From positions 1-61,472 of the IMG/VR virus record IMGVR_UViG_3300031623_000938: a stretch of DNA of 61,472 nucleotides; one strand, written 5' to 3'. The position numbers and the translations under genes were made by a program. The notes beneath the pieces are model-generated. The model did no database searches and was not told the origin of the DNA. It worked only from the letters and a program-made list of their open reading frames with translations. Below are positions 1-61,472 of the stretch, piece by piece. Source of the DNA: a virus. Taxonomy: Duplodnaviria > Caudoviricetes. Within the stretch, counting starts at the first letter, position 1, and the number at the start of each line of letters is the position of its first letter.

Positions 1-19
1 TAATCAAACATTCCCATAA

Positions 20-256
20 TTAATATCCATTTTGTCTTACTATTGTCGTCCCAAGTCCTAAAATTATTAAGCTAAAAGTCCAATAATATTCATCTTCTAC
101 ATACAAACAACATTTCGTAGGAAAACTGAAGCCATATTCTAGCCCACCAAGCGCATGGTGTGGCGGGTGTGGCGCAAATCTTTTCCCCATCCACGGGAAA
201 TTGATATGGATTTCCCAAAAGTCGTGCCACTGTTTTTCTTTTCTATAAAGTCTCAC
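20..256 (-). CDS. hypothetical protein, C-terminal hydrophobic segment
   Basis: 78-aa ORF whose start overlaps the upstream stop by 4 bp; part of a co-oriented minus-strand run. Confidence 0.6.
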   Translation of the reverse strand: MRLYRKEKQWHDFWEIHINFPWMGKRFAPHPPHHALGGLEYGFSFPTKCCLYVEDEYYWTFSLIILGLGTTIVRQNGY

Positions 257-618
257 TTCTTCTTTAGCCGTTCTTGTTCTTGCTCTTGCTTTTGTCGGGC
301 TTTTATTTTGTTGAATTCATACTCTTCAAGAGAGTTGCGCTCATCTGAGAGCCTGTTTAGGCGTCCCACAATGCCGTTTAAGGCGTCCTTGAGCATTTCT
401 GGTGGTACACTGGCGTCTTTTGGCAATTCATCCAATTTATGCAAAAAATTACAGGTTTCATTAAATGTTTCTTTATCGCCCCAAAAGTATCCCTCTCGAT
501 GGCGGGGCACGTTTTTGTTTTCCCACTGATGCTGACCCCACTCTTCGTTGTCCAAATTGCTTTCCCAAGGGTCGTTGTGCTTGGCAGAGTTCGGGTTGTA
601 GTTTTGTTCGTTATTCAT
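253..618 (-). CDS. hypothetical protein
   Basis: 121-aa ORF, charged coiled-coil-like C-terminus, in the minus-strand run. Confidence 0.7.
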   Translation of the reverse strand: MNNEQNYNPNSAKHNDPWESNLDNEEWGQHQWENKNVPRHREGYFWGDKETFNETCNFLHKLDELPKDASVPPEMLKDALNGIVGRLNRLSDERNSLEEYEFNKIKARQKQEQEQERLKKK

Positions 619-652
619 TTTGTCCCAACCGTAAAGGAATCCTTGTCAGTTG

Positions 653-1336
653 CTAATCCCACAAATTCAAATAATATTTACCAAACAAGTCCAGCCCTTC
701 TTGAACTCTCTCGCTGTGCTTCTCGCACGGTGTCCAGTCCCATTTTCTCTCATCCAAGCCCTCGTACCCAACGCTCCCATCACTGTAGGTAGTCTTCTTG
801 TGTCTTGGGTCGTAGTCTTTAGGCTTAATTGGACTAGTCGAATCTTGCCAATGCTCAAACGACCAAATCATCTTATCCAAAGTCTTCTCCCAGCTACGCA
901 TAGCCCTGTCCATAGCTAATTCTCTCTCCTTCTCGGATAATTCGGAGGCGGTGTTGTGATCGTAATCCTTTTCAAACATCTCGGTGGGACAACCGTTAAG
1001 GTTATTTCGGAGGTACTTCAAGCGAGGCACAACCATCTCAGCGTTCCAACTCTGAAAGTTCCACGCTTGTTCGTGCGGAAAACCCGTTCGCCAAGTCTCG
1101 CGTTTCTTGCGCCACCAATACTCAACCGCTTCATACTTCCATTTGAATCGCCACCAAACTAGCGTGTACCAAGGAATTTTTGACCTATCGCCGATGTCTT
1201 CCATGAATCGTTCAACGATCTCTTCTTTTACGATTGTCCTTTCTTTTTCCATTTTTTCGTACTCCGCTAATCTTCTAAAAAGCTCAGGATATTCGTCGAG
1301 AGTCTCTTCACAAATTTTCTTTATGTCTTTACTCAC
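653..1336 (-). CDS. conserved-type phage hypothetical protein
   Basis: C-terminal ERVQEGLDLFGKYYLNLWD motif recalls common large-phage hypotheticals. Start moved from 1384 to the GTG at 1336, which overlaps the upstream stop. Confidence 0.75.
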   Translation of the reverse strand: MSKDIKKICEETLDEYPELFRRLAEYEKMEKERTIVKEEIVERFMEDIGDRSKIPWYTLVWWRFKWKYEAVEYWWRKKRETWRTGFPHEQAWNFQSWNAEMVVPRLKYLRNNLNGCPTEMFEKDYDHNTASELSEKERELAMDRAMRSWEKTLDKMIWSFEHWQDSTSPIKPKDYDPRHKKTTYSDGSVGYEGLDERKWDWTPCEKHSERVQEGLDLFGKYYLNLWD

Positions 1337-1664
1337 CGCTTGTCTTATGCTTGTCTTTCGCGCCACGGCACTCCGATGGATCATTTTTCATTGCGTCACT
1401 GGCTCGCTCCACAGCCTCTCTCATAACCATAACGGTTTCTTCGGGGGGCTCCTTCTTCAGTCCAAGCTCATACGCGAGTTCATAATCGAGCTCTTTCGCG
1501 ATACTCTCGTTGTGAAATCCCCACGCTTGCAGGGCCTTAACTACTTGTCCCATTATCGCGGTGATGTCCAAGTCGTCTCTGGCAATGTCTATGCTTACCT
1601 TCGAGTACATGGTGTCCGCACTTAAGCGAGACTGATCTTCGGTTGGTTCAATTGTTATTTTCAT
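1329..1664 (-). CDS. hypothetical protein
   Basis: 111-aa ORF with ATGA coupling to the upstream gene. Confidence 0.7.
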   Translation of the reverse strand: MKITIEPTEDQSRLSADTMYSKVSIDIARDDLDITAIMGQVVKALQAWGFHNESIAKELDYELAYELGLKKEPPEETVMVMREAVERASDAMKNDPSECRGAKDKHKTSGE

Positions 1665-2020
1665 TTTTTTCCATCGAGCAAATTTCCTGTTCCGAACACG
1701 GCTTTGAGCATGGCAGCTTCATCCTTTGATTTAGCCTCATCCATTTCGGGCTCCTTGTCTGCTGGTTCGACTACGTTGAGCACAATCCACGACGCAAGTT
1801 CTATGGCTTTTTCTTTATTTAGAATAACTTGGTCATCATAGACATTGCCTTTCGTCAGCACCATCCAGCACAGTTTTAGTCGTATCCACCAAGATAATTT
1901 GATGGGGTTGATGCCCTCACGCCAGTAGCTAAAGTACAGTTCTTCCTCATCGTCAAACTTAGTGACGAGCATACCTTCGCTATGACAATCGCATTTTATG
2001 AATTTTTCTCTGTCAGCCAT
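1661..2020 (-). CDS. hypothetical protein (N-terminal CDCH motif)
   Basis: 119-aa ORF coupled to neighbours; FIKCDCHSE start. Confidence 0.7.
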   Translation of the reverse strand: MADREKFIKCDCHSEGMLVTKFDDEEELYFSYWREGINPIKLSWWIRLKLCWMVLTKGNVYDDQVILNKEKAIELASWIVLNVVEPADKEPEMDEAKSKDEAAMLKAVFGTGNLLDGKK

Positions 2021-2181
2021 TATCCTCTCCTTCGTCCCACGTTTTCCTCGTCTTCTATATCTTCGTGTTGAGTGGTATGTTCCAAAATGGAACTAACCTC
2101 TTTCATCTTCCACGCTATATACCAAACACCCGCAGCAATTATATAAAAGGGTATTTGCAGTAATAAAAGGTATTCAATCAT
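2020..2181 (-). CDS. small single-TM protein, 53 aa (not in ORF track)
   Basis: MIEYLLLLQIPFYIIAAGVWYIAWKMKEVSS...RRRG*; fills the gap, and its TAA overlaps the next ATG (TAATG). Confidence 0.7.
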   Translation of the reverse strand: MIEYLLLLQIPFYIIAAGVWYIAWKMKEVSSILEHTTQHEDIEDEENVGRRRG

Positions 2182-2188
2182 TTCTTGT

Positions 2189-2773
2189 TCAAAAATCCTT
2201 TAGCTTAGTTGGTAACTCATTTATCTCTAGAATGTTTGCTGAGTTATCAGTCTTGAATCTAAACGCGGTTGTTTCCTCCCCGCTGAATGTCAGCACTCTT
2301 TCTTTAACAACTATTTCTTTAAAAGGCTTAATTCTGATTAGCTTAATCGTGGCTTTCACTGGAGCCTTGTCCGCTTTGGAATAAACATGGACATTAACAA
2401 TGTTTTCCCCCGCTGTGACGCCACGAAACGATACTATCTCTTCGTTTTTATTTACGACTTTCCCCTTATTCTCTGGAAGAGTATTGTTCCTAGACTTACC
2501 GAGTGCATCGTGGTCTAAGCTGATCAAGCTCCCATCTCCACCTTCCCTTCTGTTGAAGCTAATCAAGTGGCCAGAAGCGGACTTAACATATATATCCAAG
2601 TCATCCTCACTTTCTCCGTCCCAAGTTAAGATTACTTGAAAAATTGTGTTCGGTGGCCTCATCTTTTTTTTGTCGTCCTCTGTCTTCAGGAGAAACAGAA
2701 TAGCCACGAGCATCAACAAGCAGCAGAACAGGGTGTCGATGAATGGTTTGAATGTGAAATATTTTCTTTTCAT
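2189..2773 (-). CDS. ExbD/TolR/MotB-like single-TM protein with YfaP/DUF2135-like soluble domain
   Basis: KPFIDTLFCCLLMLVAILFLL matches the ExbD TM motif PFID with its membrane Asp; ILTWDG..DDLDIYV motif follows; ATG at 2773 is coupled to the upstream micro-ORF. Confidence 0.7.
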   Translation of the reverse strand: MKRKYFTFKPFIDTLFCCLLMLVAILFLLKTEDDKKKMRPPNTIFQVILTWDGESEDDLDIYVKSASGHLISFNRREGGDGSLISLDHDALGKSRNNTLPENKGKVVNKNEEIVSFRGVTAGENIVNVHVYSKADKAPVKATIKLIRIKPFKEIVVKERVLTFSGEETTAFRFKTDNSANILEINELPTKLKDF

Positions 2774-2874
2774 CTCAGAAAATGGTCTATCAGTTTCATT
2801 ATTATAGCTCCGACAAATCCAAAAATTATAACTCCTCCGCAAAGACCCATGAAAATGATCACGAAATCCCTCAT
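2770..2874 (-). CDS. 34-aa transmembrane micropeptide (not in ORF track)
   Basis: MRDFVIIFMGLCGGVIIFGFVGAIIMKLIDHFLR*; ATGA overlaps at both ends. Confidence 0.7.
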   Translation of the reverse strand: MRDFVIIFMGLCGGVIIFGFVGAIIMKLIDHFLR

Positions 2875-3362
2875 TCTTCTGTGTCTAACTCGAATTTAAG
2901 AAGCATGAGTTGCAACTGGAGAAGGAGGCTAAATACAATACCGCAGATCGTAGTATAGAACGCCGTGTTCAAGCCATGCTTCAGCCCAGCTACTACTTGA
3001 CTTACTGACACCGAATCAGAAAGATTTCCTTTAGTAGCAACACAAAGGCCAATGATTGTCCCAAGAAGACCAAGGGAAAAGAAATGTTCCGCGCAAAACC
3101 ATCCGACTTCTGCGCGTTTACTTAACTCTCTCCTGTCTTTCGTTTTGACTGCTACGTCTGCTTTGTAAGCTATGTGACCTATAAAACAAGTAACCAAAAA
3201 ATATAAGGATATAATTGCTATCGTTAAATGGGAGACATCATTTTTTACCATAGTAGAGAGTGCTCCTTTTTGTTCAGCAAAAAAAATCGCTGTTAACAAA
3301 ATGGCATTAAGGAGAAACCACTTAACGAAGGTAGTCATCTTGGATTTTTTCAAAAATTTCAT
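2871..3362 (-). CDS. MotA/TolQ/ExbB proton channel family protein
   Basis: SLGLLGTIIGL and GLNTAFYTTICG helices match ExbB/TolQ TM motifs; four hydrophobic segments. Confidence 0.85.
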   Translation of the reverse strand: MKFLKKSKMTTFVKWFLLNAILLTAIFFAEQKGALSTMVKNDVSHLTIAIISLYFLVTCFIGHIAYKADVAVKTKDRRELSKRAEVGWFCAEHFFSLGLLGTIIGLCVATKGNLSDSVSVSQVVAGLKHGLNTAFYTTICGIVFSLLLQLQLMLLKFELDTEE

Positions 3363-3868
3363 TATAGGTTCAATAATCTGTTTAAGTCTTCATGATTTTT
3401 AACTTCTGGATACTTATTTTGAAGGTCGATCAAAATTATCTTTTGCGAGTGAGTCAGAGGCTCATACCGACCTCCTCCTTCTTTCCTCCAATTATAGGAT
3501 CGCCTGATATTCTCACTTGCCGTACACCAGCATAAATTATCTAAATCATTGTTAAGTTTATTGGAGTCGATGTGATCTACGATATCATATATTTCAGGCT
3601 GCGGATTTTTAATGAAGGCACGAGCCATAACCCTATGTAAGCTTAACGAGTACCCACCCGCACGAATTGCGATGTATTGATTTCTTAAGAAGGGGGTTAG
3701 ATTTTTTCCTCTTGTCATGCCATACACACTCCCGTCCCTGTACACCTTGTACTGTTTAGGTTTTATCCTTGGATCAACTTTCGACAAGTCTACCCACTTT
3801 TTTTTATTCTGAGAACAGAAGGCCATAGGAGTTAGCTGTATATTAGTTATATACACTTTTTTCTCCAT
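3362..3868 (-). CDS. HNH homing endonuclease (HNH_3 type)
   Basis: LHRVMARAFI..VDHIDSNKLNNDLDNLCWCTASEN. Confidence 0.9.
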   Translation of the reverse strand: MEKKVYITNIQLTPMAFCSQNKKKWVDLSKVDPRIKPKQYKVYRDGSVYGMTRGKNLTPFLRNQYIAIRAGGYSLSLHRVMARAFIKNPQPEIYDIVDHIDSNKLNNDLDNLCWCTASENIRRSYNWRKEGGGRYEPLTHSQKIILIDLQNKYPEVKNHEDLNRLLNL

Positions 3869-3893
3869 GAAATTTGGGAGAAAATGATGGAAA

Positions 3894-3970
3894 TGGTACT
3901 CCCGCTGGGACTCGAACCCAGAACCCTCTGTTTAGAAGACAGATGCTCTATCCAATTGAGCTACGAGAGC
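3894..3970 (-). tRNA. tRNA-Arg (anticodon TCT)
   Basis: GCTCTCGTAGCTCAATTGGATAGAGCATCTGT-CTTCTAA-ACAGAGGGTTCTGGGTTCGAGTCCCAGCGGGAGTACCA; cloverleaf, TTCGA T-loop, encoded CCA. Confidence 0.97.
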
Positions 3971-3972
3971 TA

Positions 3973-4422
3973 CTACTTCCCTTGGAAAAAGTTGTCGTAT
4001 TTGATGAAAACCTCTTCTCCTCTGGATATGTCAAACATGGCGTAAACTGAACCGTTAGCATCGAATCGGGCGTTTGGATTGTCAGAATGATTCATGTAAG
4101 CACTGATGTTTAAGGTATTTAGTGTTCGATACGGGATATACACAAAAGAGTCCTGACTCTTCGAGAAGAAATCGAGAACCATTGATTTGACCTCCTCATC
4201 TGCCACATCGAAAACTTTTTCAGGTACTTTAAAGAATTTGTCGTATCGAGAAGTCTCTGGGAAGAGATTAGTATTGGAGGCAACATCCCTAACGGCAAAA
4301 ACCCCCACGCCGTGAACTTCCGAAGGTTTTATTCTGCAATAAGTGCATTCTATTATTGCTTGTGCTATTCGAGCCTCTTCCTCGTGCTCTTCTTTAGAGT
4401 TGGCAGATTTGATTTTCTCCAT
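3973..4422 (-). CDS. SET-domain protein (putative lysine methyltransferase)
   Basis: SEVHGVGVFA, YMNHSDNPNA, ISRGEEVFIKY motifs. Confidence 0.9.
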   Translation of the reverse strand: MEKIKSANSKEEHEEEARIAQAIIECTYCRIKPSEVHGVGVFAVRDVASNTNLFPETSRYDKFFKVPEKVFDVADEEVKSMVLDFFSKSQDSFVYIPYRTLNTLNISAYMNHSDNPNARFDANGSVYAMFDISRGEEVFIKYDNFFQGK

Positions 4423-4681
4423 TTTTTACTATGATTACCTTAGCCCCTAAAAAATCCTTTATATCTAATTTTACTTCATCAGTCAAACGATCTGGAGCTT
4501 GAGCCATGATTAAGTTTATTTCCCCTAAAACTTTTGACCTCTCACATTTGCAGCATTTTCTGAAGTATTTGACCTTCGCAAACACCGCTTGAAGAAACTC
4601 AGAACTAGCAATCAGATCGGGGGAATCCTTTTCTATCTTGCCTAAAAATTCCCCAACGCTAATCACGAGTTCGTCATTCAT
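4394..4681 (-). CDS. hypothetical protein
   Basis: 95-aa ORF, CCKC motif, coupled to neighbours. Confidence 0.65.
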   Translation of the reverse strand: MNDELVISVGEFLGKIEKDSPDLIASSEFLQAVFAKVKYFRKCCKCERSKVLGEINLIMAQAPDRLTDEVKLDIKDFLGAKVIIVKNGENQICQL

Positions 4682-5031
4682 TTATACAGTTTACACATCA
4701 CGAAGTATAACATGAGTGAAAACACAAACGTCACAGGAGCAATTGAGAACGACAAGTCAAAGACGAGTACCGAAAATAACGACAACCAAAACCCAAGACA
4801 GAAAGCACATGAGATCATTCTAGTAAAAAAACAATCGTGCTCCATCACAAGATACTGGGGGTAGCTGACAAAATTTGTGAAGTCTTGCGCCGTATGATTC
4901 TCGAAGCCAACTATGTCAAAAGGCATGTCTAGACGAAACAACTTAGCATACTCAACGAATGCTTCGGTCTCAAACCAAACGATCAATATTGCCGTGCATA
5001 GACACACAGACTCCAGTATTTCAATTATCAT
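4678..5031 (-). CDS. membrane protein, DUF1360-like
   Basis: SCAFCLGFW (CxxC..W) followed by TM helices. Confidence 0.6.
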   Translation of the reverse strand: MIIEILESVCLCTAILIVWFETEAFVEYAKLFRLDMPFDIVGFENHTAQDFTNFVSYPQYLVMEHDCFFTRMISCAFCLGFWLSLFSVLVFDLSFSIAPVTFVFSLMLYFVMCKLYK

Positions 5032-5080
5032 ATATCGTCCACCCTAAGGAATGTTTCGGGTTCGGTTTCAAACAGTACTT

Positions 5081-5731
5081 TCACCTTTTTACAACGATCA
5101 TTTGCAGGATTGGGTAGCCCTGCTTAAAAATTACTTCTTCTGCTGACTTGTGTTTGTCAACGGTGAACAATGGGTTAATCTGCTCACCGAAAGGATCATC
5201 TTCCCAATCCTTAAGCTTATCCCCTCTCTTAATTCCTGCTTTGTATGCCTCTCGCTTGTCTATCGAAAGTAATCCGCTCTGTATCCTGTAACCAACTCCC
5301 CCACGGAAATGGTAAGCTGGTTGGATAAACATAACATCCCATTTTTTAGAAGACTTTATCATCCAAGGGGTAACAAATTTAAAAACAGTCCCAAGCTCTC
5401 TTTGCTCGACAGGGAAGTCTTCCAAGAATCTGTCTGGGAAACTATCGACTAGGAAATGAGCACAAGCCACATCGAATGGAGCCCTGATTATGTAACCAGA
5501 ATGAATGATTTTATTTATACCGTGACATTTCCTTAATGGGTGGCCCTCCTTAAACCAAGGAGGAGTAATGTCTTTAGACAGAACAGGGGGAAACATTTTA
5601 TAGCATTCTACTAAATAGTTTACGCTTTCCTCTGTCGGTTTTATCTTGGCCTTCTCCAAGTAACTAGTTGCAAAACTTTCCAAGTCGTAAGACTGAAACT
5701 TAACATCACCAAAATCAACTTCTTCAATCAT
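5081..5731 (-). CDS. hypothetical protein, possible degenerate dUTPase-like fold (DUF6065-like)
   Basis: GYIIRAPFD, FKFVTPWMIKS, C-terminal FKQGYPILQMIVVKR. Confidence 0.6.
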   Translation of the reverse strand: MIEEVDFGDVKFQSYDLESFATSYLEKAKIKPTEESVNYLVECYKMFPPVLSKDITPPWFKEGHPLRKCHGINKIIHSGYIIRAPFDVACAHFLVDSFPDRFLEDFPVEQRELGTVFKFVTPWMIKSSKKWDVMFIQPAYHFRGGVGYRIQSGLLSIDKREAYKAGIKRGDKLKDWEDDPFGEQINPLFTVDKHKSAEEVIFKQGYPILQMIVVKR

Positions 5732-6201
5732 AAGCCTGTGGAGCCGAAGCCTCCGTCTTCCCTGCTGGATGAATCGAGGGAGTTAACTTCTTCCCAATTC
5801 GCATCGTAGCATTTTTCTATAATTAATTGCGCTATCCTATCTCCTTTTTGTACCTCGAATGCCAAGCGAGACCCGAAAAATTTACCGTAGACATTCTCAG
5901 GCTCAGGGATATTAAAATTTGCTAGAATTACGCCCACATCCCCCCTGTAAGAAGAGTCAATGACTCCACCCATCACCATTATTCCATTTTTGGCAGCGAG
6001 TCCACTGCGAGGAGCTATCCTGCCGTAATACCCCTCCGGTATCTCTACGGCAATACCCGTTCTAACAATCCTCCGGTACATGGGTTCTATCCTGAGCGTT
6101 TCAATGCTATACAAGTCGTACGCTGCATCACCAACTTTTGCCCTTGTTGGTTCTTCTGCTCCATCGATAAGCTTAACGTATTTTATATTAAGTAATTTCA
6201 A
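5728..6201 (-). CDS. dut: dUTP diphosphatase (trimeric)
   Basis: AAYDL, GRIAPRSGLA, GVIDSSYRG, GDRIAQL, REDGGFGSTG motifs. Confidence 0.97.
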   Translation of the reverse strand: MKLLNIKYVKLIDGAEEPTRAKVGDAAYDLYSIETLRIEPMYRRIVRTGIAVEIPEGYYGRIAPRSGLAAKNGIMVMGGVIDSSYRGDVGVILANFNIPEPENVYGKFFGSRLAFEVQKGDRIAQLIIEKCYDANWEEVNSLDSSSREDGGFGSTGL

Positions 6202-6724
6202 CTATCCTTTTCTCCCAATGTCTAGTTCGGCAGTTCTTAAGAAGTACCCAGTATAACCTTTCGGGTTCCGTCAGCAACTCTGGTGGAATCTCTTTGTCTA
6301 TGCAAGACTTTATAGGGGCCAGCTTCCCGATAGAGAAGGTGTTCTTATTAAAGACATCCTCCCTCGTCGTTTGACAGTCAAACATCCTGCAACCAAACGG
6401 AGAGTGGTCGTGAACCATGCAGTTCCCATCATTGTAGTTTACGCAAGCCCCATCATCGTCGTTTGACTTAGGTATTAAGACAGGAAGAAAGCTAGAGCAC
6501 TCGTTAAAATAAAAAGTCGTAGAAATAAGGTGGGATTTACCCCACTCTATCACTTCTTTTGAAGGAGCAAGGGAAGACAGTTGATCAAAGCCCGTTACTT
6601 TGCCGTATGCCTGTAAATCATCAGGGAGTAGATAGCTAGGACAATTTATGCAGTTCTGCTTGCATTGACCACAAGAACAAAAAGTCCTCTTAAATGGAAC
6701 AGAAGAACCATCATCTAGTAACAT
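6188..6724 (-). CDS. YkgJ-like cysteine-cluster (Zn/Fe-chelating) protein
   Basis: CSCGQCKQNC ... CVNYNDGNCMVHDHSPFGCRMFDC. Confidence 0.7.
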   Translation of the reverse strand: MLLDDGSSVPFKRTFCSCGQCKQNCINCPSYLLPDDLQAYGKVTGFDQLSSLAPSKEVIEWGKSHLISTTFYFNECSSFLPVLIPKSNDDDGACVNYNDGNCMVHDHSPFGCRMFDCQTTREDVFNKNTFSIGKLAPIKSCIDKEIPPELLTEPERLYWVLLKNCRTRHWEKRIVEIT

Positions 6725-7173
6725 ATCTGATCATACCCTTCCCTCCTAAAGTCAAAAATCAATTTTACCCCAAACTCTTCAGCTAAGCTCATGGAACTTT
6801 TATCTCTTTCATATACATCAGCGTAGATGACTTTCTTAATGCCATAGGAGGAGATTGTTTTCAAGCAGTCATTGCACGGAAGCAAGGTGACCGCAATAAG
6901 AGAGCACTCTCCGGGTCGCACATATCTTAATGCATTTATTTCCGCATGGATCACCCTCTTCCTTCTTTCGTCTCTATTAGACCAGTCTATCTCAACTTTA
7001 GGTGGTGGACCATTATACCCTAGCCCCCCAATACTGTTGTCGTGCCTTAAGGCACAAGCCCCAACCTTGATGTATGGGTCTTCGCTTCGACAGCGAGCCA
7101 CCTTCGCCAATTCTATTGCATATTGTTCCCAAGTTACCCTCATCTTCCCATCTCCTGTTCTCACCTGTATCAT
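6715..7173 (-). CDS. dCMP deaminase (ComEB family)
   Basis: RSEDP..KVGA, GYNG, HAEINAL, PCNDC zinc motifs. Confidence 0.93.
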   Translation of the reverse strand: MIQVRTGDGKMRVTWEQYAIELAKVARCRSEDPYIKVGACALRHDNSIGGLGYNGPPPKVEIDWSNRDERRKRVIHAEINALRYVRPGECSLIAVTLLPCNDCLKTISSYGIKKVIYADVYERDKSSMSLAEEFGVKLIFDFRREGYDQICY

Positions 7174-7213
7174 AAAAAAACACTTTGTGCAAAGGAAATC
7201 TAGAGGTTAATAT

Positions 7214-7639
7214 GTGAGCATGAATTTACTGGAGACATCTAACAAACTTTTTGAGTTCTTCTTGACGCGGGACTGCTTTGTGATAGATGAAAACTTAAAG
7301 GATATTGTCACAATTACTGACGACCCTGAAAGGGATAAGGCTTGCATTCTCGGTTCATTAAGGACACTCGAAAAAATTGAATGTGTTACAGAAGTGGAAA
7401 TGAATAACAAAAGTTATTGGTTCCTGAACAGACCAGCGGAGTCCCTAGAGCAAGAAGTAACCCTTCATGGCCCGACCTCTCAAATGATAGCTGATATCAT
7501 AAACAACTTCAGCGCGGTCATCGAAGATAAGACTGATGTATGTGATTCCAAGTCTATAGAAGAAAAAGACATTCGGAGCTTGATCTTTATTACGAACTAC
7601 TTTATTTCTCAGAGCAACGGCAACGCCGAAGAAGAATAA
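7214..7639 (+). CDS. hypothetical protein
   Basis: 141-aa acidic ORF, divergent from the dCMP deaminase gene. Confidence 0.7.
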   Translation: MSMNLLETSNKLFEFFLTRDCFVIDENLKDIVTITDDPERDKACILGSLRTLEKIECVTEVEMNNKSYWFLNRPAESLEQEVTLHGPTSQMIADIINNFSAVIEDKTDVCDSKSIEEKDIRSLIFITNYFISQSNGNAEEE

Positions 7640-8000
7640 AAGGTAAAATCCTTTTCATCCCGCTGAGAGAAAACAGTAGGGTTTCCCAAGGTGAGACAAC
7701 GACGAGGTGCTTTGCACTGTCAGGGCTTAGAGCATAAGTCCACAACCAAAGGGACTGCTCTGATGTGACACACATCAAAAAAAACTGGTGGATAATTCCC
7801 ACCGCATTACCCCAGCGTGATGAGGGTAGTCATCGTAAGCAGTTTTCAAGCACAGTTTCTGCGCCTATTGTAAGGTAGATGGCTTCAGTCTTGTACTGAT
7901 CTGTGTCTATCTGTGGTGTCCCGCCCACGTAAAAAACAGTACGGGCCTCGAAAGAAAGATAGATATTCAGATTCCCCCCCTTCTGGGGGGGTTCTATCTT
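7638..8000. ncRNA. candidate structured non-coding RNA or origin element
   Basis: Many hairpins, a multibranch junction and a possible pseudoknot in a ~360-nt gap between convergent genes. Confidence 0.5.
7956..8000. terminator. strong hairpin, possible bidirectional terminator
   Basis: AAGATAGA...CCCCCCC-TTCT-GGGGGGG-T-TCTATCTT between convergent genes. Confidence 0.55.
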
Positions 8001-8035
8001 AATTTCCTAAAAGAAAGTATTATATTCCTCTAAGA

Positions 8036-8707
8036 CTAAACGTACACTTTGCCAGACCATCTCTGTCTTAGCAAAAGAGGAAACCATCCTTTGATTATAT
8101 TAGACCACTCAAGGCTTTCTTCGGTCTTATACTTATCTATGAACTCTGAACTCACTGTTTCGGGGTGGACGTACCAATCTTCAAAAGGGTTTTCGCACCT
8201 AACATCTGAGAACATTCTTAAATACCCATTCCTCTCAAAGATTTTACGAGATACATCCCTCGTACATTCGAAGTTTCCGCAGCAGTATATATCGTGCTCA
8301 AAAGTCACCACCGAGAATATGTGATTACCCATTACCTCTCTTTCTAGTTTATCAATAGTTACTAATGTGGAGCCATTTGATGGCTCTAAGTCTAAAGACA
8401 GGTAGTCAATCACTGGTGGCAAATCTGAAATCTTGAAAACGGCTCCGTAATCTACCAACTGGGCATCTGATATAATATATTTTGACTTGGGTCTTTTAGT
8501 CTTATACCCTTCTTCATATCTGGAATCCATTTCCACCATTAAACCCCTCCAGCCGTATGAGTTCTCCAAAAGGTAAGTATTGTTTCCCTCAACGGCGTGG
8601 CACGAGCCTAGCTCCACGAATGTACCCTCTCTTTTCTCCCCAGTTGCCTTTAGAGCGAAAAGGTCTTGGCCAGCTTGACTATAAAACTCAAGTTCAGATT
8701 CGCTCAT
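8036..8707 (-). CDS. FkbM/Methyltransf_21 family SAM methyltransferase
   Basis: YSQAGQD, GTFVELG, NNTYLLE..GWRGLMVE, IDYLSLDLE. Confidence 0.85.
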   Translation of the reverse strand: MSESELEFYSQAGQDLFALKATGEKREGTFVELGSCHAVEGNNTYLLENSYGWRGLMVEMDSRYEEGYKTKRPKSKYIISDAQLVDYGAVFKISDLPPVIDYLSLDLEPSNGSTLVTIDKLEREVMGNHIFSVVTFEHDIYCCGNFECTRDVSRKIFERNGYLRMFSDVRCENPFEDWYVHPETVSSEFIDKYKTEESLEWSNIIKGWFPLLLRQRWSGKVYV

Positions 8708-8759
8708 GACAATGAAGAGTATACTGTTCAGAGCAAAATATAAAAAAGTTTTTTTATCT

Positions 8760-8787
8760 TTGACAGAATTAATACCCTAAATATGCT
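8760..8787 (+). promoter_or_regulatory. sigma70-type promoter (leaderless)
   Basis: TTGACA-16-TATGCT, 6 nt before GTG start at 8794. Confidence 0.6.
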
Positions 8788-8793
8788 TTAACC

Positions 8794-9444
8794 GTGGATA
8801 ATTGTCGGGTGATTGGGATTTCTGGAGTAGCGAAATCAGGAAAGGATCAATTCTTTAGGCTCCTCAAGCAAAAACTTGAGAAAGCTGGAGTTGAGACTCA
8901 CAGGTACGCCATAGCTGATAGACTAAAGGAGGAGCTAAGGAATTTCGTCGGGTGGTATTACGAATTTGACTTAATGTCATGCTCTCCAGAGCTAAAAGAA
9001 GACATGAGACCACTCATGGTTTTCCACGGGACTCACATGAGGAAAATAACAAAAGGCAGATACTGGATAGATTTCCTGTCTAAGCAAATAGAAAGAGACG
9101 AGCCTGAAGGTGTTGTGTGCATAACGGATGTTAGATTCGATCAGCATGATGTCGATGAAGTTGATTGGCTTAAGAATGAATTGGGAGGAAAACTCATTCA
9201 TATTTCCAGATACACGGAACTGAAAGACACCGGAGCATTAAATCATATCACAAGTGGCGTGGTATCTAATGCTAGAAGCTACGTGAGGCCAGCTAACGAA
9301 TTTGAAAAAGCGAACGACCCTAAGCTAAAAGAAAAAGCGGACTATAAAATAGAGTGGCCTACCGTGTACGGATCACTCGAAGATGTAGATCAGGAACTGT
9401 CGAAACATGTAGATGACTTTTGGGAATGGTTTACGAATGACTAA
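8794..9444 (+). CDS. deoxynucleoside monophosphate kinase-like P-loop kinase
   Basis: GISGVAKSGKD Walker A, ADRLKEE, ITDVRF. Confidence 0.8.
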   Translation: MDNCRVIGISGVAKSGKDQFFRLLKQKLEKAGVETHRYAIADRLKEELRNFVGWYYEFDLMSCSPELKEDMRPLMVFHGTHMRKITKGRYWIDFLSKQIERDEPEGVVCITDVRFDQHDVDEVDWLKNELGGKLIHISRYTELKDTGALNHITSGVVSNARSYVRPANEFEKANDPKLKEKADYKIEWPTVYGSLEDVDQELSKHVDDFWEWFTND

Positions 9445-9446
9445 GT

Positions 9447-9818
9447 ATGAGTTCACAGTCCAACAAGTGGGAAATCGGATTATGCATTCCTATTGTAGCC
9501 GTAAAGCCAACATTCATGGCGTATTCAAAAGACGGCGATATTTTTGATTACTCGCTGACACTAGTTAAGAAAAGTTTCTTTTTCGGCCACTACTCTTTTG
9601 CTGAATTAGCAATTAAGAATATAGTCACAGGAGAAGAGGAGAGGGATACCCGCTCGTTTACAAGAACGGAAAATAAAGAACTTAAGAACTACATGAAGAT
9701 GCCAAGGGAAATATTCCGTGGACATGAGATAGATGTCCTCTTGTTCGACGGTAAGAAGAAAATGCCTTGGTCATCATATAAAGGTTTATTAGCATTATGG
9801 AAACAAACGAACTCCTAG
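9447..9818 (+). CDS. hypothetical protein
   Basis: 123-aa ORF in operon context. Confidence 0.6.
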   Translation: MSSQSNKWEIGLCIPIVAVKPTFMAYSKDGDIFDYSLTLVKKSFFFGHYSFAELAIKNIVTGEEERDTRSFTRTENKELKNYMKMPREIFRGHEIDVLLFDGKKKMPWSSYKGLLALWKQTNS

Positions 9819-10426
9819 GGACAATACCTGATATTTTTTTAGTCGATAAGATTAAAGAAGGTGGGTGCGAAAGAAGCATTAAGGGGATCATCAAAAGGCA
9901 TACGCCTCTTTGCATGAAGATAATCAGAAGATACACCCCTGCTATGGTCGTGACTAATTCCTTCCATCCAGAAATGTATAAAGAGATGAACGTCTTAATA
10001 TATCAATCTGCGATTTCATTCAACCCAGATAAAAAAGTAAAGTTTTCTACTTGGCTTGGAAATCAGACAAGATACTTCTGCCTAAATATACTCAACAAGT
10101 CATCGAAAAGAATAAGACTTCTTATGGTGGACTGCGAAGACGTTGACGTAATAGCCTACAACGATGTGCAGCCAAGCTCTTTAGTCGATAGCGCAGATAT
10201 TCGAGATTACATATTTAATATTCTAGACCAGATGAAAGACGAAAGAATAAAGAAGGTATTTAAGATAAGATATTTCTCCTGCAACAGGAAGCTTACTCCT
10301 TGGGAAAAGATAGCAAAAGACTTGTGCGTGAGCACTCAGACAGCTATTAACCTTCATAACAGAGGCAAAGTAATCCTAAAGAAGAAGCTTTCGAGCAGAA
10401 ACATGAATCAGATGGACAAAATTTAG
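9797..10426 (+). CDS. RNA polymerase sigma-70 family factor
   Basis: Region 2 FNPDKKVKFSTW; region 4 HTH VFKIRYF..PWEKIAKDLCVSTQTAINLHNRG. Confidence 0.85.
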   Translation: METNELLGTIPDIFLVDKIKEGGCERSIKGIIKRHTPLCMKIIRRYTPAMVVTNSFHPEMYKEMNVLIYQSAISFNPDKKVKFSTWLGNQTRYFCLNILNKSSKRIRLLMVDCEDVDVIAYNDVQPSSLVDSADIRDYIFNILDQMKDERIKKVFKIRYFSCNRKLTPWEKIAKDLCVSTQTAINLHNRGKVILKKKLSSRNMNQMDKI

Positions 10427-10454
10427 TTGACTTCTAAATTTAGACCAATACCCT
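10427..10454 (+). promoter_or_regulatory. sigma70-like promoter containing palindrome TCTAAATTTAGA
   Basis: TTGACT-16-TACCCT; 12-bp palindrome at 10433-10444 in the spacer. Confidence 0.4.
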
Positions 10455-10464
10455 AAGGGGAACT

Positions 10465-10764
10465 ATGAGTACTAACACTACCGAACAAGAGAAAAAGAAG
10501 AGCGAATGGGACAACAGAGAAGTTGGAGCCCTTTGGCTTAACACGGGTAAGACAAACAATAAATACTACTCCGGTAGCCTTACCCTCAACAAAGGCACTT
10601 CTGAAGAACAGAAAGTTAAAATTCTTGTCTTCAAGAATAAATACAAGGAAGAAGGATCGAACAAGCCAGACTTGGTAATGTACGAAGATGACAGACCCCC
10701 GAAAGATGGTAGCGCAAGTAACTCCACCGCACCACAAGCCGAGGAAGAAGAACAGCTTATCTAA
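10465..10764 (+). CDS. DUF736-like putative ssDNA-binding protein
   Basis: VGALW, YYSGSL, NKPDL motifs and acidic C-terminal tail. Confidence 0.6.
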   Translation: MSTNTTEQEKKKSEWDNREVGALWLNTGKTNNKYYSGSLTLNKGTSEEQKVKILVFKNKYKEEGSNKPDLVMYEDDRPPKDGSASNSTAPQAEEEEQLI

Positions 10765-10770
10765 ACGATA

Positions 10771-11859
10771 ATGAGTGAGATTGCTGTTCACTTACCCGTC
10801 AATGGGGTATCGTTTGGTCAAGTTTCTGTAGGGCTTCTCAGGGAGATGCACAAGAGGGAAACCTCTCCGTGCATTTTCCCTGTGAACCCAACGAGTATCG
10901 ATCTTAGTACTCAGTGCGTTGAGACTGATTTCAAGAAGTGGCTAGAGGGCAACATTAACAAGTCGCTTGGGACGCATAAAAGGTCCGATCCAATATTTAA
11001 GCTCTGGCATCTGAATGGCTCCCTCGAAAGCTACAGCGACAAGCAAGTTCTCTTCACTTTTTATGAGCTTGACCAACCGACTCAGCAAGAAATCAACATT
11101 GCCAGAAATCAACATAGGGTCATAGTAAGCTCCGAGTACTCGAAGAGTATACTCGAAAACAGTGGCCTAAATAATGTTTCTTACGTCCCTTTGTTCTTCG
11201 ATAAAGAGTCCTTTAAGAAGAAGGACAAGAACTATTTTACTGACGACAGGGTTACTTTTAATCTTACCGGAAAGTTCGAGAAAAGAAAGCACCACCAAAA
11301 AATTATTCGCGCTTGGGCTAAGAAGTTCGGCAATAATAAAAGGTTTTCTTTGCAATGCGCTACGTACAACTCTTTCCTTAAGGAAGAGGATAACCAAAAC
11401 ATTATCAACTCCATACTGGAGGGGAAAGCCTACGATAACATAAGTTTTCTTGGGTACATGTCTAAGAATGATTTGTACAACGACTTTCTTAATTCTGGTG
11501 ATGTTATCCTCGCTTGCAGCGGAGGCGAAGGATGGGGATTACCGGAGTTTCACTCGGTAGCGATGGGGAAACATGCAGTTACATTAAATGCTCATGCGTA
11601 CAAAGGCTGGGCAGATGAAAGCAATTCGATTTTTATAAATCCCACAGGTAAAACCGAAGTCTACGATGGGATGTTTTTCCTAAAGGGACAACCATACAAT
11701 CAAGGGTCTATCTTCGACTTCGATGATGAGGAATTTATTACTGCTTGTGAGCAAGTGATTGAAAGAGTAGGGGAGAGCAGGGTTAACAAAGCTGGACTCC
11801 TACTCCAAGAAAAATTCACTGTCGAAAAGACTCTTGATGGAATACTGGAGCAGTTTTGA
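10771..11859 (+). CDS. glycosyltransferase (GT-B, GT4-like)
   Basis: GKFEKRKH, SGGEGWGLPEFHSVAMG. Confidence 0.85.
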   Translation: MSEIAVHLPVNGVSFGQVSVGLLREMHKRETSPCIFPVNPTSIDLSTQCVETDFKKWLEGNINKSLGTHKRSDPIFKLWHLNGSLESYSDKQVLFTFYELDQPTQQEINIARNQHRVIVSSEYSKSILENSGLNNVSYVPLFFDKESFKKKDKNYFTDDRVTFNLTGKFEKRKHHQKIIRAWAKKFGNNKRFSLQCATYNSFLKEEDNQNIINSILEGKAYDNISFLGYMSKNDLYNDFLNSGDVILACSGGEGWGLPEFHSVAMGKHAVTLNAHAYKGWADESNSIFINPTGKTEVYDGMFFLKGQPYNQGSIFDFDDEEFITACEQVIERVGESRVNKAGLLLQEKFTVEKTLDGILEQF

Positions 11860-12878
11860 AGACGGTAGTATTTTGGCCTTACGTATACGAAGATCATCTT
11901 CAAGACGCAAGTTGGTCTTGGGCGACGAGGTTTAATTGGCTATCCCAAGCGTTCCAAAGCGAGGGGTATGAAGTTCTTCAGCATCCAAAATTCCTTTGCG
12001 ATCTAAAGGGTTCTAAACCATATGACGGGGAATCTGATTGTGATATCGTAGTCTACAATCACTGTGATATTACCCAAGTGAAAGGGGATGTCATTAACGC
12101 TGGTAAAACCTTTATTTTTAAGCCTACGGTTCCAGACGGAAAACAAACCACGTTAGATGAATTAGGCTACGGCTCCTACTCCTCAATAACTTACGACAAA
12201 CCGGACTTCGAAAGTATCAGCGACGAAGAGTCTGGGAACTTCTTTGATACCCGTGTCAAAGAATGGAAGGATAAGAATACATCCAAATGGGGCGAAAACC
12301 ATTTCGAGCCACGAAACAACTTAATAAAAGAAAATGACTACTATTTGGTAGTGGGTCAATGCGGTGGAGATTCTGTTGTAAATCACCAAGACTTTGGTTC
12401 GTACTTTGATAAGCTTAAGTCAGTAGTCAATTACCTTTTAGCCTTAAAAGACAGGCATGTTGTTGTAAAGCTTCACCCGTATATGAACGGGCACAGCTAT
12501 GTAAAGGGAAGAGATAAGGATTACATAGCGGAATTCAAACATCAGTATGAGTCAATCTCTGGAAACGGAGATGTAACTATCATAGGAGACTTTACTTCTA
12601 TTCATTCGCTACTCCCTGATTCTTACTGCGTCGTCGTTGGTAATTCTGGCGCGGGTTTTGAGGCGATGATGCATCACAAGCCGATCATCAGCTTCTGTTT
12701 TCCAGAGTACCACTGGGTTACATACGATCTAAGAAAGTTATGCGACATACATAGGGCGGTAAAGGTAGATGAATGGTTTGACGAAAAATTAAGCGATAAA
12801 TTCCTTTGCTGGTACATGGACAAATACTGTTTTTATGATGATCAGTCCGCAAAAAGGAGAATTAAGGAACTAATTTAA
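11856..12878 (+). CDS. capsule-synthesis (KpsS/KpsC-like) GT-B protein
   Basis: VVGQ..GD, VVKLHP, NSGAGFEAMMHHKPII. Confidence 0.7.
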   Translation: MKTVVFWPYVYEDHLQDASWSWATRFNWLSQAFQSEGYEVLQHPKFLCDLKGSKPYDGESDCDIVVYNHCDITQVKGDVINAGKTFIFKPTVPDGKQTTLDELGYGSYSSITYDKPDFESISDEESGNFFDTRVKEWKDKNTSKWGENHFEPRNNLIKENDYYLVVGQCGGDSVVNHQDFGSYFDKLKSVVNYLLALKDRHVVVKLHPYMNGHSYVKGRDKDYIAEFKHQYESISGNGDVTIIGDFTSIHSLLPDSYCVVVGNSGAGFEAMMHHKPIISFCFPEYHWVTYDLRKLCDIHRAVKVDEWFDEKLSDKFLCWYMDKYCFYDDQSAKRRIKELI

Positions 12879-12879
12879 A

Positions 12880-13272
12880 ATGCCTATCTATCAATTCAGC
12901 AACCCAGAAACAGATGAGGTCATCGACATCGTACAGAAGATGAAAGACGAGCATGTCTATATCGACGATAAGGGTCTAGAATGGGAAAGGGTCTGGATGA
13001 TACCTAACGCCTCTATAGATACTCAAGTTGACCCATTTGACTCTAAGAAGTATTTAGATGCGACCCGAAAGAAACAGAACATGGGCGATATGTTTGACCA
13101 AGCACGAGAACTTAGTGAGAAGAGAGCACAGCAAGCGGGTGGCGAAGACCCAATAAAGAAAAAATATCTCAAGGAGTACAGCGAGAAGAGGGGCGGTAAG
13201 ACGCACCCTGATCAAAATAAAGATAAGACCGTGGAACTAGACTTAAGCAAGATAGTCAAGAAAATTTCTTAG
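12880..13272 (+). CDS. FmdB-like hypothetical protein
   Basis: MPIYQF N-terminus typical of FmdB family (cysteines absent). Confidence 0.6.
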   Translation: MPIYQFSNPETDEVIDIVQKMKDEHVYIDDKGLEWERVWMIPNASIDTQVDPFDSKKYLDATRKKQNMGDMFDQARELSEKRAQQAGGEDPIKKKYLKEYSEKRGGKTHPDQNKDKTVELDLSKIVKKIS

Positions 13273-13399
13273 ACGAAAGTTTAATGTTCTAAAGTACACA
13301 TGTTAAAAGTCTTTTATCTTTATAAGTTGATTCGAGCACATTTTTAGCTAACCTAGGGCTCCTTGGATGTAATCTAAATTTAGACAGGACTCTACGATA

Positions 13400-15862
13400 A
13401 TGAAGATGAAGGTAATCAACGTTAAGAAACGCAACGGTAGGCTAGAAAAACTAGACATCAACAAAATCAATTTATGTGCCAAGAGAGCTTGTGAAGATTT
13501 GGAAAACGTTTCAGCTAGTGAAGTGGTGATAGACGCCCACATCCAGCTTTACGATAAGATTACCACGAAAGAAATAGACAAGGCACTTATTATGAGTGCT
13601 AGGGCCAAGATAGAAAAGGAGCCTAACTATTCTGCGGTGGCTTCAAAGCTTCTTCTAGGAAACACCTATAAGGAAGTTTTCATAAGCAGCGTAGATAAAG
13701 ATTCGTTCGACCATCAGTACAGACTTTCTTTCATTAAGAGCATAAAGACTTTAATCAAAGAAGAAATCCTATCAGAAAGCTTACTTGAGTTTGATCTCAA
13801 GAGACTCTCTCAGGAATTAGTTCTAGAAAGGGACTATAAATTTAAATACTTAGGACTCCAGATTGTATGCGATAGATACCTCCATCATATAAACGGCGTG
13901 ACAATGGAAACCCCACAATCTTTTTGGATGAGAGTGGCTATGGGACTCGCGCTTGACGAGAAAGATAAGAATGAAAAAGCAATCGAGTTTTACAACGCAA
14001 TTTCTGAATTTCGTTTATGTTGCTCAACTCCTACTCTGTTTAATAGTGGCAGTACCCATAGTCAGTTGTCTAGCTGTTACCTTAATACTTTCGATGATTC
14101 CATTGATGGTATATTTGAAGGTCTCTGGCAAGAAGCCAGAAAAAGTAAGTTCGCTGGTGGTCTTGGTTTCGATGTTACCCCTTTTCGTGCTAGTAATTCT
14201 TATGTTAAAGGTACTAACGGAAAAAGTTCTGGGCTTATTCCTTGGCTAAAGCTTTACAACGATACTTTAATTGCCGTTGACCAAGGCGGGAAAAGACCGG
14301 GAGCAGGGTGTGCCTACCTTGAACCTTGGCACTTAGATATAGAGGACTTTCTAGATTTAAGGAAAAATACTGGTGACGAACGTCGGCGTTGCCATGAGAT
14401 GAATACCGCTAACTGGCTTCCTGATCTTTTCATGAGGAAGGTGGGGGCAGATGAGGATTGGTATCTTTTTTCCCCTAACGAAACTAGGGATTTACACGAG
14501 CTTTTTGCTCACGAATTCGATAAAAGGTACGAAGAGTATTGTAGATTGGCTGACGATGGGGAATTAAAGAACTTTAAGGTCATGAAAGCCAAAGACCTCT
14601 GGAAGAAGATGCTTCGTTCTCTTTTCGAAACAGGACACCCTTGGATGACCTTCAAAGATAACTCGAATCTGAGATACTCGAATAGTCACGAAGGAGTAGT
14701 TCATAGCTCAAATCTCTGCACAGAAATCTTTCTTCATACAAAACCATCTACGTTCAACCCAGACGGAACGAAGAGTGAAATAGGGGAAACCGCCGTATGC
14801 AACCTTAGCTCTGTTAACCTCAAGGAGCACCTTAACAAAAAGGGCGAATTAGATTTTAAAATGCTCGCTAAGACGATAGCCCTCCAAATGAGGATGCTGG
14901 ATAACGTCATAGACCTTAACTTCTATCCCACAACAGAGGCAAGGAAGGCTAACCTTAGTCACAGGCCAGTAGGTGCTGGTACGATGGGCTGGGCAGACGT
15001 TTTCAACTCCTATGAAATTAGCTACTCTTCTGATGACGCGGTTAAAATGTCGGACGAGTTATATGAATTTATCTCGTACCATTGCATACTCACATCTTCA
15101 GCGTTAGCTAAAGAAAAGGGAGCTTACAGCACTTACGAAGGCTCAAAGTGGAGCGAAGGTATTCTACCTATTGACACATACAAGAACCTAATGGAGTATC
15201 TTGGTCAGAAGCCGATAGTCCACAGAGGTAAGAAATATGCTCCAGAGGTTGATTGGAAAATTGTCAGGAATCATATTCGCGATCATGGGATACGCAATTC
15301 TAATACTATGGCAATTGCTCCTACTGCAACTATATCTTATATCCAAGGCTGCTCTCCTTCTGTCGAACCCGATTTCTCGGTTCTTTTCGTCTACGAAAAC
15401 AAATCGGGAAACCTAATGATCACCAACGAGTGGTTCGTTGAAGAATGCAAGAAGCTGGATATTTGGTCTCCATCCTTCATCGACTTATTAAAGTCAGTAG
15501 ATGGCGATGTACGCCAGTTGAATGGGGAGCTTCCAGATCACTTAAAAGATAGGTTTTGCACTGCTTTTGACCACAACCAGTTCAAATTAGTTGACTCCGC
15601 TGCTGCTAGACAGAAGTGGATAGATATGGGCCAAAGCCTGAATCTCTTCAATAAAAACACTTCTTTAAAGTACTTGAATGATCTTTACTTTCATGCTAGA
15701 AACTCTGGACTTAAGTCTACTTACTACTTGAGGAACAAAGCTGCCAGTAAGATAGAGAAAACAACAAACGAGCAACAGAGCCCAGCAAAAGAGACAGAAG
15801 AAGAATTGTCTTGTAGCTTAGAAGCGATGGCTAAAGGTGAAACTTGTGAAAGTTGCCAATAG
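13400..15862 (+). CDS. nrdA: class I ribonucleotide reductase alpha subunit with ATP cone
   Basis: VKKRNG ATP cone, LSSCY, SSNLCTEI, AVCNL, STYYLR, C-terminal CESCQ. Confidence 0.97.
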   Translation: MKMKVINVKKRNGRLEKLDINKINLCAKRACEDLENVSASEVVIDAHIQLYDKITTKEIDKALIMSARAKIEKEPNYSAVASKLLLGNTYKEVFISSVDKDSFDHQYRLSFIKSIKTLIKEEILSESLLEFDLKRLSQELVLERDYKFKYLGLQIVCDRYLHHINGVTMETPQSFWMRVAMGLALDEKDKNEKAIEFYNAISEFRLCCSTPTLFNSGSTHSQLSSCYLNTFDDSIDGIFEGLWQEARKSKFAGGLGFDVTPFRASNSYVKGTNGKSSGLIPWLKLYNDTLIAVDQGGKRPGAGCAYLEPWHLDIEDFLDLRKNTGDERRRCHEMNTANWLPDLFMRKVGADEDWYLFSPNETRDLHELFAHEFDKRYEEYCRLADDGELKNFKVMKAKDLWKKMLRSLFETGHPWMTFKDNSNLRYSNSHEGVVHSSNLCTEIFLHTKPSTFNPDGTKSEIGETAVCNLSSVNLKEHLNKKGELDFKMLAKTIALQMRMLDNVIDLNFYPTTEARKANLSHRPVGAGTMGWADVFNSYEISYSSDDAVKMSDELYEFISYHCILTSSALAKEKGAYSTYEGSKWSEGILPIDTYKNLMEYLGQKPIVHRGKKYAPEVDWKIVRNHIRDHGIRNSNTMAIAPTATISYIQGCSPSVEPDFSVLFVYENKSGNLMITNEWFVEECKKLDIWSPSFIDLLKSVDGDVRQLNGELPDHLKDRFCTAFDHNQFKLVDSAAARQKWIDMGQSLNLFNKNTSLKYLNDLYFHARNSGLKSTYYLRNKAASKIEKTTNEQQSPAKETEEELSCSLEAMAKGETCESCQ

Positions 15863-15874
15863 AAAGGATAGAGG

Positions 15875-16324
15875 ATGACCCAAAAAAAATTGAGGCAAGA
15901 AGTAGTAGCTGTCCTTGTTAAGTATTTAAACGAGGAGAAAGGTAAGCCAGAGAACTTTCAAAGATTTGGGAGTAAGGACGACGAATGGATACCAAGTGAC
16001 ATTACGGACGAAGTGGAGTTTAAGCAACTGGGTTTAGATTCACTCGATATGGTTGAGCTTCTAATGGTATTTGAAGATGGCCTTATGGATGGGGATTTGT
16101 ATCTAGACGAAAAAATATTTAGGACAATCCCAACTTTTGGGAACGCATTAAAGGAGATTGGAAAATATGTCAAACGAGTTGAATCAGAGAAGAAAGAGAA
16201 AGCCACGAGGGCGAAAAAGTCACCCAAGAAAAAAAGCAACAAAGGTGAAAAGCAAGCTGGAAAGAAAGTACGACCCCGAAAGAAAACGGGAACTTCTGGA
16301 ACGGTTGGAGGGCCTAGTAACTGA
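15875..16324 (+). CDS. acyl carrier protein-like with Lys-rich C-terminal tail
   Basis: LGLDSLDMVELLMVFED phosphopantetheine attachment motif. Confidence 0.8.
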   Translation: MTQKKLRQEVVAVLVKYLNEEKGKPENFQRFGSKDDEWIPSDITDEVEFKQLGLDSLDMVELLMVFEDGLMDGDLYLDEKIFRTIPTFGNALKEIGKYVKRVESEKKEKATRAKKSPKKKSNKGEKQAGKKVRPRKKTGTSGTVGGPSN

Positions 16325-16520
16325 AGACCAAATTTTTGCTAGGATATACGCCTTCGAGGGCATCTATAGTCACATCTGTGAACAAATAGAATTATCTAAG
16401 GAAGGGCAAGACAGGTACAGGAGAAGAGAGATGATTCGTCTTCAGATAGCAAAAGAAAAAATAGAATTCCTTCTTGAGGAAGGCAAAGACGCTGCTAAGG
16501 AAATGGGTCTTGATGGATGA
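16245..16520 (+). CDS. hypothetical protein (overlaps ACP tail)
   Basis: ORF coupled by ATGA to nrdB; start uncertain (16158, 16167 or GTG 16245). Confidence 0.6.
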   Translation: MKSKLERKYDPERKRELLERLEGLVTEDQIFARIYAFEGIYSHICEQIELSKEGQDRYRRREMIRLQIAKEKIEFLLEEGKDAAKEMGLDG

Positions 16521-17530
16521 AGAAAAGCGGAATTATATTAGGCGATAAGGTCGCCGTCGTAGGGCAGATACTACCTCATAAGCATCCAGAGGTATGGAAA
16601 ATGTACCTTGATGGAGTGGGCAATAATTGGACCCCGACAGAAGTTGATATGTCCAAAGATATTGACCAATGGAAAGATGGGCAAACGCTCTCCAAGGATG
16701 AACAGCTTTTAGTGCGAAGATGCCTAGGCTTTTTCGCTGGCACGGAATCACTTGTGGGAACGAATCTGCTGACTACCGTAGCCAAGTGGGTAACCGACGC
16801 TGAGTGTCGTCAATACCTACTACGTCAAGCGTATGAGGAGTCTTTACACAACTGGACTGTCGTTACTTGCTGCGATAGCTTCAATCTGAAGGTAGATGAA
16901 GTCTACGAGGCTCACCTTAATATTCCCTCTATCAAGGCTAAGGATGATTTCCTTATGGAGATAACGACTGATATCCATCGTGAAGATTTTTCGACTAAAA
17001 CAGTAGAAGGTAAGAGAGAATTCCTCAGGAATCTCATATCTTATTACTTAATAGCAGAGGGTACTTTCTTTTTTAGTGGCTTCGCTATGATTCTGGCTCT
17101 TGGTAGACAGAATAAGCTCCAAGGGTTGTCGGAGCAGATAAGGTTTACGTTAAGGGACGAATCAATCCACATCAAATTCGGAACGTACTTGATCAATGCC
17201 ATATGTGATGAAACCCCATCGATATGGACTAAAAAGTTCGAGGAAGAGACCACCGAGCATATCAAGAAAGCGGTGCAACTAGAAATAGATTACGCCCATG
17301 ATGTATTACCGCGAGGTATACTTGGGCTAAACGCGGAGATGTTCGTTGACTACATGCAGTACATAGGGAACAGGAGATTAGAAGGAATAGGGATAGAATA
17401 CAGATTTGAAAGTGATAGCAACCCATTCCCTTGGCTCTCTGAGATCGTAGAAACCGGAGCTATGACAAATTTCTTTGAAAGAAAAGTAAAAGACTACCAA
17501 CATAGTGGTAATCTAGTAGACGATTTTTAG
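16517..17530 (+). CDS. nrdB: ribonucleotide reductase beta subunit, class Ic (R2c)-like
   Basis: FFAGTESLVG, RQAYEESLHNWTV, EGTFFFSGF, RDESIH, NFFERKV..YQ. Confidence 0.95.
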   Translation: MKKSGIILGDKVAVVGQILPHKHPEVWKMYLDGVGNNWTPTEVDMSKDIDQWKDGQTLSKDEQLLVRRCLGFFAGTESLVGTNLLTTVAKWVTDAECRQYLLRQAYEESLHNWTVVTCCDSFNLKVDEVYEAHLNIPSIKAKDDFLMEITTDIHREDFSTKTVEGKREFLRNLISYYLIAEGTFFFSGFAMILALGRQNKLQGLSEQIRFTLRDESIHIKFGTYLINAICDETPSIWTKKFEEETTEHIKKAVQLEIDYAHDVLPRGILGLNAEMFVDYMQYIGNRRLEGIGIEYRFESDSNPFPWLSEIVETGAMTNFFERKVKDYQHSGNLVDDF

Positions 17531-17535
17531 TAACC

Positions 17536-17754
17536 ATGAAAACAACAGTAGTACTAACCGTAGGGTTGCTCTTTATTGCAGCAACAGGATGTTCGACAAC
17601 CGCTAAATTCCCTAGCTTAACTCTAGGTGGTGCAGCGAACAAGGATGCAGTTCTCGATATGAGCCTTTCTAAAAAGGGCTTTGGGATCACTGCTCCTCTT
17701 GTGAATGTCGATGTTCCATTTCCGAGTGCCAAAGCAGAAGAACCTATTAAATAG
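17536..17754 (+). CDS. small lipoprotein
   Basis: Signal peptide MKTTVVLTVGLLFIAATG-C with lipobox Cys. Confidence 0.75.
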   Translation: MKTTVVLTVGLLFIAATGCSTTAKFPSLTLGGAANKDAVLDMSLSKKGFGITAPLVNVDVPFPSAKAEEPIK

Positions 17755-17775
17755 TTTTTCTTTACACTCAGGACA

Positions 17776-17805
17776 CCCCCCGACCTAATAGTTGGGGGTT
17801 TTTTT
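17776..17805 (+). terminator. rho-independent terminator
   Basis: CCCCCGAC-CTAATA-GTTGGGGG followed by T7. Confidence 0.8.
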
Positions 17806-17811
17806 GTGTAA
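17806..17811 (+). promoter_or_regulatory. GTGTAA putative phage promoter element
   Basis: 8 nt before GTG 17820; motif recurs before several starts. Confidence 0.5.
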
Positions 17812-17819
17812 ACCATAAC

Positions 17820-18125
17820 GTGACCAAAGGAATTGCTAACCTAATCCTAAAGCTTAAAAAAGAAGCTGTAGAGGAAGGATTCAATTTAAAATGGATCGAG
17901 ATAAAATCCGATAACATTGTGATATTAGCTAACGAAGGAAAGCATAAGGCATGTTTCCTTTCGAAGGGCGATATAAAAGGGGAAATAATCGGTTACGAAA
18001 TTAACGTTAAAAAATTCTTATGGGCAGAAGAAGAAGGCTTCACAGTGGAGTATATGGTAGAACAAATGGCTGAAGAAGTATTCCAGATCATTGATCTAGA
18101 CGAAATAATTGACCACCTTAAATAG
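17820..18125 (+). CDS. hypothetical protein
   Basis: 101-aa acidic ORF. Confidence 0.7.
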   Translation: MTKGIANLILKLKKEAVEEGFNLKWIEIKSDNIVILANEGKHKACFLSKGDIKGEIIGYEINVKKFLWAEEEGFTVEYMVEQMAEEVFQIIDLDEIIDHLK

Positions 18126-18151
18126 TTTGTGTCTCTAGCTGCTTTTGAATC

Positions 18152-18157
18152 GTGTAA
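18152..18157 (+). promoter_or_regulatory. GTGTAA putative phage promoter element
   Basis: 11 nt before ATG 18169. Confidence 0.5.
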
Positions 18158-18168
18158 TCTAACTTAGA

Positions 18169-18456
18169 ATGGACTACCAGATACTTGTAAATATTTCTGT
18201 AGGAATCGTCACCCTAATGGGCGGATGGGTTTTCAAAATGATTTTAGGTCACATCAATGAGATCAAATCAGACCATAACGACCTGATAGCTAAACACCAT
18301 GCAGACATGGAAAAAATGACAACCAAATATATCGATTTAGCCCTTCAACTTCCGAAAGAATACGTTAGTAAGGAAGATTTCAAACAGTTCACAGAGCGTA
18401 TGAACGACAGATTTGATCGTCTTGATGAAAAAATAGATGACCTAGCTAAGAAATAG
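18169..18456 (+). CDS. single-TM coiled-coil protein (holin-like)
   Basis: N-terminal TM, C-terminal YVSKEDFKQFTERMNDRFDRLDEKID coiled coil. Confidence 0.6.
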   Translation: MDYQILVNISVGIVTLMGGWVFKMILGHINEIKSDHNDLIAKHHADMEKMTTKYIDLALQLPKEYVSKEDFKQFTERMNDRFDRLDEKIDDLAKK

Positions 18457-18469
18457 CTATAAAAAAAAC

Positions 18470-18498
18470 TTGACGATTTTTTAACTCCCCTGTATATT
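18470..18498 (+). promoter_or_regulatory. sigma70 promoter with upstream A-tract
   Basis: A8 tract, then TTGACG-17-TATATT. Confidence 0.75.
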
Positions 18499-18545
18499 CC
18501 TATCTGAACCCCTTGGTTAAACCCAACAGAAAAGGAATACATATA

Positions 18546-18983
18546 ATGATAGCTAAATTAAGCGAGATAGATCATAAGGTACTTGCTGAAGCCTCTACAT
18601 TGCTTAGTAAAAAAGCAGAGATTCAGCAGCAAATAGAACAAAAACGGGCAGAATTCGAACAAAGCCTCAAACCACTAGAGAAAACCGTAGAAGAAATTGA
18701 TGAAAGGATTGACTCTCTGGAAATGAGTCTAACACCTAAAAGAAACGGTAGCATTCCAGCACGAGTGGGTAAGAAAAAAGGCACTCCCCGTGGAGCAACA
18801 AAGGCCAAGGTAGTCGAATACCTCAAAGTCAACCCATCAGGGGTTACTCAAGCCGATATAGCCAAAAAAACTGGAGTTGCACCAGCTTACGTAAACTATC
18901 TATTAGCCGACAAGAAAGTCTTCACAAAGAAGGCAGGAAGAGGCGGGATGGTTAAACTAAAGGCTTCCAAACTTACAAATTAG
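18546..18983 (+). CDS. coiled-coil + winged-HTH DNA-binding protein
   Basis: N-terminal coiled coil, basic linker, GVTQADIAKKTGVAPAYVNYLL HTH; AAGGA SD before ATG 18546. Confidence 0.8.
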   Translation: MIAKLSEIDHKVLAEASTLLSKKAEIQQQIEQKRAEFEQSLKPLEKTVEEIDERIDSLEMSLTPKRNGSIPARVGKKKGTPRGATKAKVVEYLKVNPSGVTQADIAKKTGVAPAYVNYLLADKKVFTKKAGRGGMVKLKASKLTN

Positions 18984-19020
18984 AATGGCCTAAAAACAAC
19001 AAAGAATAAAATATACACTT

Positions 19021-19048
19021 AGGCGAGGGAAACCTCGCCTTTTTTTTT
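19021..19048 (+). terminator. rho-independent terminator
   Basis: AGGCGAGG-GAAA-CCTCGCCT followed by T8. Confidence 0.9.
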
Positions 19049-19049
19049 G

Positions 19050-19379
19050 TTAAAATATCTTTCTCATGCTCTTCATTTGACCCAGTAAAAGGGGGGTGTT
19101 TTCGCACCTAATATACTCCGCTTTGATAGTCATGGGGTAATCTAGCCTAGTATCTATTCTAACGCCTTCCTCACGCCATTCTGGGACAATAATGTCATCT
19201 ATGAAATCAAACCAACCACGCTTTTTAAGAAATTTCCAATATCTGTCCACCGTGTCCTTTTCTGCTTCAAGCACAACTGAGTAGTCCAAGTCCTTCTTGG
19301 CTACCATCGTAAGGAATCTGAAGTAAAGTCCTTCAGAAGGTGGGTCGGAGCTTAATTCTGATACGATAATCAAATTCAC
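19050..19379 (-). CDS. hypothetical protein
   Basis: 109-aa ORF with GTGTAA element 12 nt upstream (19392-19397, minus). Confidence 0.7.
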   Translation of the reverse strand: MNLIIVSELSSDPPSEGLYFRFLTMVAKKDLDYSVVLEAEKDTVDRYWKFLKKRGWFDFIDDIIVPEWREEGVRIDTRLDYPMTIKAEYIRCENTPLLLGQMKSMRKIF

Positions 19380-19439
19380 ATCAATATTATATTACACTTT
19401 AGCTAGTCTAATCTCAACATTTAGAGTACCATAATCGCG

Positions 19440-20405
19440 ATGAGGATTTTATGGCCTGACATTCACATGACGCTTACGAAGTCAATGGCAATGGCCTTTG
19501 ATGCCTTAGGCCACGAGATGCTAATCCCGTCTTCGGATTACAAGATCACTCATTGGCCAAACCCACCAGTGAACCAATTCGTATGGAACACAGAGTGGAC
19601 AGACGAAATGGTCAAAAAAGAAATTAAGACTGACAATGTTAGGGTGGTCTCCAAGGAGGAGATACTTGATATAAAGCCAGACGTTGTTTTTGTTACTGGT
19701 TATGAAAATCAATTTGAGGTACTAAGGGAGCTTTGGCCCTTCCTGTCTGGGACAAGCAAGTTAGCTTTCTACAGTGGTAACGACTACTGGGAGGATGCTT
19801 ATCCTTGGTATATGATTGAAAATTATCTATGTGCCGATCAACTTGCCGTGGGTTTGTGTCAAAAATATGAAAAACGTTTTCTGAATTACAGACCTTGGAT
19901 AGATTACGATCAATTCAAGTTCAAAGAGAATACAGATGGGAATATTTTAGGTTCATACATTTCGGAATACGACAAAACTTTTCCTAAAGAATACGAGTTC
20001 GTCAAAAATCTTCAGTCAGAGTGTGGCTACCTTGATTTTAGAATTAATAGTCACTCCACCAAAGAAGAAACCGCGAAGTGTATGGAAGAGAGCGTTGGGA
20101 CTATTCACGTTAAAGGATTAGAGGGCTACGGTTTTGCAATAATTGAGAGCATGGCATGTGGGAGGCCAGTTTTTCTTCACAGGGAATTAGCAGAAGGAAA
20201 GTCTTACATGAATTGGGCTGTAGAAAACAATACTGCTCTATTCTTTGGGAACGCTCTTGAATTTATGGCCAAGTCCAAGGCGTTAGTAGAATGCAAAGAG
20301 TATCGACACTTCGTTCAGAAGTCCTGCTCTATAACTATAAGGAAGCTGGTTAACAACGAACAACAGACAGAGCTTCTTGGCATTTTCTTGGATGAATTAT
20401 TATGA
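19440..20405 (+). CDS. glycosyltransferase (GT4-like)
   Basis: EGYGFAIIESMACGRPV. Confidence 0.85.
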   Translation: MRILWPDIHMTLTKSMAMAFDALGHEMLIPSSDYKITHWPNPPVNQFVWNTEWTDEMVKKEIKTDNVRVVSKEEILDIKPDVVFVTGYENQFEVLRELWPFLSGTSKLAFYSGNDYWEDAYPWYMIENYLCADQLAVGLCQKYEKRFLNYRPWIDYDQFKFKENTDGNILGSYISEYDKTFPKEYEFVKNLQSECGYLDFRINSHSTKEETAKCMEESVGTIHVKGLEGYGFAIIESMACGRPVFLHRELAEGKSYMNWAVENNTALFFGNALEFMAKSKALVECKEYRHFVQKSCSITIRKLVNNEQQTELLGIFLDELL

Positions 20406-21277
20406 GGGAAGTATACGACTGCTTTATGTTCTACAATGAAGTTGAGATACTTCAACTAAGGATAAGAGAACTCTACGATTCTGTTGACTACTTCGTGATA
20501 GTCGAGGCAAAAAATAAGCATCAAGATGGAGAGGAAAGGGAGACCGTCTTCGATAAGATAGATAAAAGAAAACTATCAAGATACAAAGACAAGATAAAAT
20601 ACTTTCAGGTTGGTCTAGAGAAGACGACCCCATTTGACAGGGAGAACGAACACAGAAACAAAACGTATACGTGTGTCAGAGGGCTGGAGCCAGATGACGA
20701 TGATATCATTCTGGTATCAGACCTAGATGAAATGCCAAACAAAGAGAAGTTTGATCACGCTTTCAGAATACTGGATACCGGAGAGCCCGTTGTTTACTTT
20801 AACCAGATGTACTTTGTTTATTTTTACAATTGCTACTCTGGAAAGAACGTAACAGGCACTGCTGCCACAACATTCAATACCTTAAGGCAAATACAATCAC
20901 AAAATGGTTTTGGCCCTCAGACTCTACGCAACAATAAGGATTTCAGGGTTCATGTAGATAACGGAGGATGGCACTTTTCTTACATGGGTGGAGCGAATAA
21001 TATAAGACTTAAATCAGAATCTATCTTCGACGGAATACCAGCTTCAGAAGAGTTTTTTCAAGAACAGATAGAAGAGGCTATCAGAATCAAAAAAAGCCCA
21101 TACTCCAACCAAGACTTGGTTTTCTTAGACCCAGCTATCAAGGATAAGCAAATTCAATCAGTAGATTTACGCGCTGGTCAGTATTACGTGAACTCAAATT
21201 TCACTACTTTACTACCGTCCGAAATAACAAAGAATAACAAGAGATATGAAAAGTACTTCCACAGGGAATCCGTTTGA
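20402..21277 (+). CDS. GT17 family glycosyltransferase (GlcNAc transferase-like)
   Basis: VYDCFMFYNEVEILQLR..EL..VDYFVIVEA, SDLDE, GGWHFSY. Confidence 0.9.
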   Translation: MREVYDCFMFYNEVEILQLRIRELYDSVDYFVIVEAKNKHQDGEERETVFDKIDKRKLSRYKDKIKYFQVGLEKTTPFDRENEHRNKTYTCVRGLEPDDDDIILVSDLDEMPNKEKFDHAFRILDTGEPVVYFNQMYFVYFYNCYSGKNVTGTAATTFNTLRQIQSQNGFGPQTLRNNKDFRVHVDNGGWHFSYMGGANNIRLKSESIFDGIPASEEFFQEQIEEAIRIKKSPYSNQDLVFLDPAIKDKQIQSVDLRAGQYYVNSNFTTLLPSEITKNNKRYEKYFHRESV

Positions 21278-21992
21278 TTTTTTCGATAGAATATTTTGCG
21301 TAAACCTAGACTCTAGGCCAGATAGGTGGTTTGAGAGCCTAGTCGAATTCGAAAAGGTTGGGCTAAAGGATAAAGTCGAAAGACTCTCAGGGGTTGAGCT
21401 AGACACTAATCACGCCATGAAAGGCAGAGCAGGGGTAACTTCGTCTTTTAGGAAAATCTGGCAGGAAGTTGAGTATGAGAACGAAAGGCTATCTGTCGCT
21501 ACGATGCACGATCTTAAATCCGAGAACGTTCTCATTTTTGAAGACGATGTTGTGTTCACGAAGGACGCCGTTGACATTCTATCTAAATCGGTCTCTGACT
21601 TATCGACTGTAGATTGGGACATGTTTTATCTGGGCGTTAGCGTAGACGCTGGAAGGAGTCATGAAAGTCCCCCATTCGAAAGGATCACCGACTCCCTCTT
21701 GAAGTGCAGGAATTGCCAATGCCTACATGCTGTGGCATATAACGTAAAAATACTTCCCCACCTTTTAAAGATGGTTCCAGATAAAAATTTTATTTTAAAT
21801 TGGCTGGCTCATAACAAGAGTATTGATTGGTGGATAATGGAGAACATTCAGGAAGAGTATAATGTTTTCTGCACTGACCCGATGATAGCCACTCAAAGAC
21901 CAAGTTTCTCGAATATAGACAACAATCAAGCTGATTGGGGTCAAAATCTGATAGATACATTTAATAAGTTTGTTCCCCTGAAAAATGAGTAA
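21246..21992 (+). CDS. GT25 family glycosyltransferase
   Basis: CVNLDSRPDRW, LIFEDDV, WDMFYLG. Confidence 0.88.
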   Translation: MKSTSTGNPFDFFDRIFCVNLDSRPDRWFESLVEFEKVGLKDKVERLSGVELDTNHAMKGRAGVTSSFRKIWQEVEYENERLSVATMHDLKSENVLIFEDDVVFTKDAVDILSKSVSDLSTVDWDMFYLGVSVDAGRSHESPPFERITDSLLKCRNCQCLHAVAYNVKILPHLLKMVPDKNFILNWLAHNKSIDWWIMENIQEEYNVFCTDPMIATQRPSFSNIDNNQADWGQNLIDTFNKFVPLKNE

Positions 21993-22671
21993 CCCATTCG
22001 ACTTCTTTTCTGGGATATATTGCGTAAACCTCGACTCAAGACCAGACCGATGGCATGACTCTAAGAGGGAATTCAATCGGTTAGGCTTTAGGCCAAAAAT
22101 CATTAGGTTTCCGGGTCTTGTCTTCTCTGGGGATGGCCCAATGTCTGGGAGAGCAGGATGTTTTTCCTCGTTTAGGTCAATTATTCAAAAGGCCAAGGAT
22201 GAGGGCTTGGAAAATGTTCTTATACTAGAGGATGATGTGCTATTTGTGGGAGATACTCTGAATGTCCTTAAGTCTTCCCTTGATGAATTGTCAAGAAAAG
22301 ATTGGAAAATGTTCTATCTAGGCATGGCTATAACAGACGAGTTCTCAAGTGCTCCGCTCTCTTTCGCGGGAGATAACTTGTTGAGGATGCAAGGGGGGCT
22401 TTGTCACCACGCAACTGCTTACCACCATTCTATATATGATAAAGTGCTTGAAGGAGTTCCAAATACCGATAGAATTACCGAGTGGCTTATTCATAACGAA
22501 AGCATGGAGAGGTGGCTCGCTGAAAATATACAACTCAAACATGAGGTGTATTGCACCAATCCAATAATAGCCACACAGAGACCTAGTTGGTCTGACATAG
22601 ACGGAAAGCATTCTGATTTTGGCAGAAAGCTAATTCAGAAATTTAACCTATTTGTTAACAACATAAAATGA
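21985..22671 (+). CDS. GT25 family glycosyltransferase (tandem paralogue)
   Basis: CVNLDSRPDRW, GCFSS, LILEDDV, WKMFYLG. Confidence 0.88.
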   Translation: MSNPFDFFSGIYCVNLDSRPDRWHDSKREFNRLGFRPKIIRFPGLVFSGDGPMSGRAGCFSSFRSIIQKAKDEGLENVLILEDDVLFVGDTLNVLKSSLDELSRKDWKMFYLGMAITDEFSSAPLSFAGDNLLRMQGGLCHHATAYHHSIYDKVLEGVPNTDRITEWLIHNESMERWLAENIQLKHEVYCTNPIIATQRPSWSDIDGKHSDFGRKLIQKFNLFVNNIK

Positions 22672-23000
22672 AAAAATTCGTTATTGAACTAGAGGAAAAA
22701 GAACTGACCGTTAATCAAGGTAACGGGATGGTTACCGAGATGGACTGCGTTCTAAAGATTTGGCAAGACTTAAGGAAATTGAATTCTGCTGAAGTAGAAG
22801 ACAGTCTTATAGAAAAAGTGCTAGAGCAAGTCTTAAGGAGTGAGTACGGCGATGACATTCCCAAGGGGTATGTCGGTGAAAAAATTACAATGACCGACAC
22901 TAATGTGGAGGCCCTTAGGCAGAGAGCAGCAGCAGAGGTTAAATCCATGCAGGAAGAACAAGACTCCCAAAAAAGAGCAGATGGCTCAATAGAAGTCTGA
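22668..23000 (+). CDS. hypothetical protein
   Basis: 110-aa acidic ORF coupled within operon. Confidence 0.65.
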   Translation: MKKFVIELEEKELTVNQGNGMVTEMDCVLKIWQDLRKLNSAEVEDSLIEKVLEQVLRSEYGDDIPKGYVGEKITMTDTNVEALRQRAAAEVKSMQEEQDSQKRADGSIEV

Positions 23001-23879
23001 ATGATTACGAACTCTAAGATTGGGCACTATGGACGGCTAGGGAACCAAATGTTCCAATATAGCCTTCTGTACTCCGTAGGCAAAAAGAATAACTACGAGG
23101 TGGTACTTCCTATCGATAACCAAAAGATGGTGGACGGTAGGTACAACCCTGTCATTAATTCTAATGATAGGTATGGTCTGGATTTATTTAAGTGCTTCGA
23201 CGTTAACGCGCTTTGTAAAAGTAACTCGGAAATACAAGACGAGATAAAGCACAATTACAAAGAGGAGTACGCTGGATATAATCCCAATGTATTTGACGTT
23301 GAAGACGGCACTGATTTCGAGGGGTATTTCCAATACTGGAAATTCTTCGAAGATTACTTTGAGGATATTAAAAAAGAATTTGAGTTCAGCGATGAAGTCA
23401 AATCTAAGGGCGTGGAGCTAATTGATTCAACTGGAATAGACCAGTTGAAAGCAACAGTATCTGTTCACGTTCGTCGCGGAGATGGACTAATGGATGATGG
23501 TCAATTCCAAGTTTTTCTTGGCGCGGAGTATTACTATGTAGGGCTTAAGATTCTCGAATCTCAAGGAGTGAAGAATCCTCAAGTTGTTGTTTTCTCTGAC
23601 GATATTAAATGGTGCAAGGAAAATCTACATTTCAAAGACATGGTTTTTGTTGACTCGTCTTCCGTGGACGATGGTCTTATGTGTCCACACTATATCGACC
23701 TTTTCCTCATGACGCTGTGCCAGCATAACATAATGGCAAATAGCACATATAGCTGGTGGGGTTCTTTCTTGAATAAAAACGTAGGGTCTAAGGTTATCGT
23801 ACCTAAGGAATGGTGGGGATGGAGAAATAAGTCCAGCAGCGAAAAGTACATTAGGCTTAGTCATTGGATGTCAATATGA
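23001..23879 (+). CDS. GT11 alpha-1,2-fucosyltransferase-like
   Basis: GRLGNQMFQY, GYFQ, VHVRRGD, FSDDIKWC, ANSTYSWWG. Confidence 0.93.
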   Translation: MITNSKIGHYGRLGNQMFQYSLLYSVGKKNNYEVVLPIDNQKMVDGRYNPVINSNDRYGLDLFKCFDVNALCKSNSEIQDEIKHNYKEEYAGYNPNVFDVEDGTDFEGYFQYWKFFEDYFEDIKKEFEFSDEVKSKGVELIDSTGIDQLKATVSVHVRRGDGLMDDGQFQVFLGAEYYYVGLKILESQGVKNPQVVVFSDDIKWCKENLHFKDMVFVDSSSVDDGLMCPHYIDLFLMTLCQHNIMANSTYSWWGSFLNKNVGSKVIVPKEWWGWRNKSSSEKYIRLSHWMSI

Positions 23880-25144
23880 AAGACCTTTTCGAAAGAAATA
23901 GATTCAGATGCAATTGGAACGTTTACCCAAGAGGGGTACTCCATTTAGGTGATAAAACAGAATCCGACGAAACGACCTACAAGAACCACTGGGCAAGGAA
24001 GATTAATTGGGTAAGTACCGAAGTCATTAATGAGGTAACTGAGTGGAGAGAAGATGATGACTACCAGTACAACCTTATCTGCTTCAGGAATCTAGAGATG
24101 AACGCAGCATACGCGAAGAGACTATCTTCAATGCTGGATACTGTAGAATTTTTTGTGGTAATCTCGGATAGACTTGAAGACTCGGACTACGAGACTCTTT
24201 GCAGCTTTTTAGAAAAGAAAAACTACAGAAAGCTTTGTGAGAACAGAGAAGATGAGGAAGGCTCTGTTCTACTTTTCACAAGAAGAGTAACGCCCGAATA
24301 CAAAGTTAACATTTTTGATAACATATTTGCCCATTCTCGTGCTTCTAGCGGGAATTACCCAACGCATTTTGAGTGGGTAAGGGATGAGATGGAGTGGGAT
24401 GGGGTGACCTTGTTCACTGATGTCCATATGTTAACTCGCCCTAACTTACCTCTAGAGGTGAAGTCTAAGCTCAAAGTCGGTTGGTTGCTGGAGTCGAAGG
24501 CTGTCATTAGGTATGACGCTAATTACATTTGGCAGATGAGGTCTTTATACGATTATATTTTTACCCACGATAGGGTTCTTATCGATGCTGATCCTGATAA
24601 ATTTTTATTTGTCACCCCCGGTTCCCAACGCTGCATACACCCGAAAGACTGCAAAGTCTATAGCAAGGAAAAGCTCGTCTCTATTGCTGTTTCTCTCAAG
24701 AAGGACACGGACGGCCATAGCCTTAGACACGCTATCGTTTCACAACTAGGCGACAAAATAACGGACGTATGGGGACATGCGTACAACGAATTTATACCAA
24801 GGCTTGTCCCGTATAAAGACTACATGTTTATAATCGTAGTTGAGAACCACAAGTATGACCATTACTGGTCAGAAAAACTCTTAGAGCCGTTTTGGACAGG
24901 CACTGTTCCTATCTATAAGGGCTGCGCTTCTTTCCCTGATTGGTTTGACCCCAATGGAGTCATTACTTTCGATACGATAGAAGAATTAAGTGACATCTTA
25001 GAAAATTTAAGCAGCGAACTGTACTACAGTAAGATGGAAAGCATTCAGGAAAATTACAGGAGAAGCTTGAAGTATTTAGGAGGAGCAGAGGATTTTATGT
25101 TCGAAACTTACCCAAACATATTTAGCAAGGAAAACACACCATAA
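23876..25144 (+). CDS. GT10 fucosyltransferase-like protein with extra N-terminal domain
   Basis: YMFIIVVEN..DHYWSEKL....GTVPIYKG motif; ATG 23876 overlaps the upstream TGA. Confidence 0.8.
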   Translation: MKDLFERNRFRCNWNVYPRGVLHLGDKTESDETTYKNHWARKINWVSTEVINEVTEWREDDDYQYNLICFRNLEMNAAYAKRLSSMLDTVEFFVVISDRLEDSDYETLCSFLEKKNYRKLCENREDEEGSVLLFTRRVTPEYKVNIFDNIFAHSRASSGNYPTHFEWVRDEMEWDGVTLFTDVHMLTRPNLPLEVKSKLKVGWLLESKAVIRYDANYIWQMRSLYDYIFTHDRVLIDADPDKFLFVTPGSQRCIHPKDCKVYSKEKLVSIAVSLKKDTDGHSLRHAIVSQLGDKITDVWGHAYNEFIPRLVPYKDYMFIIVVENHKYDHYWSEKLLEPFWTGTVPIYKGCASFPDWFDPNGVITFDTIEELSDILENLSSELYYSKMESIQENYRRSLKYLGGAEDFMFETYPNIFSKENTP

Positions 25145-26724
25145 TGCAAGTAGCCGGAATATACTCTAGTCATGATTGTTCCTTCGCCGTTCTAGACGAA
25201 GGAAAAGTAATCGCTCACCTCGAACTAGAGAGGTTTGCGAGGGTAAAAGAGCCTACGGAGGATGGCTTTAAGTTCTACGAGAACTATTGGATGGGTCCAA
25301 AGACGATCAACCACTTTACTGAAGTATGTGACACTTGGAAACAGCACTACGCAGAGAACAGAAAAAATATGTTCAAAATATGTGAAGAGGGAGGAGGCTA
25401 CCACGAAGCTGGGCATCATCAAGCCCACGCAGCCAACGCCTTTTTCTCAAGTAACTTTGACGACGCATTAATTATAACCATTGATGGCGGAGGGATGGAC
25501 AGGAGAGACGACGGTTCCGAAATGATAACAGCCTTTACTGTGTGGGAGGGTAAGGGGAACAAAATAGAGAAAGTTGAGATACTAGAAGAACGAATGTCTA
25601 ACGTGGGTTTCACTTGGACTAATGCTACTAAATATATTTTTGGCCTATCTACTGGATACCCGAAAGGTGCTCAAATGGGAACGGTAATGGCTATGGCTGC
25701 ATTCGGTGACCCTAAATATTTAGATAGGTTTGTTGAGATTGTAAGCAACACGGAGTTGGGTGTTAAGAATCCAAGTTGCATGGTTCCATTTGCTCACATC
25801 GTTGGAGAGTCAGAGCAAGGAAAATTTGACGTTGCTGCCTCGCTACAGTTGGCGACTGAAGTGGTGATGAAAGAATTAATAGGTAAATACGTGAGCAAAA
25901 CGAGCAGCAGAAACCTTTGCCTATCTGGCGGGGTTGTCTTGAATTCCTCAATGACAGGCAAGATGTTTGATTGGTACAAAGGGAAAATTGACAACATATA
26001 TGTTTGCCCTGTCCCTTATGACTCTGGATTGGCAATTGGTTCAGCCCAGTACTACTGGCATCATGTGCTAGGGAACGAGAGAGTGAAGTGGTCAGACAAC
26101 GCTTCTCCTTACTTGGGCTACGTTTATCAAGAGAATGTAATAATCAACGAACTCCTCAAATTTCAAGACGAGGTTCAATGGGAAAAATCTTCCGACGATG
26201 ATGTGCTAGATAAACTAGCAAACCAAAATATCATCTCGGTTTATGGTGGAGGGTCCGAATCCGGTAGGAGGGCCTTGGGTAACAGAAGTATTCTTGCTGA
26301 CCCAAGGTCTCCCGACATGAAGGCTTTAATCAATGAAAAGGTGAAACACCGTCAATGGTTTAGGCCATTCGCTCCGAGCATACTTAGGGAAGATGTGGGG
26401 GATTGGTTCGAAAAGGATATAGATAGTCCGTACATGTCTTTTTGTGTGAAATTCAAAGAGGAAATGAAGGAGAAAGTTCCTGCTGTCCTCCACGAAGACG
26501 GGACAGCAAGACTACAGACCGTCACAGAAAATGACAACAGATGGTACTACAATTTCATAAAGAAATGGAAAAAGAAAAGTGGCGTACCTATTGTTCTCAA
26601 CACAAGCTTCAATGATACCGAGCCAATAGTTGAAGTTCCTGAACACGCTATTAAGTGTTTTCTGAAAACGAATATAGATTACTTATATTTCTTTGACTAC
26701 AACCTCCTTGTTAGGAAAAAGTGA
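25144..26724 (+). CDS. carbamoyltransferase (NodU/CmcH/TobZ family)
   Basis: SHDCS, ELERF.RVK, HHQAHAA, DGGG, GGVVLN, RALGNRSILADP, RPFAP, NTSFN. Confidence 0.95.
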   Translation: MQVAGIYSSHDCSFAVLDEGKVIAHLELERFARVKEPTEDGFKFYENYWMGPKTINHFTEVCDTWKQHYAENRKNMFKICEEGGGYHEAGHHQAHAANAFFSSNFDDALIITIDGGGMDRRDDGSEMITAFTVWEGKGNKIEKVEILEERMSNVGFTWTNATKYIFGLSTGYPKGAQMGTVMAMAAFGDPKYLDRFVEIVSNTELGVKNPSCMVPFAHIVGESEQGKFDVAASLQLATEVVMKELIGKYVSKTSSRNLCLSGGVVLNSSMTGKMFDWYKGKIDNIYVCPVPYDSGLAIGSAQYYWHHVLGNERVKWSDNASPYLGYVYQENVIINELLKFQDEVQWEKSSDDDVLDKLANQNIISVYGGGSESGRRALGNRSILADPRSPDMKALINEKVKHRQWFRPFAPSILREDVGDWFEKDIDSPYMSFCVKFKEEMKEKVPAVLHEDGTARLQTVTENDNRWYYNFIKKWKKKSGVPIVLNTSFNDTEPIVEVPEHAIKCFLKTNIDYLYFFDYNLLVRKK

Positions 26725-26841
26725 TTGGCTAGGAAAAGCAAATTAACAAAGCCTCCACAATGGTGGAAGCATTTGAGAAAATACTGGAAGCGAGTATTTT
26801 GGAAGAAGGAGCGCAAAAATGCCAAAAAAGAAACAGATTAA
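26725..26841 (+). CDS. small basic Trp-rich peptide, 38 aa (not in ORF track)
   Basis: TTG start directly after upstream stop: MARKSKLTKPPQWWKHLRKYWKRVFWKKERKNAKKETD*. Confidence 0.6.
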   Translation: MARKSKLTKPPQWWKHLRKYWKRVFWKKERKNAKKETD

Positions 26842-26847
26842 ATTAAA

Positions 26848-27177
26848 ATGATTTATGTGTTCGACTTAGATGGAACCCTTTGTGACACGAAGAAAAACGA
26901 AGAAGGGTACTGGGATTATATGGGGGCTGAACCATATAGGAACAGAATAGAAATGGTGAACAATCTCCACGATGAGGGGCACACCGTGATAATCGACACC
27001 GCGAGAGGCTGCTCTTCAGGGACAGACCATTGGCACGACAAAACCTACCACCAACTTCAAGGGTGGGGAGTGAGGTTCGACAAATTAAGAGTCGGAGTGA
27101 AACTTTGCGCTGACTATTTTATAGACGATAAAGGAGTAAATTCGGAGCAGTGGTTTAAGGATGTCCGTAGTCTCTAG
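26848..27177 (+). CDS. HAD-superfamily phosphatase (capsule biosynthesis type)
   Basis: FDLDGTLC, TARG, FIDDK. Confidence 0.85.
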   Translation: MIYVFDLDGTLCDTKKNEEGYWDYMGAEPYRNRIEMVNNLHDEGHTVIIDTARGCSSGTDHWHDKTYHQLQGWGVRFDKLRVGVKLCADYFIDDKGVNSEQWFKDVRSL

Positions 27178-28519
27178 ATTTATTAAAAAACGCCCCGACT
27201 TTATGAAGAGGGCGTTCTTCAAGCTTATTCCTTTTAGGTATAGGTACGGTAGCGATTTTAGGCATACTTTTAATCTTCTTAATAAGTCCCAACATTGGGA
27301 TATCGAAGAGCTAAGAAGGTTTCAGCTTAACGAACTAAGCTGCCTTTTGGTCCACGCCTACGAAAATGTACCCTACTACAGAGATGTATTCAAAAACCTA
27401 GGGATTCACCCTTTAGACATTGTAAGGGTCGAAGACCTGAACGTCCTGCCTGTATTGACAAAAGACATTATACGAGAAAACGGAGACAAGTTATTAGACG
27501 AGAACCTAGACAAGTCAAAACTCGTCAAATTTAACACTAGTGGCTCGACGGGAGATAAGCTTAAGTTTTACGGCACAGACGATATGTTTAAAAAGGAAGC
27601 AGCGTTTGTACTCAGAGCGTTCCGTTCTCACGGTGCTGATATGTATCGCGAACCAAGCATCTGGCTAAGGAGATATGTTCCATCTGATGGGAAAACCTTA
27701 TGGAATCATGACTACGAATTAAACAGACTGTACATGTCGGCTTACCACATGAATAGGGAGACGGTTTGTTCGTATGTGAACAAAATGAATGCCTCTAGAG
27801 CCAGAACACTGGTGGGCTACCCATCGAGCATATACATCCTTGCCTGTTTTGTGGAGGAGTTAGGGCTATGTTTGCCTTGGATAAAGGCGATACATGTAGC
27901 TTCAGAAAAGGTACTACCAGAATGGAAAGATAAAATAGAGTCCGTCTTAAGTATCAGAGTTAAATCTCATTATGGCCAAATGGAAAAGGTATCTTTCTTC
28001 TATCAGACAAGGCTCTCTGACAACTACACGGAGGCGTTAGAATACGGAGTAACCGAATTCGAAAAAGATCGAGAGACAGGAGAAAACGCATTAATAGGCA
28101 CTGGGTTCTTAAATTACGCCATGCCTTTTATTAGGTACAAGATGAATGACACCGCCCAGCTTCTTAAATCCTCTGAGTATGGCAAGGGATTGCCTGAGAC
28201 CGTCTCTGATTTCAATGGTAGATGCGATGATATTTTGACATCTATGAACGGATCAAAGATACCGGGGGTAAACTTCTACACTATGATGTATAAGATCAAG
28301 GGCGTTAAGATGTTCCAGATCATCCAATTACAAGCAGACTTAATTTACGCGGTAATTGTTCCAGAGCCTGATTTTTTTAACGAAGAAACCGAAGAGCAGA
28401 TCAAGAAAGGATTGAAAGAGAGGCTTGGTGATATTAACATAAAGATAAGGGTTGTTAATGAAATAATTCGCAGTAAAAAAACTGGTAAGATCAGGTGTAT
28501 CCTAAATGAAGTACAATGA
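27161..28519 (+). CDS. CapK / phenylacetate-CoA ligase family adenylate-forming enzyme
   Basis: HAYENVPYY, LPVLTK, TSGSTG, GYPS, MPFIRY, GRCDD. Confidence 0.88.
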   Translation: MSVVSRFIKKRPDFMKRAFFKLIPFRYRYGSDFRHTFNLLNKSQHWDIEELRRFQLNELSCLLVHAYENVPYYRDVFKNLGIHPLDIVRVEDLNVLPVLTKDIIRENGDKLLDENLDKSKLVKFNTSGSTGDKLKFYGTDDMFKKEAAFVLRAFRSHGADMYREPSIWLRRYVPSDGKTLWNHDYELNRLYMSAYHMNRETVCSYVNKMNASRARTLVGYPSSIYILACFVEELGLCLPWIKAIHVASEKVLPEWKDKIESVLSIRVKSHYGQMEKVSFFYQTRLSDNYTEALEYGVTEFEKDRETGENALIGTGFLNYAMPFIRYKMNDTAQLLKSSEYGKGLPETVSDFNGRCDDILTSMNGSKIPGVNFYTMMYKIKGVKMFQIIQLQADLIYAVIVPEPDFFNEETEEQIKKGLKERLGDINIKIRVVNEIIRSKKTGKIRCILNEVQ

Positions 28520-29594
28520 GAATTTGGATAGGATAGATGTATACAAGAACAGCTATCGTGATGAGATTTATGATCTTCACCAGACCAAGTACCACAAGCT
28601 TGATTGGAATGAAGCTGCTACGATCCCTTCGCCTTATGTAAGAGATGCTTTACTCGATTGCATAAACAGTAAAAACTTCAATTTCTACCCTGACACTCAA
28701 GCAAAAAAGCTCAGGACAAAACTAGCCGTATACAACGATGTCCCCCAAAGCTCCATAACTGTATACAACGGCTCAGACTCTGCTCTCAAAAACATATTTG
28801 ATGCGTTTCTCACTAAAGGTAGTAAGGTTTTCGTCCTTGGCCCAACTTATACCCAGATAAATACCTTCATACTCTCTAACGGGGCTGAAATTCACACCCA
28901 TATTCCAGAGGATATATGGAACGTAAATACTCACAATGAACTTTTTCTCCCTCTCAACCAGAACGATGGTGTAAAGTTCGATGTTGTATATCTAAACAAC
29001 CCAAACAACCCAACGGGGGTTTTGTATAGCGTCAACAAGATACGCTCCACCGCTCGATCACACCCAAAGACATTGTTCGTGATTGATGAGGCTTATTACG
29101 ACTTTTGCCATGTGACTTCTAAGGACTTAGCTATCGAGCTATCGAACGTAGTCGTGGTTAGGACTTTCTCTAAAGCTTTTGGCTTGGCTGGGCTTCGGTT
29201 AGGATACTCAATCGCCTCCGAGTACATAAACTCACTTCTTTTAAAGATAAGGAACGGGAAAGAAGTTAACCATCTGGCTCAAGTAGCTGGGGTTGCCGTT
29301 TTGGATGATATAGAGTATATAGAAAAGGGCATTAGGTCAGTGGTCACTTTAAGAAATTGGTTCTGTGAATCACTAGCCAAAATCGGAATTGAAGTATATA
29401 ATACGCACGGGAATTACGTAGTGATAAAGCACAAAAAGCACAAAGAAATTCTAGACAAATTCTTTAGCTCTAATGTGCTAGTGAGGGACAGGTCAACGCT
29501 CCCCCAAATGGAAGACTGCATTAGGATTACGGTTGGAGGAGGAAAGCAAATGGAAATGGTCTTGGGTGACATTCAGGAAATAACGAAGGAGTAG
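28506..29594 (+). CDS. PLP-dependent aminotransferase/decarboxylase (HisC/CobD family)
   Basis: LDWNE, NGSD, NPNNPTG, IDEAY, RTFSKAFGLAGLRLGY. Confidence 0.9.
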   Translation: MKYNENLDRIDVYKNSYRDEIYDLHQTKYHKLDWNEAATIPSPYVRDALLDCINSKNFNFYPDTQAKKLRTKLAVYNDVPQSSITVYNGSDSALKNIFDAFLTKGSKVFVLGPTYTQINTFILSNGAEIHTHIPEDIWNVNTHNELFLPLNQNDGVKFDVVYLNNPNNPTGVLYSVNKIRSTARSHPKTLFVIDEAYYDFCHVTSKDLAIELSNVVVVRTFSKAFGLAGLRLGYSIASEYINSLLLKIRNGKEVNHLAQVAGVAVLDDIEYIEKGIRSVVTLRNWFCESLAKIGIEVYNTHGNYVVIKHKKHKEILDKFFSSNVLVRDRSTLPQMEDCIRITVGGGKQMEMVLGDIQEITKE

Positions 29595-29595
29595 G

Positions 29596-30858
29596 ATGAA
29601 GAAACTATCATTAATAGGGCTAGGGAAACTTGGGCTTCCACTTGCAACCGTATTCGCGAGTAAGGAAATTTACACCATAGGCATTGATGTTGATTCCTCT
29701 AAAATAGATGGACTTAACAATAATAGGTTGCCTTTCCACGAGACAGATTTGGAAGACCTCTTTTCTTCGAGCAGAGACCATCTTCATTTTACTGAGAATT
29801 TTAAGGACGCCGTAAACGAAACAGACATTAGTGTTATACTTGTTAACACGCCCTCAGATAAAGAGAGCAAGGGCTTTTCTAATGCTTACATTAAGTCCTC
29901 TTTAACTAGCCTTTGCACGGAGCTAAGGGAAAGCAACAAGGATTATCACCTCATTGTTATTAGTAGCACCGTCATGCCAACCACTTGCAAAGAAGTTATT
30001 CTACCTCTGATCGAAGAAGTGTCCGGTAGAAAACTAAACGAGGGATTCGGACTTTGCTATATACCTGATTTGGTTGCCTTGGGCTCTATTATTAGAGACT
30101 TCAAGAACCCTGACTTATTAATCGTAGGCGAAAGCAGTAAACGTGCTGGCGATATGGCATTGGAATACTATGGTGACATCATAGACAACGAAGCACCAAT
30201 CCACAGGATGTCGGTGATAGACGCTGAAATAACGAAGGTCAGTCTCAATGCCTACATAACCATGAAAATAAGCTTCGCTAATTTCATTGGGAATATTTGT
30301 GACAAGCTAGAGGATTCGCATTCTGGTAACGTTACTTCTGCCTTGGGTAAAGATAGAAGAATTTCTCCTTATTACATAAAACCGGGGCTCGCCTTTGGTG
30401 GTACGTGCTTCCCTAGGGACACTTGGGCCTTCGAAGAGTTCGCACGAAAAGTAGGGCTCGACGCAGTTCACGTTAAGGCAGCGGATGAGATAAACCAGAT
30501 GCAACATAGTATTTTGTACGAAAAGACAACCAAGCTGAATAGGAGCAAGGTCGCCATACTTGGACTTGGGTTTAAAGCTAACACGCCAGTAGTAGTAGAA
30601 TCACCCGCGATTATACTAGCGGAGAGGCTTGCTGACAATGGATACACTGTCAATGTCTGCGATTCCCTCGCGCTCGAAGAAGCTAAGTTGGCCCTCGGTC
30701 AGAAGGCTAATTATTTTACAAGCATAGACAAGTGCTTATCTGCATCAGAGTGCTGCGTAATAGCAACCCCCTTCCTTGGATTTAGGGAAGTATCGGAAGT
30801 AGTCGGGGAAGAATACCCAATATTAGATTGCTGGAACATTCTAGAGTCAAAAACATAA
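29596..30858 (+). CDS. UDP-glucose/GDP-mannose dehydrogenase family
   Basis: GLGKLGLP, VNTP, SSTVMP, FGGTCFPRD, GLGFK. Confidence 0.93.
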   Translation: MKKLSLIGLGKLGLPLATVFASKEIYTIGIDVDSSKIDGLNNNRLPFHETDLEDLFSSSRDHLHFTENFKDAVNETDISVILVNTPSDKESKGFSNAYIKSSLTSLCTELRESNKDYHLIVISSTVMPTTCKEVILPLIEEVSGRKLNEGFGLCYIPDLVALGSIIRDFKNPDLLIVGESSKRAGDMALEYYGDIIDNEAPIHRMSVIDAEITKVSLNAYITMKISFANFIGNICDKLEDSHSGNVTSALGKDRRISPYYIKPGLAFGGTCFPRDTWAFEEFARKVGLDAVHVKAADEINQMQHSILYEKTTKLNRSKVAILGLGFKANTPVVVESPAIILAERLADNGYTVNVCDSLALEEAKLALGQKANYFTSIDKCLSASECCVIATPFLGFREVSEVVGEEYPILDCWNILESKT

Positions 30859-30878
30859 AATAACTTTTTTATATAATC

Positions 30879-31853
30879 ATGAGCAAAAAGATACTAGTAG
30901 CTGGAGGAGGTGGTTTCATCGGTGGTCACCTCATTAAACATTTCCTAGACCAAGGTCACTTCGTAAGAGTGGTGGACTCCAAGCCATTTGACGAGTGGTA
31001 TCAAGAGTTCGATAACGCTGAGAACCATTGCCTAAATCTGGAAGAAAAAGACTTTTGTTACCAATCCGTTAGCGAGATGGACGAAGTATACAATCTTGCT
31101 TGCAACATGGGGGGGATGGGCTTTATCGAAAACAATAAGGCACTGTGTATGCAGTCGATCCTAATCAACACTCACCTTTTAATGGCTGCGAGAGACATTG
31201 GAGTTCAGAAGTTCTTTTATGCTTCTAGCGCATGTGTCTACAACGCATCCAAGCAGACAGAGGTTGATGTTGTTGCTTTGAAAGAAGCTGATGCCTATCC
31301 AGCAGATGCAGAAGATGGTTATGGTTGGGAAAAACTCTTCAGTGAGAGGATGTGTCGTCACTTCAGGGAAGACCACGGCGTCAATACCTATGTCGCGAGA
31401 TTCCATAACGTATATGGCCCAGAAGGTACTTGGGACGGAGGGCGAGAAAAAGCACCCGCTGCTGTTTGCAGAAAAGTAGGCAGAGCTTTCCTTGACGGAC
31501 TAGAGGAGATGGAAGTCTGGGGCGACGGTCAACAAACCAGAAGCTTTATGTATGTGGATGATTGCGTCACTGGGATTAACAAGCTTATGGACAGCGACTT
31601 CCATGACCCAATCAATCTTGGCAGGGACGACCTGATCACTATCAATCAATTGATCGATTTGGCCGAAAGCTTTGCGGGTATTAAGTTAAAAAGAAATTAC
31701 AACTTAACCGCTCCTCAAGGGGTTAGAGGAAGGAACAGTGACAACACGCTAATCAAGGAAGTGCTTGGATGGGAACCTAGCATTACAATGGAAGATGGTC
31801 TTAGAAAGACGTATGATTGGATTCTAGACCAACAAATGTCTTCCAATGCTTGA
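30879..31853 (+). CDS. GDP-mannose 3,5-epimerase-like SDR
   Basis: GGGGFIG, NMGGMGFI, ASSACVY, YGWEKLFSE, GGREKAPAA, GVRGRNSDN. Confidence 0.88.
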   Translation: MSKKILVAGGGGFIGGHLIKHFLDQGHFVRVVDSKPFDEWYQEFDNAENHCLNLEEKDFCYQSVSEMDEVYNLACNMGGMGFIENNKALCMQSILINTHLLMAARDIGVQKFFYASSACVYNASKQTEVDVVALKEADAYPADAEDGYGWEKLFSERMCRHFREDHGVNTYVARFHNVYGPEGTWDGGREKAPAAVCRKVGRAFLDGLEEMEVWGDGQQTRSFMYVDDCVTGINKLMDSDFHDPINLGRDDLITINQLIDLAESFAGIKLKRNYNLTAPQGVRGRNSDNTLIKEVLGWEPSITMEDGLRKTYDWILDQQMSSNA

Positions 31854-32517
31854 GTATGTAACAGACTATCTTGATGTAGCTAAGCTTAAGTCGTCTAGCT
31901 ACATGGTTGAAGTAGGGGCTCACCATTGGGATAGGGGCTCCAGATCAAAAGAGTTCATAGAAGCTGGCTGGGAGGTACTCTTAATTGAGCCTCACCCCCG
32001 TTTATATGAAGAGCTTTCCCAAAAATACGCAGGGAACAACAAGGTAACCGTCTGTGGGTACGCAGCTTCAGACGAAGCTGGTCTTGGTATCCTTTACGAA
32101 GGAGCAAGAGGCCCAGACGATGGTTGCCACACTATGTTCCCGTTGAAAGACAGGTACAGGGGAGTAGGTGACATTGTTGAAATCCAGATCACAAAAAAAA
32201 CATTAACGAGCATATTTGAGGATTATGGCGTCCCAAGTGACTTAGCGGTTTTGTGCATAGATACGGAAGGAATGGATTGGGAAGTCCTACGTGGCTTAGA
32301 TTTTGATAGGTATAAGCCAATTATGATAAACTCAGAGAAAGTTTCCTTTAATTCCCACCTTGAAGAATTAAAGGGAATGAATAGGGAGTTCGGACAGAAA
32401 AACAATCTGGACACCGAAGCCAAGAACATGAGGATACAAAAGCTTTTGGTGCAGAACAGTTATCTTTTAGTTGGCGAATCTGATGGCATTGATAACGTTT
32501 ATCTTCTAAAGAAATGA
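31846..32517 (+). CDS. FkbM family methyltransferase
   Basis: VEVGA, LIEP, IDTEGMDWEVL. Confidence 0.85.
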   Translation: MLEYVTDYLDVAKLKSSSYMVEVGAHHWDRGSRSKEFIEAGWEVLLIEPHPRLYEELSQKYAGNNKVTVCGYAASDEAGLGILYEGARGPDDGCHTMFPLKDRYRGVGDIVEIQITKKTLTSIFEDYGVPSDLAVLCIDTEGMDWEVLRGLDFDRYKPIMINSEKVSFNSHLEELKGMNREFGQKNNLDTEAKNMRIQKLLVQNSYLLVGESDGIDNVYLLKK

Positions 32518-33572
32518 AAAAAGTATTAGTAACAGGTATTCTTGGGCAAGATGGAGCCAGCATGGCCAACTATTTACTCAACAAATCTAATGAAGATGTC
32601 CGTGTGTACGGCATGATGAGGAGGCTATCAACCCCCAACTATGTAAACACGGAAGATTTCTCAGCTAACAAGAATTTTGAGTTCGTGTGTGGCGATCTTT
32701 CTGATGAGGTTAGCCTCAATAATCTAGTAAGGGATATACAACCAGATTATTTCATTAATTTTGGTGCGAACAGTTTTGTTGGTTGTAGCTGGGACATGCC
32801 AGTGCAAGTTTTCGATGTCAACTCTTTGGGTGTTGTCCGTTGTTTGGAGGCAATAAGGAAACATGCTCCAAAATGCAAATTCTATAGTGCTGGAAGTAGC
32901 GAAGAAATGGGGGACGTTGACTATTCCCCTCAGGACTTGAAGCACCCCCTGAAGCCTCGTAGCCCTTATGCTGCATCAAAAGCAGCAGCTAGGCACATAG
33001 TTAAGGTCTACAGGGAATCGTATGATATGTATGCTATACATGGCGTATTATTTAATCACGAAGGCATAAGGAGGGGGGAGGAGTTCGTAACGAGAAAAAT
33101 TACGAAGGGGGTAGCAAGAATCCATAATGCCCTCAAAAATGATAAGGAATTCGACCCTATCGAGCTTGGGAATGTAAACGCTTTTAGGGATTGGTCTGAC
33201 TCTGATGACTTCGTGGTGGGCGTTTGGTTGATGCTCCACCAAGAGACCCCAAAGGACTACATTCTATCGAGTAATGAGACGCATTCCATCAAAGAGTTCG
33301 TAACTAAAGCTTTTCATCACGCTGGAATGGCTGGAAACTGGACAGAAATAGAGGGAGATGAGCTACGTACCAAGTTTTTTCTTAATTTAGAAGACTATAG
33401 GGTTGCAGTCCAAATCAATCCGAAATACTATCGACCAGCAGAAGTAGCAAAGCTATGGGGGGACTCGTCTCCAGCTAGGGAAGAACTGGGATGGAAACCC
33501 AAGACGAGTTTCGACGGGCTTGTTAAGAAGATGGTTGATTGGGACATTGAAAAATTTAAACACACAACATAA
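32514..33572 (+). CDS. gmd: GDP-mannose 4,6-dehydratase
   Basis: TGILGQDG, PRSPYAASK, LFNHE, FVTRKIT, RDW, YYRPAEV. Confidence 0.95.
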   Translation: MKKVLVTGILGQDGASMANYLLNKSNEDVRVYGMMRRLSTPNYVNTEDFSANKNFEFVCGDLSDEVSLNNLVRDIQPDYFINFGANSFVGCSWDMPVQVFDVNSLGVVRCLEAIRKHAPKCKFYSAGSSEEMGDVDYSPQDLKHPLKPRSPYAASKAAARHIVKVYRESYDMYAIHGVLFNHEGIRRGEEFVTRKITKGVARIHNALKNDKEFDPIELGNVNAFRDWSDSDDFVVGVWLMLHQETPKDYILSSNETHSIKEFVTKAFHHAGMAGNWTEIEGDELRTKFFLNLEDYRVAVQINPKYYRPAEVAKLWGDSSPAREELGWKPKTSFDGLVKKMVDWDIEKFKHTT

Positions 33573-33927
33573 AAAGGCCCTTTATCTTATAGAAAATCTC
33601 TGTAGAAACCCAAAGGACTTAAGCAAGAGGAGATTGTATGGTAGGGAGATTAAGTTAGCTAAAGAACTTCTCAAGTCTCAACCTGATTTTGATTTTTGGG
33701 TATGCATGAGGATGGATGAGAAACCTTATAGCCTAAGCTGGTTTAAAACCGAAGAGGGCAAGCTTTTCCTTTCTCTCGTTGACACTAAGAATAATAGGGT
33801 TTTTGAAGGACCGAAAGAAGTCGAGTTGAGCACAGAGAAAATAGGGGAAGATAAGATAATTAAAAAGACATCTCTTAATTTAAAGGATTTTTTAAGGAAA
33901 GATTATGGCAAGGACAAAGGAAAATAA
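33547..33927 (+). CDS. hypothetical protein
   Basis: ORF between gmd and recA; start uncertain (TTG 33520 or 33547). Confidence 0.65.
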   Translation: MKNLNTQHKKALYLIENLCRNPKDLSKRRLYGREIKLAKELLKSQPDFDFWVCMRMDEKPYSLSWFKTEEGKLFLSLVDTKNNRVFEGPKEVELSTEKIGEDKIIKKTSLNLKDFLRKDYGKDKGK

Positions 33928-35047
33928 AACAGAAGATACCTCTGTAAACTTTAGCAAAGTCATTGATGACATTCTGAAGGGTAAAGATTACAGAAACTAC
34001 CATTTCAATACGGACGAGCCAGTGAACTATAAGATTTCTACTGGTAGTTTGCTCTTTGACATGGCTACGAATGGAGGGTTTGGTCCGGGGATAATAAGAT
34101 TCCTTGGCCAATATGCAGGAGGAAAGACATCTGAGTGTTTGGAAATATCCAAAAACTTCCAAAAAGAGGTCCCTAACTCCTTCATCCTTTACGTCAATGC
34201 AGAAGGAAGAATCAACAAGGATATGTTGGAAAGGGCTGGGGTTGACTACCAAGACGAAACCAAGTTTAAAATCTTACAAACGCAGACTCTCCATGTAGTA
34301 TTCGACACCCTCAAGAAGTGCATGATAGACAATGATGCTTACCCTAAAGACAAACAAAGAAAATTTCTTTTCATAATTGACTCTATGGATGCGCTATCTC
34401 CAGCGGATGACCAAGTGAAGTCATCTAGAGACTCAGCTAGAGTTGCTGGCGGGGCTGTGGTTACAAGCCACTTCCTCAAGACTATGGGCCTTATGATAAA
34501 CCTAAAGGGGCACATGTGCATTTGCATTAGCCAGCGAAGATCAACCATTAACGCTGACCGATACAAGAAGCCCGACTTCAAAAACCATACTGCCTCAGGT
34601 GGTCACGCTTTGGACCATTTTGCTAATTGGATTTTAGAATTCGAGGGCAGATATAAGAAGGATAAAATCTTACAGAATCCGACTGCTGCTTTTGACGATG
34701 ATAAGAATCCATCTTTAGGACACATGTGCAAACTTAGGATTATTAAATCTCCAGTTGAGAAGTATGATGTCCCAATCCAATACCCCGTTAAGTATGGGAC
34801 TAATGGCTCTGGATCAATTTGGGTAGCAAAAGAAATAACAGACGCCATGATGAAATGTGGCTGGGTTGCCCAAAGCGGTGCTTGGATCAAGGTTTCAGAA
34901 GAAGTGACTGAAGCTTGCGAAGAGCTTGGGATTGAGCTACCCGACAAATTCCAAGGCCAACACTCTCTTTTCGAATTCATAGAAGCAAATAAGGCTTTTA
35001 GAGAGTATGCGTACATGAGGTTTGTTGAGGTTTTCTCTGGGATATAA
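33905..35047 (+). CDS. RecA/UvsX-like recombinase
   Basis: ISTGSL, GQYAGGKTS Walker A, IIDSM Walker B, SGGHAL. Confidence 0.92.
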   Translation: MARTKENKTEDTSVNFSKVIDDILKGKDYRNYHFNTDEPVNYKISTGSLLFDMATNGGFGPGIIRFLGQYAGGKTSECLEISKNFQKEVPNSFILYVNAEGRINKDMLERAGVDYQDETKFKILQTQTLHVVFDTLKKCMIDNDAYPKDKQRKFLFIIDSMDALSPADDQVKSSRDSARVAGGAVVTSHFLKTMGLMINLKGHMCICISQRRSTINADRYKKPDFKNHTASGGHALDHFANWILEFEGRYKKDKILQNPTAAFDDDKNPSLGHMCKLRIIKSPVEKYDVPIQYPVKYGTNGSGSIWVAKEITDAMMKCGWVAQSGAWIKVSEEVTEACEELGIELPDKFQGQHSLFEFIEANKAFREYAYMRFVEVFSGI

Positions 35048-35055
35048 AATGTACA

Positions 35056-35472
35056 ATGAGAATGTACAATATCAATGGCAGACTCGTTCACAAGAACGTA
35101 AGCTCGAAGTTAATAGATTGGGATGGAAAAAGCAGGTCCAAGATTCAGTTTAAGACTAAACAGTTCCTGAAAAAGTTTTGGGCTAGGCACATTTGCTATG
35201 AAGAATTCCCAGTTTATGGGACTAAAATGTCAGTTGACATATTGAACGCCACTAAGAAGATAGCGGTGGAGGTTCAGGGGCAGCAGCACGAAAAGTATAA
35301 TAGATTTTTCCACAAGAACAGATTAAACTATTTCTACAGTATACAGAGAGATCACAACAAAAGGATATGGCTTGAGGAAAATGACTATGTTTTGGCCGAG
35401 GTCAATTATGATGAAATATCGCAACTTTCTGAGCGTTATTTTGCTGATAAATTCGGCATTTCGTTGCTATAG
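35056..35472 (+). CDS. PD-(D/E)xK endonuclease (DUF559/Vsr-like)
   Basis: YEEFP..VD....IAVEVQGQQH..RD..K..W. Confidence 0.8.
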   Translation: MRMYNINGRLVHKNVSSKLIDWDGKSRSKIQFKTKQFLKKFWARHICYEEFPVYGTKMSVDILNATKKIAVEVQGQQHEKYNRFFHKNRLNYFYSIQRDHNKRIWLEENDYVLAEVNYDEISQLSERYFADKFGISLL

Positions 35473-35473
35473 T

Positions 35474-35479
35474 GTGTAA
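35474..35479 (+). promoter_or_regulatory. GTGTAA putative phage promoter element
   Basis: 6 nt before ATG of the tubulin/FtsZ gene. Confidence 0.5.
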
Positions 35480-35485
35480 ACAAGG

Positions 35486-36733
35486 ATGGATTACAAAGAA
35501 TACATGAGAGGAGCCTCAAAGCTCCCAAAACCAGAAGAGGAAGAAGGAATGGAAGATAAAGACTTACCACAGGATGCGGAAGAATCCAGCATCATAGAAA
35601 CCCCAATTGAAGATTTAGGAATTGATTTACCGGATATACCTTTGCCACCAGAGGTATCCGAGAGAATAGTTATCGAAGATACCTTTAAGGGGGCTTACAG
35701 ACTAGCGATCATTGGTGTTGGCCAAGGTGGTTCTAGACTCGCTGAAACATTTTGGAATTTAGGCTATAGAAGAGTCGTTGTCATTAATACAGCCGAGCAA
35801 GACTTGACCCAGATTCAAATACCATCAGAGAATAAACTTCTTGTCGGTGGTGGTGGGGCTGGCAAAAATCCAGATAGGGCAGAGAAAGTGTTCGCTGATA
35901 ACTACGAGGACATATTAGACTTTTTAAGAAAGGCACTCCCCGGAGGTTTTGACCGAGCAATTATAACGGCTGGTGCTGGAGGAGGAACAGGGGCAGGAGG
36001 AACTGCCGTGATGATTGATATACTCCACGATCTTTGCGAGTCACTTGGCGTAGAGAAGACGATGAGTGATGCTAAGATCGGAGCCATTCTTGCTCTTCCT
36101 ACAAGAGCAGAAGGAGAGAAGGTCCAAGAGAACGCCAGAAGAACAGTTAGCAAGGTTGTCGAAAAGATGGAAGCTGGACACATGTCTCCATTAATGCTTT
36201 GCGATAACGAGAGAATCAAACAGATTTACCCCGGATTATCCATAAGTAAATTCTGGACCACCGCTAACGCAAGCGTTGTAACTCTCCTGCACTTATTCAA
36301 TAAGGTCTCTGCTCAGGATAGTGCATATACCTCTTTCGATAAGGAAGACCTAGAAACCGTTTTATCATCTGGGGTAATTACCTTTGGGGCAGTCCAGCTT
36401 AAACAAGACATGGTTTCGGAAGACGAAATTAGCAAGTCTATTAGAGTAAATCTAAGGCGTAATATTCTCGCTGGAGTAGACATCTCGACAGGCAGCATCG
36501 CGTCATGTGTTCTGGTGGGGGACAGGGCCAGCTTGGATGAGATTTCTCAAGAGAGCATCGAGCATGGGTTTGAGCAATTAAGCCGTCTTCTCAAGGATGG
36601 ATCGACTGTCCATCGTGGTATATATGCAAGCAACAAACCGGGGCTTGTCATCTACACGATAATTGGTGGTCTACAAATCCCGAAAGACTTGTTCGAAATT
36701 TTCTTTAAGTCTGAGAGGAAATATAAATTCTAA
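35486..36733 (+). CDS. tubulin/FtsZ family GTPase
   Basis: IGVGQGGSRLA, NTAEQDL, GAGKNP, GAGGGTGAG signature, DNE, FDKEDL T7-like loop. Confidence 0.92.
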   Translation: MDYKEYMRGASKLPKPEEEEGMEDKDLPQDAEESSIIETPIEDLGIDLPDIPLPPEVSERIVIEDTFKGAYRLAIIGVGQGGSRLAETFWNLGYRRVVVINTAEQDLTQIQIPSENKLLVGGGGAGKNPDRAEKVFADNYEDILDFLRKALPGGFDRAIITAGAGGGTGAGGTAVMIDILHDLCESLGVEKTMSDAKIGAILALPTRAEGEKVQENARRTVSKVVEKMEAGHMSPLMLCDNERIKQIYPGLSISKFWTTANASVVTLLHLFNKVSAQDSAYTSFDKEDLETVLSSGVITFGAVQLKQDMVSEDEISKSIRVNLRRNILAGVDISTGSIASCVLVGDRASLDEISQESIEHGFEQLSRLLKDGSTVHRGIYASNKPGLVIYTIIGGLQIPKDLFEIFFKSERKYKF

Positions 36734-36797
36734 ATAACTGAAACGTCAGTAGACGTTCTTAGTTGACCTCTCTGCCTCAGTAGTATTAGGCTGCGCC

Positions 36798-38303
36798 ATG
36801 CAATCTCGTATTCGCAACGAAAAACAGTCAATAACTAGTTCACCCGAAGTCGAAAGGAATCTACTTCGAGGTCTAATTCAACACGAAGAGGTATTTTCAG
36901 AGATAGATATGCTCATTAAGGAAACTGATTTCTGCAATGAGCTAAACTACTTTCTTTATTGTGTGATCAGGAACTGTAGAAGAGACGGGGAGACGCTAGA
37001 CAAGGTAATTCTAGCTCATAAGATAGAGAGCCTAAACGTAAAATTTGACAGCTACCACGACAACGTATACGACTACGTTGAGAACCTGACGTTTGGTTTT
37101 ATCAGTATAGAGTCCACGCTCCAATCGGCACAAGCCCTCTTAAGCATGAGGGTAAGGCGTACCATTATAGAGCAAGCCGAGAAAGCAATCGAGTACACCA
37201 AGACAAGTGGCGGTGTGCCTTTTGATAAATACATATCTGAAGTAGATTCAATTCTTAATAGTGACGTATGTGCTTTAGACTCAGACGATAAGCCAAAGAA
37301 CCTGTTCGGGGACATGGAAGATGTTATCGAGGAACGAGGTAATAATCCTGTAGAAGAAATGGGTATTAAGACACCTTTCAAAGAGTGGAATAATTATTTT
37401 GGTGGGCTTGAGAACGGACGTATATACGCGATAGTTGCTAGGCCCGGTCAGGGCAAAAGTAGTTTCCTGAACTATATGCTTTTTTATAGCTCTCAGATAA
37501 ACAAAATTCCTGCGTTGATGTTAGACACGGAAATGGCTTTTGAGGAAGTTCAAGACAGAATGGCTGCTGCTCTTTCTGGGGTTCCAACTTGGGAAATTAA
37601 AACCGGAAATTGGAGGAAAAACCCAGATTCTGTCAGCGCACTCAGAGAACTCTGGCCCAAAGTTAAGAACTTCAACTATGAGCATATGCATGTGGGCAAC
37701 AAGTCTGTTGACGAACTGATTTCTATGGCTCGGAGGTGGCATTTCTCAAGCGTTGGAAGAGGTAACCCATGTATGATAGGCTTAGACTATATAAAGCTGA
37801 CAGGAGAAAAAACATCTGCGAACTGGGCAGAACACCAAGCGATTGGCGAGAAGATAGATAAGATCAAACGACTAGCGTTAGAACTAGAGTGCCCAATCGT
37901 GACAGCCATGCAAATGAATAGAGACGGAGAGAAGGAGGGTAGGGAAGATGCTACTGTCGTATCTACATCAGACAGACTTGCTTGGTTCGCTGACCTAGTT
38001 TGTTTACTCAAGGCAAAATCAGAGACAGAATTCGCAGCCGATTTTGGAGCCGAATACGGGACACACAAATTGATTCCCGTGAAGGTAAGGAACCAAGGCA
38101 AAATGGCATACGGTCATCAACCATTCATAGACAGGGTTTACTCTGATAACAAAGTTAGGCCGTGTAGGTTCTATATAAATTATGAGATTGACAAGTTCCG
38201 AATTACAGAGAAAGATTGTCTACGCCAAGTGGTGGATCGCGCCAGTGAGGTTTATTCACCTGAGGAGAACCGGAACAGGAACGATACCAACGTAGAAGTA
38301 TGA
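36798..38303 (+). CDS. dnaB: replicative DNA helicase, DnaB family
   Basis: ARPGQGKSS, DTEM, LDYIKL, AMQMNR. Confidence 0.93.
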   Translation: MQSRIRNEKQSITSSPEVERNLLRGLIQHEEVFSEIDMLIKETDFCNELNYFLYCVIRNCRRDGETLDKVILAHKIESLNVKFDSYHDNVYDYVENLTFGFISIESTLQSAQALLSMRVRRTIIEQAEKAIEYTKTSGGVPFDKYISEVDSILNSDVCALDSDDKPKNLFGDMEDVIEERGNNPVEEMGIKTPFKEWNNYFGGLENGRIYAIVARPGQGKSSFLNYMLFYSSQINKIPALMLDTEMAFEEVQDRMAAALSGVPTWEIKTGNWRKNPDSVSALRELWPKVKNFNYEHMHVGNKSVDELISMARRWHFSSVGRGNPCMIGLDYIKLTGEKTSANWAEHQAIGEKIDKIKRLALELECPIVTAMQMNRDGEKEGREDATVVSTSDRLAWFADLVCLLKAKSETEFAADFGAEYGTHKLIPVKVRNQGKMAYGHQPFIDRVYSDNKVRPCRFYINYEIDKFRITEKDCLRQVVDRASEVYSPEENRNRNDTNVEV

Positions 38304-39196
38304 GTGAAGTTTATGAAATACTGTCTGAAATGGGTTACACCCTGAAGGATTATGGACAGTATTATAGAACTAAGCCACTTTATAGAGACTCAAATAACCC
38401 CACTATCCTAAGTATCAGAAAAGACACGGGACAATGGTATGACTTCAAGGAGTGCACAGGAGGCAGCTTTGAAAGACTCGTCCAGTTGACTTTAAAACTA
38501 AAGTCGGAAGATGAAGCAAAGGGGTATTTGTCTAAAAATAATTTTGAACAACCAGAATTCAAATCGAGACCAAGAGTCGCTCAATCCGCCAAAAGGTTCC
38601 CTAAGGAATCGTTGGATAAATTACTCCCTGTATATGACTACTGGACAAAAAGAGGTGTCAGTAGAGAGACCTTGATGACTTTTGGAGGTGGTATTGCGGA
38701 GAAGGGCCAAATGGCGAGTAGGTATGTTTTCCCTGTATTCGATGGGCGTGATGATTTGGTCGGCTTCTCAGGGAGGGACATTCTAAACTATAAAAATTCA
38801 GCCAGACCAAAATGGAAACACATCGGCAACAAAAGCCAATGGAAATATCCATTGAAGGTGAACTGTGAGATAATTAAAGAGTCAAAAGAAGTAATCCTTG
38901 TCGAAAGTATCGGAGACATGCTCTCTCTCTGGGAGGCAGGAGTAAAAAACGTAATAGTTACTTTCGGTCTATCTCTCGGAATGGGACTAATCAACTTCTT
39001 TTTAAGGTACGAACCAGAAAAAATTGTAATATCTTTAAATAATGACTCAGGCTCCAAAGCTGGAAATAATGCAGCGAAGAAGATGCATAACATTTTACTG
39101 AGATACTACTCTGAGGATAGACTATCTATAAAACTACCAACCAAAAAAGACTTTGGCGAAATGGGCAAAGAAGAAATACTAAAGTGGAATGGCTGA
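38300..39196 (+). CDS. DNA primase (DnaG/Toprim)
   Basis: RYVFPV..VGFSGR, KWKH, ILVESIGDML, LNND. Confidence 0.88.
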   Translation: MSEVYEILSEMGYTLKDYGQYYRTKPLYRDSNNPTILSIRKDTGQWYDFKECTGGSFERLVQLTLKLKSEDEAKGYLSKNNFEQPEFKSRPRVAQSAKRFPKESLDKLLPVYDYWTKRGVSRETLMTFGGGIAEKGQMASRYVFPVFDGRDDLVGFSGRDILNYKNSARPKWKHIGNKSQWKYPLKVNCEIIKESKEVILVESIGDMLSLWEAGVKNVIVTFGLSLGMGLINFFLRYEPEKIVISLNNDSGSKAGNNAAKKMHNILLRYYSEDRLSIKLPTKKDFGEMGKEEILKWNG

Positions 39197-40145
39197 CAAG
39201 AAAATAGAATATATATCCGCGTCTAGGATCAAGACACTACAGACATGTAGTTGGCTTTTCTGGGTCAAGTATCACATGAAGCTCCCAGACACCCCGAATG
39301 ATGGGTCAACGAGGGGAACAGTGTGTCACTTAATATTTGAGCTTTTGTTAAAGAAGAAGCACAAGAAACATTTTACTGATATTACGAGCGGGAAATCAAT
39401 TACCGATAGTCCAGCGGTTAACAGACTAGTCATTAAAAAGCTAAACGAGTATAAAGCTTTCAATCAAGAAAACTATGATCTCTGCGACGATATGATTAGA
39501 GTTGGGTTGGCTGCTGACTTTTTTGGAAAAGGGGGAAAAGTAGAACCACCCGAAAAAGGGTTTATGATTGAAGAAGATAGCCCTTTTTACATCATCCACG
39601 GCTTCATCGACAAAATAATTTTGTATAAGAGACAGAAGGTCGTAAAAATCGTAGACTACAAGTCTAGTAAGATGAAGTTTAGAGGGGAAGAACTTCAGAC
39701 GAATATTCAAGCGATGATGTATAGTCTGGTCGCAAGAGAACTCTATCCAGACTACAAACCAATAGTCCAATTCCTTTTCCTTAGGTTTCCAAAAAGTCCG
39801 ATACAGCAGCTAGAGTATTCAGATGAGCAATTAGAGGGTCTTAAGCACTACTTGTCTCATGTCTATAAGACAATGCAGGAATTTACGCCAGAAGATGCAG
39901 AGTCCTCTTTTGCGATAGACAACCCTAAAAACAAATGGATGTGCGGTATAGGTAAATGGGTATGTCCTATGAGACATCCATTTGATTACTACGCACTCTT
40001 AGATAAAAACGGTAAAGTTAAGAAGTCTTCTTTCGAAAACGATCTCAAGAAAAAGAGGGGGCAAAAAGTAGAAAAGAAAAGGTATGATGGGTGTCCCAAA
40101 TTCTACGGCTCAGGGCAAGGCAACTCCGATAGCGTTTTTTTATAA
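39189..40145 (+). CDS. PD-(D/E)xK / Cas4-like exonuclease
   Basis: ISASRIKT..C, GTVCH, GFIDK, IVDYKS, Q..MY, C-terminal Cys cluster. Confidence 0.85.
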   Translation: MADKKIEYISASRIKTLQTCSWLFWVKYHMKLPDTPNDGSTRGTVCHLIFELLLKKKHKKHFTDITSGKSITDSPAVNRLVIKKLNEYKAFNQENYDLCDDMIRVGLAADFFGKGGKVEPPEKGFMIEEDSPFYIIHGFIDKIILYKRQKVVKIVDYKSSKMKFRGEELQTNIQAMMYSLVARELYPDYKPIVQFLFLRFPKSPIQQLEYSDEQLEGLKHYLSHVYKTMQEFTPEDAESSFAIDNPKNKWMCGIGKWVCPMRHPFDYYALLDKNGKVKKSSFENDLKKKRGQKVEKKRYDGCPKFYGSGQGNSDSVFL

Positions 40146-40915
40146 TGGCGAATTCTGAAATATTGCCTGTCTTCAAAAGTCATTACTCCTTGGGGAGGAG
40201 TATATTGACTCTTAATGATCCAGAGGAAGGCACAGAAAATCATCCAAAGTCTATCATAGAAATTTGCAAAGAAGAAAAAATTAAGAGGCTTTTGCTCGCA
40301 GAAGACTCGATGAGCGGATTCCTTCAGGCTTACCTTAATTGTGAGAGCAATGATATATCATTGTCCTTTGGTTTGAGACTCGATATCTGCCAAGACATGA
40401 GCGACAAGTCAGAAGACTCTCGTTCTGAGACAAGCAAAATAATTCTAATCGCAAAAAACAAAGCTGGTTATAAAAATCTCATTAAAATTTACTCTTCCGC
40501 CTCAACTACTGGCTTTTATTATAGGCCAAGAATTGACTTTAATTATCTTAACGAGTTCGTTGATGATTCATTAATTATAGCCTTCCCGTTCTACGACTCC
40601 TTCATATACAGGAATCTGATGCAGGGCAGCATGGCCCTTCCTAATTTGTCCGATAAAAACCCTATCTTTTTCATAGAGGATAACGACTTGCCGTTTGACA
40701 GCCTAGTAAAGAAGTCTGTAGTCTCATACGCGAACGCCGAAGGGTATTCGACCTTAGATACAAAAAGCATTTACTACCATAAGAGAGAAGACTTTAAGGC
40801 ATATTTAACTTTTAGATGTATACATAACAGAAGTTCTCTTGAGAGACCGAGACTTGACCACATGTCCTCAACTGAGTTCTGTGTGGAAAGCTGGAAGGAA
40901 AAAAATAGGAGGTAA
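40145..40915 (+). CDS. DNA polymerase III alpha, stand-alone PHP domain
   Basis: SHYSLGRS, IILIAKNKAGYKNLIKI, GFYYRPRID. Confidence 0.88.
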   Translation: MANSEILPVFKSHYSLGRSILTLNDPEEGTENHPKSIIEICKEEKIKRLLLAEDSMSGFLQAYLNCESNDISLSFGLRLDICQDMSDKSEDSRSETSKIILIAKNKAGYKNLIKIYSSASTTGFYYRPRIDFNYLNEFVDDSLIIAFPFYDSFIYRNLMQGSMALPNLSDKNPIFFIEDNDLPFDSLVKKSVVSYANAEGYSTLDTKSIYYHKREDFKAYLTFRCIHNRSSLERPRLDHMSSTEFCVESWKEKNRR

Positions 40916-40916
40916 T

Positions 40917-41555
40917 ATGAACGAAGACTTATTGAGATTTGATAAAGAGAAAACCTTTGTGTTCATTGACTTGGAGACGGAAAATCTGTGTCTTAGTTTC
41001 TGCAAAAACCTTCCTTGGCAAGTAGGAATGATTAAAGCGAAGGGAAACGAAGCAATAGACAGCAAAGACTTTTACGTTAAATGGGACAGGGAAATCAACG
41101 TAAGCAAAGAGGCTGCTAGAATCACTGGGTTTAGTCAAACTAAGTACAATAAACTTGCGATTCACATAAGTGAAATTTTCCCCACGATAGAAAAATGGTT
41201 AGACGAAGCCGACCATATTGTAGGCCATAATGTCCTGAATTTTGATCTCCATCTTATTATAGAAATGTATAGGATGATGGGGAAAAGCCATGACCACTTA
41301 GCCCCGAAAGTAATAGACACTCTCTCCCTCGCTAGAGGAGTGAAGATGGAGCTTCCGTATAAAAAATCAGAAGATTTGCTGGCCTATCAGTACAGAATGT
41401 CTAACAAGAGGAAAAAGGGGATGAGAAACACTCTTAAGGCCCTTGGCGAACAATTTGGGATTCAGCATGACTACGAGAACCTTCATGATGCAATCGTAGA
41501 TTTACAATTAAACTTAAAGGTCTGGAACCAGCTTAAGTATATGATTGAGATTTAG
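40917..41555 (+). CDS. DEDDh 3'-5' exonuclease (Pol III epsilon-like)
   Basis: IDLETE, VGHNVLNFD, IDTL, LHDAIVD; AGGAGG SD before ATG 40917. Confidence 0.9.
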   Translation: MNEDLLRFDKEKTFVFIDLETENLCLSFCKNLPWQVGMIKAKGNEAIDSKDFYVKWDREINVSKEAARITGFSQTKYNKLAIHISEIFPTIEKWLDEADHIVGHNVLNFDLHLIIEMYRMMGKSHDHLAPKVIDTLSLARGVKMELPYKKSEDLLAYQYRMSNKRKKGMRNTLKALGEQFGIQHDYENLHDAIVDLQLNLKVWNQLKYMIEI

Positions 41556-41578
41556 AGTGATCTCTGTATATTTAGAAG

Positions 41579-41854
41579 ATGGCCTCATTAGATCATGTTT
41601 TTGACTTTGCTGAAAAGTTATCGAAAGATAATATAAGCTACTTTGTCGTTACCGTAAGAAAAGGTTTCGAGGAGGATAAGGCTGATTTGTTTTTTGATAT
41701 TAAGGACGACGATACGTTGCGTTCCATGCAATCAGTCTTCACAACAATAGCAAAAGAAATGGAGGAAAGCGATGACATCGAGCACTTCTACGAGAAAAAG
41801 AAAAGAAAAAAAACAGATAGAGACGAAGATGACGGTCAGCAGTTTCTTTTCTAA
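41579..41854 (+). CDS. hypothetical protein
   Basis: 91-aa acidic ORF preceded by a CTGTAT variant of the promoter element. Confidence 0.65.
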   Translation: MASLDHVFDFAEKLSKDNISYFVVTVRKGFEEDKADLFFDIKDDDTLRSMQSVFTTIAKEMEESDDIEHFYEKKKRKKTDRDEDDGQQFLF

Positions 41855-44447
41855 CATAGTTGACTACGATCTCAATTTGCATGGTGTTAGACTTCCGACT
41901 TTTGAAATCCAAAATTCAGAAAAACACTACGCGAAGGTAGACGAGGATTGTACTAACCTAGATTTTCTAAAGGCTTTATGCCGACAAGGTTTTCGCAAAT
42001 TGGGCCTCAAGAAAGACTCTGAAGAATTTAAGAGCTACGGGGATAGAGCCAATAGAGAACTCAAAACCTTAGAAGAACTTGGGTTCATTGATTACGTACT
42101 TCTAGTTTGGAAAGTCATTAATTTTTGCGAAAAAGAGGGGATACCAACTGGACCGGGCAGGGGAAGCGCAGCGGGAAGTTTAGTTCTGTTTTTGATAGGC
42201 GTTACGAAGATAGATTCAGTTAAGTACGGATTATTTTTTGAGAGGTTCGTCTCTAAAATACGAGCGAAGAAAAAAGAAGTGGATGGAGTTACGTACTTAG
42301 ATGGTTCTTTGATGTGTGATGTTGATCTCGATATTTGCTATTACAAAAGAGCTAAAGTAATAGAATTTCTTGAGAAAGAATTCGTAGGCAAGACTTCAAA
42401 GATTTTAACCCTATCTACTCTTAGTGGCAAAATTTTAATTAAAGACTGTGGGAAAACAATAGCTGGGAAAAACGAGACCGAGATGAATCAAATCTCTAAT
42501 CTAATCCCTAAAGTATATGGCCAAGTCCAAGACTTGAGCGTAGCTTATGACGAAGTTGAAGAATTAAGGGAATGGTGCGATGAGAATAAAGACGTTTACG
42601 ATATCTCGTTAAAGCTTAGGGGTCTTATTCGTAACAAGGGCGTACATGCTTCAGGTATGCTACTGTCTCATGGCGAACTAGAGCTATCCTGCCCAGTGGA
42701 ATTGACCTCTGATAAAAGCATAGTATCTGGGTTCGACATGAACTGGGCATCTTTACTTAATGTTAAGTTGGATTTGCTTGGTCTTAGGAGCGTCACTGTT
42801 GTAGATGACGTATGCAGTATGGTCGGAATCAAGATGGACGACATTGATGTATCCGATCCCATCATATATCAAAATCTATATGACTTAAGAACGCCTCACG
42901 GGTTATTTCAAATAGAGGCAGACACCAACTTTAGGGTTTGCCAGAAGGTTAAGCCCAAAAACGTTGAAGAGCTTTCTGCTGTTCTGGCTCTTGCTCGCCC
43001 CGGAGCATTAGCTTTTGTCGATCAGTACGCCAATTATACGAACAATGGAACCTACGATGTAATTCACCCCTTCTTCGATGACATCTTGTTAACGACAGGA
43101 GGAGTTTGTCTGTACCAAGAACAGATGATGCAGATGGCTCACAAGATTGGGTTCAGCCTTGATGAAGCTGAAATGCTGAGACGAATCGTCGGTAAGAAAA
43201 AAGTCTCAGAGGTCAGGAAGTGGAAGAAGAAAATTAAAGACAAGGTAATTCAGAATAATCTCGATCCTAAAATTGGTAAAATTCTTTGGAAAGTACTAGA
43301 GGACTCGGCCAACTACTCATTTAATAAGTCGCACTCTCTTGCTTACGCAACCCTCTCCGCGATGACCATTTTCTTGAAGTTCAAATATCCAAAGGAGTTT
43401 TTCTTGGCTCTTTTGAAAATGACTAGGTTCGAACCGGACCCCATAGCTGAAATTTCAAAAATTCATAAAGAACTATATGACTTTAACGTAGAGCTATTAC
43501 CTCCACACTTGGTTAAATCCGAACTGAACTTCTCAATCGAGGAAGATAATATTCGTTTTGGGCTGTTGTCTGTTAAGGGGATATCAGACAAATCCATCGA
43601 AAAGATAGTGAATTTTAAGAATAAATATTCTAACAAATTTGAAATTTTCGAAGCAGCAGAAGAGGCGAAAATACCAATAGGAATTCTTTCCTCGTTAATA
43701 CAGGCTGGGGCATTAGAGGGATTCAAGCAATCCAGAAGTCAGGTGGTTCTTGAGGCTCAGCTATGGAAAATCTTAACCACGAGAGAGAAAAGGTTCGTTG
43801 CTGCGATGGGCAAAGAAAACGATTACGACCTCCCATCTATACTCAGGAAGTTGACGACCTTCAAAGACGAAAATAATAAGGTTGTGATTAAGGAGTCAAG
43901 AAGGAACACGATCAGAAGGAAGTACACCCCGTACCTAAAAATATACAAGCAGAACAGTAAGAATGAAAAATTCGCAAATTGGTATTACGAGAGAACCTAC
44001 TTGGGATATACCCACGACGTAACGCTAAGAGAAATTTTCATAAACAAACAACCGAAGCTTGAAGAATTGAGGACCATTAGAGACTTGCCTGTGGATTTCA
44101 ACGTTTGTTTTATCGGGACTGTCTTGGAGCACTTCAAAGGAATCTCGAAGAAAGGGAACCAATATTTAAGACTTCAAGTTCAGGATAACACTGGGGTTGT
44201 AACTGTCCTTATGTTTGAAAGACAGATGGGAAGCTGCGAGGAGATTAACGGTGGCAAGCTTCCCTCTAAGGGAAACATCGTGATAGTGAGGGGAGTGAAA
44301 AAAGAAGACGCTATTTTTGCTAACGTAATAGGCATAGAAGATCAGAGCGTGTATACAAAGCTTTCCCAAATACCTAATGACATCAAAAATACTTCTGATG
44401 CAGAGATAGATTCCATGATTCTAGAAATAGAAGGAAACAAAATATAA
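41829..44447 (+). CDS. dnaE: DNA polymerase III alpha catalytic subunit (lacks PHP domain)
   Basis: GPGRGSAAGSLV, FERF, DVDLD, HASG, KLDLLGL, YQEQ, YSFNKSH, C-terminal OB fold. Confidence 0.95.
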   Translation: MTVSSFFSNIVDYDLNLHGVRLPTFEIQNSEKHYAKVDEDCTNLDFLKALCRQGFRKLGLKKDSEEFKSYGDRANRELKTLEELGFIDYVLLVWKVINFCEKEGIPTGPGRGSAAGSLVLFLIGVTKIDSVKYGLFFERFVSKIRAKKKEVDGVTYLDGSLMCDVDLDICYYKRAKVIEFLEKEFVGKTSKILTLSTLSGKILIKDCGKTIAGKNETEMNQISNLIPKVYGQVQDLSVAYDEVEELREWCDENKDVYDISLKLRGLIRNKGVHASGMLLSHGELELSCPVELTSDKSIVSGFDMNWASLLNVKLDLLGLRSVTVVDDVCSMVGIKMDDIDVSDPIIYQNLYDLRTPHGLFQIEADTNFRVCQKVKPKNVEELSAVLALARPGALAFVDQYANYTNNGTYDVIHPFFDDILLTTGGVCLYQEQMMQMAHKIGFSLDEAEMLRRIVGKKKVSEVRKWKKKIKDKVIQNNLDPKIGKILWKVLEDSANYSFNKSHSLAYATLSAMTIFLKFKYPKEFFLALLKMTRFEPDPIAEISKIHKELYDFNVELLPPHLVKSELNFSIEEDNIRFGLLSVKGISDKSIEKIVNFKNKYSNKFEIFEAAEEAKIPIGILSSLIQAGALEGFKQSRSQVVLEAQLWKILTTREKRFVAAMGKENDYDLPSILRKLTTFKDENNKVVIKESRRNTIRRKYTPYLKIYKQNSKNEKFANWYYERTYLGYTHDVTLREIFINKQPKLEELRTIRDLPVDFNVCFIGTVLEHFKGISKKGNQYLRLQVQDNTGVVTVLMFERQMGSCEEINGGKLPSKGNIVIVRGVKKEDAIFANVIGIEDQSVYTKLSQIPNDIKNTSDAEIDSMILEIEGNKI

Positions 44448-45364
44448 TGAAATATCTTGTCACCGGAGGTGCTGGGTTCATAGGGAGTAACCTAGTCGAT
44501 GCTATCATCGAAAAAGGTCATCAGGCGGTATGCGTAGACAATGAATCCGCAGAAAGTAATTCGAAATTCTACTGGAATGAACACTCTAAAAATTACCCGA
44601 TTGATATTTGCGATTACGATGCTTTAAAGTGGGTCTTCAGGCATGAGGAGCCAGACGTTATTCTACATCTAGCAGCAGAGGCACGAATACAACCGACAAT
44701 AGACGCGCCTCAATTGGCATGTAATGTAAACTTCGTTGGTACATGCAACGTTCTTCAGGCTTGCAGAGAGTACAACGTTGAGAGGTTCGTGTATTCATCT
44801 ACGTCTTCATCGTACGGGTGCAAAAACACTCCTCCTCTGCGCGAAAACATGGTAAAGGATTGCCTTAATCCGTACTCGGTTTCTAAAGCAGCAGGGGAAG
44901 ACTTATGTAAGGTGTATTATCATATTTACGGGGTCGAGACTGTCATCTTAAGGTACTTTAACGTATATGGTAATAGGGAGCCTAGAAAGGGCCATTACGC
45001 TCCAGTAATCGGGCTGTTTCTTAGGCTTAAGGAAGAAGGTAAGCCAATGACAATAGTGGGAGACGGTACGCAATCTAGAGATTTTACTCACGTTTCTGAT
45101 GTCGTTAACGCGAACATACTTGCATCCACGACTCAAAACAGCGGGGCTTTTGGCCAAGTCTTTAATGTCGGGACCGGAAAAAGTTATACAATATTAGAGA
45201 TAGCTGGTATGATAGGGGGAGATGTCGAGCATATAGAAGATAGAAAGGGAGAGGCTAAGCATACATTGGCTGATTTGACTAAATCTAAAGAAATGTTTGG
45301 CTACGAGCCTCAGAAGAATTTAGAAACATACATACAGGAGAAAAAAAATGGTTCAGTTTTATAA
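44447..45364 (+). CDS. NAD-dependent nucleotide-sugar epimerase/dehydratase
   Basis: TGGAGFIGS, YSVSK, RYFNVYG, GDGTQSRDF. Confidence 0.92.
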   Translation: MKYLVTGGAGFIGSNLVDAIIEKGHQAVCVDNESAESNSKFYWNEHSKNYPIDICDYDALKWVFRHEEPDVILHLAAEARIQPTIDAPQLACNVNFVGTCNVLQACREYNVERFVYSSTSSSYGCKNTPPLRENMVKDCLNPYSVSKAAGEDLCKVYYHIYGVETVILRYFNVYGNREPRKGHYAPVIGLFLRLKEEGKPMTIVGDGTQSRDFTHVSDVVNANILASTTQNSGAFGQVFNVGTGKSYTILEIAGMIGGDVEHIEDRKGEAKHTLADLTKSKEMFGYEPQKNLETYIQEKKNGSVL

Positions 45365-45908
45365 ACCCACCCCGAAAAACAAAGGCACGGCTTGTTCGTT
45401 CTCACTAGCTCAAGATAAACAGGGCGTAATGCTATCAATGGTTAAGCAAAAATCTTGGGACGCAAAAATATCGAGGGGAAAGTTCCATACTAGCAAAAAA
45501 CAAAACGGAATCATGGCAGACGGCGAACAAAATGCCGTAACAATTAAACTTAATCGAGTTGAAGTAGCTGGTATCGTTGACTGCTTAGAGACGAACAGAA
45601 AATGGGATGCCTTTCATACCTTCAACGGTAAAGAGTCTTCGATTCACTTCGGGCCATACCGGAAATCAAAGAAGAACGAAAAAACCGGAAAATGGGAAGA
45701 GGTCGGAGACCAAGCTGGCTTCTCTTTGTCCGTAGTTAAATCTAAGCCCGAAAAACATTTCTTCAGAATTGGATTCGACTTTTCCGAAGGGAGACTGCTT
45801 AAGTTTGAGATGGAAAATTTCCTACTCGAAACCGTAAAGGAATATATTAAGCCTAAGGAATACAAAATGCCCGATGGATACAGTGTTGACCAAGGGGGAG
45901 TAGTATAA
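45348..45908 (+). CDS. hypothetical protein (possible Whirly/PC4-like ssDNA-binding)
   Basis: Beta-rich, aromatic and basic; twice-repeated strands-then-helix pattern; replication context. Confidence 0.55.
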   Translation: MVQFYKPTPKNKGTACSFSLAQDKQGVMLSMVKQKSWDAKISRGKFHTSKKQNGIMADGEQNAVTIKLNRVEVAGIVDCLETNRKWDAFHTFNGKESSIHFGPYRKSKKNEKTGKWEEVGDQAGFSLSVVKSKPEKHFFRIGFDFSEGRLLKFEMENFLLETVKEYIKPKEYKMPDGYSVDQGGVV

Positions 45909-45910
45909 AG

Positions 45911-47866
45911 GTGAGCGATAAGAAAAAACTGAAAGTCTTTATCCATACTGATTCAAGTATGGCTAAGACAGGTTTCGGCAGGAACGCTAGAGCCTTATTG
46001 ATGTATTTATTTAAGACAGGTAAGTACGATATCGTTCACTACTGCATAGGCACTCAATACTCAGCCCCAGCACTCAAGAAAACACCTTGGAGGTCAATAG
46101 GTTGCTTGCCAGACAATCAAGCCGAACTTCAAATGCTACAGCAAGACCCAGCAGTAGCAAGAATGGCTGGATACGGGGCGCATATGATGGACAAGGTGAT
46201 TAAGGAGGAAAAACCAGATGTATACCTTGGTATCCAAGATATTTGGGGAGTAGATTATTCCATAGATAAAAACTGGTTCAACAAGATAAGCTCAGCTATC
46301 TGGACTACCCTTGACTCACTTCCAATACTACCTACAGCAGTAGATAAAGCACCTAAGATAAAGAACTATTGGATATGGAGCGACTTTGCTACGAAGGCCC
46401 TACATGAACTTGGGCACAAGCACGTTAAAACTCTACATGGAGCGGTTGACACTAAATGGTTCTTTAACATAGGTAACACTGAAAAGAAAAAATTGAGAGA
46501 GGCTCATGGGATTGATAAAGATGATTTTATTGTTGGGTTCGTGTTTCGGAATCAACTTAGAAAAACTATCTACTCCTTATTAGAGGGCTTCCAAAAGTTC
46601 AAGGAAAGATGCCCAGAGACCAAAGGCAAATCAAAATTGCTTTTACATACTCACTTTTCTGAAGGATGGGACATTCCCAAGCTTGCTTCCGAGTATGGCG
46701 TAGACATGAGCGAAATACTAACGACTTATGTTTGTCGAGGTTGCAAATCTTACTTTGTCAGGAACTTTGTTGGCCAAGATAAACGATGTCCCGTTTGCAA
46801 TAACGAGAATGGCCTTGTTACGACAAACACGACAGAGGGAGTGAGCGAGAAGCAGCTAAACGAAGTATACAACTTAATGGACGTATACGCGCACCCATTT
46901 ACTAGCGGAGGGCAAGAGATACCTATTCAGGAAGCAAAGCTCACCGAACTAATAACGCTTGTTACTAATTATAGCTGCGGGGAAGAAATGTGCGAGAAGG
47001 GTGCGGAGTCACTTGCTCTAGACTTTACTGTGTATAGAGAGCACGGCACTCAGTTCAAGAAAGCTCAAACTTCACCAGCTTCAATCTGCAAACAGCTTAC
47101 TAAAGTGTACAGGATGAAGCCTAAGCAACGTGCCGATGCAGGGCTGAAGGCCAGAAAGTGGACAATTGAGAACTACGCTGTAGAGGCTGTCGGCAAGAAG
47201 CTTGAAGATTTTTTTGATAGCTGTGAGCCTGTTGATTTTGATTTTGAGAAAGAGCCCGAAGTTGAACAAAAAGACCCGAATGTAAACGTACCAGTAATGG
47301 ATGACGATTCCGAATGGCTACTATGGATGTACCACAACATCCTGAAGATGAGAGACGTTGACGATAAGAATGACGGCCACAAGTACTGGATGAAAGAAAT
47401 GGAAAAGGGGATGTCTAGGAAGGACATCGAGCAGTATTTTAGAAAAGTGGCAATGGATGAGAACCAGAAGAGCAACGTTCAGAAAGTTGACTTTTCTGAC
47501 TTGCTAGATAAAAACGACGAAGGGAAAAGGATACTTTACGTAATGCCAGAAAGCATTGGTGATATTTTTCTATCAACCAGCCTATTTAAATCCATTAAGG
47601 AGACTTACCCAGACTACAATTTATATGTGGCATGTAAACCTGAATTCTCCGAAGCACTATTGTGCAACGAACACATTCACAAAAGAATCAACTACACACC
47701 CCAAATGGACAATATCACTTGGTTAGAAGGCAAAGGTGACCATAAGGGTTATTTTGAAATAGCTTTCTTGCCTTACGCAGTAACTCAAAGATTTTTGACG
47801 TACATGCACAACGGCAAGGATGAGGTAGTTTACAAAGACTTAAAATACGAAAATGCACCTAGTTGA
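45911..47866 (+). CDS. GT4-like glycosyltransferase with Zn-ribbon insertion and C-terminal GT9 N-terminal half
   Basis: TGFG, FRNQLRK, CRGC..CPVC, GGQEIPIQEAK; C-terminal ILYVMPESIGDIFLSTSL. Confidence 0.85.
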   Translation: MSDKKKLKVFIHTDSSMAKTGFGRNARALLMYLFKTGKYDIVHYCIGTQYSAPALKKTPWRSIGCLPDNQAELQMLQQDPAVARMAGYGAHMMDKVIKEEKPDVYLGIQDIWGVDYSIDKNWFNKISSAIWTTLDSLPILPTAVDKAPKIKNYWIWSDFATKALHELGHKHVKTLHGAVDTKWFFNIGNTEKKKLREAHGIDKDDFIVGFVFRNQLRKTIYSLLEGFQKFKERCPETKGKSKLLLHTHFSEGWDIPKLASEYGVDMSEILTTYVCRGCKSYFVRNFVGQDKRCPVCNNENGLVTTNTTEGVSEKQLNEVYNLMDVYAHPFTSGGQEIPIQEAKLTELITLVTNYSCGEEMCEKGAESLALDFTVYREHGTQFKKAQTSPASICKQLTKVYRMKPKQRADAGLKARKWTIENYAVEAVGKKLEDFFDSCEPVDFDFEKEPEVEQKDPNVNVPVMDDDSEWLLWMYHNILKMRDVDDKNDGHKYWMKEMEKGMSRKDIEQYFRKVAMDENQKSNVQKVDFSDLLDKNDEGKRILYVMPESIGDIFLSTSLFKSIKETYPDYNLYVACKPEFSEALLCNEHIHKRINYTPQMDNITWLEGKGDHKGYFEIAFLPYAVTQRFLTYMHNGKDEVVYKDLKYENAPS

Positions 47867-49031
47867 AGCATACGCCACTAACTGCGGTCTAAAAATCGAT
47901 AGACCGTATATGTACGAGAAGTTTTTCCCACTCAACGTGGAGAAGTACATAACCCTGCACCCTTTTACAAAGCCAGCAAAGAGTTATGACTACTGGCAGG
48001 AGGTGGTGAACTTATTGCTTCCCGTATTAGAGAAGGAAAACATTAGACTAATCCAGATAGGAGCGAAAGATGAGCCGAAAATAGTTGGTGCTGGATACAC
48101 CGCTGGTCAGACAAACATGAATCAAATAGCGTATTTGATCAAAGGGGGTCTTTTGCATCTTGGTGTCGATAGTTTCCCTACTCATGTCGCCTCTGCTTAC
48201 GATAAGAAAATAGTTTGCCTCTATAGTTCGAATCACCTTGCTTGCACTAAGCCTTACTGGGGTGACTCAGAAAATCATGTTTTGTTTATGCCCGACCTAA
48301 AGGGCAACAAGCCTTCGTTTTCCACAGAGGAATCCCCGAAAACAATAAACACTATTAAGCCAGAAAAAATAGCCAGTTCAGTTTGCTCGCTTCTAGGTAT
48401 AGACTTCGACTTTCCATATGAAACGATATATTTGGGACCCACTTTTGGAAGAAGACTAATAGAATCTATTCCAAATTCAGTGGTGGATGTTTCCTCCTTG
48501 GGAGTAGATTCCCTGATAGTGAGAATGGACTATGACTACAATGAGGAGAACTTAGTTAGCCAAATGCAAGTTTGCCCAGTATCGATCATAACAGACAAGC
48601 CAATCAGCAAAAAAATACTGACTCAATTTAGGTCTAGGATTAAAGAGGTCATTTATATCATTGAAAAAGTTAACCACCCTCAATTTGTGTTAGACATTCA
48701 GGAGTTGAACATAAGGCACATCATGCTTTCTACTCTTAAAGGTAAAGATTTGAGTGACGCGAAAATCAACTACATGGATTGCAACGCTATCATCAACGAA
48801 AAGCCAATCAAGAAGCAATCGGACATAGAGGAGTTGAGCGGGAGAGATATAAAAAAGTTATTTTATAAGTCGAACAAGTTCACCCTAAGCGAGGGCAAAG
48901 TCTTCTTGAGTTGGGCTGACCTAAAAGCAGGAAACCCTACCGAGGGATTTACAGCAATTCATCCAGTTACTGATAGTGATGATTTCTGGGTGGACTTAGA
49001 ATACTTTTCGATACTGGAAAAGGTTGGTTGA
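47853..49031 (+). CDS. GT9 (heptosyltransferase-like) C-terminal-half protein
   Basis: HLVEAYA, KSYDYWQEVV, IQIG, HLGVDSFPTHVA. Confidence 0.75.
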   Translation: MHLVEAYATNCGLKIDRPYMYEKFFPLNVEKYITLHPFTKPAKSYDYWQEVVNLLLPVLEKENIRLIQIGAKDEPKIVGAGYTAGQTNMNQIAYLIKGGLLHLGVDSFPTHVASAYDKKIVCLYSSNHLACTKPYWGDSENHVLFMPDLKGNKPSFSTEESPKTINTIKPEKIASSVCSLLGIDFDFPYETIYLGPTFGRRLIESIPNSVVDVSSLGVDSLIVRMDYDYNEENLVSQMQVCPVSIITDKPISKKILTQFRSRIKEVIYIIEKVNHPQFVLDIQELNIRHIMLSTLKGKDLSDAKINYMDCNAIINEKPIKKQSDIEELSGRDIKKLFYKSNKFTLSEGKVFLSWADLKAGNPTEGFTAIHPVTDSDDFWVDLEYFSILEKVG

Positions 49032-49063
49032 CTTGCCTACTCCGAAAGTGCCATTATCTCCGC

Positions 49064-49783
49064 ATGTCCGACATGGAATTCAACTTCGAAATCAAACCGA
49101 TCACAAGAGACGAGAATGGTCTAGTAAACAGTGGTCATGTTGATTATTCATTTAAAGAAGACGGGAGCATTAGCTGGCGTGACTTAATTGATTCAAAGTA
49201 CCTCGTGCCAAAAGACAAAGCTAAAGGCACTGACGTTAGCGATCTTCAAGACAGGGACTTACTGATCCTGCTGAACGGTATAAAGGAACTAGCTCAAATT
49301 CGTGGCTATAATTATGTCCAATACAATGTTGTTACAGCGAACCCAGAATACGTGATGGCATCATGCGAAATTGAGTGGATTCCGAATTACGAAACAGAGG
49401 GCAGGACTATCAAATTTCAAGCTCTTGCTGATGCGAGCTTGGACAACACTGATGGCTTTACAAGGTATTACCTAGCAGCGATAGCGGAAAATAGGGCATT
49501 CGTTCGTTGTGTTAGAAATTTTCTAAAGATTAACATCGTTGGCAAAGAGGAGATAGGAGCAGCAGTATCAACCCAGCCTATTATAGTTGATCAAACCGAC
49601 CCATGTTATCTTCTTGAAAAAATAATGCTAGACAAGAAGGTTACCTTTTCAATGATTAAAACAAAGATGATGGAGGAGAAGGTTAAAAACGCTGGTGATT
49701 TTGAGAACATTAAGGACATTCCTAAGATAAAGGCGTTCGAGCTTATAGAACGAATAAAGAAAGTTAAACAATCGTCCGCCTAG
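49064..49783 (+). CDS. hypothetical protein, possible Rad52/Sak-like annealing protein
   Basis: AIAENRAFVRCVR resembles the AETRA..RA.R helix; TTGACT-18-CATTAT upstream of ATG 49064. Confidence 0.6.
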   Translation: MSDMEFNFEIKPITRDENGLVNSGHVDYSFKEDGSISWRDLIDSKYLVPKDKAKGTDVSDLQDRDLLILLNGIKELAQIRGYNYVQYNVVTANPEYVMASCEIEWIPNYETEGRTIKFQALADASLDNTDGFTRYYLAAIAENRAFVRCVRNFLKINIVGKEEIGAAVSTQPIIVDQTDPCYLLEKIMLDKKVTFSMIKTKMMEEKVKNAGDFENIKDIPKIKAFELIERIKKVKQSSA

Positions 49784-49788
49784 TGTAA
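49783..49788 (+). promoter_or_regulatory. GTGTAA putative phage promoter element for tmRNA
   Basis: 10 nt upstream of the tmRNA 5' end. Confidence 0.5.
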
Positions 49789-49798
49789 GACTTTTTAC

Positions 49799-50203
49799 GG
49801 GGGCGTACTGGTTTCGATTTGGGACCTTACGCAAGATTGCAAGCAGAGGATGATGGTTGGCCTCTTTAAAAAACTATCAAGGCAATTCAACTGCCAATAA
49901 CAATGTTGATATGGCTCCTTCACTTGACGAAGCTGATGCGATTCTCGCTAAGTTTGGTTGGGCTGAAGAAGCTGCTGTAGCTGCGTAAGCTACCCGTCCT
50001 ACTCTGGATGCTCGTTAAGGAGCTAGGGCGTCGATAACGAGCAAAAAAACTAGGAAGGGTGAGGTGTCTAGTATAAATAAAGTGCCTCCAACCTCGTGTG
50101 TAGTTGTCAGTGATGAAGCACGAAAATTAACACTGACTATGCTTGTAGTATATCTTAGCAGATGGTTTTAAAGACAGGGGTTCGATTCCCCTCGCCTCCA
50201 CCA
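49799..50203 (+). ncRNA. ssrA: tmRNA
   Basis: 5' GGGGGCG pairs with 3' CGCCTCC-ACCA including G3:U wobble; T-arm GGGGTTCGATTCCCC; tag ORF 49893-49988 ends in AVAA*. Confidence 0.95.
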
Positions 50204-50225
50204 TTTTTATTGTTGAAGCATTTCA

Positions 50226-53200
50226 TTAATCCTTCCAACTAGTCCAGAAACTATTGTTTCTGTTGGCTTGTTCTTCGGTAAATTCGTCGAACCTTGAGTC
50301 TCTCTTACCCTTTCTTATTCCAGAAAGTTTTATGACTATTTCCTCTGGTGCATTTCCTTCTATTTTGACAAAGAGTTGACTGTTCTCAACTTTCATACCG
50401 CAGACACAAGGCTCAGAAGGAACATAACTTATGGGCTTCACCGACCCCTCTTCGCAAACATGTATATACTCTGGGTCTATTCCAACCCACATTTCCTTAT
50501 TCCCCATAGGGTTAATGACGAGAATGTCATCGAACCGAGTCTCAGGCATTTCCACACAAGTCAGTCCAACATAAACGCCTTCTTCTCTTCCTTTTACGAT
50601 TGCATATTTTGCACCCGTGGGACCCGTGGGTCCTTGAGGACCACCGGGACCGGGAGAGCCAGCAGGACCTGTGGGGCCATAACCGCCGGGGCCTGTAGGA
50701 CCAGCGGGACCTGTGGGTCCACCAATTGCACTAGGGTCACCTGTGGGACCAGTGGGGCCTGTGGGGCCATAACCGCCGGGGCCTGTAGGACCTGTAGGAC
50801 CAGTAGGACCACCGCCACCATCGGGACCAGCAGCACCACTTGGACCAGCCTCGCCAGAGGGACCAGCCTCGCCAGAGGGACCAGCCTCGCCAGAGGGACC
50901 AGCCTCGCCAGAAGGACCGCTGCCTTCCTCTTTCCACTCAACTCTTGTCCCGTTTAGCGTCAGAACACTTGAACTAGTACCTGATTCTACTTGGCCTATA
51001 TCTAATGTCGTTCCAATTGATGCCCCACTTATTACAGAGAATAGTCCACCGTCGTAATCAATCGAGGCTACGCTATGCCAACTACTACCCCCCTTATATC
51101 TAGAAATTAAGAAATTGTTAGATACGCTACCTCCGGGGACTGTCATACCTACGTTGAAAGCTTTCGAAGGAGAAACTCCGGGGCTACCATCTTTCCACAT
51201 TTGGTAACCAGCGTTACCAATTTCCAAATACGAGTTATACGAAAGTGGTCGATTTATAACGCTGTCCCAAACGAAGTTGCTACTCGCTGCAAATGAACCA
51301 GCATTGTTGTATTGATATTGGTAGCTGCTACCAGCAGGGGTTCCACCGCCACCACCGCCTGTAGGTCCTGTCGGACCAGCACCACCAGCGGGTCCAGTAG
51401 GACCAACGGGTCCTCCAGAAGGTCCCGTAGGACCAGCGGGGCCAGCGGAACCAGCGGAACCTGTAGGTCCAGCAGCACCAGCACCAGTAGGCCCTGTGGG
51501 GCCAGCGGAGCCAGCACCACCAGCGGGACCTGTCGGACCAGCGGGACCACCTCCGGGTCCTCCGGGTCCAGTGGGACCAGCACTACCAGCAGGACCTGTT
51601 GGACCAGCGGAACCAGCACCAGTAGGACCTGTCGGACCAGCGGAACCAGCACCCGTAGGACCTGTCGGACCAGCACCACCAGCACCACCAGCGGGTCCAG
51701 TAGGACCAGCGGGTCTTCCAGAAGGTCCCGTAGGACCAGCGGGGCCAGTAGGCCCAGTGGAGCCTCCACCACCAGCGTCTCCATACCTAGCAAAAGAAAC
51801 TACAACTCTGTCTCCACTAGTGAAAACTCCAGTGGTTTGATGTGGGAAATATGGACCACCATACTTTCCTGTTTGGTCGCACGAAGATACGAAATCAATT
51901 GGAACAGTGAAGTATTCAGTTAATCCATAATCTCCACTGTTAGATACATCCCCAGTAATGTTGTATGTTGCGAATCGACTAGAATCAAGCTCGTTAAATA
52001 TCCTCAACGAACCTTTTACGGAGTTGGAAGAATCATCTAAACCAGATATCCAAGGACTGTTATTGGTTTGATACAGTCCACTATCATGTATCCACATATA
52101 GTCGGCTTCATACAAACCCGTAACCGACTTCCAAGTTTTCTTACTGCCAAAATATATGTAACCACTAGTTGGGTCTATTAAGTCAAAGGCTGTTCCTGTT
52201 CTATCGTAAAAACTATAGATAACGCTGTTTCCACCGAATCCCCCTTTCGGACCAGTGGGACCACCAGCAGGACCTGTTGGGCCAGCAGTACCAGCGGAAC
52301 CTGTGGGGCCAGCAGCACCAGCACCAGTTGGACCTGTGGGACCAGTAGCACCAGCACCTCCTGCCGAACCAGTAGGACCAGCGGGGCCAGCAGGACCACC
52401 ACCGGGACCTGTTGGTCCCGGTCCTCCCCCCGGACCCGGATTACCAGTAGGACCTGTTGGTCCCGGTCCTCCCCCCGGACCCGGATTACCAGTAGGACCA
52501 GCAGAACCATCAGAACCAGCAGGACCAGCGGAACCTGTGGGACCAGCAGGACCTCCAGATGGTCCTGTCGGACCAGCAGAACCAGCGGGTCCTGCGGGAC
52601 CAGCGGAACCTCCCGGTCCAGTAGGACCAGCGGGACCACCATCGGGACCAGTAGGACCAGAAGCACCACCGGGACCAGTAGGCCCAATAACACCTCCACC
52701 AGAACCAACTATTTCGTGGACTGTAATTTGAGCATCAAGTAAATCAGTCTTATCTGGACCGGATTGTGTTCCTGCCCAGTTATATTTAAGATAATAATTT
52801 GCTGCTGAAACTGTGTTTGGAGAATCTAAATATGTCCAAGCCAGACTTGCGTAAGTATCTTCACCAGTGTCATCGTCTTGATATATTGACTTAGTTAAAC
52901 CAAGTTGAGTGGCATCCCTGTATAGCCGAGCGAAACATTGGCCGGGAGTGTATGCGTAATTATCATAACTAACTTTGACGTTTAAGTTACCATTGACTAA
53001 AACTTTGTTCCCTGTGTTAACGGGGGTAATCGCCTGTTGGACTGCCACCGTGTAGGTACTTGTATTATTACCTGATGTAGCACTAAGCGAACTCCCAAGA
53101 ACTTGCCCAACTTGTCCGCCACCTTTTGGACCAGTGGGACCAGTGGGGCCAACCGGACCACCACTAGGTCCAGCAGGGCCAGTACCGCCTATTGAACCAG

Positions 53201-54818
53201 TAGGCCCAGTGGGACCTAGTTGCCCTGATATACCTGAAATACCAATAGGCCCAGTGGGACCTATTGGTCCTATGGCCCCAGTGGCTCCTGTTGGGCCACC
53301 AGACGGTCCTCTTGGACCAGTAGGGCCAGTAACACCACCATCGCCAGCCCTATCAAAAGATATAACTACGTTATCTGCATTAGAAAACGAACTATTGCTT
53401 ACGACATGATCTACAAGAAGTGTCCTGTAGGTAGAAGCTGAAGTGCTCTCTCCCGTGACATTGAAGATCGCAAAAGTCGCTGCATTCGAATGCTTAACTA
53501 CTTTTACTGCTCCTAGATTTGAGGGGTTTGTGCTATCGTCAAAAGTGTCTAGCCAATTATCAACAAGGGTTCCGTCTGAGTTTCTATCGTCTACGAAGAT
53601 TTTTGATACGTCACCTATCGTTGCGCTATCGTAAGCCAATTTCCCATTTCCGGGGTCAGCGTCAGAAATTGTAGTATTGAAAGCGTACCTTAGAGCGTTT
53701 GCTCCTATTGGACCAGTGGCTCCTGTCGGACCAGTAGGACCCGTATTGCCTGTATTGCCTGTCGGTCCAGTGGGACCAGCTATCGTACTTGCTGCGCCCG
53801 TGGGTCCGGTAGGACCACTATCACCTTGATTGCCAATAGAAACAAAAGTTACCACTATTGGATCATCGTTACTAAAGACACTTGTTACCGACATCGCAGA
53901 TGATGCAACATGTATGACTTGTAGTCTTATATAACCTGAGACATCCGTGTTTGCGCCGTTTACATTAAGCGTGATGAACTTTTCAGGTTCGTCTTTTTTG
54001 AAAAATCTTAAATGCCCTCTAACATTACCAAGGCCAGAACCAGAGTCGTCGAAAGAATTAATCCAATCCTCCATACTAACGCCACTGGAGTTTTCAACAT
54101 CTATGAAGACTTTTGATATATTTGCGGACTGATGGTTGTCGAATCTAAGATAGCCTGATCCGGGGTCGGAATCCGTTTGTACGTTACTGAACGAATATTG
54201 TTGACTGTTACCGCCGAACCCGCCAACTGCGCCTGAAGCAACGAAGGTTACGAAAATTCCATCGGTATCCGAAAACACGTTAGAGATAGTATCGCTATCA
54301 CCATAATTAATATTTGTGACCGGAATCTTGAAGTAAGAGCCAACATAAGTTACCGCACCAGCCACCTTAAACGAACAGAACTTATCCGAGTTAGCTTGTT
54401 TATATATTTTCAGAGTGCCCCTGAAATCATAATTTGTATAGTTGTCATCGAAGTGATTAATCCAACTGTACATATCGTTGGAAGCTGTATTCCTGTCTAT
54501 GTAAATGAAGGTAGTCCCCGTGAAAGTCGTGCTATTCCACCTCAATTTTGCAAGACCGGGATCAGCGTCAGAAGTGCTAGACAGGTCTGCTATGTATGAT
54601 TGGGTATCACCTCCAGAGCCAGCAAGACCAGCAGGGCCTGTAGGTCCAGCACCTCCAGTACCTCCAGTGCCTCCAACGGGACCAGTGCCCCCAACAGGGC
54701 CAGTATTTCCACCGGGGCCTTGAGGGCCAGTTGGTCCGGGCGGACCTTGGGTTCCAAATTGACCCCCTTCTAGGGTTTCAACTCCTGTAGTTAATATTTG
54801 TGCTCTTCTTCTAGGCAT
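50226..54818 (-). CDS. collagen-like tail fibre / virion fibre protein
   Basis: Extensive GPT/GPA triplets interleaved with four copies of a ~135-aa D(A/S)DPG globular domain. Confidence 0.88.
50842..50913. repeat. 18-bp tandem repeat x4 (encodes GPSGEA)
   Basis: GGACCAGCCTCGCCAGAG repeated four times (last copy ends in A). Confidence 0.9.
52405..52494. repeat. 45-bp perfect tandem duplication
   Basis: GGACCTGTTGGTCCCGGTCCTCCCCCCGGACCCGGATTACCAGTA x2. Confidence 0.9.
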
Positions 54819-54821
54819 AGC

Positions 54822-57800
54822 TTATTCCACCTCTTCTTGTAACGTGAATCCTTTCCAATAGAATTTACCATGTAGTGTTCCCGCTGTTGCTCCGCTTGTT
54901 ATTGATGTTATTATATTGTTTACACCCACTGTGTCATTAGGCGATCCCAGCCTGATTCTCTCATGGGCTAGAATTGAGTTGTCTATAGCTGGGACAATAT
55001 ACTGATTGCTTATATTAGTTAGGTCTCCACTTATCCCCATTTGGAACCTTGGTCCATGAAGGACGGGGCTTACCGAGCTATCTGTTATAATCAATCCAAA
55101 TTCATCGCAGAAGAACCTTTGCCCTTGGTCAATATGTATCGTGTGAGTAGCCGTTTGCGTGAGGTCTAGTTCTTTCGATGTAAATATCGTCGCTGCCCCA
55201 ATGAACTGATGATAGTGGTGGTCAGTATTTGATGTTTCTGGTGCTCCAAAGAACTCAGGAACAATCAACTGGGCTCCAGTGTTAGTCGGATTGAATGGAA
55301 CCATATTGGAATCATCTCCGATGTTTACCACAATCTTCCGGTTAACTGCTGTGCCAATCCTTTTAACGATACTTCCAGCAGTCGTGGGCTTGGTAGTCGT
55401 CATTAACCCATGCGTTGTATCACTTAAGTAAATTGGTTTGCCATAGTTAAACCCTGTGACCGAACCCCAAGGTGTTTCTCCATGAGTGACGTACTTAAAT
55501 CCTCCCCCACTGATTTCTACAACCAATCCAACAACGTTCTCAGTCCCAGTGTTGGAGTTAGCTATGGCTTTCATGAAACCAGTTGTTCCATTCTCGCCCG
55601 TATTAAATTGAACGATATCGCCTTGGACTAAAATGTGACTTGGGTCATCAACATCAATGACGGTGTTGGCATGTAAGTCGCCCGTCACAAAATTGAAGGT
55701 AATTGGGTTAGTGCCGTGGACCTGAGTAAGACCGCCGTAAATATTTATGTCGTTGCCAATATTCGTATCAATAATCGATACTGTGCTGTCGGTGTAGTGA
55801 CCAATGTGGGTATTATTGGTGGTTATGTTGGAACCATTCGTGATGGTAACTTTTCCGGTGACGTTTAGTTGGTCCCCGGTGAACAACAGGCTGTTAATCG
55901 TACCGTTAATGAACCCAGTTGGGTTAGTTAGGGTAAGCGTAGTCTCGTTCAGTAAATAATTTATACTCTGACACCCAGAGTGAATGTTGGGAGAATAGTT
56001 TCCAGTTAGCGTAACTGTGCTGTTATCTATCGTTGTGGTAGAGGTCAGGTTTCCTGTCCACGTAAAGTCGTTATTGTAGGTTACGGTAGATGAACCGTTC
56101 GAGGTGTTACCGCCCTGATTTAGATTCGCGTATGGCCCAGAGTGGACCGTCACTTCCCCGCCAGTGATATTGGTTATAAATTGATTATTTCCTTCTAATA
56201 TCGTTGACCCGGTATTGTTGTAATTAACATCCGCTGATATATCCCCAACGGAATAAGACCCATAACCATAGTTAGTACCTACAGTGGCGGTAAACTCATT
56301 GTCGTTTTGATAAATTTCTCCAAAAGAACCAATCCTGTTAACATCGACAAACGAACCTGTATGTTTCTCAAGGTTCCTGAATTGGTAAATGTTAACGTGA
56401 CTTCCTGAATTGGTTGTAACATCTAATTTGGCCCCGCTATTATTTTCTGGGTTGTAGTAGACGTTGATCTGATCATCGTGATTTTGGATATAGGTGTTAC
56501 CTTCTTCCCTGTTTGTCACAGATATTGTGTGGCCCGAAATATAAGAAGTACCGGATATCGTGACATCACTATCGTAGATAAGTACGTCTGTTTCTTCTCC
56601 CCCGTGAACCCCCAGAAGTACGCCACCTCCAGTTATTCCAATGTTGACGCCACTGACAGTGTTTGTGCCCCCAGTAATACTTACGTGGCCAATGTTACCA
56701 GTTATGGTAATGTCGCTATCGTTTATACGAACATCAGAGTCGAATACTGTAACGCCCGAAGCGTTATTGAAAGTGTTTATCCCGCCCGATGCGATTATGT
56801 ACCCAGAAGCACTCTTGAAATCGATGTTGCCAGTGCTATGGTTTAGGTAAATATTGTTACTGGAAGAATTACCAGTTACATAGAGGCTACCGTTGTAAAT
56901 CGTGTTCGCTAGATTATTGTAGTTCGTTACTACGGAATCAGTAATACTTGAGACACTGAACGATTGATCAATGAAAGCCTCTGAGCCACTCAGGTATAAG
57001 GTATTATTTCCTCCCGTTATGTAAACTCCCGTCGCGTGGTCGTGGAAGTGAACTGTACTGTGAGCAACATTGATTGTGTCTCTAGCGTCCCAGAAGTTGG
57101 CTGTTCCCGTGATGTGGAAACCGCAATCTTTACCCGTGATGTTTACAACTGAGTTGTCGTACCCCGAAATGTTAACAGTGAAGAATTGTCCCGTTATTTG
57201 AATTCCGGTATTACCAGAGAGGTGAAATACGCCACCGTATGCATTCAGGTCGTCTATGACAGAATTCGTTATGTAGTTGTTCGATCCAGAGATGTATACG
57301 TATTCCCCAGTTGCGTAGTTAGTGCCACCATCAATGGTGATGTTGTGGCCAGTGACATAATTTCGGCTATCCTTTAAGACTAACGAATCAATGTTGCCAA
57401 TGATTGTAGCCGTACCGCCGTTTACCGTATTATTGCCACCAGTGATGGAAATGCTTTGTCCGGTTGCTACATAGAAGGTGTTAGTACCCCCACTGATTCT
57501 AATCGCTTCCCAGTTTGTTCCGGTTGCGTTGAGGTTGCCACTAATGAAGTTTGTTATTATCGGCGTTTGGCCAGTAAGGTACAAGTTAGTTGCCTGACTC
57601 CCCGATGCGTTGTTGAAAGCTGCGTTTGTTACGTATGATGCGTATATGTCTAATTCGTCGCCAGAAATATTATTGATCCCACCAGAAAGTATTATCGACT
57701 CAATTATTCCCGTAGAATTTATGTTAAATGTAGTACCGGAAATTATGTTAATCGACTGTCCGGTAAATGTTCCGGTCAGAATTATGTTTGATCCGTTGTC

Positions 57801-60800
57801 CGCGTATACGTCGGCATTTACATCCATGTGGAAACCGTCCGCATGGATATTGTTTTCCCCTCCTGACACGTATAACGTTGGTTGTGTTCCAGAAAGTGTT
57901 ACGTTCGAGTCCGTGATCAGAATATCCGAATCGTCTACATAAACTTGAGTTTGGTTTGTATAGGAATTCTTTTCTTGTCTTCCTACGATATGGGTCGTAC
58001 CTCCGGTTATTCCTACCGTGGTGTTATCGAAACGGCCCGATACTTGAGAACCTGTTATATTGATATTACCGCCTGTTATTCCGAAACTGTAATTTACCCC
58101 AGTTAACATTGGGCCATTGTTAATCGTGGAAAGATAACCACCAGCGGAGGAGGATTGACTTTGTTGGTTATAATAGGTGGCGTGGAGGTTAATATCCCCG
58201 TGGTTAGTTATTGATACATCTACAGGAGAGTTGCTGTGACTGTTATTTGGGGAGGCGACACTAGCGTTCGAGGCATATCCTGCGGAACTCGTAGTCGCGC
58301 CCTGCGAATAGGTCTGCGACATATCTATAGTCGCGGTTCCCGTAAACTGTTCTATAGTTAATGCTTGCGAGTTATTGTCGTATGAACCTTTAGTGTTTGA
58401 TGCGCTTGCAGAACTCTGATAGTTAGCAGCGTAAGCAGAAACACTTCCTACTGTCTGATCATTGGTGAAACTGTAATTTAGTGTTCCCGTGAAATAATCT
58501 ATGTCGAACTGCCCACTTCCGCTCGCGTAGATATTCCCTATCGTGGTGTAGTCGCTTACTCCGCTGCTGGTGATATTTATAACGCCCGTTTCAAAGTACA
58601 AGTTTGAAATAGTCGAGTCATCCACATTGAAGTTATGTATATCAGAGTGGGAGCTATTAATAACAGTGTGCCCTGATCCTGTTATTATTTGGGAGGTTAT
58701 ATCCAGATCAGAGGTGAGATTTATTGTTCCTATTGATCCGTGGTTTGCATTTAGGGTCTGTATATATCCCGTATACTGGTTAAGTGTAGTTATTGTCCCC
58801 GTGAAATTCTCGAATATGCCCGTGTCAATGCTAAGAGTGTTGAAGTCACCAGATATAGCGATTTTCTCTGATGCGTTTGTTATGTCTACGTCTGATCCGT
58901 AAATATTGTACTCGCCTGATATAGAGTAGAAGTCTACATCCGTCGCTCCAGTAATGTTTACTACTCCACCGGAATTATTGTGGACGATCATCTGATCAAT
59001 ATCGCCAGAGAAGTTAACCGTACTATTTACGGGCTGGACGTTATTGATTGTTCCGCTGTATGCGTAGATGTTGGCTACCGACCCGTCGCCAGTGACGTAG
59101 TTTGTGCCGTCCGTTATCGTGGCAGAACCAGTTATGTACGCAACGGAGTCTGACACGTAGTTGGTACTGTTCGTGAGTATCAGGCTTTCTGTGGCGTCAT
59201 CAGAAATGGTAACTTTGATGTCATTAATGCTCTCGCTGACAGTTACAATCCCTCCGGTTATATAGCTTGTTCCAGAGTATATGCTTACCGTGGAACCAGT
59301 GATAAAGTTTTGGCCAGAGCTACCGGAGTAGTAGTGGAGCGTCATTGTGGCTCCGGTTATGTAAGCATTATCAACTCTATCTGCACTTACGAAAGTTGAT
59401 CCCGCTGCGTTAAGGGTATTTACTCCTTGGGTTATGTTAAATTCACCCGTAGCAAAGGGACCATCTCCGGTGATGATGTTCTGGATAGTAATTCCAGAGT
59501 AAATGTTTATGCCCGATCCTGTGATTCCAAGGTGACCGCCGTCAGCAACGTAGTTTCCGTCAAAAGTGGTTGTTGCTGATATTGGGCTACTAACTGAATT
59601 TGTCAGCGTATTTACTCCGTATACAGCATTAACGTTGCCGTTTGCGGAGTGATGGATTTCACCGCTTAAGATTGCACCCGCTTCAATTACTGGACCGTCA
59701 ATGTTCCACACTGAATTAGCGTCTTGCGTAGTTATCTCATCTACGAATTGGGAAGTAGACGTTATAGTCGAATTCGAAATACTCGTAACGGCTGGGTACT
59801 CATGACTTGCTGCGTAAGCTTGTCCCGTAAAGCTCACGTTTCCTCCTGTAATATTCAGATTCTGAATGCCAAGTTGCGCGTAGGAACTATTGGCCCCTGT
59901 AATATATTGGGTGATATGAATATCCGAATTACCAGAATCAGTAACTGTGTTGTATATGTTCGTGGTTGGGTCAGTGTTGTGAGTACCACTGAAATGGAAA
60001 TCTATTCGTGTCGAGTCGTTTCCTGTCGCATAGATGTTAGTGTCAACCCCAGAGTGAATGTGAACATTGCCACTCTCGTAGATATGGAACGTATTTAATC
60101 CGCCTGTCACGGAGTTGATTGTGTCAACTTCAACTGTGTTTGTTCCGTTTAAGAGATTGGTGATACCACCGCTGACCGAAACGACGTTAGTGCCGTCATT
60201 TATTGTTACATCATGACCAGTAATCGTGCTCGTGCCCCCCGACACATGTATGATATGCCCAGTGATGAATGCAGTGGAATCATGTATCTCATTGTGGAGG
60301 CCAGAGTATATAGTAACCGTGCAGCCAGTTAAGTTATTAAGGCCACCCGTTATTGTTACAGGGTTGGCTCCAGATATATGGGTAGTGCCACTCGTTATAT
60401 CTATGTTCGAATTGTAAGCTACTAAGTTCACACCCGCCCCAGTAGCATCGATATCTACGAAGTCACACTCCTCTATTGTGATTTGAGAAGATGGGTTTGT
60501 TATGTTAATTAAGTCGCCGTCAGTGATGACAACCTCACCGCTATAGATATTTACTTCCTCGTTACCACTGATGATGTTGTAACCGTCATGTATCGTAACT
60601 TCGCTTCCTGATACGTGGGTGGTGTTCCCGCTGAGTATCGTTACAAAGCCAGTTACCCCAACGAATCCGGTATTATTTATTACTGTCGCTCCCTCGGCGG
60701 TAGAGGTGACGTAAATGACCCCACTATTACCTATGCTGGCGGTACTTTCGCTTAAGTTCGCTACCCCACCTTCTAATACTTGGAAATAATCTTCACTATC

Positions 60801-61472
60801 GTATATCCAAACATTTGTTCCGGTAAATTGGTTGAACCCCCCACTGATCGTAACGCCTTGCGGATTATAGATATCTATATCCTTTGCGTCGTGAATGTGA
60901 TTTATGGAGTTGCCAGATATATTTATGAGCCCAGAGACGCCTGAGAAAGATGTAGTACCTCCGCTAATATCAATGTGGAAATAGTTCCAATCTTCCCTAA
61001 ATACTCCAGTTGGAAAACCTGAAGTTAACTGGATGATGGTTGAGTCTGGATAAACAGTAGTTTGGCTGTAGTCCCAAATCGTGTGATTTGATCCGCTGAT
61101 TATCAAGGTTTGACCACTTCCCTCTAAGAACGTTCCGCTCTTACCAATCGTATTAAATACTATTCCCGTTGGGTATCCCGAAACGAGGTCAATAGTGATG
61201 GTCTTACTCTTGTCTACTAAGGTAGTGCTGTAATCATGGATCGTTGTTTGCCCAGAGCCAGTAACGGTTATGTTCGAGCCAGAGACGGTAATGAACGTAC
61301 CAGTTTTATCTACGAGTACTCTGTTGTCATAGCTAACAGTGTTGTGGGTAGTATAATCATTTATCGTGACTACTCCTGAAGCTCCTGATGCTAAACCTGA
61401 AATTCCTACTACGGTATTCCCTGTGCCACTTACGTCAATGAAAGTACCGCTTCTGTCGATGTTAAACGTCTG
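54822..61472 (-). CDS. giant Thr/Ser/Gly/Asn-rich beta-solenoid-like virion protein (5' end outside window)
   Basis: Frame stays open for 122 codons upstream of 61106 to the window edge (QTFNIDRSGTFIDVSG...); ITGG/ISGG repeats; C-terminal YLSDT..G..T..KP..G motif. Confidence 0.85.
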   Translation of the reverse strand, partial: QTFNIDRSGTFIDVSGTGNTVVGISGLASGASGVVTINDYTTHNTVSYDNRVLVDKTGTFITVSGSNITVTGSGQTTIHDYSTTLVDKSKTITIDLVSGYPTGIVFNTIGKSGTFLEGSGQTLIISGSNHTIWDYSQTTVYPDSTIIQLTSGFPTGVFREDWNYFHIDISGGTTSFSGVSGLINISGNSINHIHDAKDIDIYNPQGVTISGGFNQFTGTNVWIYDSEDYFQVLEGGVANLSESTASIGNSGVIYVTSTAEGATVINNTGFVGVTGFVTILSGNTTHVSGSEVTIHDGYNIISGNEEVNIYSGEVVITDGDLINITNPSSQITIEECDFVDIDATGAGVNLVAYNSNIDITSGTTHISGANPVTITGGLNNLTGCTVTIYSGLHNEIHDSTAFITGHIIHVSGGTSTITGHDVTINDGTNVVSVSGGITNLLNGTNTVEVDTINSVTGGLNTFHIYESGNVHIHSGVDTNIYATGNDSTRIDFHFSGTHNTDPTTNIYNTVTDSGNSDIHITQYITGANSSYAQLGIQNLNITGGNVSFTGQAYAASHEYPAVTSISNSTITSTSQFVDEITTQDANSVWNIDGPVIEAGAILSGEIHHSANGNVNAVYGVNTLTNSVSSPISATTTFDGNYVADGGHLGITGSGINIYSGITIQNIITGDGPFATGEFNITQGVNTLNAAGSTFVSADRVDNAYITGATMTLHYYSGSSGQNFITGSTVSIYSGTSYITGGIVTVSESINDIKVTISDDATESLILTNSTNYVSDSVAYITGSATITDGTNYVTGDGSVANIYAYSGTINNVQPVNSTVNFSGDIDQMIVHNNSGGVVNITGATDVDFYSISGEYNIYGSDVDITNASEKIAISGDFNTLSIDTGIFENFTGTITTLNQYTGYIQTLNANHGSIGTINLTSDLDITSQIITGSGHTVINSSHSDIHNFNVDDSTISNLYFETGVINITSSGVSDYTTIGNIYASGSGQFDIDYFTGTLNYSFTNDQTVGSVSAYAANYQSSASASNTKGSYDNNSQALTIEQFTGTATIDMSQTYSQGATTSSAGYASNASVASPNNSHSNSPVDVSITNHGDINLHATYYNQQSQSSSAGGYLSTINNGPMLTGVNYSFGITGGNINITGSQVSGRFDNTTVGITGGTTHIVGRQEKNSYTNQTQVYVDDSDILITDSNVTLSGTQPTLYVSGGENNIHADGFHMDVNADVYADNGSNIILTGTFTGQSINIISGTTFNINSTGIIESIILSGGINNISGDELDIYASYVTNAAFNNASGSQATNLYLTGQTPIITNFISGNLNATGTNWEAIRISGGTNTFYVATGQSISITGGNNTVNGGTATIIGNIDSLVLKDSRNYVTGHNITIDGGTNYATGEYVYISGSNNYITNSVIDDLNAYGGVFHLSGNTGIQITGQFFTVNISGYDNSVVNITGKDCGFHITGTANFWDARDTINVAHSTVHFHDHATGVYITGGNNTLYLSGSEAFIDQSFSVSSITDSVVTNYNNLANTIYNGSLYVTGNSSSNNIYLNHSTGNIDFKSASGYIIASGGINTFNNASGVTVFDSDVRINDSDITITGNIGHVSITGGTNTVSGVNIGITGGGVLLGVHGGEETDVLIYDSDVTISGTSYISGHTISVTNREEGNTYIQNHDDQINVYYNPENNSGAKLDVTTNSGSHVNIYQFRNLEKHTGSFVDVNRIGSFGEIYQNDNEFTATVGTNYGYGSYSVGDISADVNYNNTGSTILEGNNQFITNITGGEVTVHSGPYANLNQGGNTSNGSSTVTYNNDFTWTGNLTSTTTIDNSTVTLTGNYSPNIHSGCQSINYLLNETTLTLTNPTGFINGTINSLLFTGDQLNVTGKVTITNGSNITTNNTHIGHYTDSTVSIIDTNIGNDINIYGGLTQVHGTNPITFNFVTGDLHANTVIDVDDPSHILVQGDIVQFNTGENGTTGFMKAIANSNTGTENVVGLVVEISGGGFKYVTHGETPWGSVTGFNYGKPIYLSDTTHGLMTTTKPTTAGSIVKRIGTAVNRKIVVNIGDDSNMVPFNPTNTGAQLIVPEFFGAPETSNTDHHYHQFIGAATIFTSKELDLTQTATHTIHIDQGQRFFCDEFGLIITDSSVSPVLHGPRFQMGISGDLTNISNQYIVPAIDNSILAHERIRLGSPNDTVGVNNIITSITSGATAGTLHGKFYWKGFTLQEEVE

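Follow-up and report, generated by a model that had tools for sequence, protein, structure and literature searches.

A phage gene pair encoding a MotA/ExbB-like membrane protein and a single-TM partner with a TerD-like model fold: probable core of an ion-driven complex

Results

Gene layout of the locus

The locus was analysed within the window, which is the whole stretch of DNA under study (61,472 nucleotides, about 61 kb) and comes from a large tailed marine phage. Four open reading frames, termed A, p34, B and p53, lie on the minus strand and are summarized with their adjacent genes in Table 1. The stop of the HNH endonuclease gene overlaps the start of A by 1 nt. The ATGA at 2871-2874 is common to the stop of A and the start of p34, and a second ATGA at 2770-2773 is common to the stop of p34 and the start of B. 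B starts at the ATG at 2773 and ends at 2189; p53 begins 7 nt past the B stop and overlaps N119 by 1 nt. The hydropathy profile indicated a single hydrophobic segment in p34 and likewise in p53. The coordinates, the ATGA couplings and the place of p53 after B, all given in a preliminary description of this DNA, are borne out by the sequence. The single four-ORF unit that it also assumed does not hold together in relatives.

A TTG-extended form of B (217 aa, start at 2842) was considered and dropped, as the starts of the relatives all correspond to the ATG at 2773. Among the neighbours in the window, HNH and SET domains are present. The promoter and terminator scan of the window stayed at chance level, and comparison of the window with known phages by DNA similarity gave a tRNA as the sole match.

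Table 1: Positions and assignments of the genes of the locus
Feature	Position	Strand	Description	Basis
HNH endonuclease gene	3362..3868	(-)	directly upstream of A; context, outside the module	Pfam HNH_3 6.4e-9, PHROG 59 8.3e-25
A	2871..3362	(-)	163-aa MotA/ExbB/TolQ-family membrane protein	PF01618, ZorA profiles, hydropathy
p34	2770..2874	(-)	34-aa single-TM ORF, lineage-specific insertion between A and B	ORF, overlaps, shuffle control, relative searches
B	2189..2773	(-)	194-aa single-TM partner, TerD-like beta-sandwich	Asp13 conservation, AF2 model, Foldseek
p53	2020..2181	(-)	53-aa small membrane ORF	hydrophobic segment; relatives at 5 loci
N119	1661..2020	(-)	119-aa ORF downstream of p53; context	homologues in 16/37 loci

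Protein A

Protein A was matched by Pfam PF01618 with 26.8 bits, above the gathering cut-off of 22.9, and by the ZorA2 profile of PADLOC at 6.8e-9. This is in accordance with its earlier designation as ExbB/MotA-like. The PF01618 match spans the last two helices only (profile positions 58-111 of 127, about 55 residues). The hydropathy plot revealed four hydrophobic segments at residues 11-29, 46-64, 90-112 and 139-159. The cytoplasmic loop is only about 25 aa, the C-terminal tail is almost absent, and the charge pattern points to an N-in, C-in arrangement. The profile search of the PDB gave weak matches (E 0.2-0.53), of which the four best were all MotA/ZorA pentamer subunits; the ZorA chain 8vvn ranked best, and the MotA chains 8ucs, 6ysf and 8gqy were also matched.

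The individual positions of A were compared in 32 sequences, in which the motifs GLLGT (T102) and NTAFYTT (T133, T137, T138) are invariant. The helices carrying these motifs were aligned with the equivalent MotA/ZorA helices in the PDB profile search. In TolQ/ExbB, a polar ring beside the essential Asp of TolR/ExbD is made up of two conserved threonines (PMC12215075). The A of the window has a Leu where most relatives show the Pro of 'FSLPLQ'. Homologues of A numbered 831, and PF01618 was found in almost all of the 120 listed. The counterparts from Rhizobium phages scored 26.8, 27.3 and 22.6 bits with the same profile, two of the three passing the cut-off of 22.9. A tblastn search with A in the phage collection gave no match.

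Protein B

The B protein begins with a short, basic N-terminal stretch, followed by a TM helix (residues 9-30 in the model), a linker some 12 residues long and a beta-sandwich at residues 45-185. By hydropathy the helix extends over residues 11-29 and carries the PFID motif with Asp13, which agrees with the single-TM protein with a membrane Asp described before. All 58 aligned members have Asp13, and among 127 relatives it was found in 121, the exceptions being five truncated N-termini and one Asn. The charges flanking the helix (+4 and +2) fit an N-in orientation, and the beta-sandwich is predicted to face the periplasm. The B family comprises 996 clusters at 50% identity (E<=1e-3).

The alignment-based AF2 model of B showed an all-beta sandwich with a pLDDT of 90.0 and superseded the single-sequence fold, for which the pLDDT was 62. 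Residues 42-194 of the model matched TerD (PDB 2qz7 and 2kxt) with Z scores of 10.3 and 9.2, the next match being at 5.9. The superposition covered 133 residues with an rmsd of 3.6-3.9 and a sequence identity of only 14%. Foldseek with the same model returned TerD-type chains at E 1.4e-4 to 6.2e-4, and against viral structures it gave mixed uncharacterised matches, a few of which were named TerD-like. The soluble domain is thus modelled with a TerD fold; at the level of sequence, the TerD Pfam was absent among the 25 listed of the 27 families matched by 58 B members. The domain contains invariant acidic residues, which possibly form a Ca2+ site.

The relation of B to the known motor partners was analysed by family searches. 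The B of the window gave no match to Pfam ExbD/TolR PF02472 at E<=1, nor to ExbD, MotB or any other family. Among the 58 members, weak ExbD matches were seen in seven at E<=0.1 (best 0.0051) and a MotB_plug match in one; no OmpA family occurred among the matches of these members or of the window B. The PDB search with the B-family profile returned no ExbD, TolR or MotB chain, and the PADLOC search returned no match, ZorB included. The beta-sandwich fold and the lack of family matches uphold the earlier statement that the soluble domain is neither ExbD- nor OmpA-like. The likeness to YfaP/DUF2135 suggested at the same time was a close but weak guess: DUF2135 (PF09906) was matched by one of the 58 members at E 0.0021 and PPC by three, both signals being faint, and one Atlas cluster of B was automatically named YfaP/DUF2135. 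The window B has no Pfam match to DUF2135, and the modelled fold is TerD-like.

Linkage of A and B and the third gene C

The gene order was compared across phages and bacteria. In all 37 related marine phage loci, A is the gene immediately upstream of B. This supports the preliminary description as regards a MotA/ExbB-like phage protein that is coupled with a single-TM Asp partner. The two genes overlap or lie <=17 nt apart in 28 of the 36 distinct marine phage contigs. B matches were found in 23 Rhizobium phage records; in all four of those inspected, A is directly upstream of B and overlap-coupled to it, with a B identity of 27-30%.

The MAGs of bacteria contain a tight A-B-C operon, in which C is a 2-TM protein; Pfam and NCBIfam gave no name for the B or C of this trio. 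The B profile was matched in 33 of 34 MAG loci, with A adjacent in 31 and C adjacent in 30, and as these loci were chosen via one sequence motif the tallies do not represent a random sample. In the marine phages, 13 of 36 contigs have C no more than 3 kb from B, and in three of three further records searched it is 3.3-5.5 kb downstream. The alignment of marine C with Rhizobium-phage C by hhalign gave a probability of 79.8% and E 1.5e-5 over 35 columns. No C gene was found within the 61-kb window; the C of this phage may lie beyond the left edge. The preliminary description overlooked C, a conserved gene that completes the module elsewhere. In the tree of B, the marine phage clade, in which the window branches earliest, is on a long branch and falls outside the sampled Pelagibacteraceae-type clade; the tree does not point to a host or donor.

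The searches and the gene order bear on two other explanations of the pair. According to the first, the phage would encode in A and B a Zorya-type system for defence or exclusion, which senses an incoming phage at the envelope and blocks it. Exclusion genes are known to be carried by phages, and both the best defence-library matches of A (ZorA2, and NCBIfam ZorA_4 at 6.2e-6) and its best PDB match are to ZorA. These matches, however, cover the shared TM core only, and are far below the curated cut-offs (25.4 bits against 500). In addition, A with its 163 aa is without the long ZorA tail, B does not match ZorB, no ZorC, ZorD or ZorE-type effector was found among the scanned neighbours, and the bacterial operon consists of A, B and C only, flanked by ordinary cellular and housekeeping genes (loci L056 and L048). 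A Zorya-type function is thus unlikely.

According to the second explanation, the pair would serve lysis or membrane permeabilisation (holin/antiholin-like or a regulated leak) and would resemble MotA/ExbB in two helices only. Some holins are small proteins with four TM segments, as A is, its PF01618 match is confined to about 55 residues, and the module is situated amid small membrane ORFs. A lysis pair is nevertheless improbable, since the cut-off of PF01618 is passed by the window A and by two of three distant phage relatives (the third reaching 22.6 against 22.9), the family is found in nearly all of the 120 listed homologues and the Asp of the partner is near-invariant. The presence of the A-B operon beside housekeeping genes in bacterial chromosomes also makes a lysis cassette unlikely there.

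The small membrane ORFs p34 and p53

The significance of the p34 frame was analysed using 20,000 shuffles of its 97-nt interior. The frame stayed open in 7.3% of the shuffles, and it was both open and as hydrophobic as p34 in only 0.03%. Four of the six frames are open across the p34 stretch. In the protein collection p34 was called as a gene on 16 contigs, always with identical sequence, and its 90% cluster has one member. No relative was detected in the 37 related loci (best E 0.52), degenerate DNA patterns found nothing in viral_contigs or metagenome_contigs, and the Atlas score of 0.80 corresponds to chance level. The ORF is covered only by identical contigs of four marine DNA runs, which offer no sequence variation by which selection could be judged. 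Two contigs skip p34, joining 2764 to 2929 and 2772 to 2926, and more distant contigs diverge at 2754.

The junction between A and B holds no gene in 28 of 36 related contigs and an unrelated insert in 8 of 36. The inserted cargo includes a ferredoxin-like ORF (L026), a 170-aa methyltransferase-like ORF (L031), a 371-aa ORF (L038) and a 29-aa ORF (L018), and inserts with a small TM ORF are seen in four of the eight insert-bearing contigs (L006, L017, L024 and L032). These data indicate that p34 is a lineage-specific insertion at an insertion hot spot.

Relatives of p53 were found in five of the 37 loci (L008, L009, L017, L018 and L019), where 0.45 to 2 kb separate them from B. L018 is the only fully syntenic relative; here p53 is more than 1 kb from B and directly upstream of an N119 homologue, as in the window; the distance of N119 homologues from B is variable. 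The N-terminal TM segment of p53 is conserved and the acidic tail is variable, forms of 28, 36 and 37 aa retaining the TM part only. p53 is a real small gene that is not tied to A and B.

The preliminary description had proposed a four-part viral motor with p34 and p53 as dedicated accessory subunits of A and B. The ATGA coupling of p34 on both sides, its strong hydrophobicity, an Asp (D3) where its helix begins, which loosely resembles that of B, and the recurrence of small TM ORFs in half of the inserts agree with such a role. Against it, p34 has no relative in the related loci, in the two collection scans or in its own cluster, most contigs have A and B without an intervening gene, and the junction also carries non-membrane cargo. 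In the Rhizobium-phage and bacterial operons A and B overlap directly, and the relatives of p53 are away from B, in L018 beside other genes. The four-part motor is highly unlikely for this phage and, as a conserved design, largely refuted; the stretch is prone to insertions, and p34 and p53 are small genes in their own right there, which encode membrane proteins but not motor subunits. It is also very unlikely that the TM ORFs of the junction, including p34 with its own Asp, are interchangeable modulators in or beside the pore that would tune or gate an undescribed A-B(-C) motor family acting on the host envelope or PMF.

Discussion

The most probable explanation, to which a probability of about 0.7 was given, is that A and B form the core of a stripped-down and so far undescribed ion-driven complex of the MotA/ExbB-MotB/ExbD/TolR kind, as its two subunits. 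It is directly supported by the family membership of A, the invariant Asp of B, a model whose fold is TerD-like and the conservation of the A-B(-C) linkage. Its assembly, stoichiometry, ion flow, topology and role in infection are inferred, and the mechanism follows that of the Ton, Tol and flagellar-stator complexes of known structure. By this analogy, A would form a ring in the inner membrane of the host, with its last two helices and their invariant GLLGT and NTAFYTT threonines lining the pore, and the helices of B would be inside. Protonation and deprotonation of Asp13 with ion flow would move A relative to B. The TerD-like sandwich would be held on the periplasmic side, close to the membrane surface, as anchor or output, and in the relatives C may complete the module, much as TonB or TolA does for its motor. 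For the role of the complex, our guess is a function linked to the envelope or the PMF; superinfection exclusion, PMF control and anti-Zorya action had been put forward in the preliminary description as possible roles. The structure prediction of four A with two B(1-50) scored 0.00 against a mark of 0.32; this was a 4:2 and not a 5:2 arrangement, run without controls, and is evidence neither way.

The systems ExbB-ExbD(-TonB) and TolQ-TolR(-TolA) are proton-driven motors of the inner membrane forming 5:2 complexes (PMC12215075). The pair of the window is like them in the PF01618 membership of A, its Gly-rich 'GLxGT' helix and Thr-rich last helix, in the single TM helix of B, whose Asp is of the essential type and close to the cytoplasmic end, and in the overlap-coupled genes. 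The C of the relatives is encoded just downstream and is membrane-anchored, the same position as TonB or TolA. Unlike in these systems, A has four TM segments with hardly any cytoplasmic domain, the periplasmic domain of B is TerD-like on its short linker and not alpha/beta, and C has two TM helices but shows the signature of neither TonB nor TolA. Linkage to a TonB-dependent receptor or to a Pal/TolB partner is absent, and the module is carried by phages.

Similarity to MotA-MotB and PomA-PomB was seen in the four TM segments and N-in/C-in charges of A, in the TM Asp of B and in the putative pore-forming last two helices, which match the three MotA chains. In contrast to MotA, A is without the large TM2-TM3 cytoplasmic loop and the C-terminal tail for rotor contact, and B, unlike MotB/PomB, has no clear plug helix (MotB_plug in 1/58) or OmpA-like domain (0/58 listed). 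ZorA-ZorB is alike in giving the best defence-library and PDB profile matches of A, but these are far below the cut-offs, and the long tail, ZorB, ZorC, ZorD and ZorE are not present. The Ca2+-binding beta-sandwich proteins of the TerD type are soluble and cytoplasmic. The modelled fold of B is like theirs, whereas B has low identity to them, is membrane-anchored and is predicted to be periplasmic.

Several observations count against a motor. A does not have the cytoplasmic output domains of other motors and B does not have a recognisable peptidoglycan-binding domain, due to which the target for the complex to push against is unclear. The window B has no ExbD or MotB match and C is absent from the 61-kb window. 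The match of A is confined to the last two helices, its PDB matches have E values of 0.2-0.53, and Leu replaces the Pro of 'FSLPLQ'.

No publication describing a MotA/ExbB pair of phages with a TerD-like partner, the A-B-C trio or DUF2135 came up in the literature search. The accessible part of PMC12505986 does not mention a phage-encoded motor, TerD or DUF2135; in that of PMC5852040, ExbB, TolQ and MotA appear only within a cited reference.

Conclusion

Ion-driven 5:2 motors power flagella, Ton/Tol transport, gliding and Zorya defence. The outcome for the window is a correction, in that the motor-type pair of A and B is real and the micropeptides are its neighbours and not its parts. The A-B version is widespread, being found in marine phages, rhizobial phages and bacterial chromosomes alike, and its presence in many phages suggests a role in infection. 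If the proposed complex is true, a motor reduced to little beyond the pore core, with another kind of head in the periplasm, would provide a simple model of how ion flow is turned into work.

Gene organisation of the locus

The window belongs to a large tailed phage, its PHROG matches including ribonucleotide reductase, DnaB-like helicase, DNA polymerase, UvsX-like recombinase and tail fibre, and its DNA was present in marine and seawater metagenome runs. The locus encodes a MotA/ExbB-like protein (A), a partner with a single transmembrane (TM) helix and a membrane Asp13 (B), and two TM micropeptides of 34 and 53 aa (p34 and p53). The gene anatomy in the preliminary description was correct: the ORFs, the ATGA junctions and the position of p53 after B were all recovered. 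One ATGA is common to the A stop and the p34 start, another to the p34 stop and the B start, and p53 starts 7 nt past B. The HNH endonuclease gene ends in the TAATG at 3360-3364, where its stop and the ATG of A have one base in common; the relatives of A begin 8 codons downstream, at the equivalent of M9, which leaves the actual start codon of A in doubt.

A tRNA-Arg(TCT) gene separates the HNH gene from a SET-domain protein gene, and it alone in the region showed DNA similarity to known phages. ARAGORN also reported a tmRNA gene, whose tag peptide is long. An ORF with repeated tail-fibre matches adjoins a very long ORF that is cut by the end of the window and gave no match in PHROGs.

Coordinates of the features discussed (window positions unless a locus is named; L handles are related loci)
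Feature	Position	Strand	Size or remark
N119 (ORF downstream of p53)	1661-2020	-	119 aa
p53	2020-2181	-	53 aa
B	ATG at 2773 to 2189	-	194 aa
p34	2770-2874	-	34 aa
A	2871-3362	-	163 aa
HNH endonuclease gene	3362-3868	-	
tRNA-Arg(TCT)	3894-3970	-	
SET-domain protein	3973-4422	-	149 aa; Pfam SET 1.2e-9
tmRNA	49799-50203	+	
Tail-fibre-matching ORF	50226-54818	-	1530 aa
Very long ORF	54822-61472	-	>2200 aa
C, after B in phages and bacteria	L020:3093-3695, L029:3357-3929, L001:3097-3537; G001-G003 loci L076-L078		
Ferredoxin-like ORF, between A and B	L026:2247-2474		75 aa
Same ORF, after B	L028:3091-3318, L040:3093-3323		75 aa
Lipoprotein-like ORFs	L008:3100-3345, L013:3091-3348, L017:4160-4495, L019:4533-4727, L041:3530-3727, L005:4312-4620		

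Protein A

Protein A scored 26.8 bits against Pfam MotA_ExbB (cut-off 22.9), the match covering its last two helices. It also matched the ZorA profiles of PADLOC (6.8e-9) and NCBIfam, far under the cut-offs of those families. The PDB chains matched by a profile of 32 A relatives were MotA and ZorA only, weakly (E 0.2-0.53). The protein has four hydrophobic segments, and its charge pattern is compatible with N-in and C-in. The cytoplasmic loop is about 25 residues long, and there is almost no tail. The search found 831 homologues, and PF01618 was present in almost all of 120 among the matches listed. The motifs GLLGT and NTAFYTT were invariant in the relatives of A. For TolQ/ExbB, PMC12215075 describes a polar ring of two conserved threonines next to the essential Asp of the partner.

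Protein B

Protein B gave no match in Pfam, PHROGs, PADLOC or NCBIfam. Its family was large, with 817 matches in a word-indexed search and 996 clusters (50% identity) at E<=1e-3, 452 of them at E<=1e-10. The alignment of 58 diverse full-length members revealed Asp13, W51, D58, D60, L86, D89, G92 and E112 as invariant. Among the window's B and 126 representatives with a length of >=180 aa, the Asp was present in 121 of 127 sequences; five of the remainder start within the helix and one has Asn. The membrane part of B would work as in an ExbD/TolR/MotB-type subunit. When the 58 members were scanned singly, weak ExbD matches appeared in 7 (best 0.0051), PPC in 3, and DUF2135 and MotB_plug in 1 each; by sequence and domain criteria B is not a member of the ExbD/TolR/MotB families.

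The AlphaFold2 model of B, built from the 58-member alignment (pLDDT 90.0), placed a helix at residues 9-30, joined by a short linker to a beta-sandwich at 45-185. VIA-align of this model against 48,161 chains ranked two TerD structures on top (Z 10.3 and 9.2, 133 residues; next 5.9), and TerD-type structures were four of the five Foldseek matches at E<=0.001. The modelled head of B is thus TerD-like. A B profile against PDB sequences gave only faint matches, on the 'W..S..D.DL.V.DP.G' motif of protease C-terminal jelly rolls. The earlier label of a DUF2135-like domain pointed in the right direction, and membership of that family was not established.

Linkage of A, B and C in phages and bacteria

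A homologue of A was found upstream of B in all 37 marine phage loci, from 36 distinct contigs, and in 28 of these contigs A and B overlap or are separated by no more than 17 nt. Matches to B, with 26-30% identity, were also present in 23 Rhizobium phage records; each of the four records inspected has a gene of 113-148 aa that is coupled to B by overlap. Three such genes were scanned, and two passed the PF01618 cut-off while the third scored 22.6 vs 22.9. In these four records B is followed by C, a conserved protein of 144-154 aa with two TM helices. Across phages and bacteria C has the motifs LG(W/Y)P and 'PRL..Y.R.LHE' and belongs to no Pfam or NCBIfam family. In marine phages the C family lies <=3 kb from B in 13 of 36 contigs, and 3.3-5.5 kb downstream of B in all three further records searched. 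The hhalign comparison of marine and Rhizobium-phage C gave a probability of 79.8% over 35 columns. No C is present in the window, which extends just ~2.2 kb downstream of B.

Scanning bacterial genomes with a motif gave 34 loci, most of them in alphaproteobacterial MAGs. B was present in 33, adjoining A in 31 and adjoining C in 30, these tallies coming from loci selected via a single motif and not from a random sample; the loci without A, B or C mostly lack them at locus ends. B and C of the bacterial operons carry no NCBIfam name. The neighbours of the operon in a Pelagibacteraceae MAG and on a 3.5-Mb Geminicoccaceae contig are ABC transporter, aspartate dehydrogenase, SufB, trehalose-phosphate synthase and LysR genes, and therefore the module is also a cellular operon.

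Micropeptides and small neighbouring genes

The 37 loci, viral_contigs and metagenome_contigs yielded no relative of p34 (best E among the loci 0.52), and its 90% cluster has a single member, on 16 contigs. In four marine runs all contigs covering p34 were identical; two contigs join across p34, and more distant contigs begin to differ directly upstream of the start of B. p34 looks like a real coding insert: only 0.03% of shuffles were both open and as hydrophobic as p34, though four of six frames are open over this stretch. The A-B junction was occupied in 8 of 36 related contigs with varying content: DUF6693-like TM ORFs (L006, L017, L032), another TM ORF (L024), and a 29-aa (L018), ferredoxin-like (L026), 170-aa methyltransferase-like (L031) or 371-aa (L038) ORF. 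We read p34 as a lineage-specific small gene inserted at a hot spot. The ferredoxin-like ORF, which precedes B in one marine phage and follows it in two, looks like a small mobile gene.

Five of the 37 loci contained p53 relatives, at distances of 0.45 to 2 kb from B, and the shorter forms retain the TM part only. In L018 p53, N119 and the following genes keep the window's order, >1 kb from B. p53 is a real small gene, with no fixed tie to A-B. Its 90% cluster, which contains it as 2023-2181 (minus strand), is represented by a 469-aa 'amidase' with no visible similarity to it, which is probably a clustering artefact. The distance of p53 from B, together with the lack of p34 relatives in the loci and contig sets searched, speaks against the proposal that the micropeptides are accessory subunits of the motor. 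Several marine relatives also have small lipoprotein-like ORFs close to the module, with the motif 'GKAFP..WGKPPEIQTKDY.PLP.GYGHGSSTL', duplicated in L017.

Discussion

By analogy with solved motors, a ring of A would enclose the helices of B, and ion flow via Asp13 would power the relative movement of A and B. The TerD-like head of B might then act as anchor or output, jointly with C where present. A has no cytoplasmic output domains and B no known wall-binding domain. As guesses at its role, the module might exclude other phages, maintain the envelope during infection or control the PMF. The literature search, with term look-ups in PMC12505986 and PMC5852040, found no paper on the A-B(-C) module. 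The micropeptide layer had set the finding apart, and that layer is unsupported. The A-B(-C) module is a variant of a known machine type.

Follow-up and report, generated by a model that had tools for sequence, protein, structure and literature searches.

A structured RNA element with two pseudoknots in a lineage of uncultured ocean phages

The locus and its relatives

The DNA analysed here is a stretch of 61,472 nt from a virus of the class Caudoviricetes (IMG/VR record IMGVR_UViG_3300031623_000938; below, the window). Its ORF map leaves a non-coding gap at 7638-8000 between an ORF on the plus strand (7220-7639) and an ORF on the minus strand (8036-8707). The original prediction placed a densely structured RNA here, in what it took to be the largest gap of the window; the gap is real, but the one that holds the tmRNA gene exceeds it and is the sole longer gap in the window. 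A further apparent gap, at 18126-18512, contains a conserved 95-aa ORF. Within the element every plus-strand frame carries 7-9 stops and no frame is conserved, and 97 of 748 gap runs in the alignment of relatives are multiples of three, as in non-coding sequence. Antisense ORFs of 64-76 aa lie at differing places from copy to copy and were therefore judged spurious. The element adjoins nucleotide-metabolism genes, and replication genes are carried in the same window; the phage encodes a DnaE-type polymerase, a tmRNA at 49799-50203 (Rfam and ARAGORN) and a tRNA 3.7 kb from the element.

The 139-aa protein encoded upstream has a predicted winged-helix fold (pLDDT 89; best Foldseek E 0.013). It was considered as an RNA- or DNA-binding partner and rejected, since in spite of the fold all 18 of 18 homologues are acidic (pI 4.2-4.75). 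Proteins of this family (about 140 aa) and the RNA co-occur in 51 of 53 loci, which may simply reflect shared descent. The distribution of the gene tracks that of the RNA in the contigs compared, and a role in the function of the RNA is at present only a candidate one. Peptide-pattern scans for relatives returned no loci for the 139-aa protein and none for the dNMP kinase, and for the 223-aa downstream protein a single locus that lacks the element. At one locus (L032) some 430 nt devoid of ORFs come after a homologue of the 139-aa protein; this stretch showed no homology, no Rfam match and no fold signal (z +1.35).

An nhmmer search with the window stretch detected the element at 8 of 70 dCMP-deaminase loci (E 1.6e-29 to 9.6e-13). 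Searches with a conserved pattern returned 18 loci in viral contigs, 17 of them confirmed, and 38 in metagenomes, all confirmed (38/38), giving a total of 42 distinct full-length copies with DNA-level conservation on marine viral and metagenome contigs, one copy per locus. In 35 of 51 loci the element comes after the ~140-aa gene; 16 loci have it at another place, and in the seven of these that were examined it lies behind a dUTPase. The genes on its 3' side vary (sulfotransferase, methyltransferase, glycosyltransferase, dNMP kinase, or of unknown function) and are often convergent with it, as in the window. With differing upstream genes and unrelated downstream genes, these loci show by their sequences an independent module. 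Two loci whose deaminases are 68% identical to that of the window (L003, L004) have no copy of the RNA within 5 kb. No match among isolated phages was obtained with window positions 7200-8750 or with a second copy (L074) as blastn queries in 'distant' mode. In bacterial genomes of 185,579 species there were 54 pattern matches, of which the only true copy (L144) is identical to a viral contig (L071) and sits on a contig of 44 kb that was binned with a Pseudomonadales MAG, too weak a basis for a host assignment. As far as these sequence searches reach, the RNA is confined to one lineage of uncultured ocean phages that has no cultured relative.

Fold, covariation and pseudoknots

The plus strand of 7638-8000 folds with -120.5 kcal/mol as compared to -100.4 +/- 5.2 kcal/mol for 100 shuffled versions (z -3.83); in this comparison, proposed along with the original prediction, none of the 100 shuffles was as good as the real sequence. 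The minus strand of the same region gave z -2.64. In an alignment of 38 sequences, the 14 helices with their 55 pairs reach 92.8% pairing (shuffles 81.3 +/- 0.4%, none of 500 as high; partners slid along the alignment 39-52%), and changes on both sides are seen in 36 of the 55 pairs (shuffles 24.4 +/- 2.2; slid 15-24). The 5' domain analysed separately has 37 pairs that are 81.2% paired, as compared to 71.3% in shuffles and at most 53.5% with slid partners. Neither for the full alignment nor for the 5' domain did any of 500 shuffles reach any of five covariation measures; these shuffles ignore kinship, the structure was derived from the same 38 sequences on which it was scored, and the alignment is imperfect in parts of the 5' and 3' domains. 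Read within those limits, the comparison across relatives shows about twelve helices and pseudoknot A to be maintained by compensating changes, and 7638-8000 to be conserved across many contigs as a folded plus-strand unit. All of the predicted motifs occur where they had been placed, and covariation above both controls backs most of the helices, so that the dense structure first read from one sequence is borne out. Paired columns contain 286 G-U and 47 A-C cells; since G-U outnumber A-C, the RNA is read from the plus strand, as had been proposed from the window sequence, and the promoter and terminator of the relatives run in the same direction. The 5' end of the element is a local hairpin and its 3' end a terminator, the two ends not being paired with each other. 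Coordinates are collected in Table 1.

Table 1. Features of the element and its flanks, with window coordinates.
Feature	Position	Strand	Remarks
Upstream gene	7220..7639	+	acidic winged-helix protein, 139 aa; distribution matches that of the RNA
Weak promoter-like sequence	7580..7608	+	TTGATC-17-TATTTC; in the end of the upstream gene, off the family promoter position
H1, 5' hairpin	7638-7643/7650-7655	+	AAAAGG/CCTTTT; 73-82% paired by column
H2, bulged hairpin	7659..7681	+	CCCGCUG/CAGUAGGG; conserved GAGAG-A-rich loop
Long-range helix	7685..7753	+	CCC 7685-7687/GGG 7751-7753; surrounds H3 and the pseudoknot A stem
H3, variable hairpin	7695..7721	+	74-86% paired; 3/4 pairs changed on both sides
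Pseudoknot A	7723..7760	+	stem GGGCUUA/UAAGUCC 7723-7729/7735-7741; loop GAGCA 7730-7734 with UGCUC 7756-7760
H4, hairpin	7761-7767/7771-7777	+	UGAUGUG/CACAUCA; 5/5 pairs changed on both sides
A-rich linker	7777..7786	+	A-run, then CU; invariant or near-invariant alignment columns
H5, hairpin	7786..7804	+	conserved 5-7-nt loop; 7 pairs, 6 with double-sided changes, 97.7% paired
H6, small hairpin	7805-7809/7818-7822	+	near-invariant C-rich 8-nt loop; 94.7% paired, little variation
H7	7828-7834/7878-7884	+	closes three-way junction; 7 pairs, 6 with double-sided changes, 98.5% paired
H8	7839-7842/7859-7862	+	near-invariant 16-nt loop; 7839/7862 is UA in 24, GC in 11
H9	7863-7865/7874-7876	+	within the three-way junction closed by H7
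H10, variable hairpin	7885-7889/7895-7899	+	UCAGU/ACUGA; 3/3 pairs changed on both sides
H11	7899..7972	+	anti-X1 7899-7912 with 7957-7972 (3' part of X); encloses pseudoknot B
Pseudoknot B	7913..7945	+	stem GUGG/CCAC 7913-7916/7925-7928; loop CCCG 7920-7923 with CGGG 7942-7945
X	7951..7968	+	purine-rich, lineage-specific stretch before the terminator
Intrinsic terminator	7974..8000	+	C7/UUCU/G7, then U-rich tail; terminator scan, alignment helix 14
X'	8010..8027	+	direct repeat of X past the terminator; 14/18 bases identical to X

The helices of the 5' part differ in how far they vary. The GG/CC of H1 becomes CGG/CCG, GAG/CUC or GAU/AUC in relatives, and H1 is missing altogether from three copies (L006, L112, L119), in which the promoter adjoins H2. 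Five of the seven pairs of H2 change on both sides (92.5% paired; 94.4% in the 5'-domain analysis), as do three of the five pairs of the long-range helix (91.6% paired). H3 is drawn out in the window into a longer arm, GACA..UGUC, that contains the predicted GTGC/GCAC (7707-7710/7714-7717). In the central part the pairs of H5 are the top ones by G-test and include GGTGG/CCACC (7787-7791/7799-7803), while H6 of the window departs from the consensus by an A-U to U-A swap. The multibranch junction of the original prediction was retained only for GGTGG/CCACC, better-supported helices taking the place of its other two stems. The closing helix AAAACTG/CAGTTTT gives way to a covarying pairing of its CAG 7840-7842 with CUG 7859-7861; the 3' half of ATTACCC/GGGTAGT clashes with the strongly covarying H7, and it is the H6 hairpin that fits the family.

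An H-type pseudoknot had been proposed from GGGCTTA/TAAGTCC and the complementarity of GAGCA with TGCTC, and the relatives uphold it. Six of six stem pairs of this pseudoknot A change on both sides, and 33 of the 38 copies can form its loop pairing with at least 4 contiguous Watson-Crick pairs, in 19 compensating sequence versions; at least 4 pairs form in 23% of 1208 cross-lineage combinations used as a control. Taken by alignment column the loop pairing is only 60% paired. In pseudoknot B three of four stem pairs change on both sides, and the loop helix of 3 pairs, 2 of them with double-sided changes, is 91.2% paired; at least 3 pairs are found in 37 of 38 copies, and at least 4 in 23 of 38 as compared to 29% of cross-lineage combinations. 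The comparative support for this pseudoknot, in the 3' part, is weaker than that for pseudoknot A.

Transcription signals and the X/X' repeat

A sigma-70-type promoter, TTGAC[ACT]-16..18-nAnnnT, precedes the element in 34 of 38 copies, 24-31 nt 5' of H2 in 31 of them and 2 nt in 3, a placement that would start the transcript at H1 or H2. The TTGAC[ACT] box is missing from the window copy and from one relative (L007), and because it has no family promoter the window copy is probably transcribed by read-through from the upstream gene. The predicted terminal stem with C7/G7 is present (7974-7980/7985-7991, flanked by AAGATAGA/TCTATCTT) and turns out to be an intrinsic terminator, the hairpin of which is marked by a terminator scan at 7973-7991 and was found in 38 of 38 copies. 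The family thus has the promoter and terminator of an independent bacterial-type transcription unit and the window copy the terminator only; read from these signals, the unit shows a promoter of its own in most relatives and a terminator in every copy. Metatranscriptome data from three runs yielded one RNA-library contig on the element, of 222 nt (7563-7786) and a depth of about 2, which enters the element from the upstream gene and could stem from DNA carry-over. Contigs of the RNA runs, with depths of about 2-6, reach none of 7787-8107, from which absence does not follow.

In each of the 38 copies the purine-rich stretch X recurs as X' on the far side of the terminator, at a distance of 52-75 bp. 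In all of these the two form lineage-specific direct repeats on either side of a G+C-rich hairpin, and their common core is a purine-rich 6-12-mer. Within the RNA, X can pair with either of two lineage-specific partners but not with both at once, and pairing with one of them lengthens the terminator stem. The H11 duplex with anti-X1 amounts to -14.6 kcal/mol in the window, and among 25 lineage representatives each lineage's own pairing averages -9.64 as compared to -7.38 for cross-lineage pairings, with none of 2000 random pairings as good. The alternative partner, anti-X2, is the terminator tail at 7993-8000 (own -7.95, cross-lineage -6.50; again 0 of 2000). Pairing of X' with anti-X1 or anti-X2 was rejected, as it was no better than cross-lineage (matched by 345 and 1754 of 2000 random pairings). 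Inspection of X' by eye gave no consistent -10/-35 box on either strand, and no antisense matches to the conserved loops or to X were found in the 61-kb window; a search for a partner, ligand or target found none. A purely RNA-level model would not explain why sequence past the terminator is conserved: the occurrence of the repeats in 38 of 38 copies calls for a DNA-level explanation or for read-through. We know of no described counterpart of an RNA segment repeated in the DNA just outside its gene.

Comparison with known RNAs and possible roles

At Rfam gathering scores the whole window yields only the tmRNA and a tRNA and nothing at the element. With Rfam 15 at E up to 10, positions 7400-8300 gave three chance-level matches, centred on the terminator or on the upstream gene, and no family recurred among five relatives at E up to 5. 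The statement that the element matches no RNA family therefore holds for window, region and relatives alike, and since no catalogued family is matched we regard the RNA as new. The tmRNA model (RF00023) and ARAGORN match only 49799-50203 and not 7638-8000; the element resembles a tmRNA in being phage-encoded, 350-400 nt long and provided with several H-type pseudoknots, with a true tmRNA gene in the same window, and it differs in having neither a tRNA-like acceptor end pairing nor a tag reading frame. RNase P RNA models (RF00010, RF00011 and related) gave no match at E <=10 on 7400-8300 or at E <=5 in five relatives. The group I intron model (RF00028) did not match, and the flanks are a complete plus-strand ORF and the end of a minus-strand ORF rather than a split gene.

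GOLLD and ROOL are often found in phages and prophages and have sizes of roughly 600-800 nt. The element shares with them the character of a large, pseudoknotted, conserved phage RNA that has a stand-alone gene and was found via metagenome conservation, but it is much shorter (about 360 nt), has no adjoining tRNA gene in the window, and the X/X' repeat around the terminator is a feature of its own. Covariance models of GOLLD, ROOL, HEARO, OLE and raiA gave no match in window, region or five relatives. The phi29 pRNA is a phage-encoded structured RNA made from an early promoter, in which a covarying loop-loop pairing builds the functional assembly. The element is likewise a phage-encoded structured RNA with covarying loop-loop pairing; it has no Rfam match, is about twice as long and belongs to an unrelated type of phage (DnaE-type polymerase). 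Multimers of GOLLD and ROOL are reported in bioRxiv 10.1101/2024.12.08.627333, and by analogy the covarying loop-loop pairings described above could equally be intermolecular. From IMG/VR intergenic regions, the same source as ours, and with the same kind of evidence, covariation, the study of Fremin et al. 2023 (PMC10690425) describes 8,495 novel candidate structured RNAs with an average of 67 nt, among which pieces of the RNA may figure unnamed. The literature full text searched, including passages of PMC10690425, contained no description of the RNA.

We favour, as a probable though by no means settled reading, a structured non-coding RNA gene of about 360-370 nt on the plus strand, representing an uncatalogued marine-phage family, free-standing and acting in trans. 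The RNA would be made early by the host polymerase and accumulate as a free-standing molecule. Together with the junction and the A-rich linker, the invariant loops of H2, H5, H6 and H8 would make up a fixed three-dimensional core for catalysis or for binding a conserved partner, and X, single-stranded, purine-rich and varying between lineages, could provide sequence-specific recognition.

RNA II primes at ColE1-type origins, and origin transcripts act in T4 and T7. By loose analogy with these, the locus could be a replication origin whose RNA is a primer or activator, X hybridising at X' and opening the duplex or priming DNA synthesis; we consider this unlikely, though foremost among the alternatives. 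In the window the element does lie where leftward genes give way to rightward ones, and the cumulative GC skew has its minimum there (near 6-8 kb), but this minimum follows the gene-orientation switch and is thus not independent evidence, and the dUTPase-linked units sit 0.8-2.5 kb from a strand switch, within a same-strand run. Nucleotide-metabolism neighbours, replication genes in the same window and purine-rich repeats flanking a G+C-rich hairpin in every copy would suit an origin; the repeats, however, number just two, a conserved AT-rich unwinding region is missing, X' is directly followed in the window by the end of a gene, and the winged-helix protein encoded beside the element, being acidic (pI 4.2-4.75), is unlike an iteron-binding initiator. 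RNA II and the origin transcripts resemble the element as structured RNAs of several hundred nucleotides with a host-type promoter and a segment that could hybridise to nearby DNA, yet here a strong terminator separates the RNA from the matching DNA, the position varies among relatives, and neither an antisense regulator nor an unwinding element was found. Next in our estimate, and doubtful, is a cis-acting element, either a long 3' UTR by which the upstream message is terminated or protected, or else a leader or attenuator that would govern read-through into the genes downstream by a switch between X:anti-X1 and X:anti-X2. It is in keeping with the invariable position at the 3' end of a same-strand gene, with the two exclusive partners of X, one extending the terminator stem, and with the window copy, which has no promoter of its own and where the RNA-library contig spans the gene end and the element; it fits poorly with the near-consensus promoter that starts at H1/H2 in 34 of 38 copies and with upstream genes that vary with the arrangement. 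A constant same-strand gene downstream, as expected for a riboswitch or cis leader, was not found, the downstream genes being different, unrelated and in several cases convergent, and a terminator or stabiliser would need far less than some 360 nt, two pseudoknots and numerous invariant loop bases.

A selfish or mobile RNA module, ribozyme-bearing or RNA-guided, in which X would be a guide to X' that keeps or spreads the module, appears improbable to us. Related phages carry the element, with its promoter and terminator, at two genomic positions, some close relatives (L003, L004) are without it, and an RNA stretch is matched by an adjoining DNA site, but there is no linked nuclease, recombinase or reverse transcriptase in the flanks examined, each locus has a single copy, and no ribozyme family matches. 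That the element belongs to a known family (RNase P RNA, tmRNA, group I intron, 6S or a large phage RNA) and has diverged too far for the covariance models to recognise it is very improbable: its size and pseudoknot content are typical of such RNAs, and a phage that encodes a tmRNA and a tRNA does invest in translation-related RNAs, but Rfam 15 gave nothing beyond the chance-level matches, none recurring in the five relatives, the ends are unpaired, unlike those of tmRNA and RNase P RNA, and the element is not in a split gene.

Besides the free-standing RNA gene that we favour, one may speculate, as a long shot, on a new class of RNA-guided or catalytic device in which the conserved two-pseudoknot scaffold presents X as a lineage-specific guide, with X' as its twin in the DNA past the terminator, and acts on its own locus at X'; an R-loop at X' could then prime phage replication, or the device could direct a cut or recombination at its own locus. 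Large, intricately folded non-coding RNAs are rare and new classes have tended to bring new mechanisms, as ribozymes, riboswitches, tmRNA and guide RNAs did. Promoter, terminator, some twelve helices and two pseudoknots define the RNA clearly, with strong support from the comparison of relatives, and it offers a tangible target for structure probing, cryo-EM and activity tests. The X/X' repeat may indicate that the RNA acts on its own locus.

X and X' are the sole two perfect matches to their shared pattern in the 61-kb window, and with just these two copies a dispersed promoter was rejected as an explanation of X. The next-best site, with 2 mismatches, lies at 49756, ahead of the tmRNA.

Comparative evidence for a structured RNA

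Relatives of the non-coding element were sought in 69 loci collected via the neighbouring dCMP deaminase and one via a 223-aa protein, with window 7600-8040 as the query, and a homologous stretch of almost full query length was found in 8 of these 70 (nhmmer E 1.6e-29 to 9.6e-13). With a pattern built on the best-conserved core, 18 viral loci were found, 17 of them verified by profile search (L076 was not), and with a longer one 38 metagenome loci, all confirmed. Among 185,579 bacterial and archaeal species the shorter pattern occurred at 54 places, where the sole true copy (L144) is identical in sequence to a viral contig (L071); blastn against 50,697 isolated-phage records gave no match to the element. 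Removal of identical and truncated copies left 42 distinct full-length ones, of which 38 were aligned, L072, L093, L104 and L109 being omitted as at least 98% identical to L074.

A structure drawn by hand, with 55 pairs in 14 helices, was tested on this 38-sequence alignment. Paired cells amounted to 92.8%, against 81.3 ± 0.4% in shuffles (0 of 500 as high) and 39-52% when partners were slid by 1-3 columns. Changes on both sides were seen in 36 pairs (shuffles 24.4 ± 2.2, 0 of 500; slid 15-24), and the covariation score was 0.417 (shuffles 0.210; slid at most 0.129). The strongest helices are H5 and H7, in each of which both sides change in 6 of the 7 pairs and some 98% of cells are paired; their pairs also rank top in an alignment-wide G-test. 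The 5' domain, aligned separately, has 37 pairs and is 81.2% paired (shuffles 71.3%; slid at most 53.5%); in this alignment H3 and the pseudoknot A stem are seen to lie within a long-range helix (7685-7687/7751-7753). Inspection of the sequence located every motif of the original prediction where it had been placed, but two of its proposed stems gave way: the CAG of AAAACTG/CAGTTTT, at 7840-7842, pairs covaryingly with CUG at 7859-7861 and not with the A-run at 7781-7787, and ATTACCC/GGGTAGT is incompatible with H7.

The H-type pseudoknot proposed there (pseudoknot A), in which the loop of the hairpin 7723-7741 pairs with 7756-7760, held up when followed sequence by sequence: in 33 of 38 copies loop and downstream strand can form 4 or more contiguous Watson-Crick pairs. 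This pairing exists in 19 sequence versions, and cross-lineage combinations equal it in only 23% of 1208 cases. In four failing copies (L081, L086, L089 and L117) comparison by eye suggests a shifted hairpin that may still pair with a downstream strand. The 3-pair loop of pseudoknot B (7920-7923/7942-7945) is 91% paired, with 2 pairs changing on both sides, and did weakly better than cross-lineage controls in the sequence-by-sequence test.

The 55 pairs include 286 G-U cells and only 47 A-C cells, which places the RNA on the + strand, as first predicted. This strand folds at -120.5 kcal/mol (shuffles -100.4 ± 5.2, z -3.83), and the - strand gives a z of -2.64. The element is non-coding: stop codons number 7-9 in each + frame, and of 748 gap runs 97 have a length divisible by three. 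The absence of a recognisable family was also borne out: no Rfam 15 family matches at gathering score, and up to E 10 there are only three matches of chance level, with their centres on the terminator or on the upstream gene. As judged by sequence comparison, the element is a structured RNA gene, and we rate it as a new RNA family. Read on the - strand, H5 (7787-7803) and the complement of the A-run (7777-7786) score as an intrinsic-terminator-like site, both halves of which are nearly invariant across the family.

Transcription signals and the repeat around the terminator

TTGAC[ACT] lies upstream of the element in 36 of 38 copies, and in 34 an nAnnnT hexamer comes after it at a spacing of 16-18 nt. 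From the end of the hexamer to H2 there are 24-31 nt, placing the start at H1, or 2 nt in three copies that lack H1. The -35 box falls within the final codons of the upstream gene, whichever gene that is; the copies of the window and L007 are without this promoter. At its 3' end every copy has a G+C-rich hairpin and U-rich tail. A 222-nt contig of depth about 2 in one small metatranscriptome library spans 7563-7786, from the gene end into the element, and fits read-through from the upstream gene, with the caveat that such libraries can contain DNA and that contigs reveal neither strand nor ends.

All 38 copies carry a 20-30-nt stretch, X, ahead of the terminator and a direct repeat of it, X', 52-75 bp downstream, past the terminator. 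Their exact common core is a purine-rich 6-12-mer, and no further mismatch-free occurrence of the common pattern was found within the window. The repeat is lineage-specific: local alignment of X with X' scores a mean of 14.6 (minimum 11) in the same phage, against 8.1 ± 1.7 across lineages and 7.7 ± 1.6 for shuffled sequence. The 3' part of X pairs upstream of pseudoknot B (7899-7912/7957-7972, -14.6 kcal/mol in the window) or, alternatively, with the U-rich stretch 3' of the terminator. For both pairings, partners from one phage fit better than partners drawn across 25 lineages, and none of 2000 random pairings did as well; X' has no such own-lineage pairing by the same comparison. If the terminator works X' lies outside the RNA, and its conservation then points to a role in the DNA itself or in transcripts that read through.

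Neighbouring genes and possible roles

The gene upstream of the unit is always on the same strand, though its identity varies. It encodes an acidic protein of about 140 aa in 35 of 51 loci, including the window; in the other 16 the unit lies 0.8-2.5 kb from that gene, and dUTPase precedes it in the seven examined. Downstream genes are mutually unrelated and often convergent. The 140-aa protein occurs in 53 fetched loci, 51 of which have the RNA, and this co-occurrence may reflect common descent. Of the two others L065 is truncated by the edge of its locus; the 430-nt spacer of L032 is unrelated and gave no folding signal. The protein has no Pfam or PHROG family; its model, a high-confidence prediction, shows a winged helix, two helices and an acidic tail, with weak, generic winged-helix structure matches. 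Since all 18 homologues have a pI of 4.2-4.75, we do not put it forward as a partner that binds nucleic acid. At L032 4055-4525 (-) the acidic winged-helix gene has a promoter-like site behind it and then some 430 nt free of ORFs, with no RNA-family similarity or Rfam match and with a 13-nt direct repeat whose copies are about 190 nt apart.

The element is probably a free-standing phage RNA that acts in trans and is transcribed early by the polymerase of the host; its invariant core would bind a conserved partner or be catalytic, and its variable single-stranded purine tract would give sequence-specific recognition. The chief rival reading is an origin, the alternative raised originally, or a primer RNA. 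Its place in the window and the repetition of X as X' in the DNA lend this some weight; we consider it unlikely, as the position varies among relatives, the terminator intervenes and there is no unwinding element. A cis-acting untranslated region or attenuator agrees with the window copy, but the family has its own promoter and varied neighbour genes, making this slightly less likely again. A selfish RNA-guided module is improbable, and a known RNA family that was missed very improbable. Membership tests ruled out tmRNA, RNase P RNA, a group I intron and a riboswitch.

In kind the trans-acting RNA that we favour resembles GOLLD and ROOL, large ornate phage-associated RNAs, but it is shorter and does not match their models. 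It was not found described in the literature searched, passages of an IMG/VR survey of candidate structured RNAs (PMC10690425) included. That survey's candidates have an average length of 67 nt, and its supplementary lists may already hold fragments of the RNA, nameless.

The phage genome and its source

The window is a portion of a phage genome with compactly packed genes, which also include ribonucleotide reductase, a DnaB-like helicase and tail fibres. The DNA polymerase is just 26-34% identical to isolated-phage polymerases in the collection searched, indicating a lineage without cultured relative there. The stretch 7200-8700 was found in part or whole in 17 DNA runs, labelled marine or seawater metagenome except X13, for which kind and organism are given in code; leaving out 8 possible source runs, 5 runs from 5 studies each contain at least 60% of its sampled words.

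Features of the window and their coordinates
Feature	Position	Strand	Remark
tRNA-Arg gene	3894-3970	-	anticodon TCT
dUTPase	5728-6201	-	
dCMP deaminase	6715-7173	-	
Acidic ~140-aa protein	7220-7639	+	predicted winged-helix; bounds the element
Structured RNA element	7638-8000	+	
Pseudoknot A	7723-7760	+	
H5	7786-7804	+	
H7	7828-7834/7878-7884	+	
Pseudoknot B	7913-7945	+	
X	7951-7968		
X'	8010-8027		
ORF	8036-8707	-	bounds the element
dNMP kinase	8794-9444	+	
Sigma-like protein	9797-10426	+	
Sugar genes	10771-11859, 23864-26724, 29596-30858, 45911-47866		
DNA polymerase	41772-44447	+	pol III alpha by annotation of best-covering annotated matches
tmRNA gene	49799-50203	+	Rfam 141.7 bits

The sugar genes (glycosyltransferases, Nol-like carbamoyltransferase, UDP-glucose dehydrogenase) form a cluster adjoining dCMP deaminase, dUTPase and dNMP kinase, and may be a sign that phages of this lineage have modified DNA or sugars on their surface. 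Genes resembling the tRNA-Arg are present in several related loci. The tag that ARAGORN predicts for the tmRNA is unusually long, at 31 residues; L120 carries a related copy (nhmmer 1.2e-87), and the X pattern recurs with 2 mismatches immediately 5' of the gene (49756-49773). An apparent 387-nt gap at 18126-18512, seen if ORFs are listed from 100 aa upwards, holds a 95-aa ORF (18169-18456, +) conserved in four loci with changes mainly at third codon positions.
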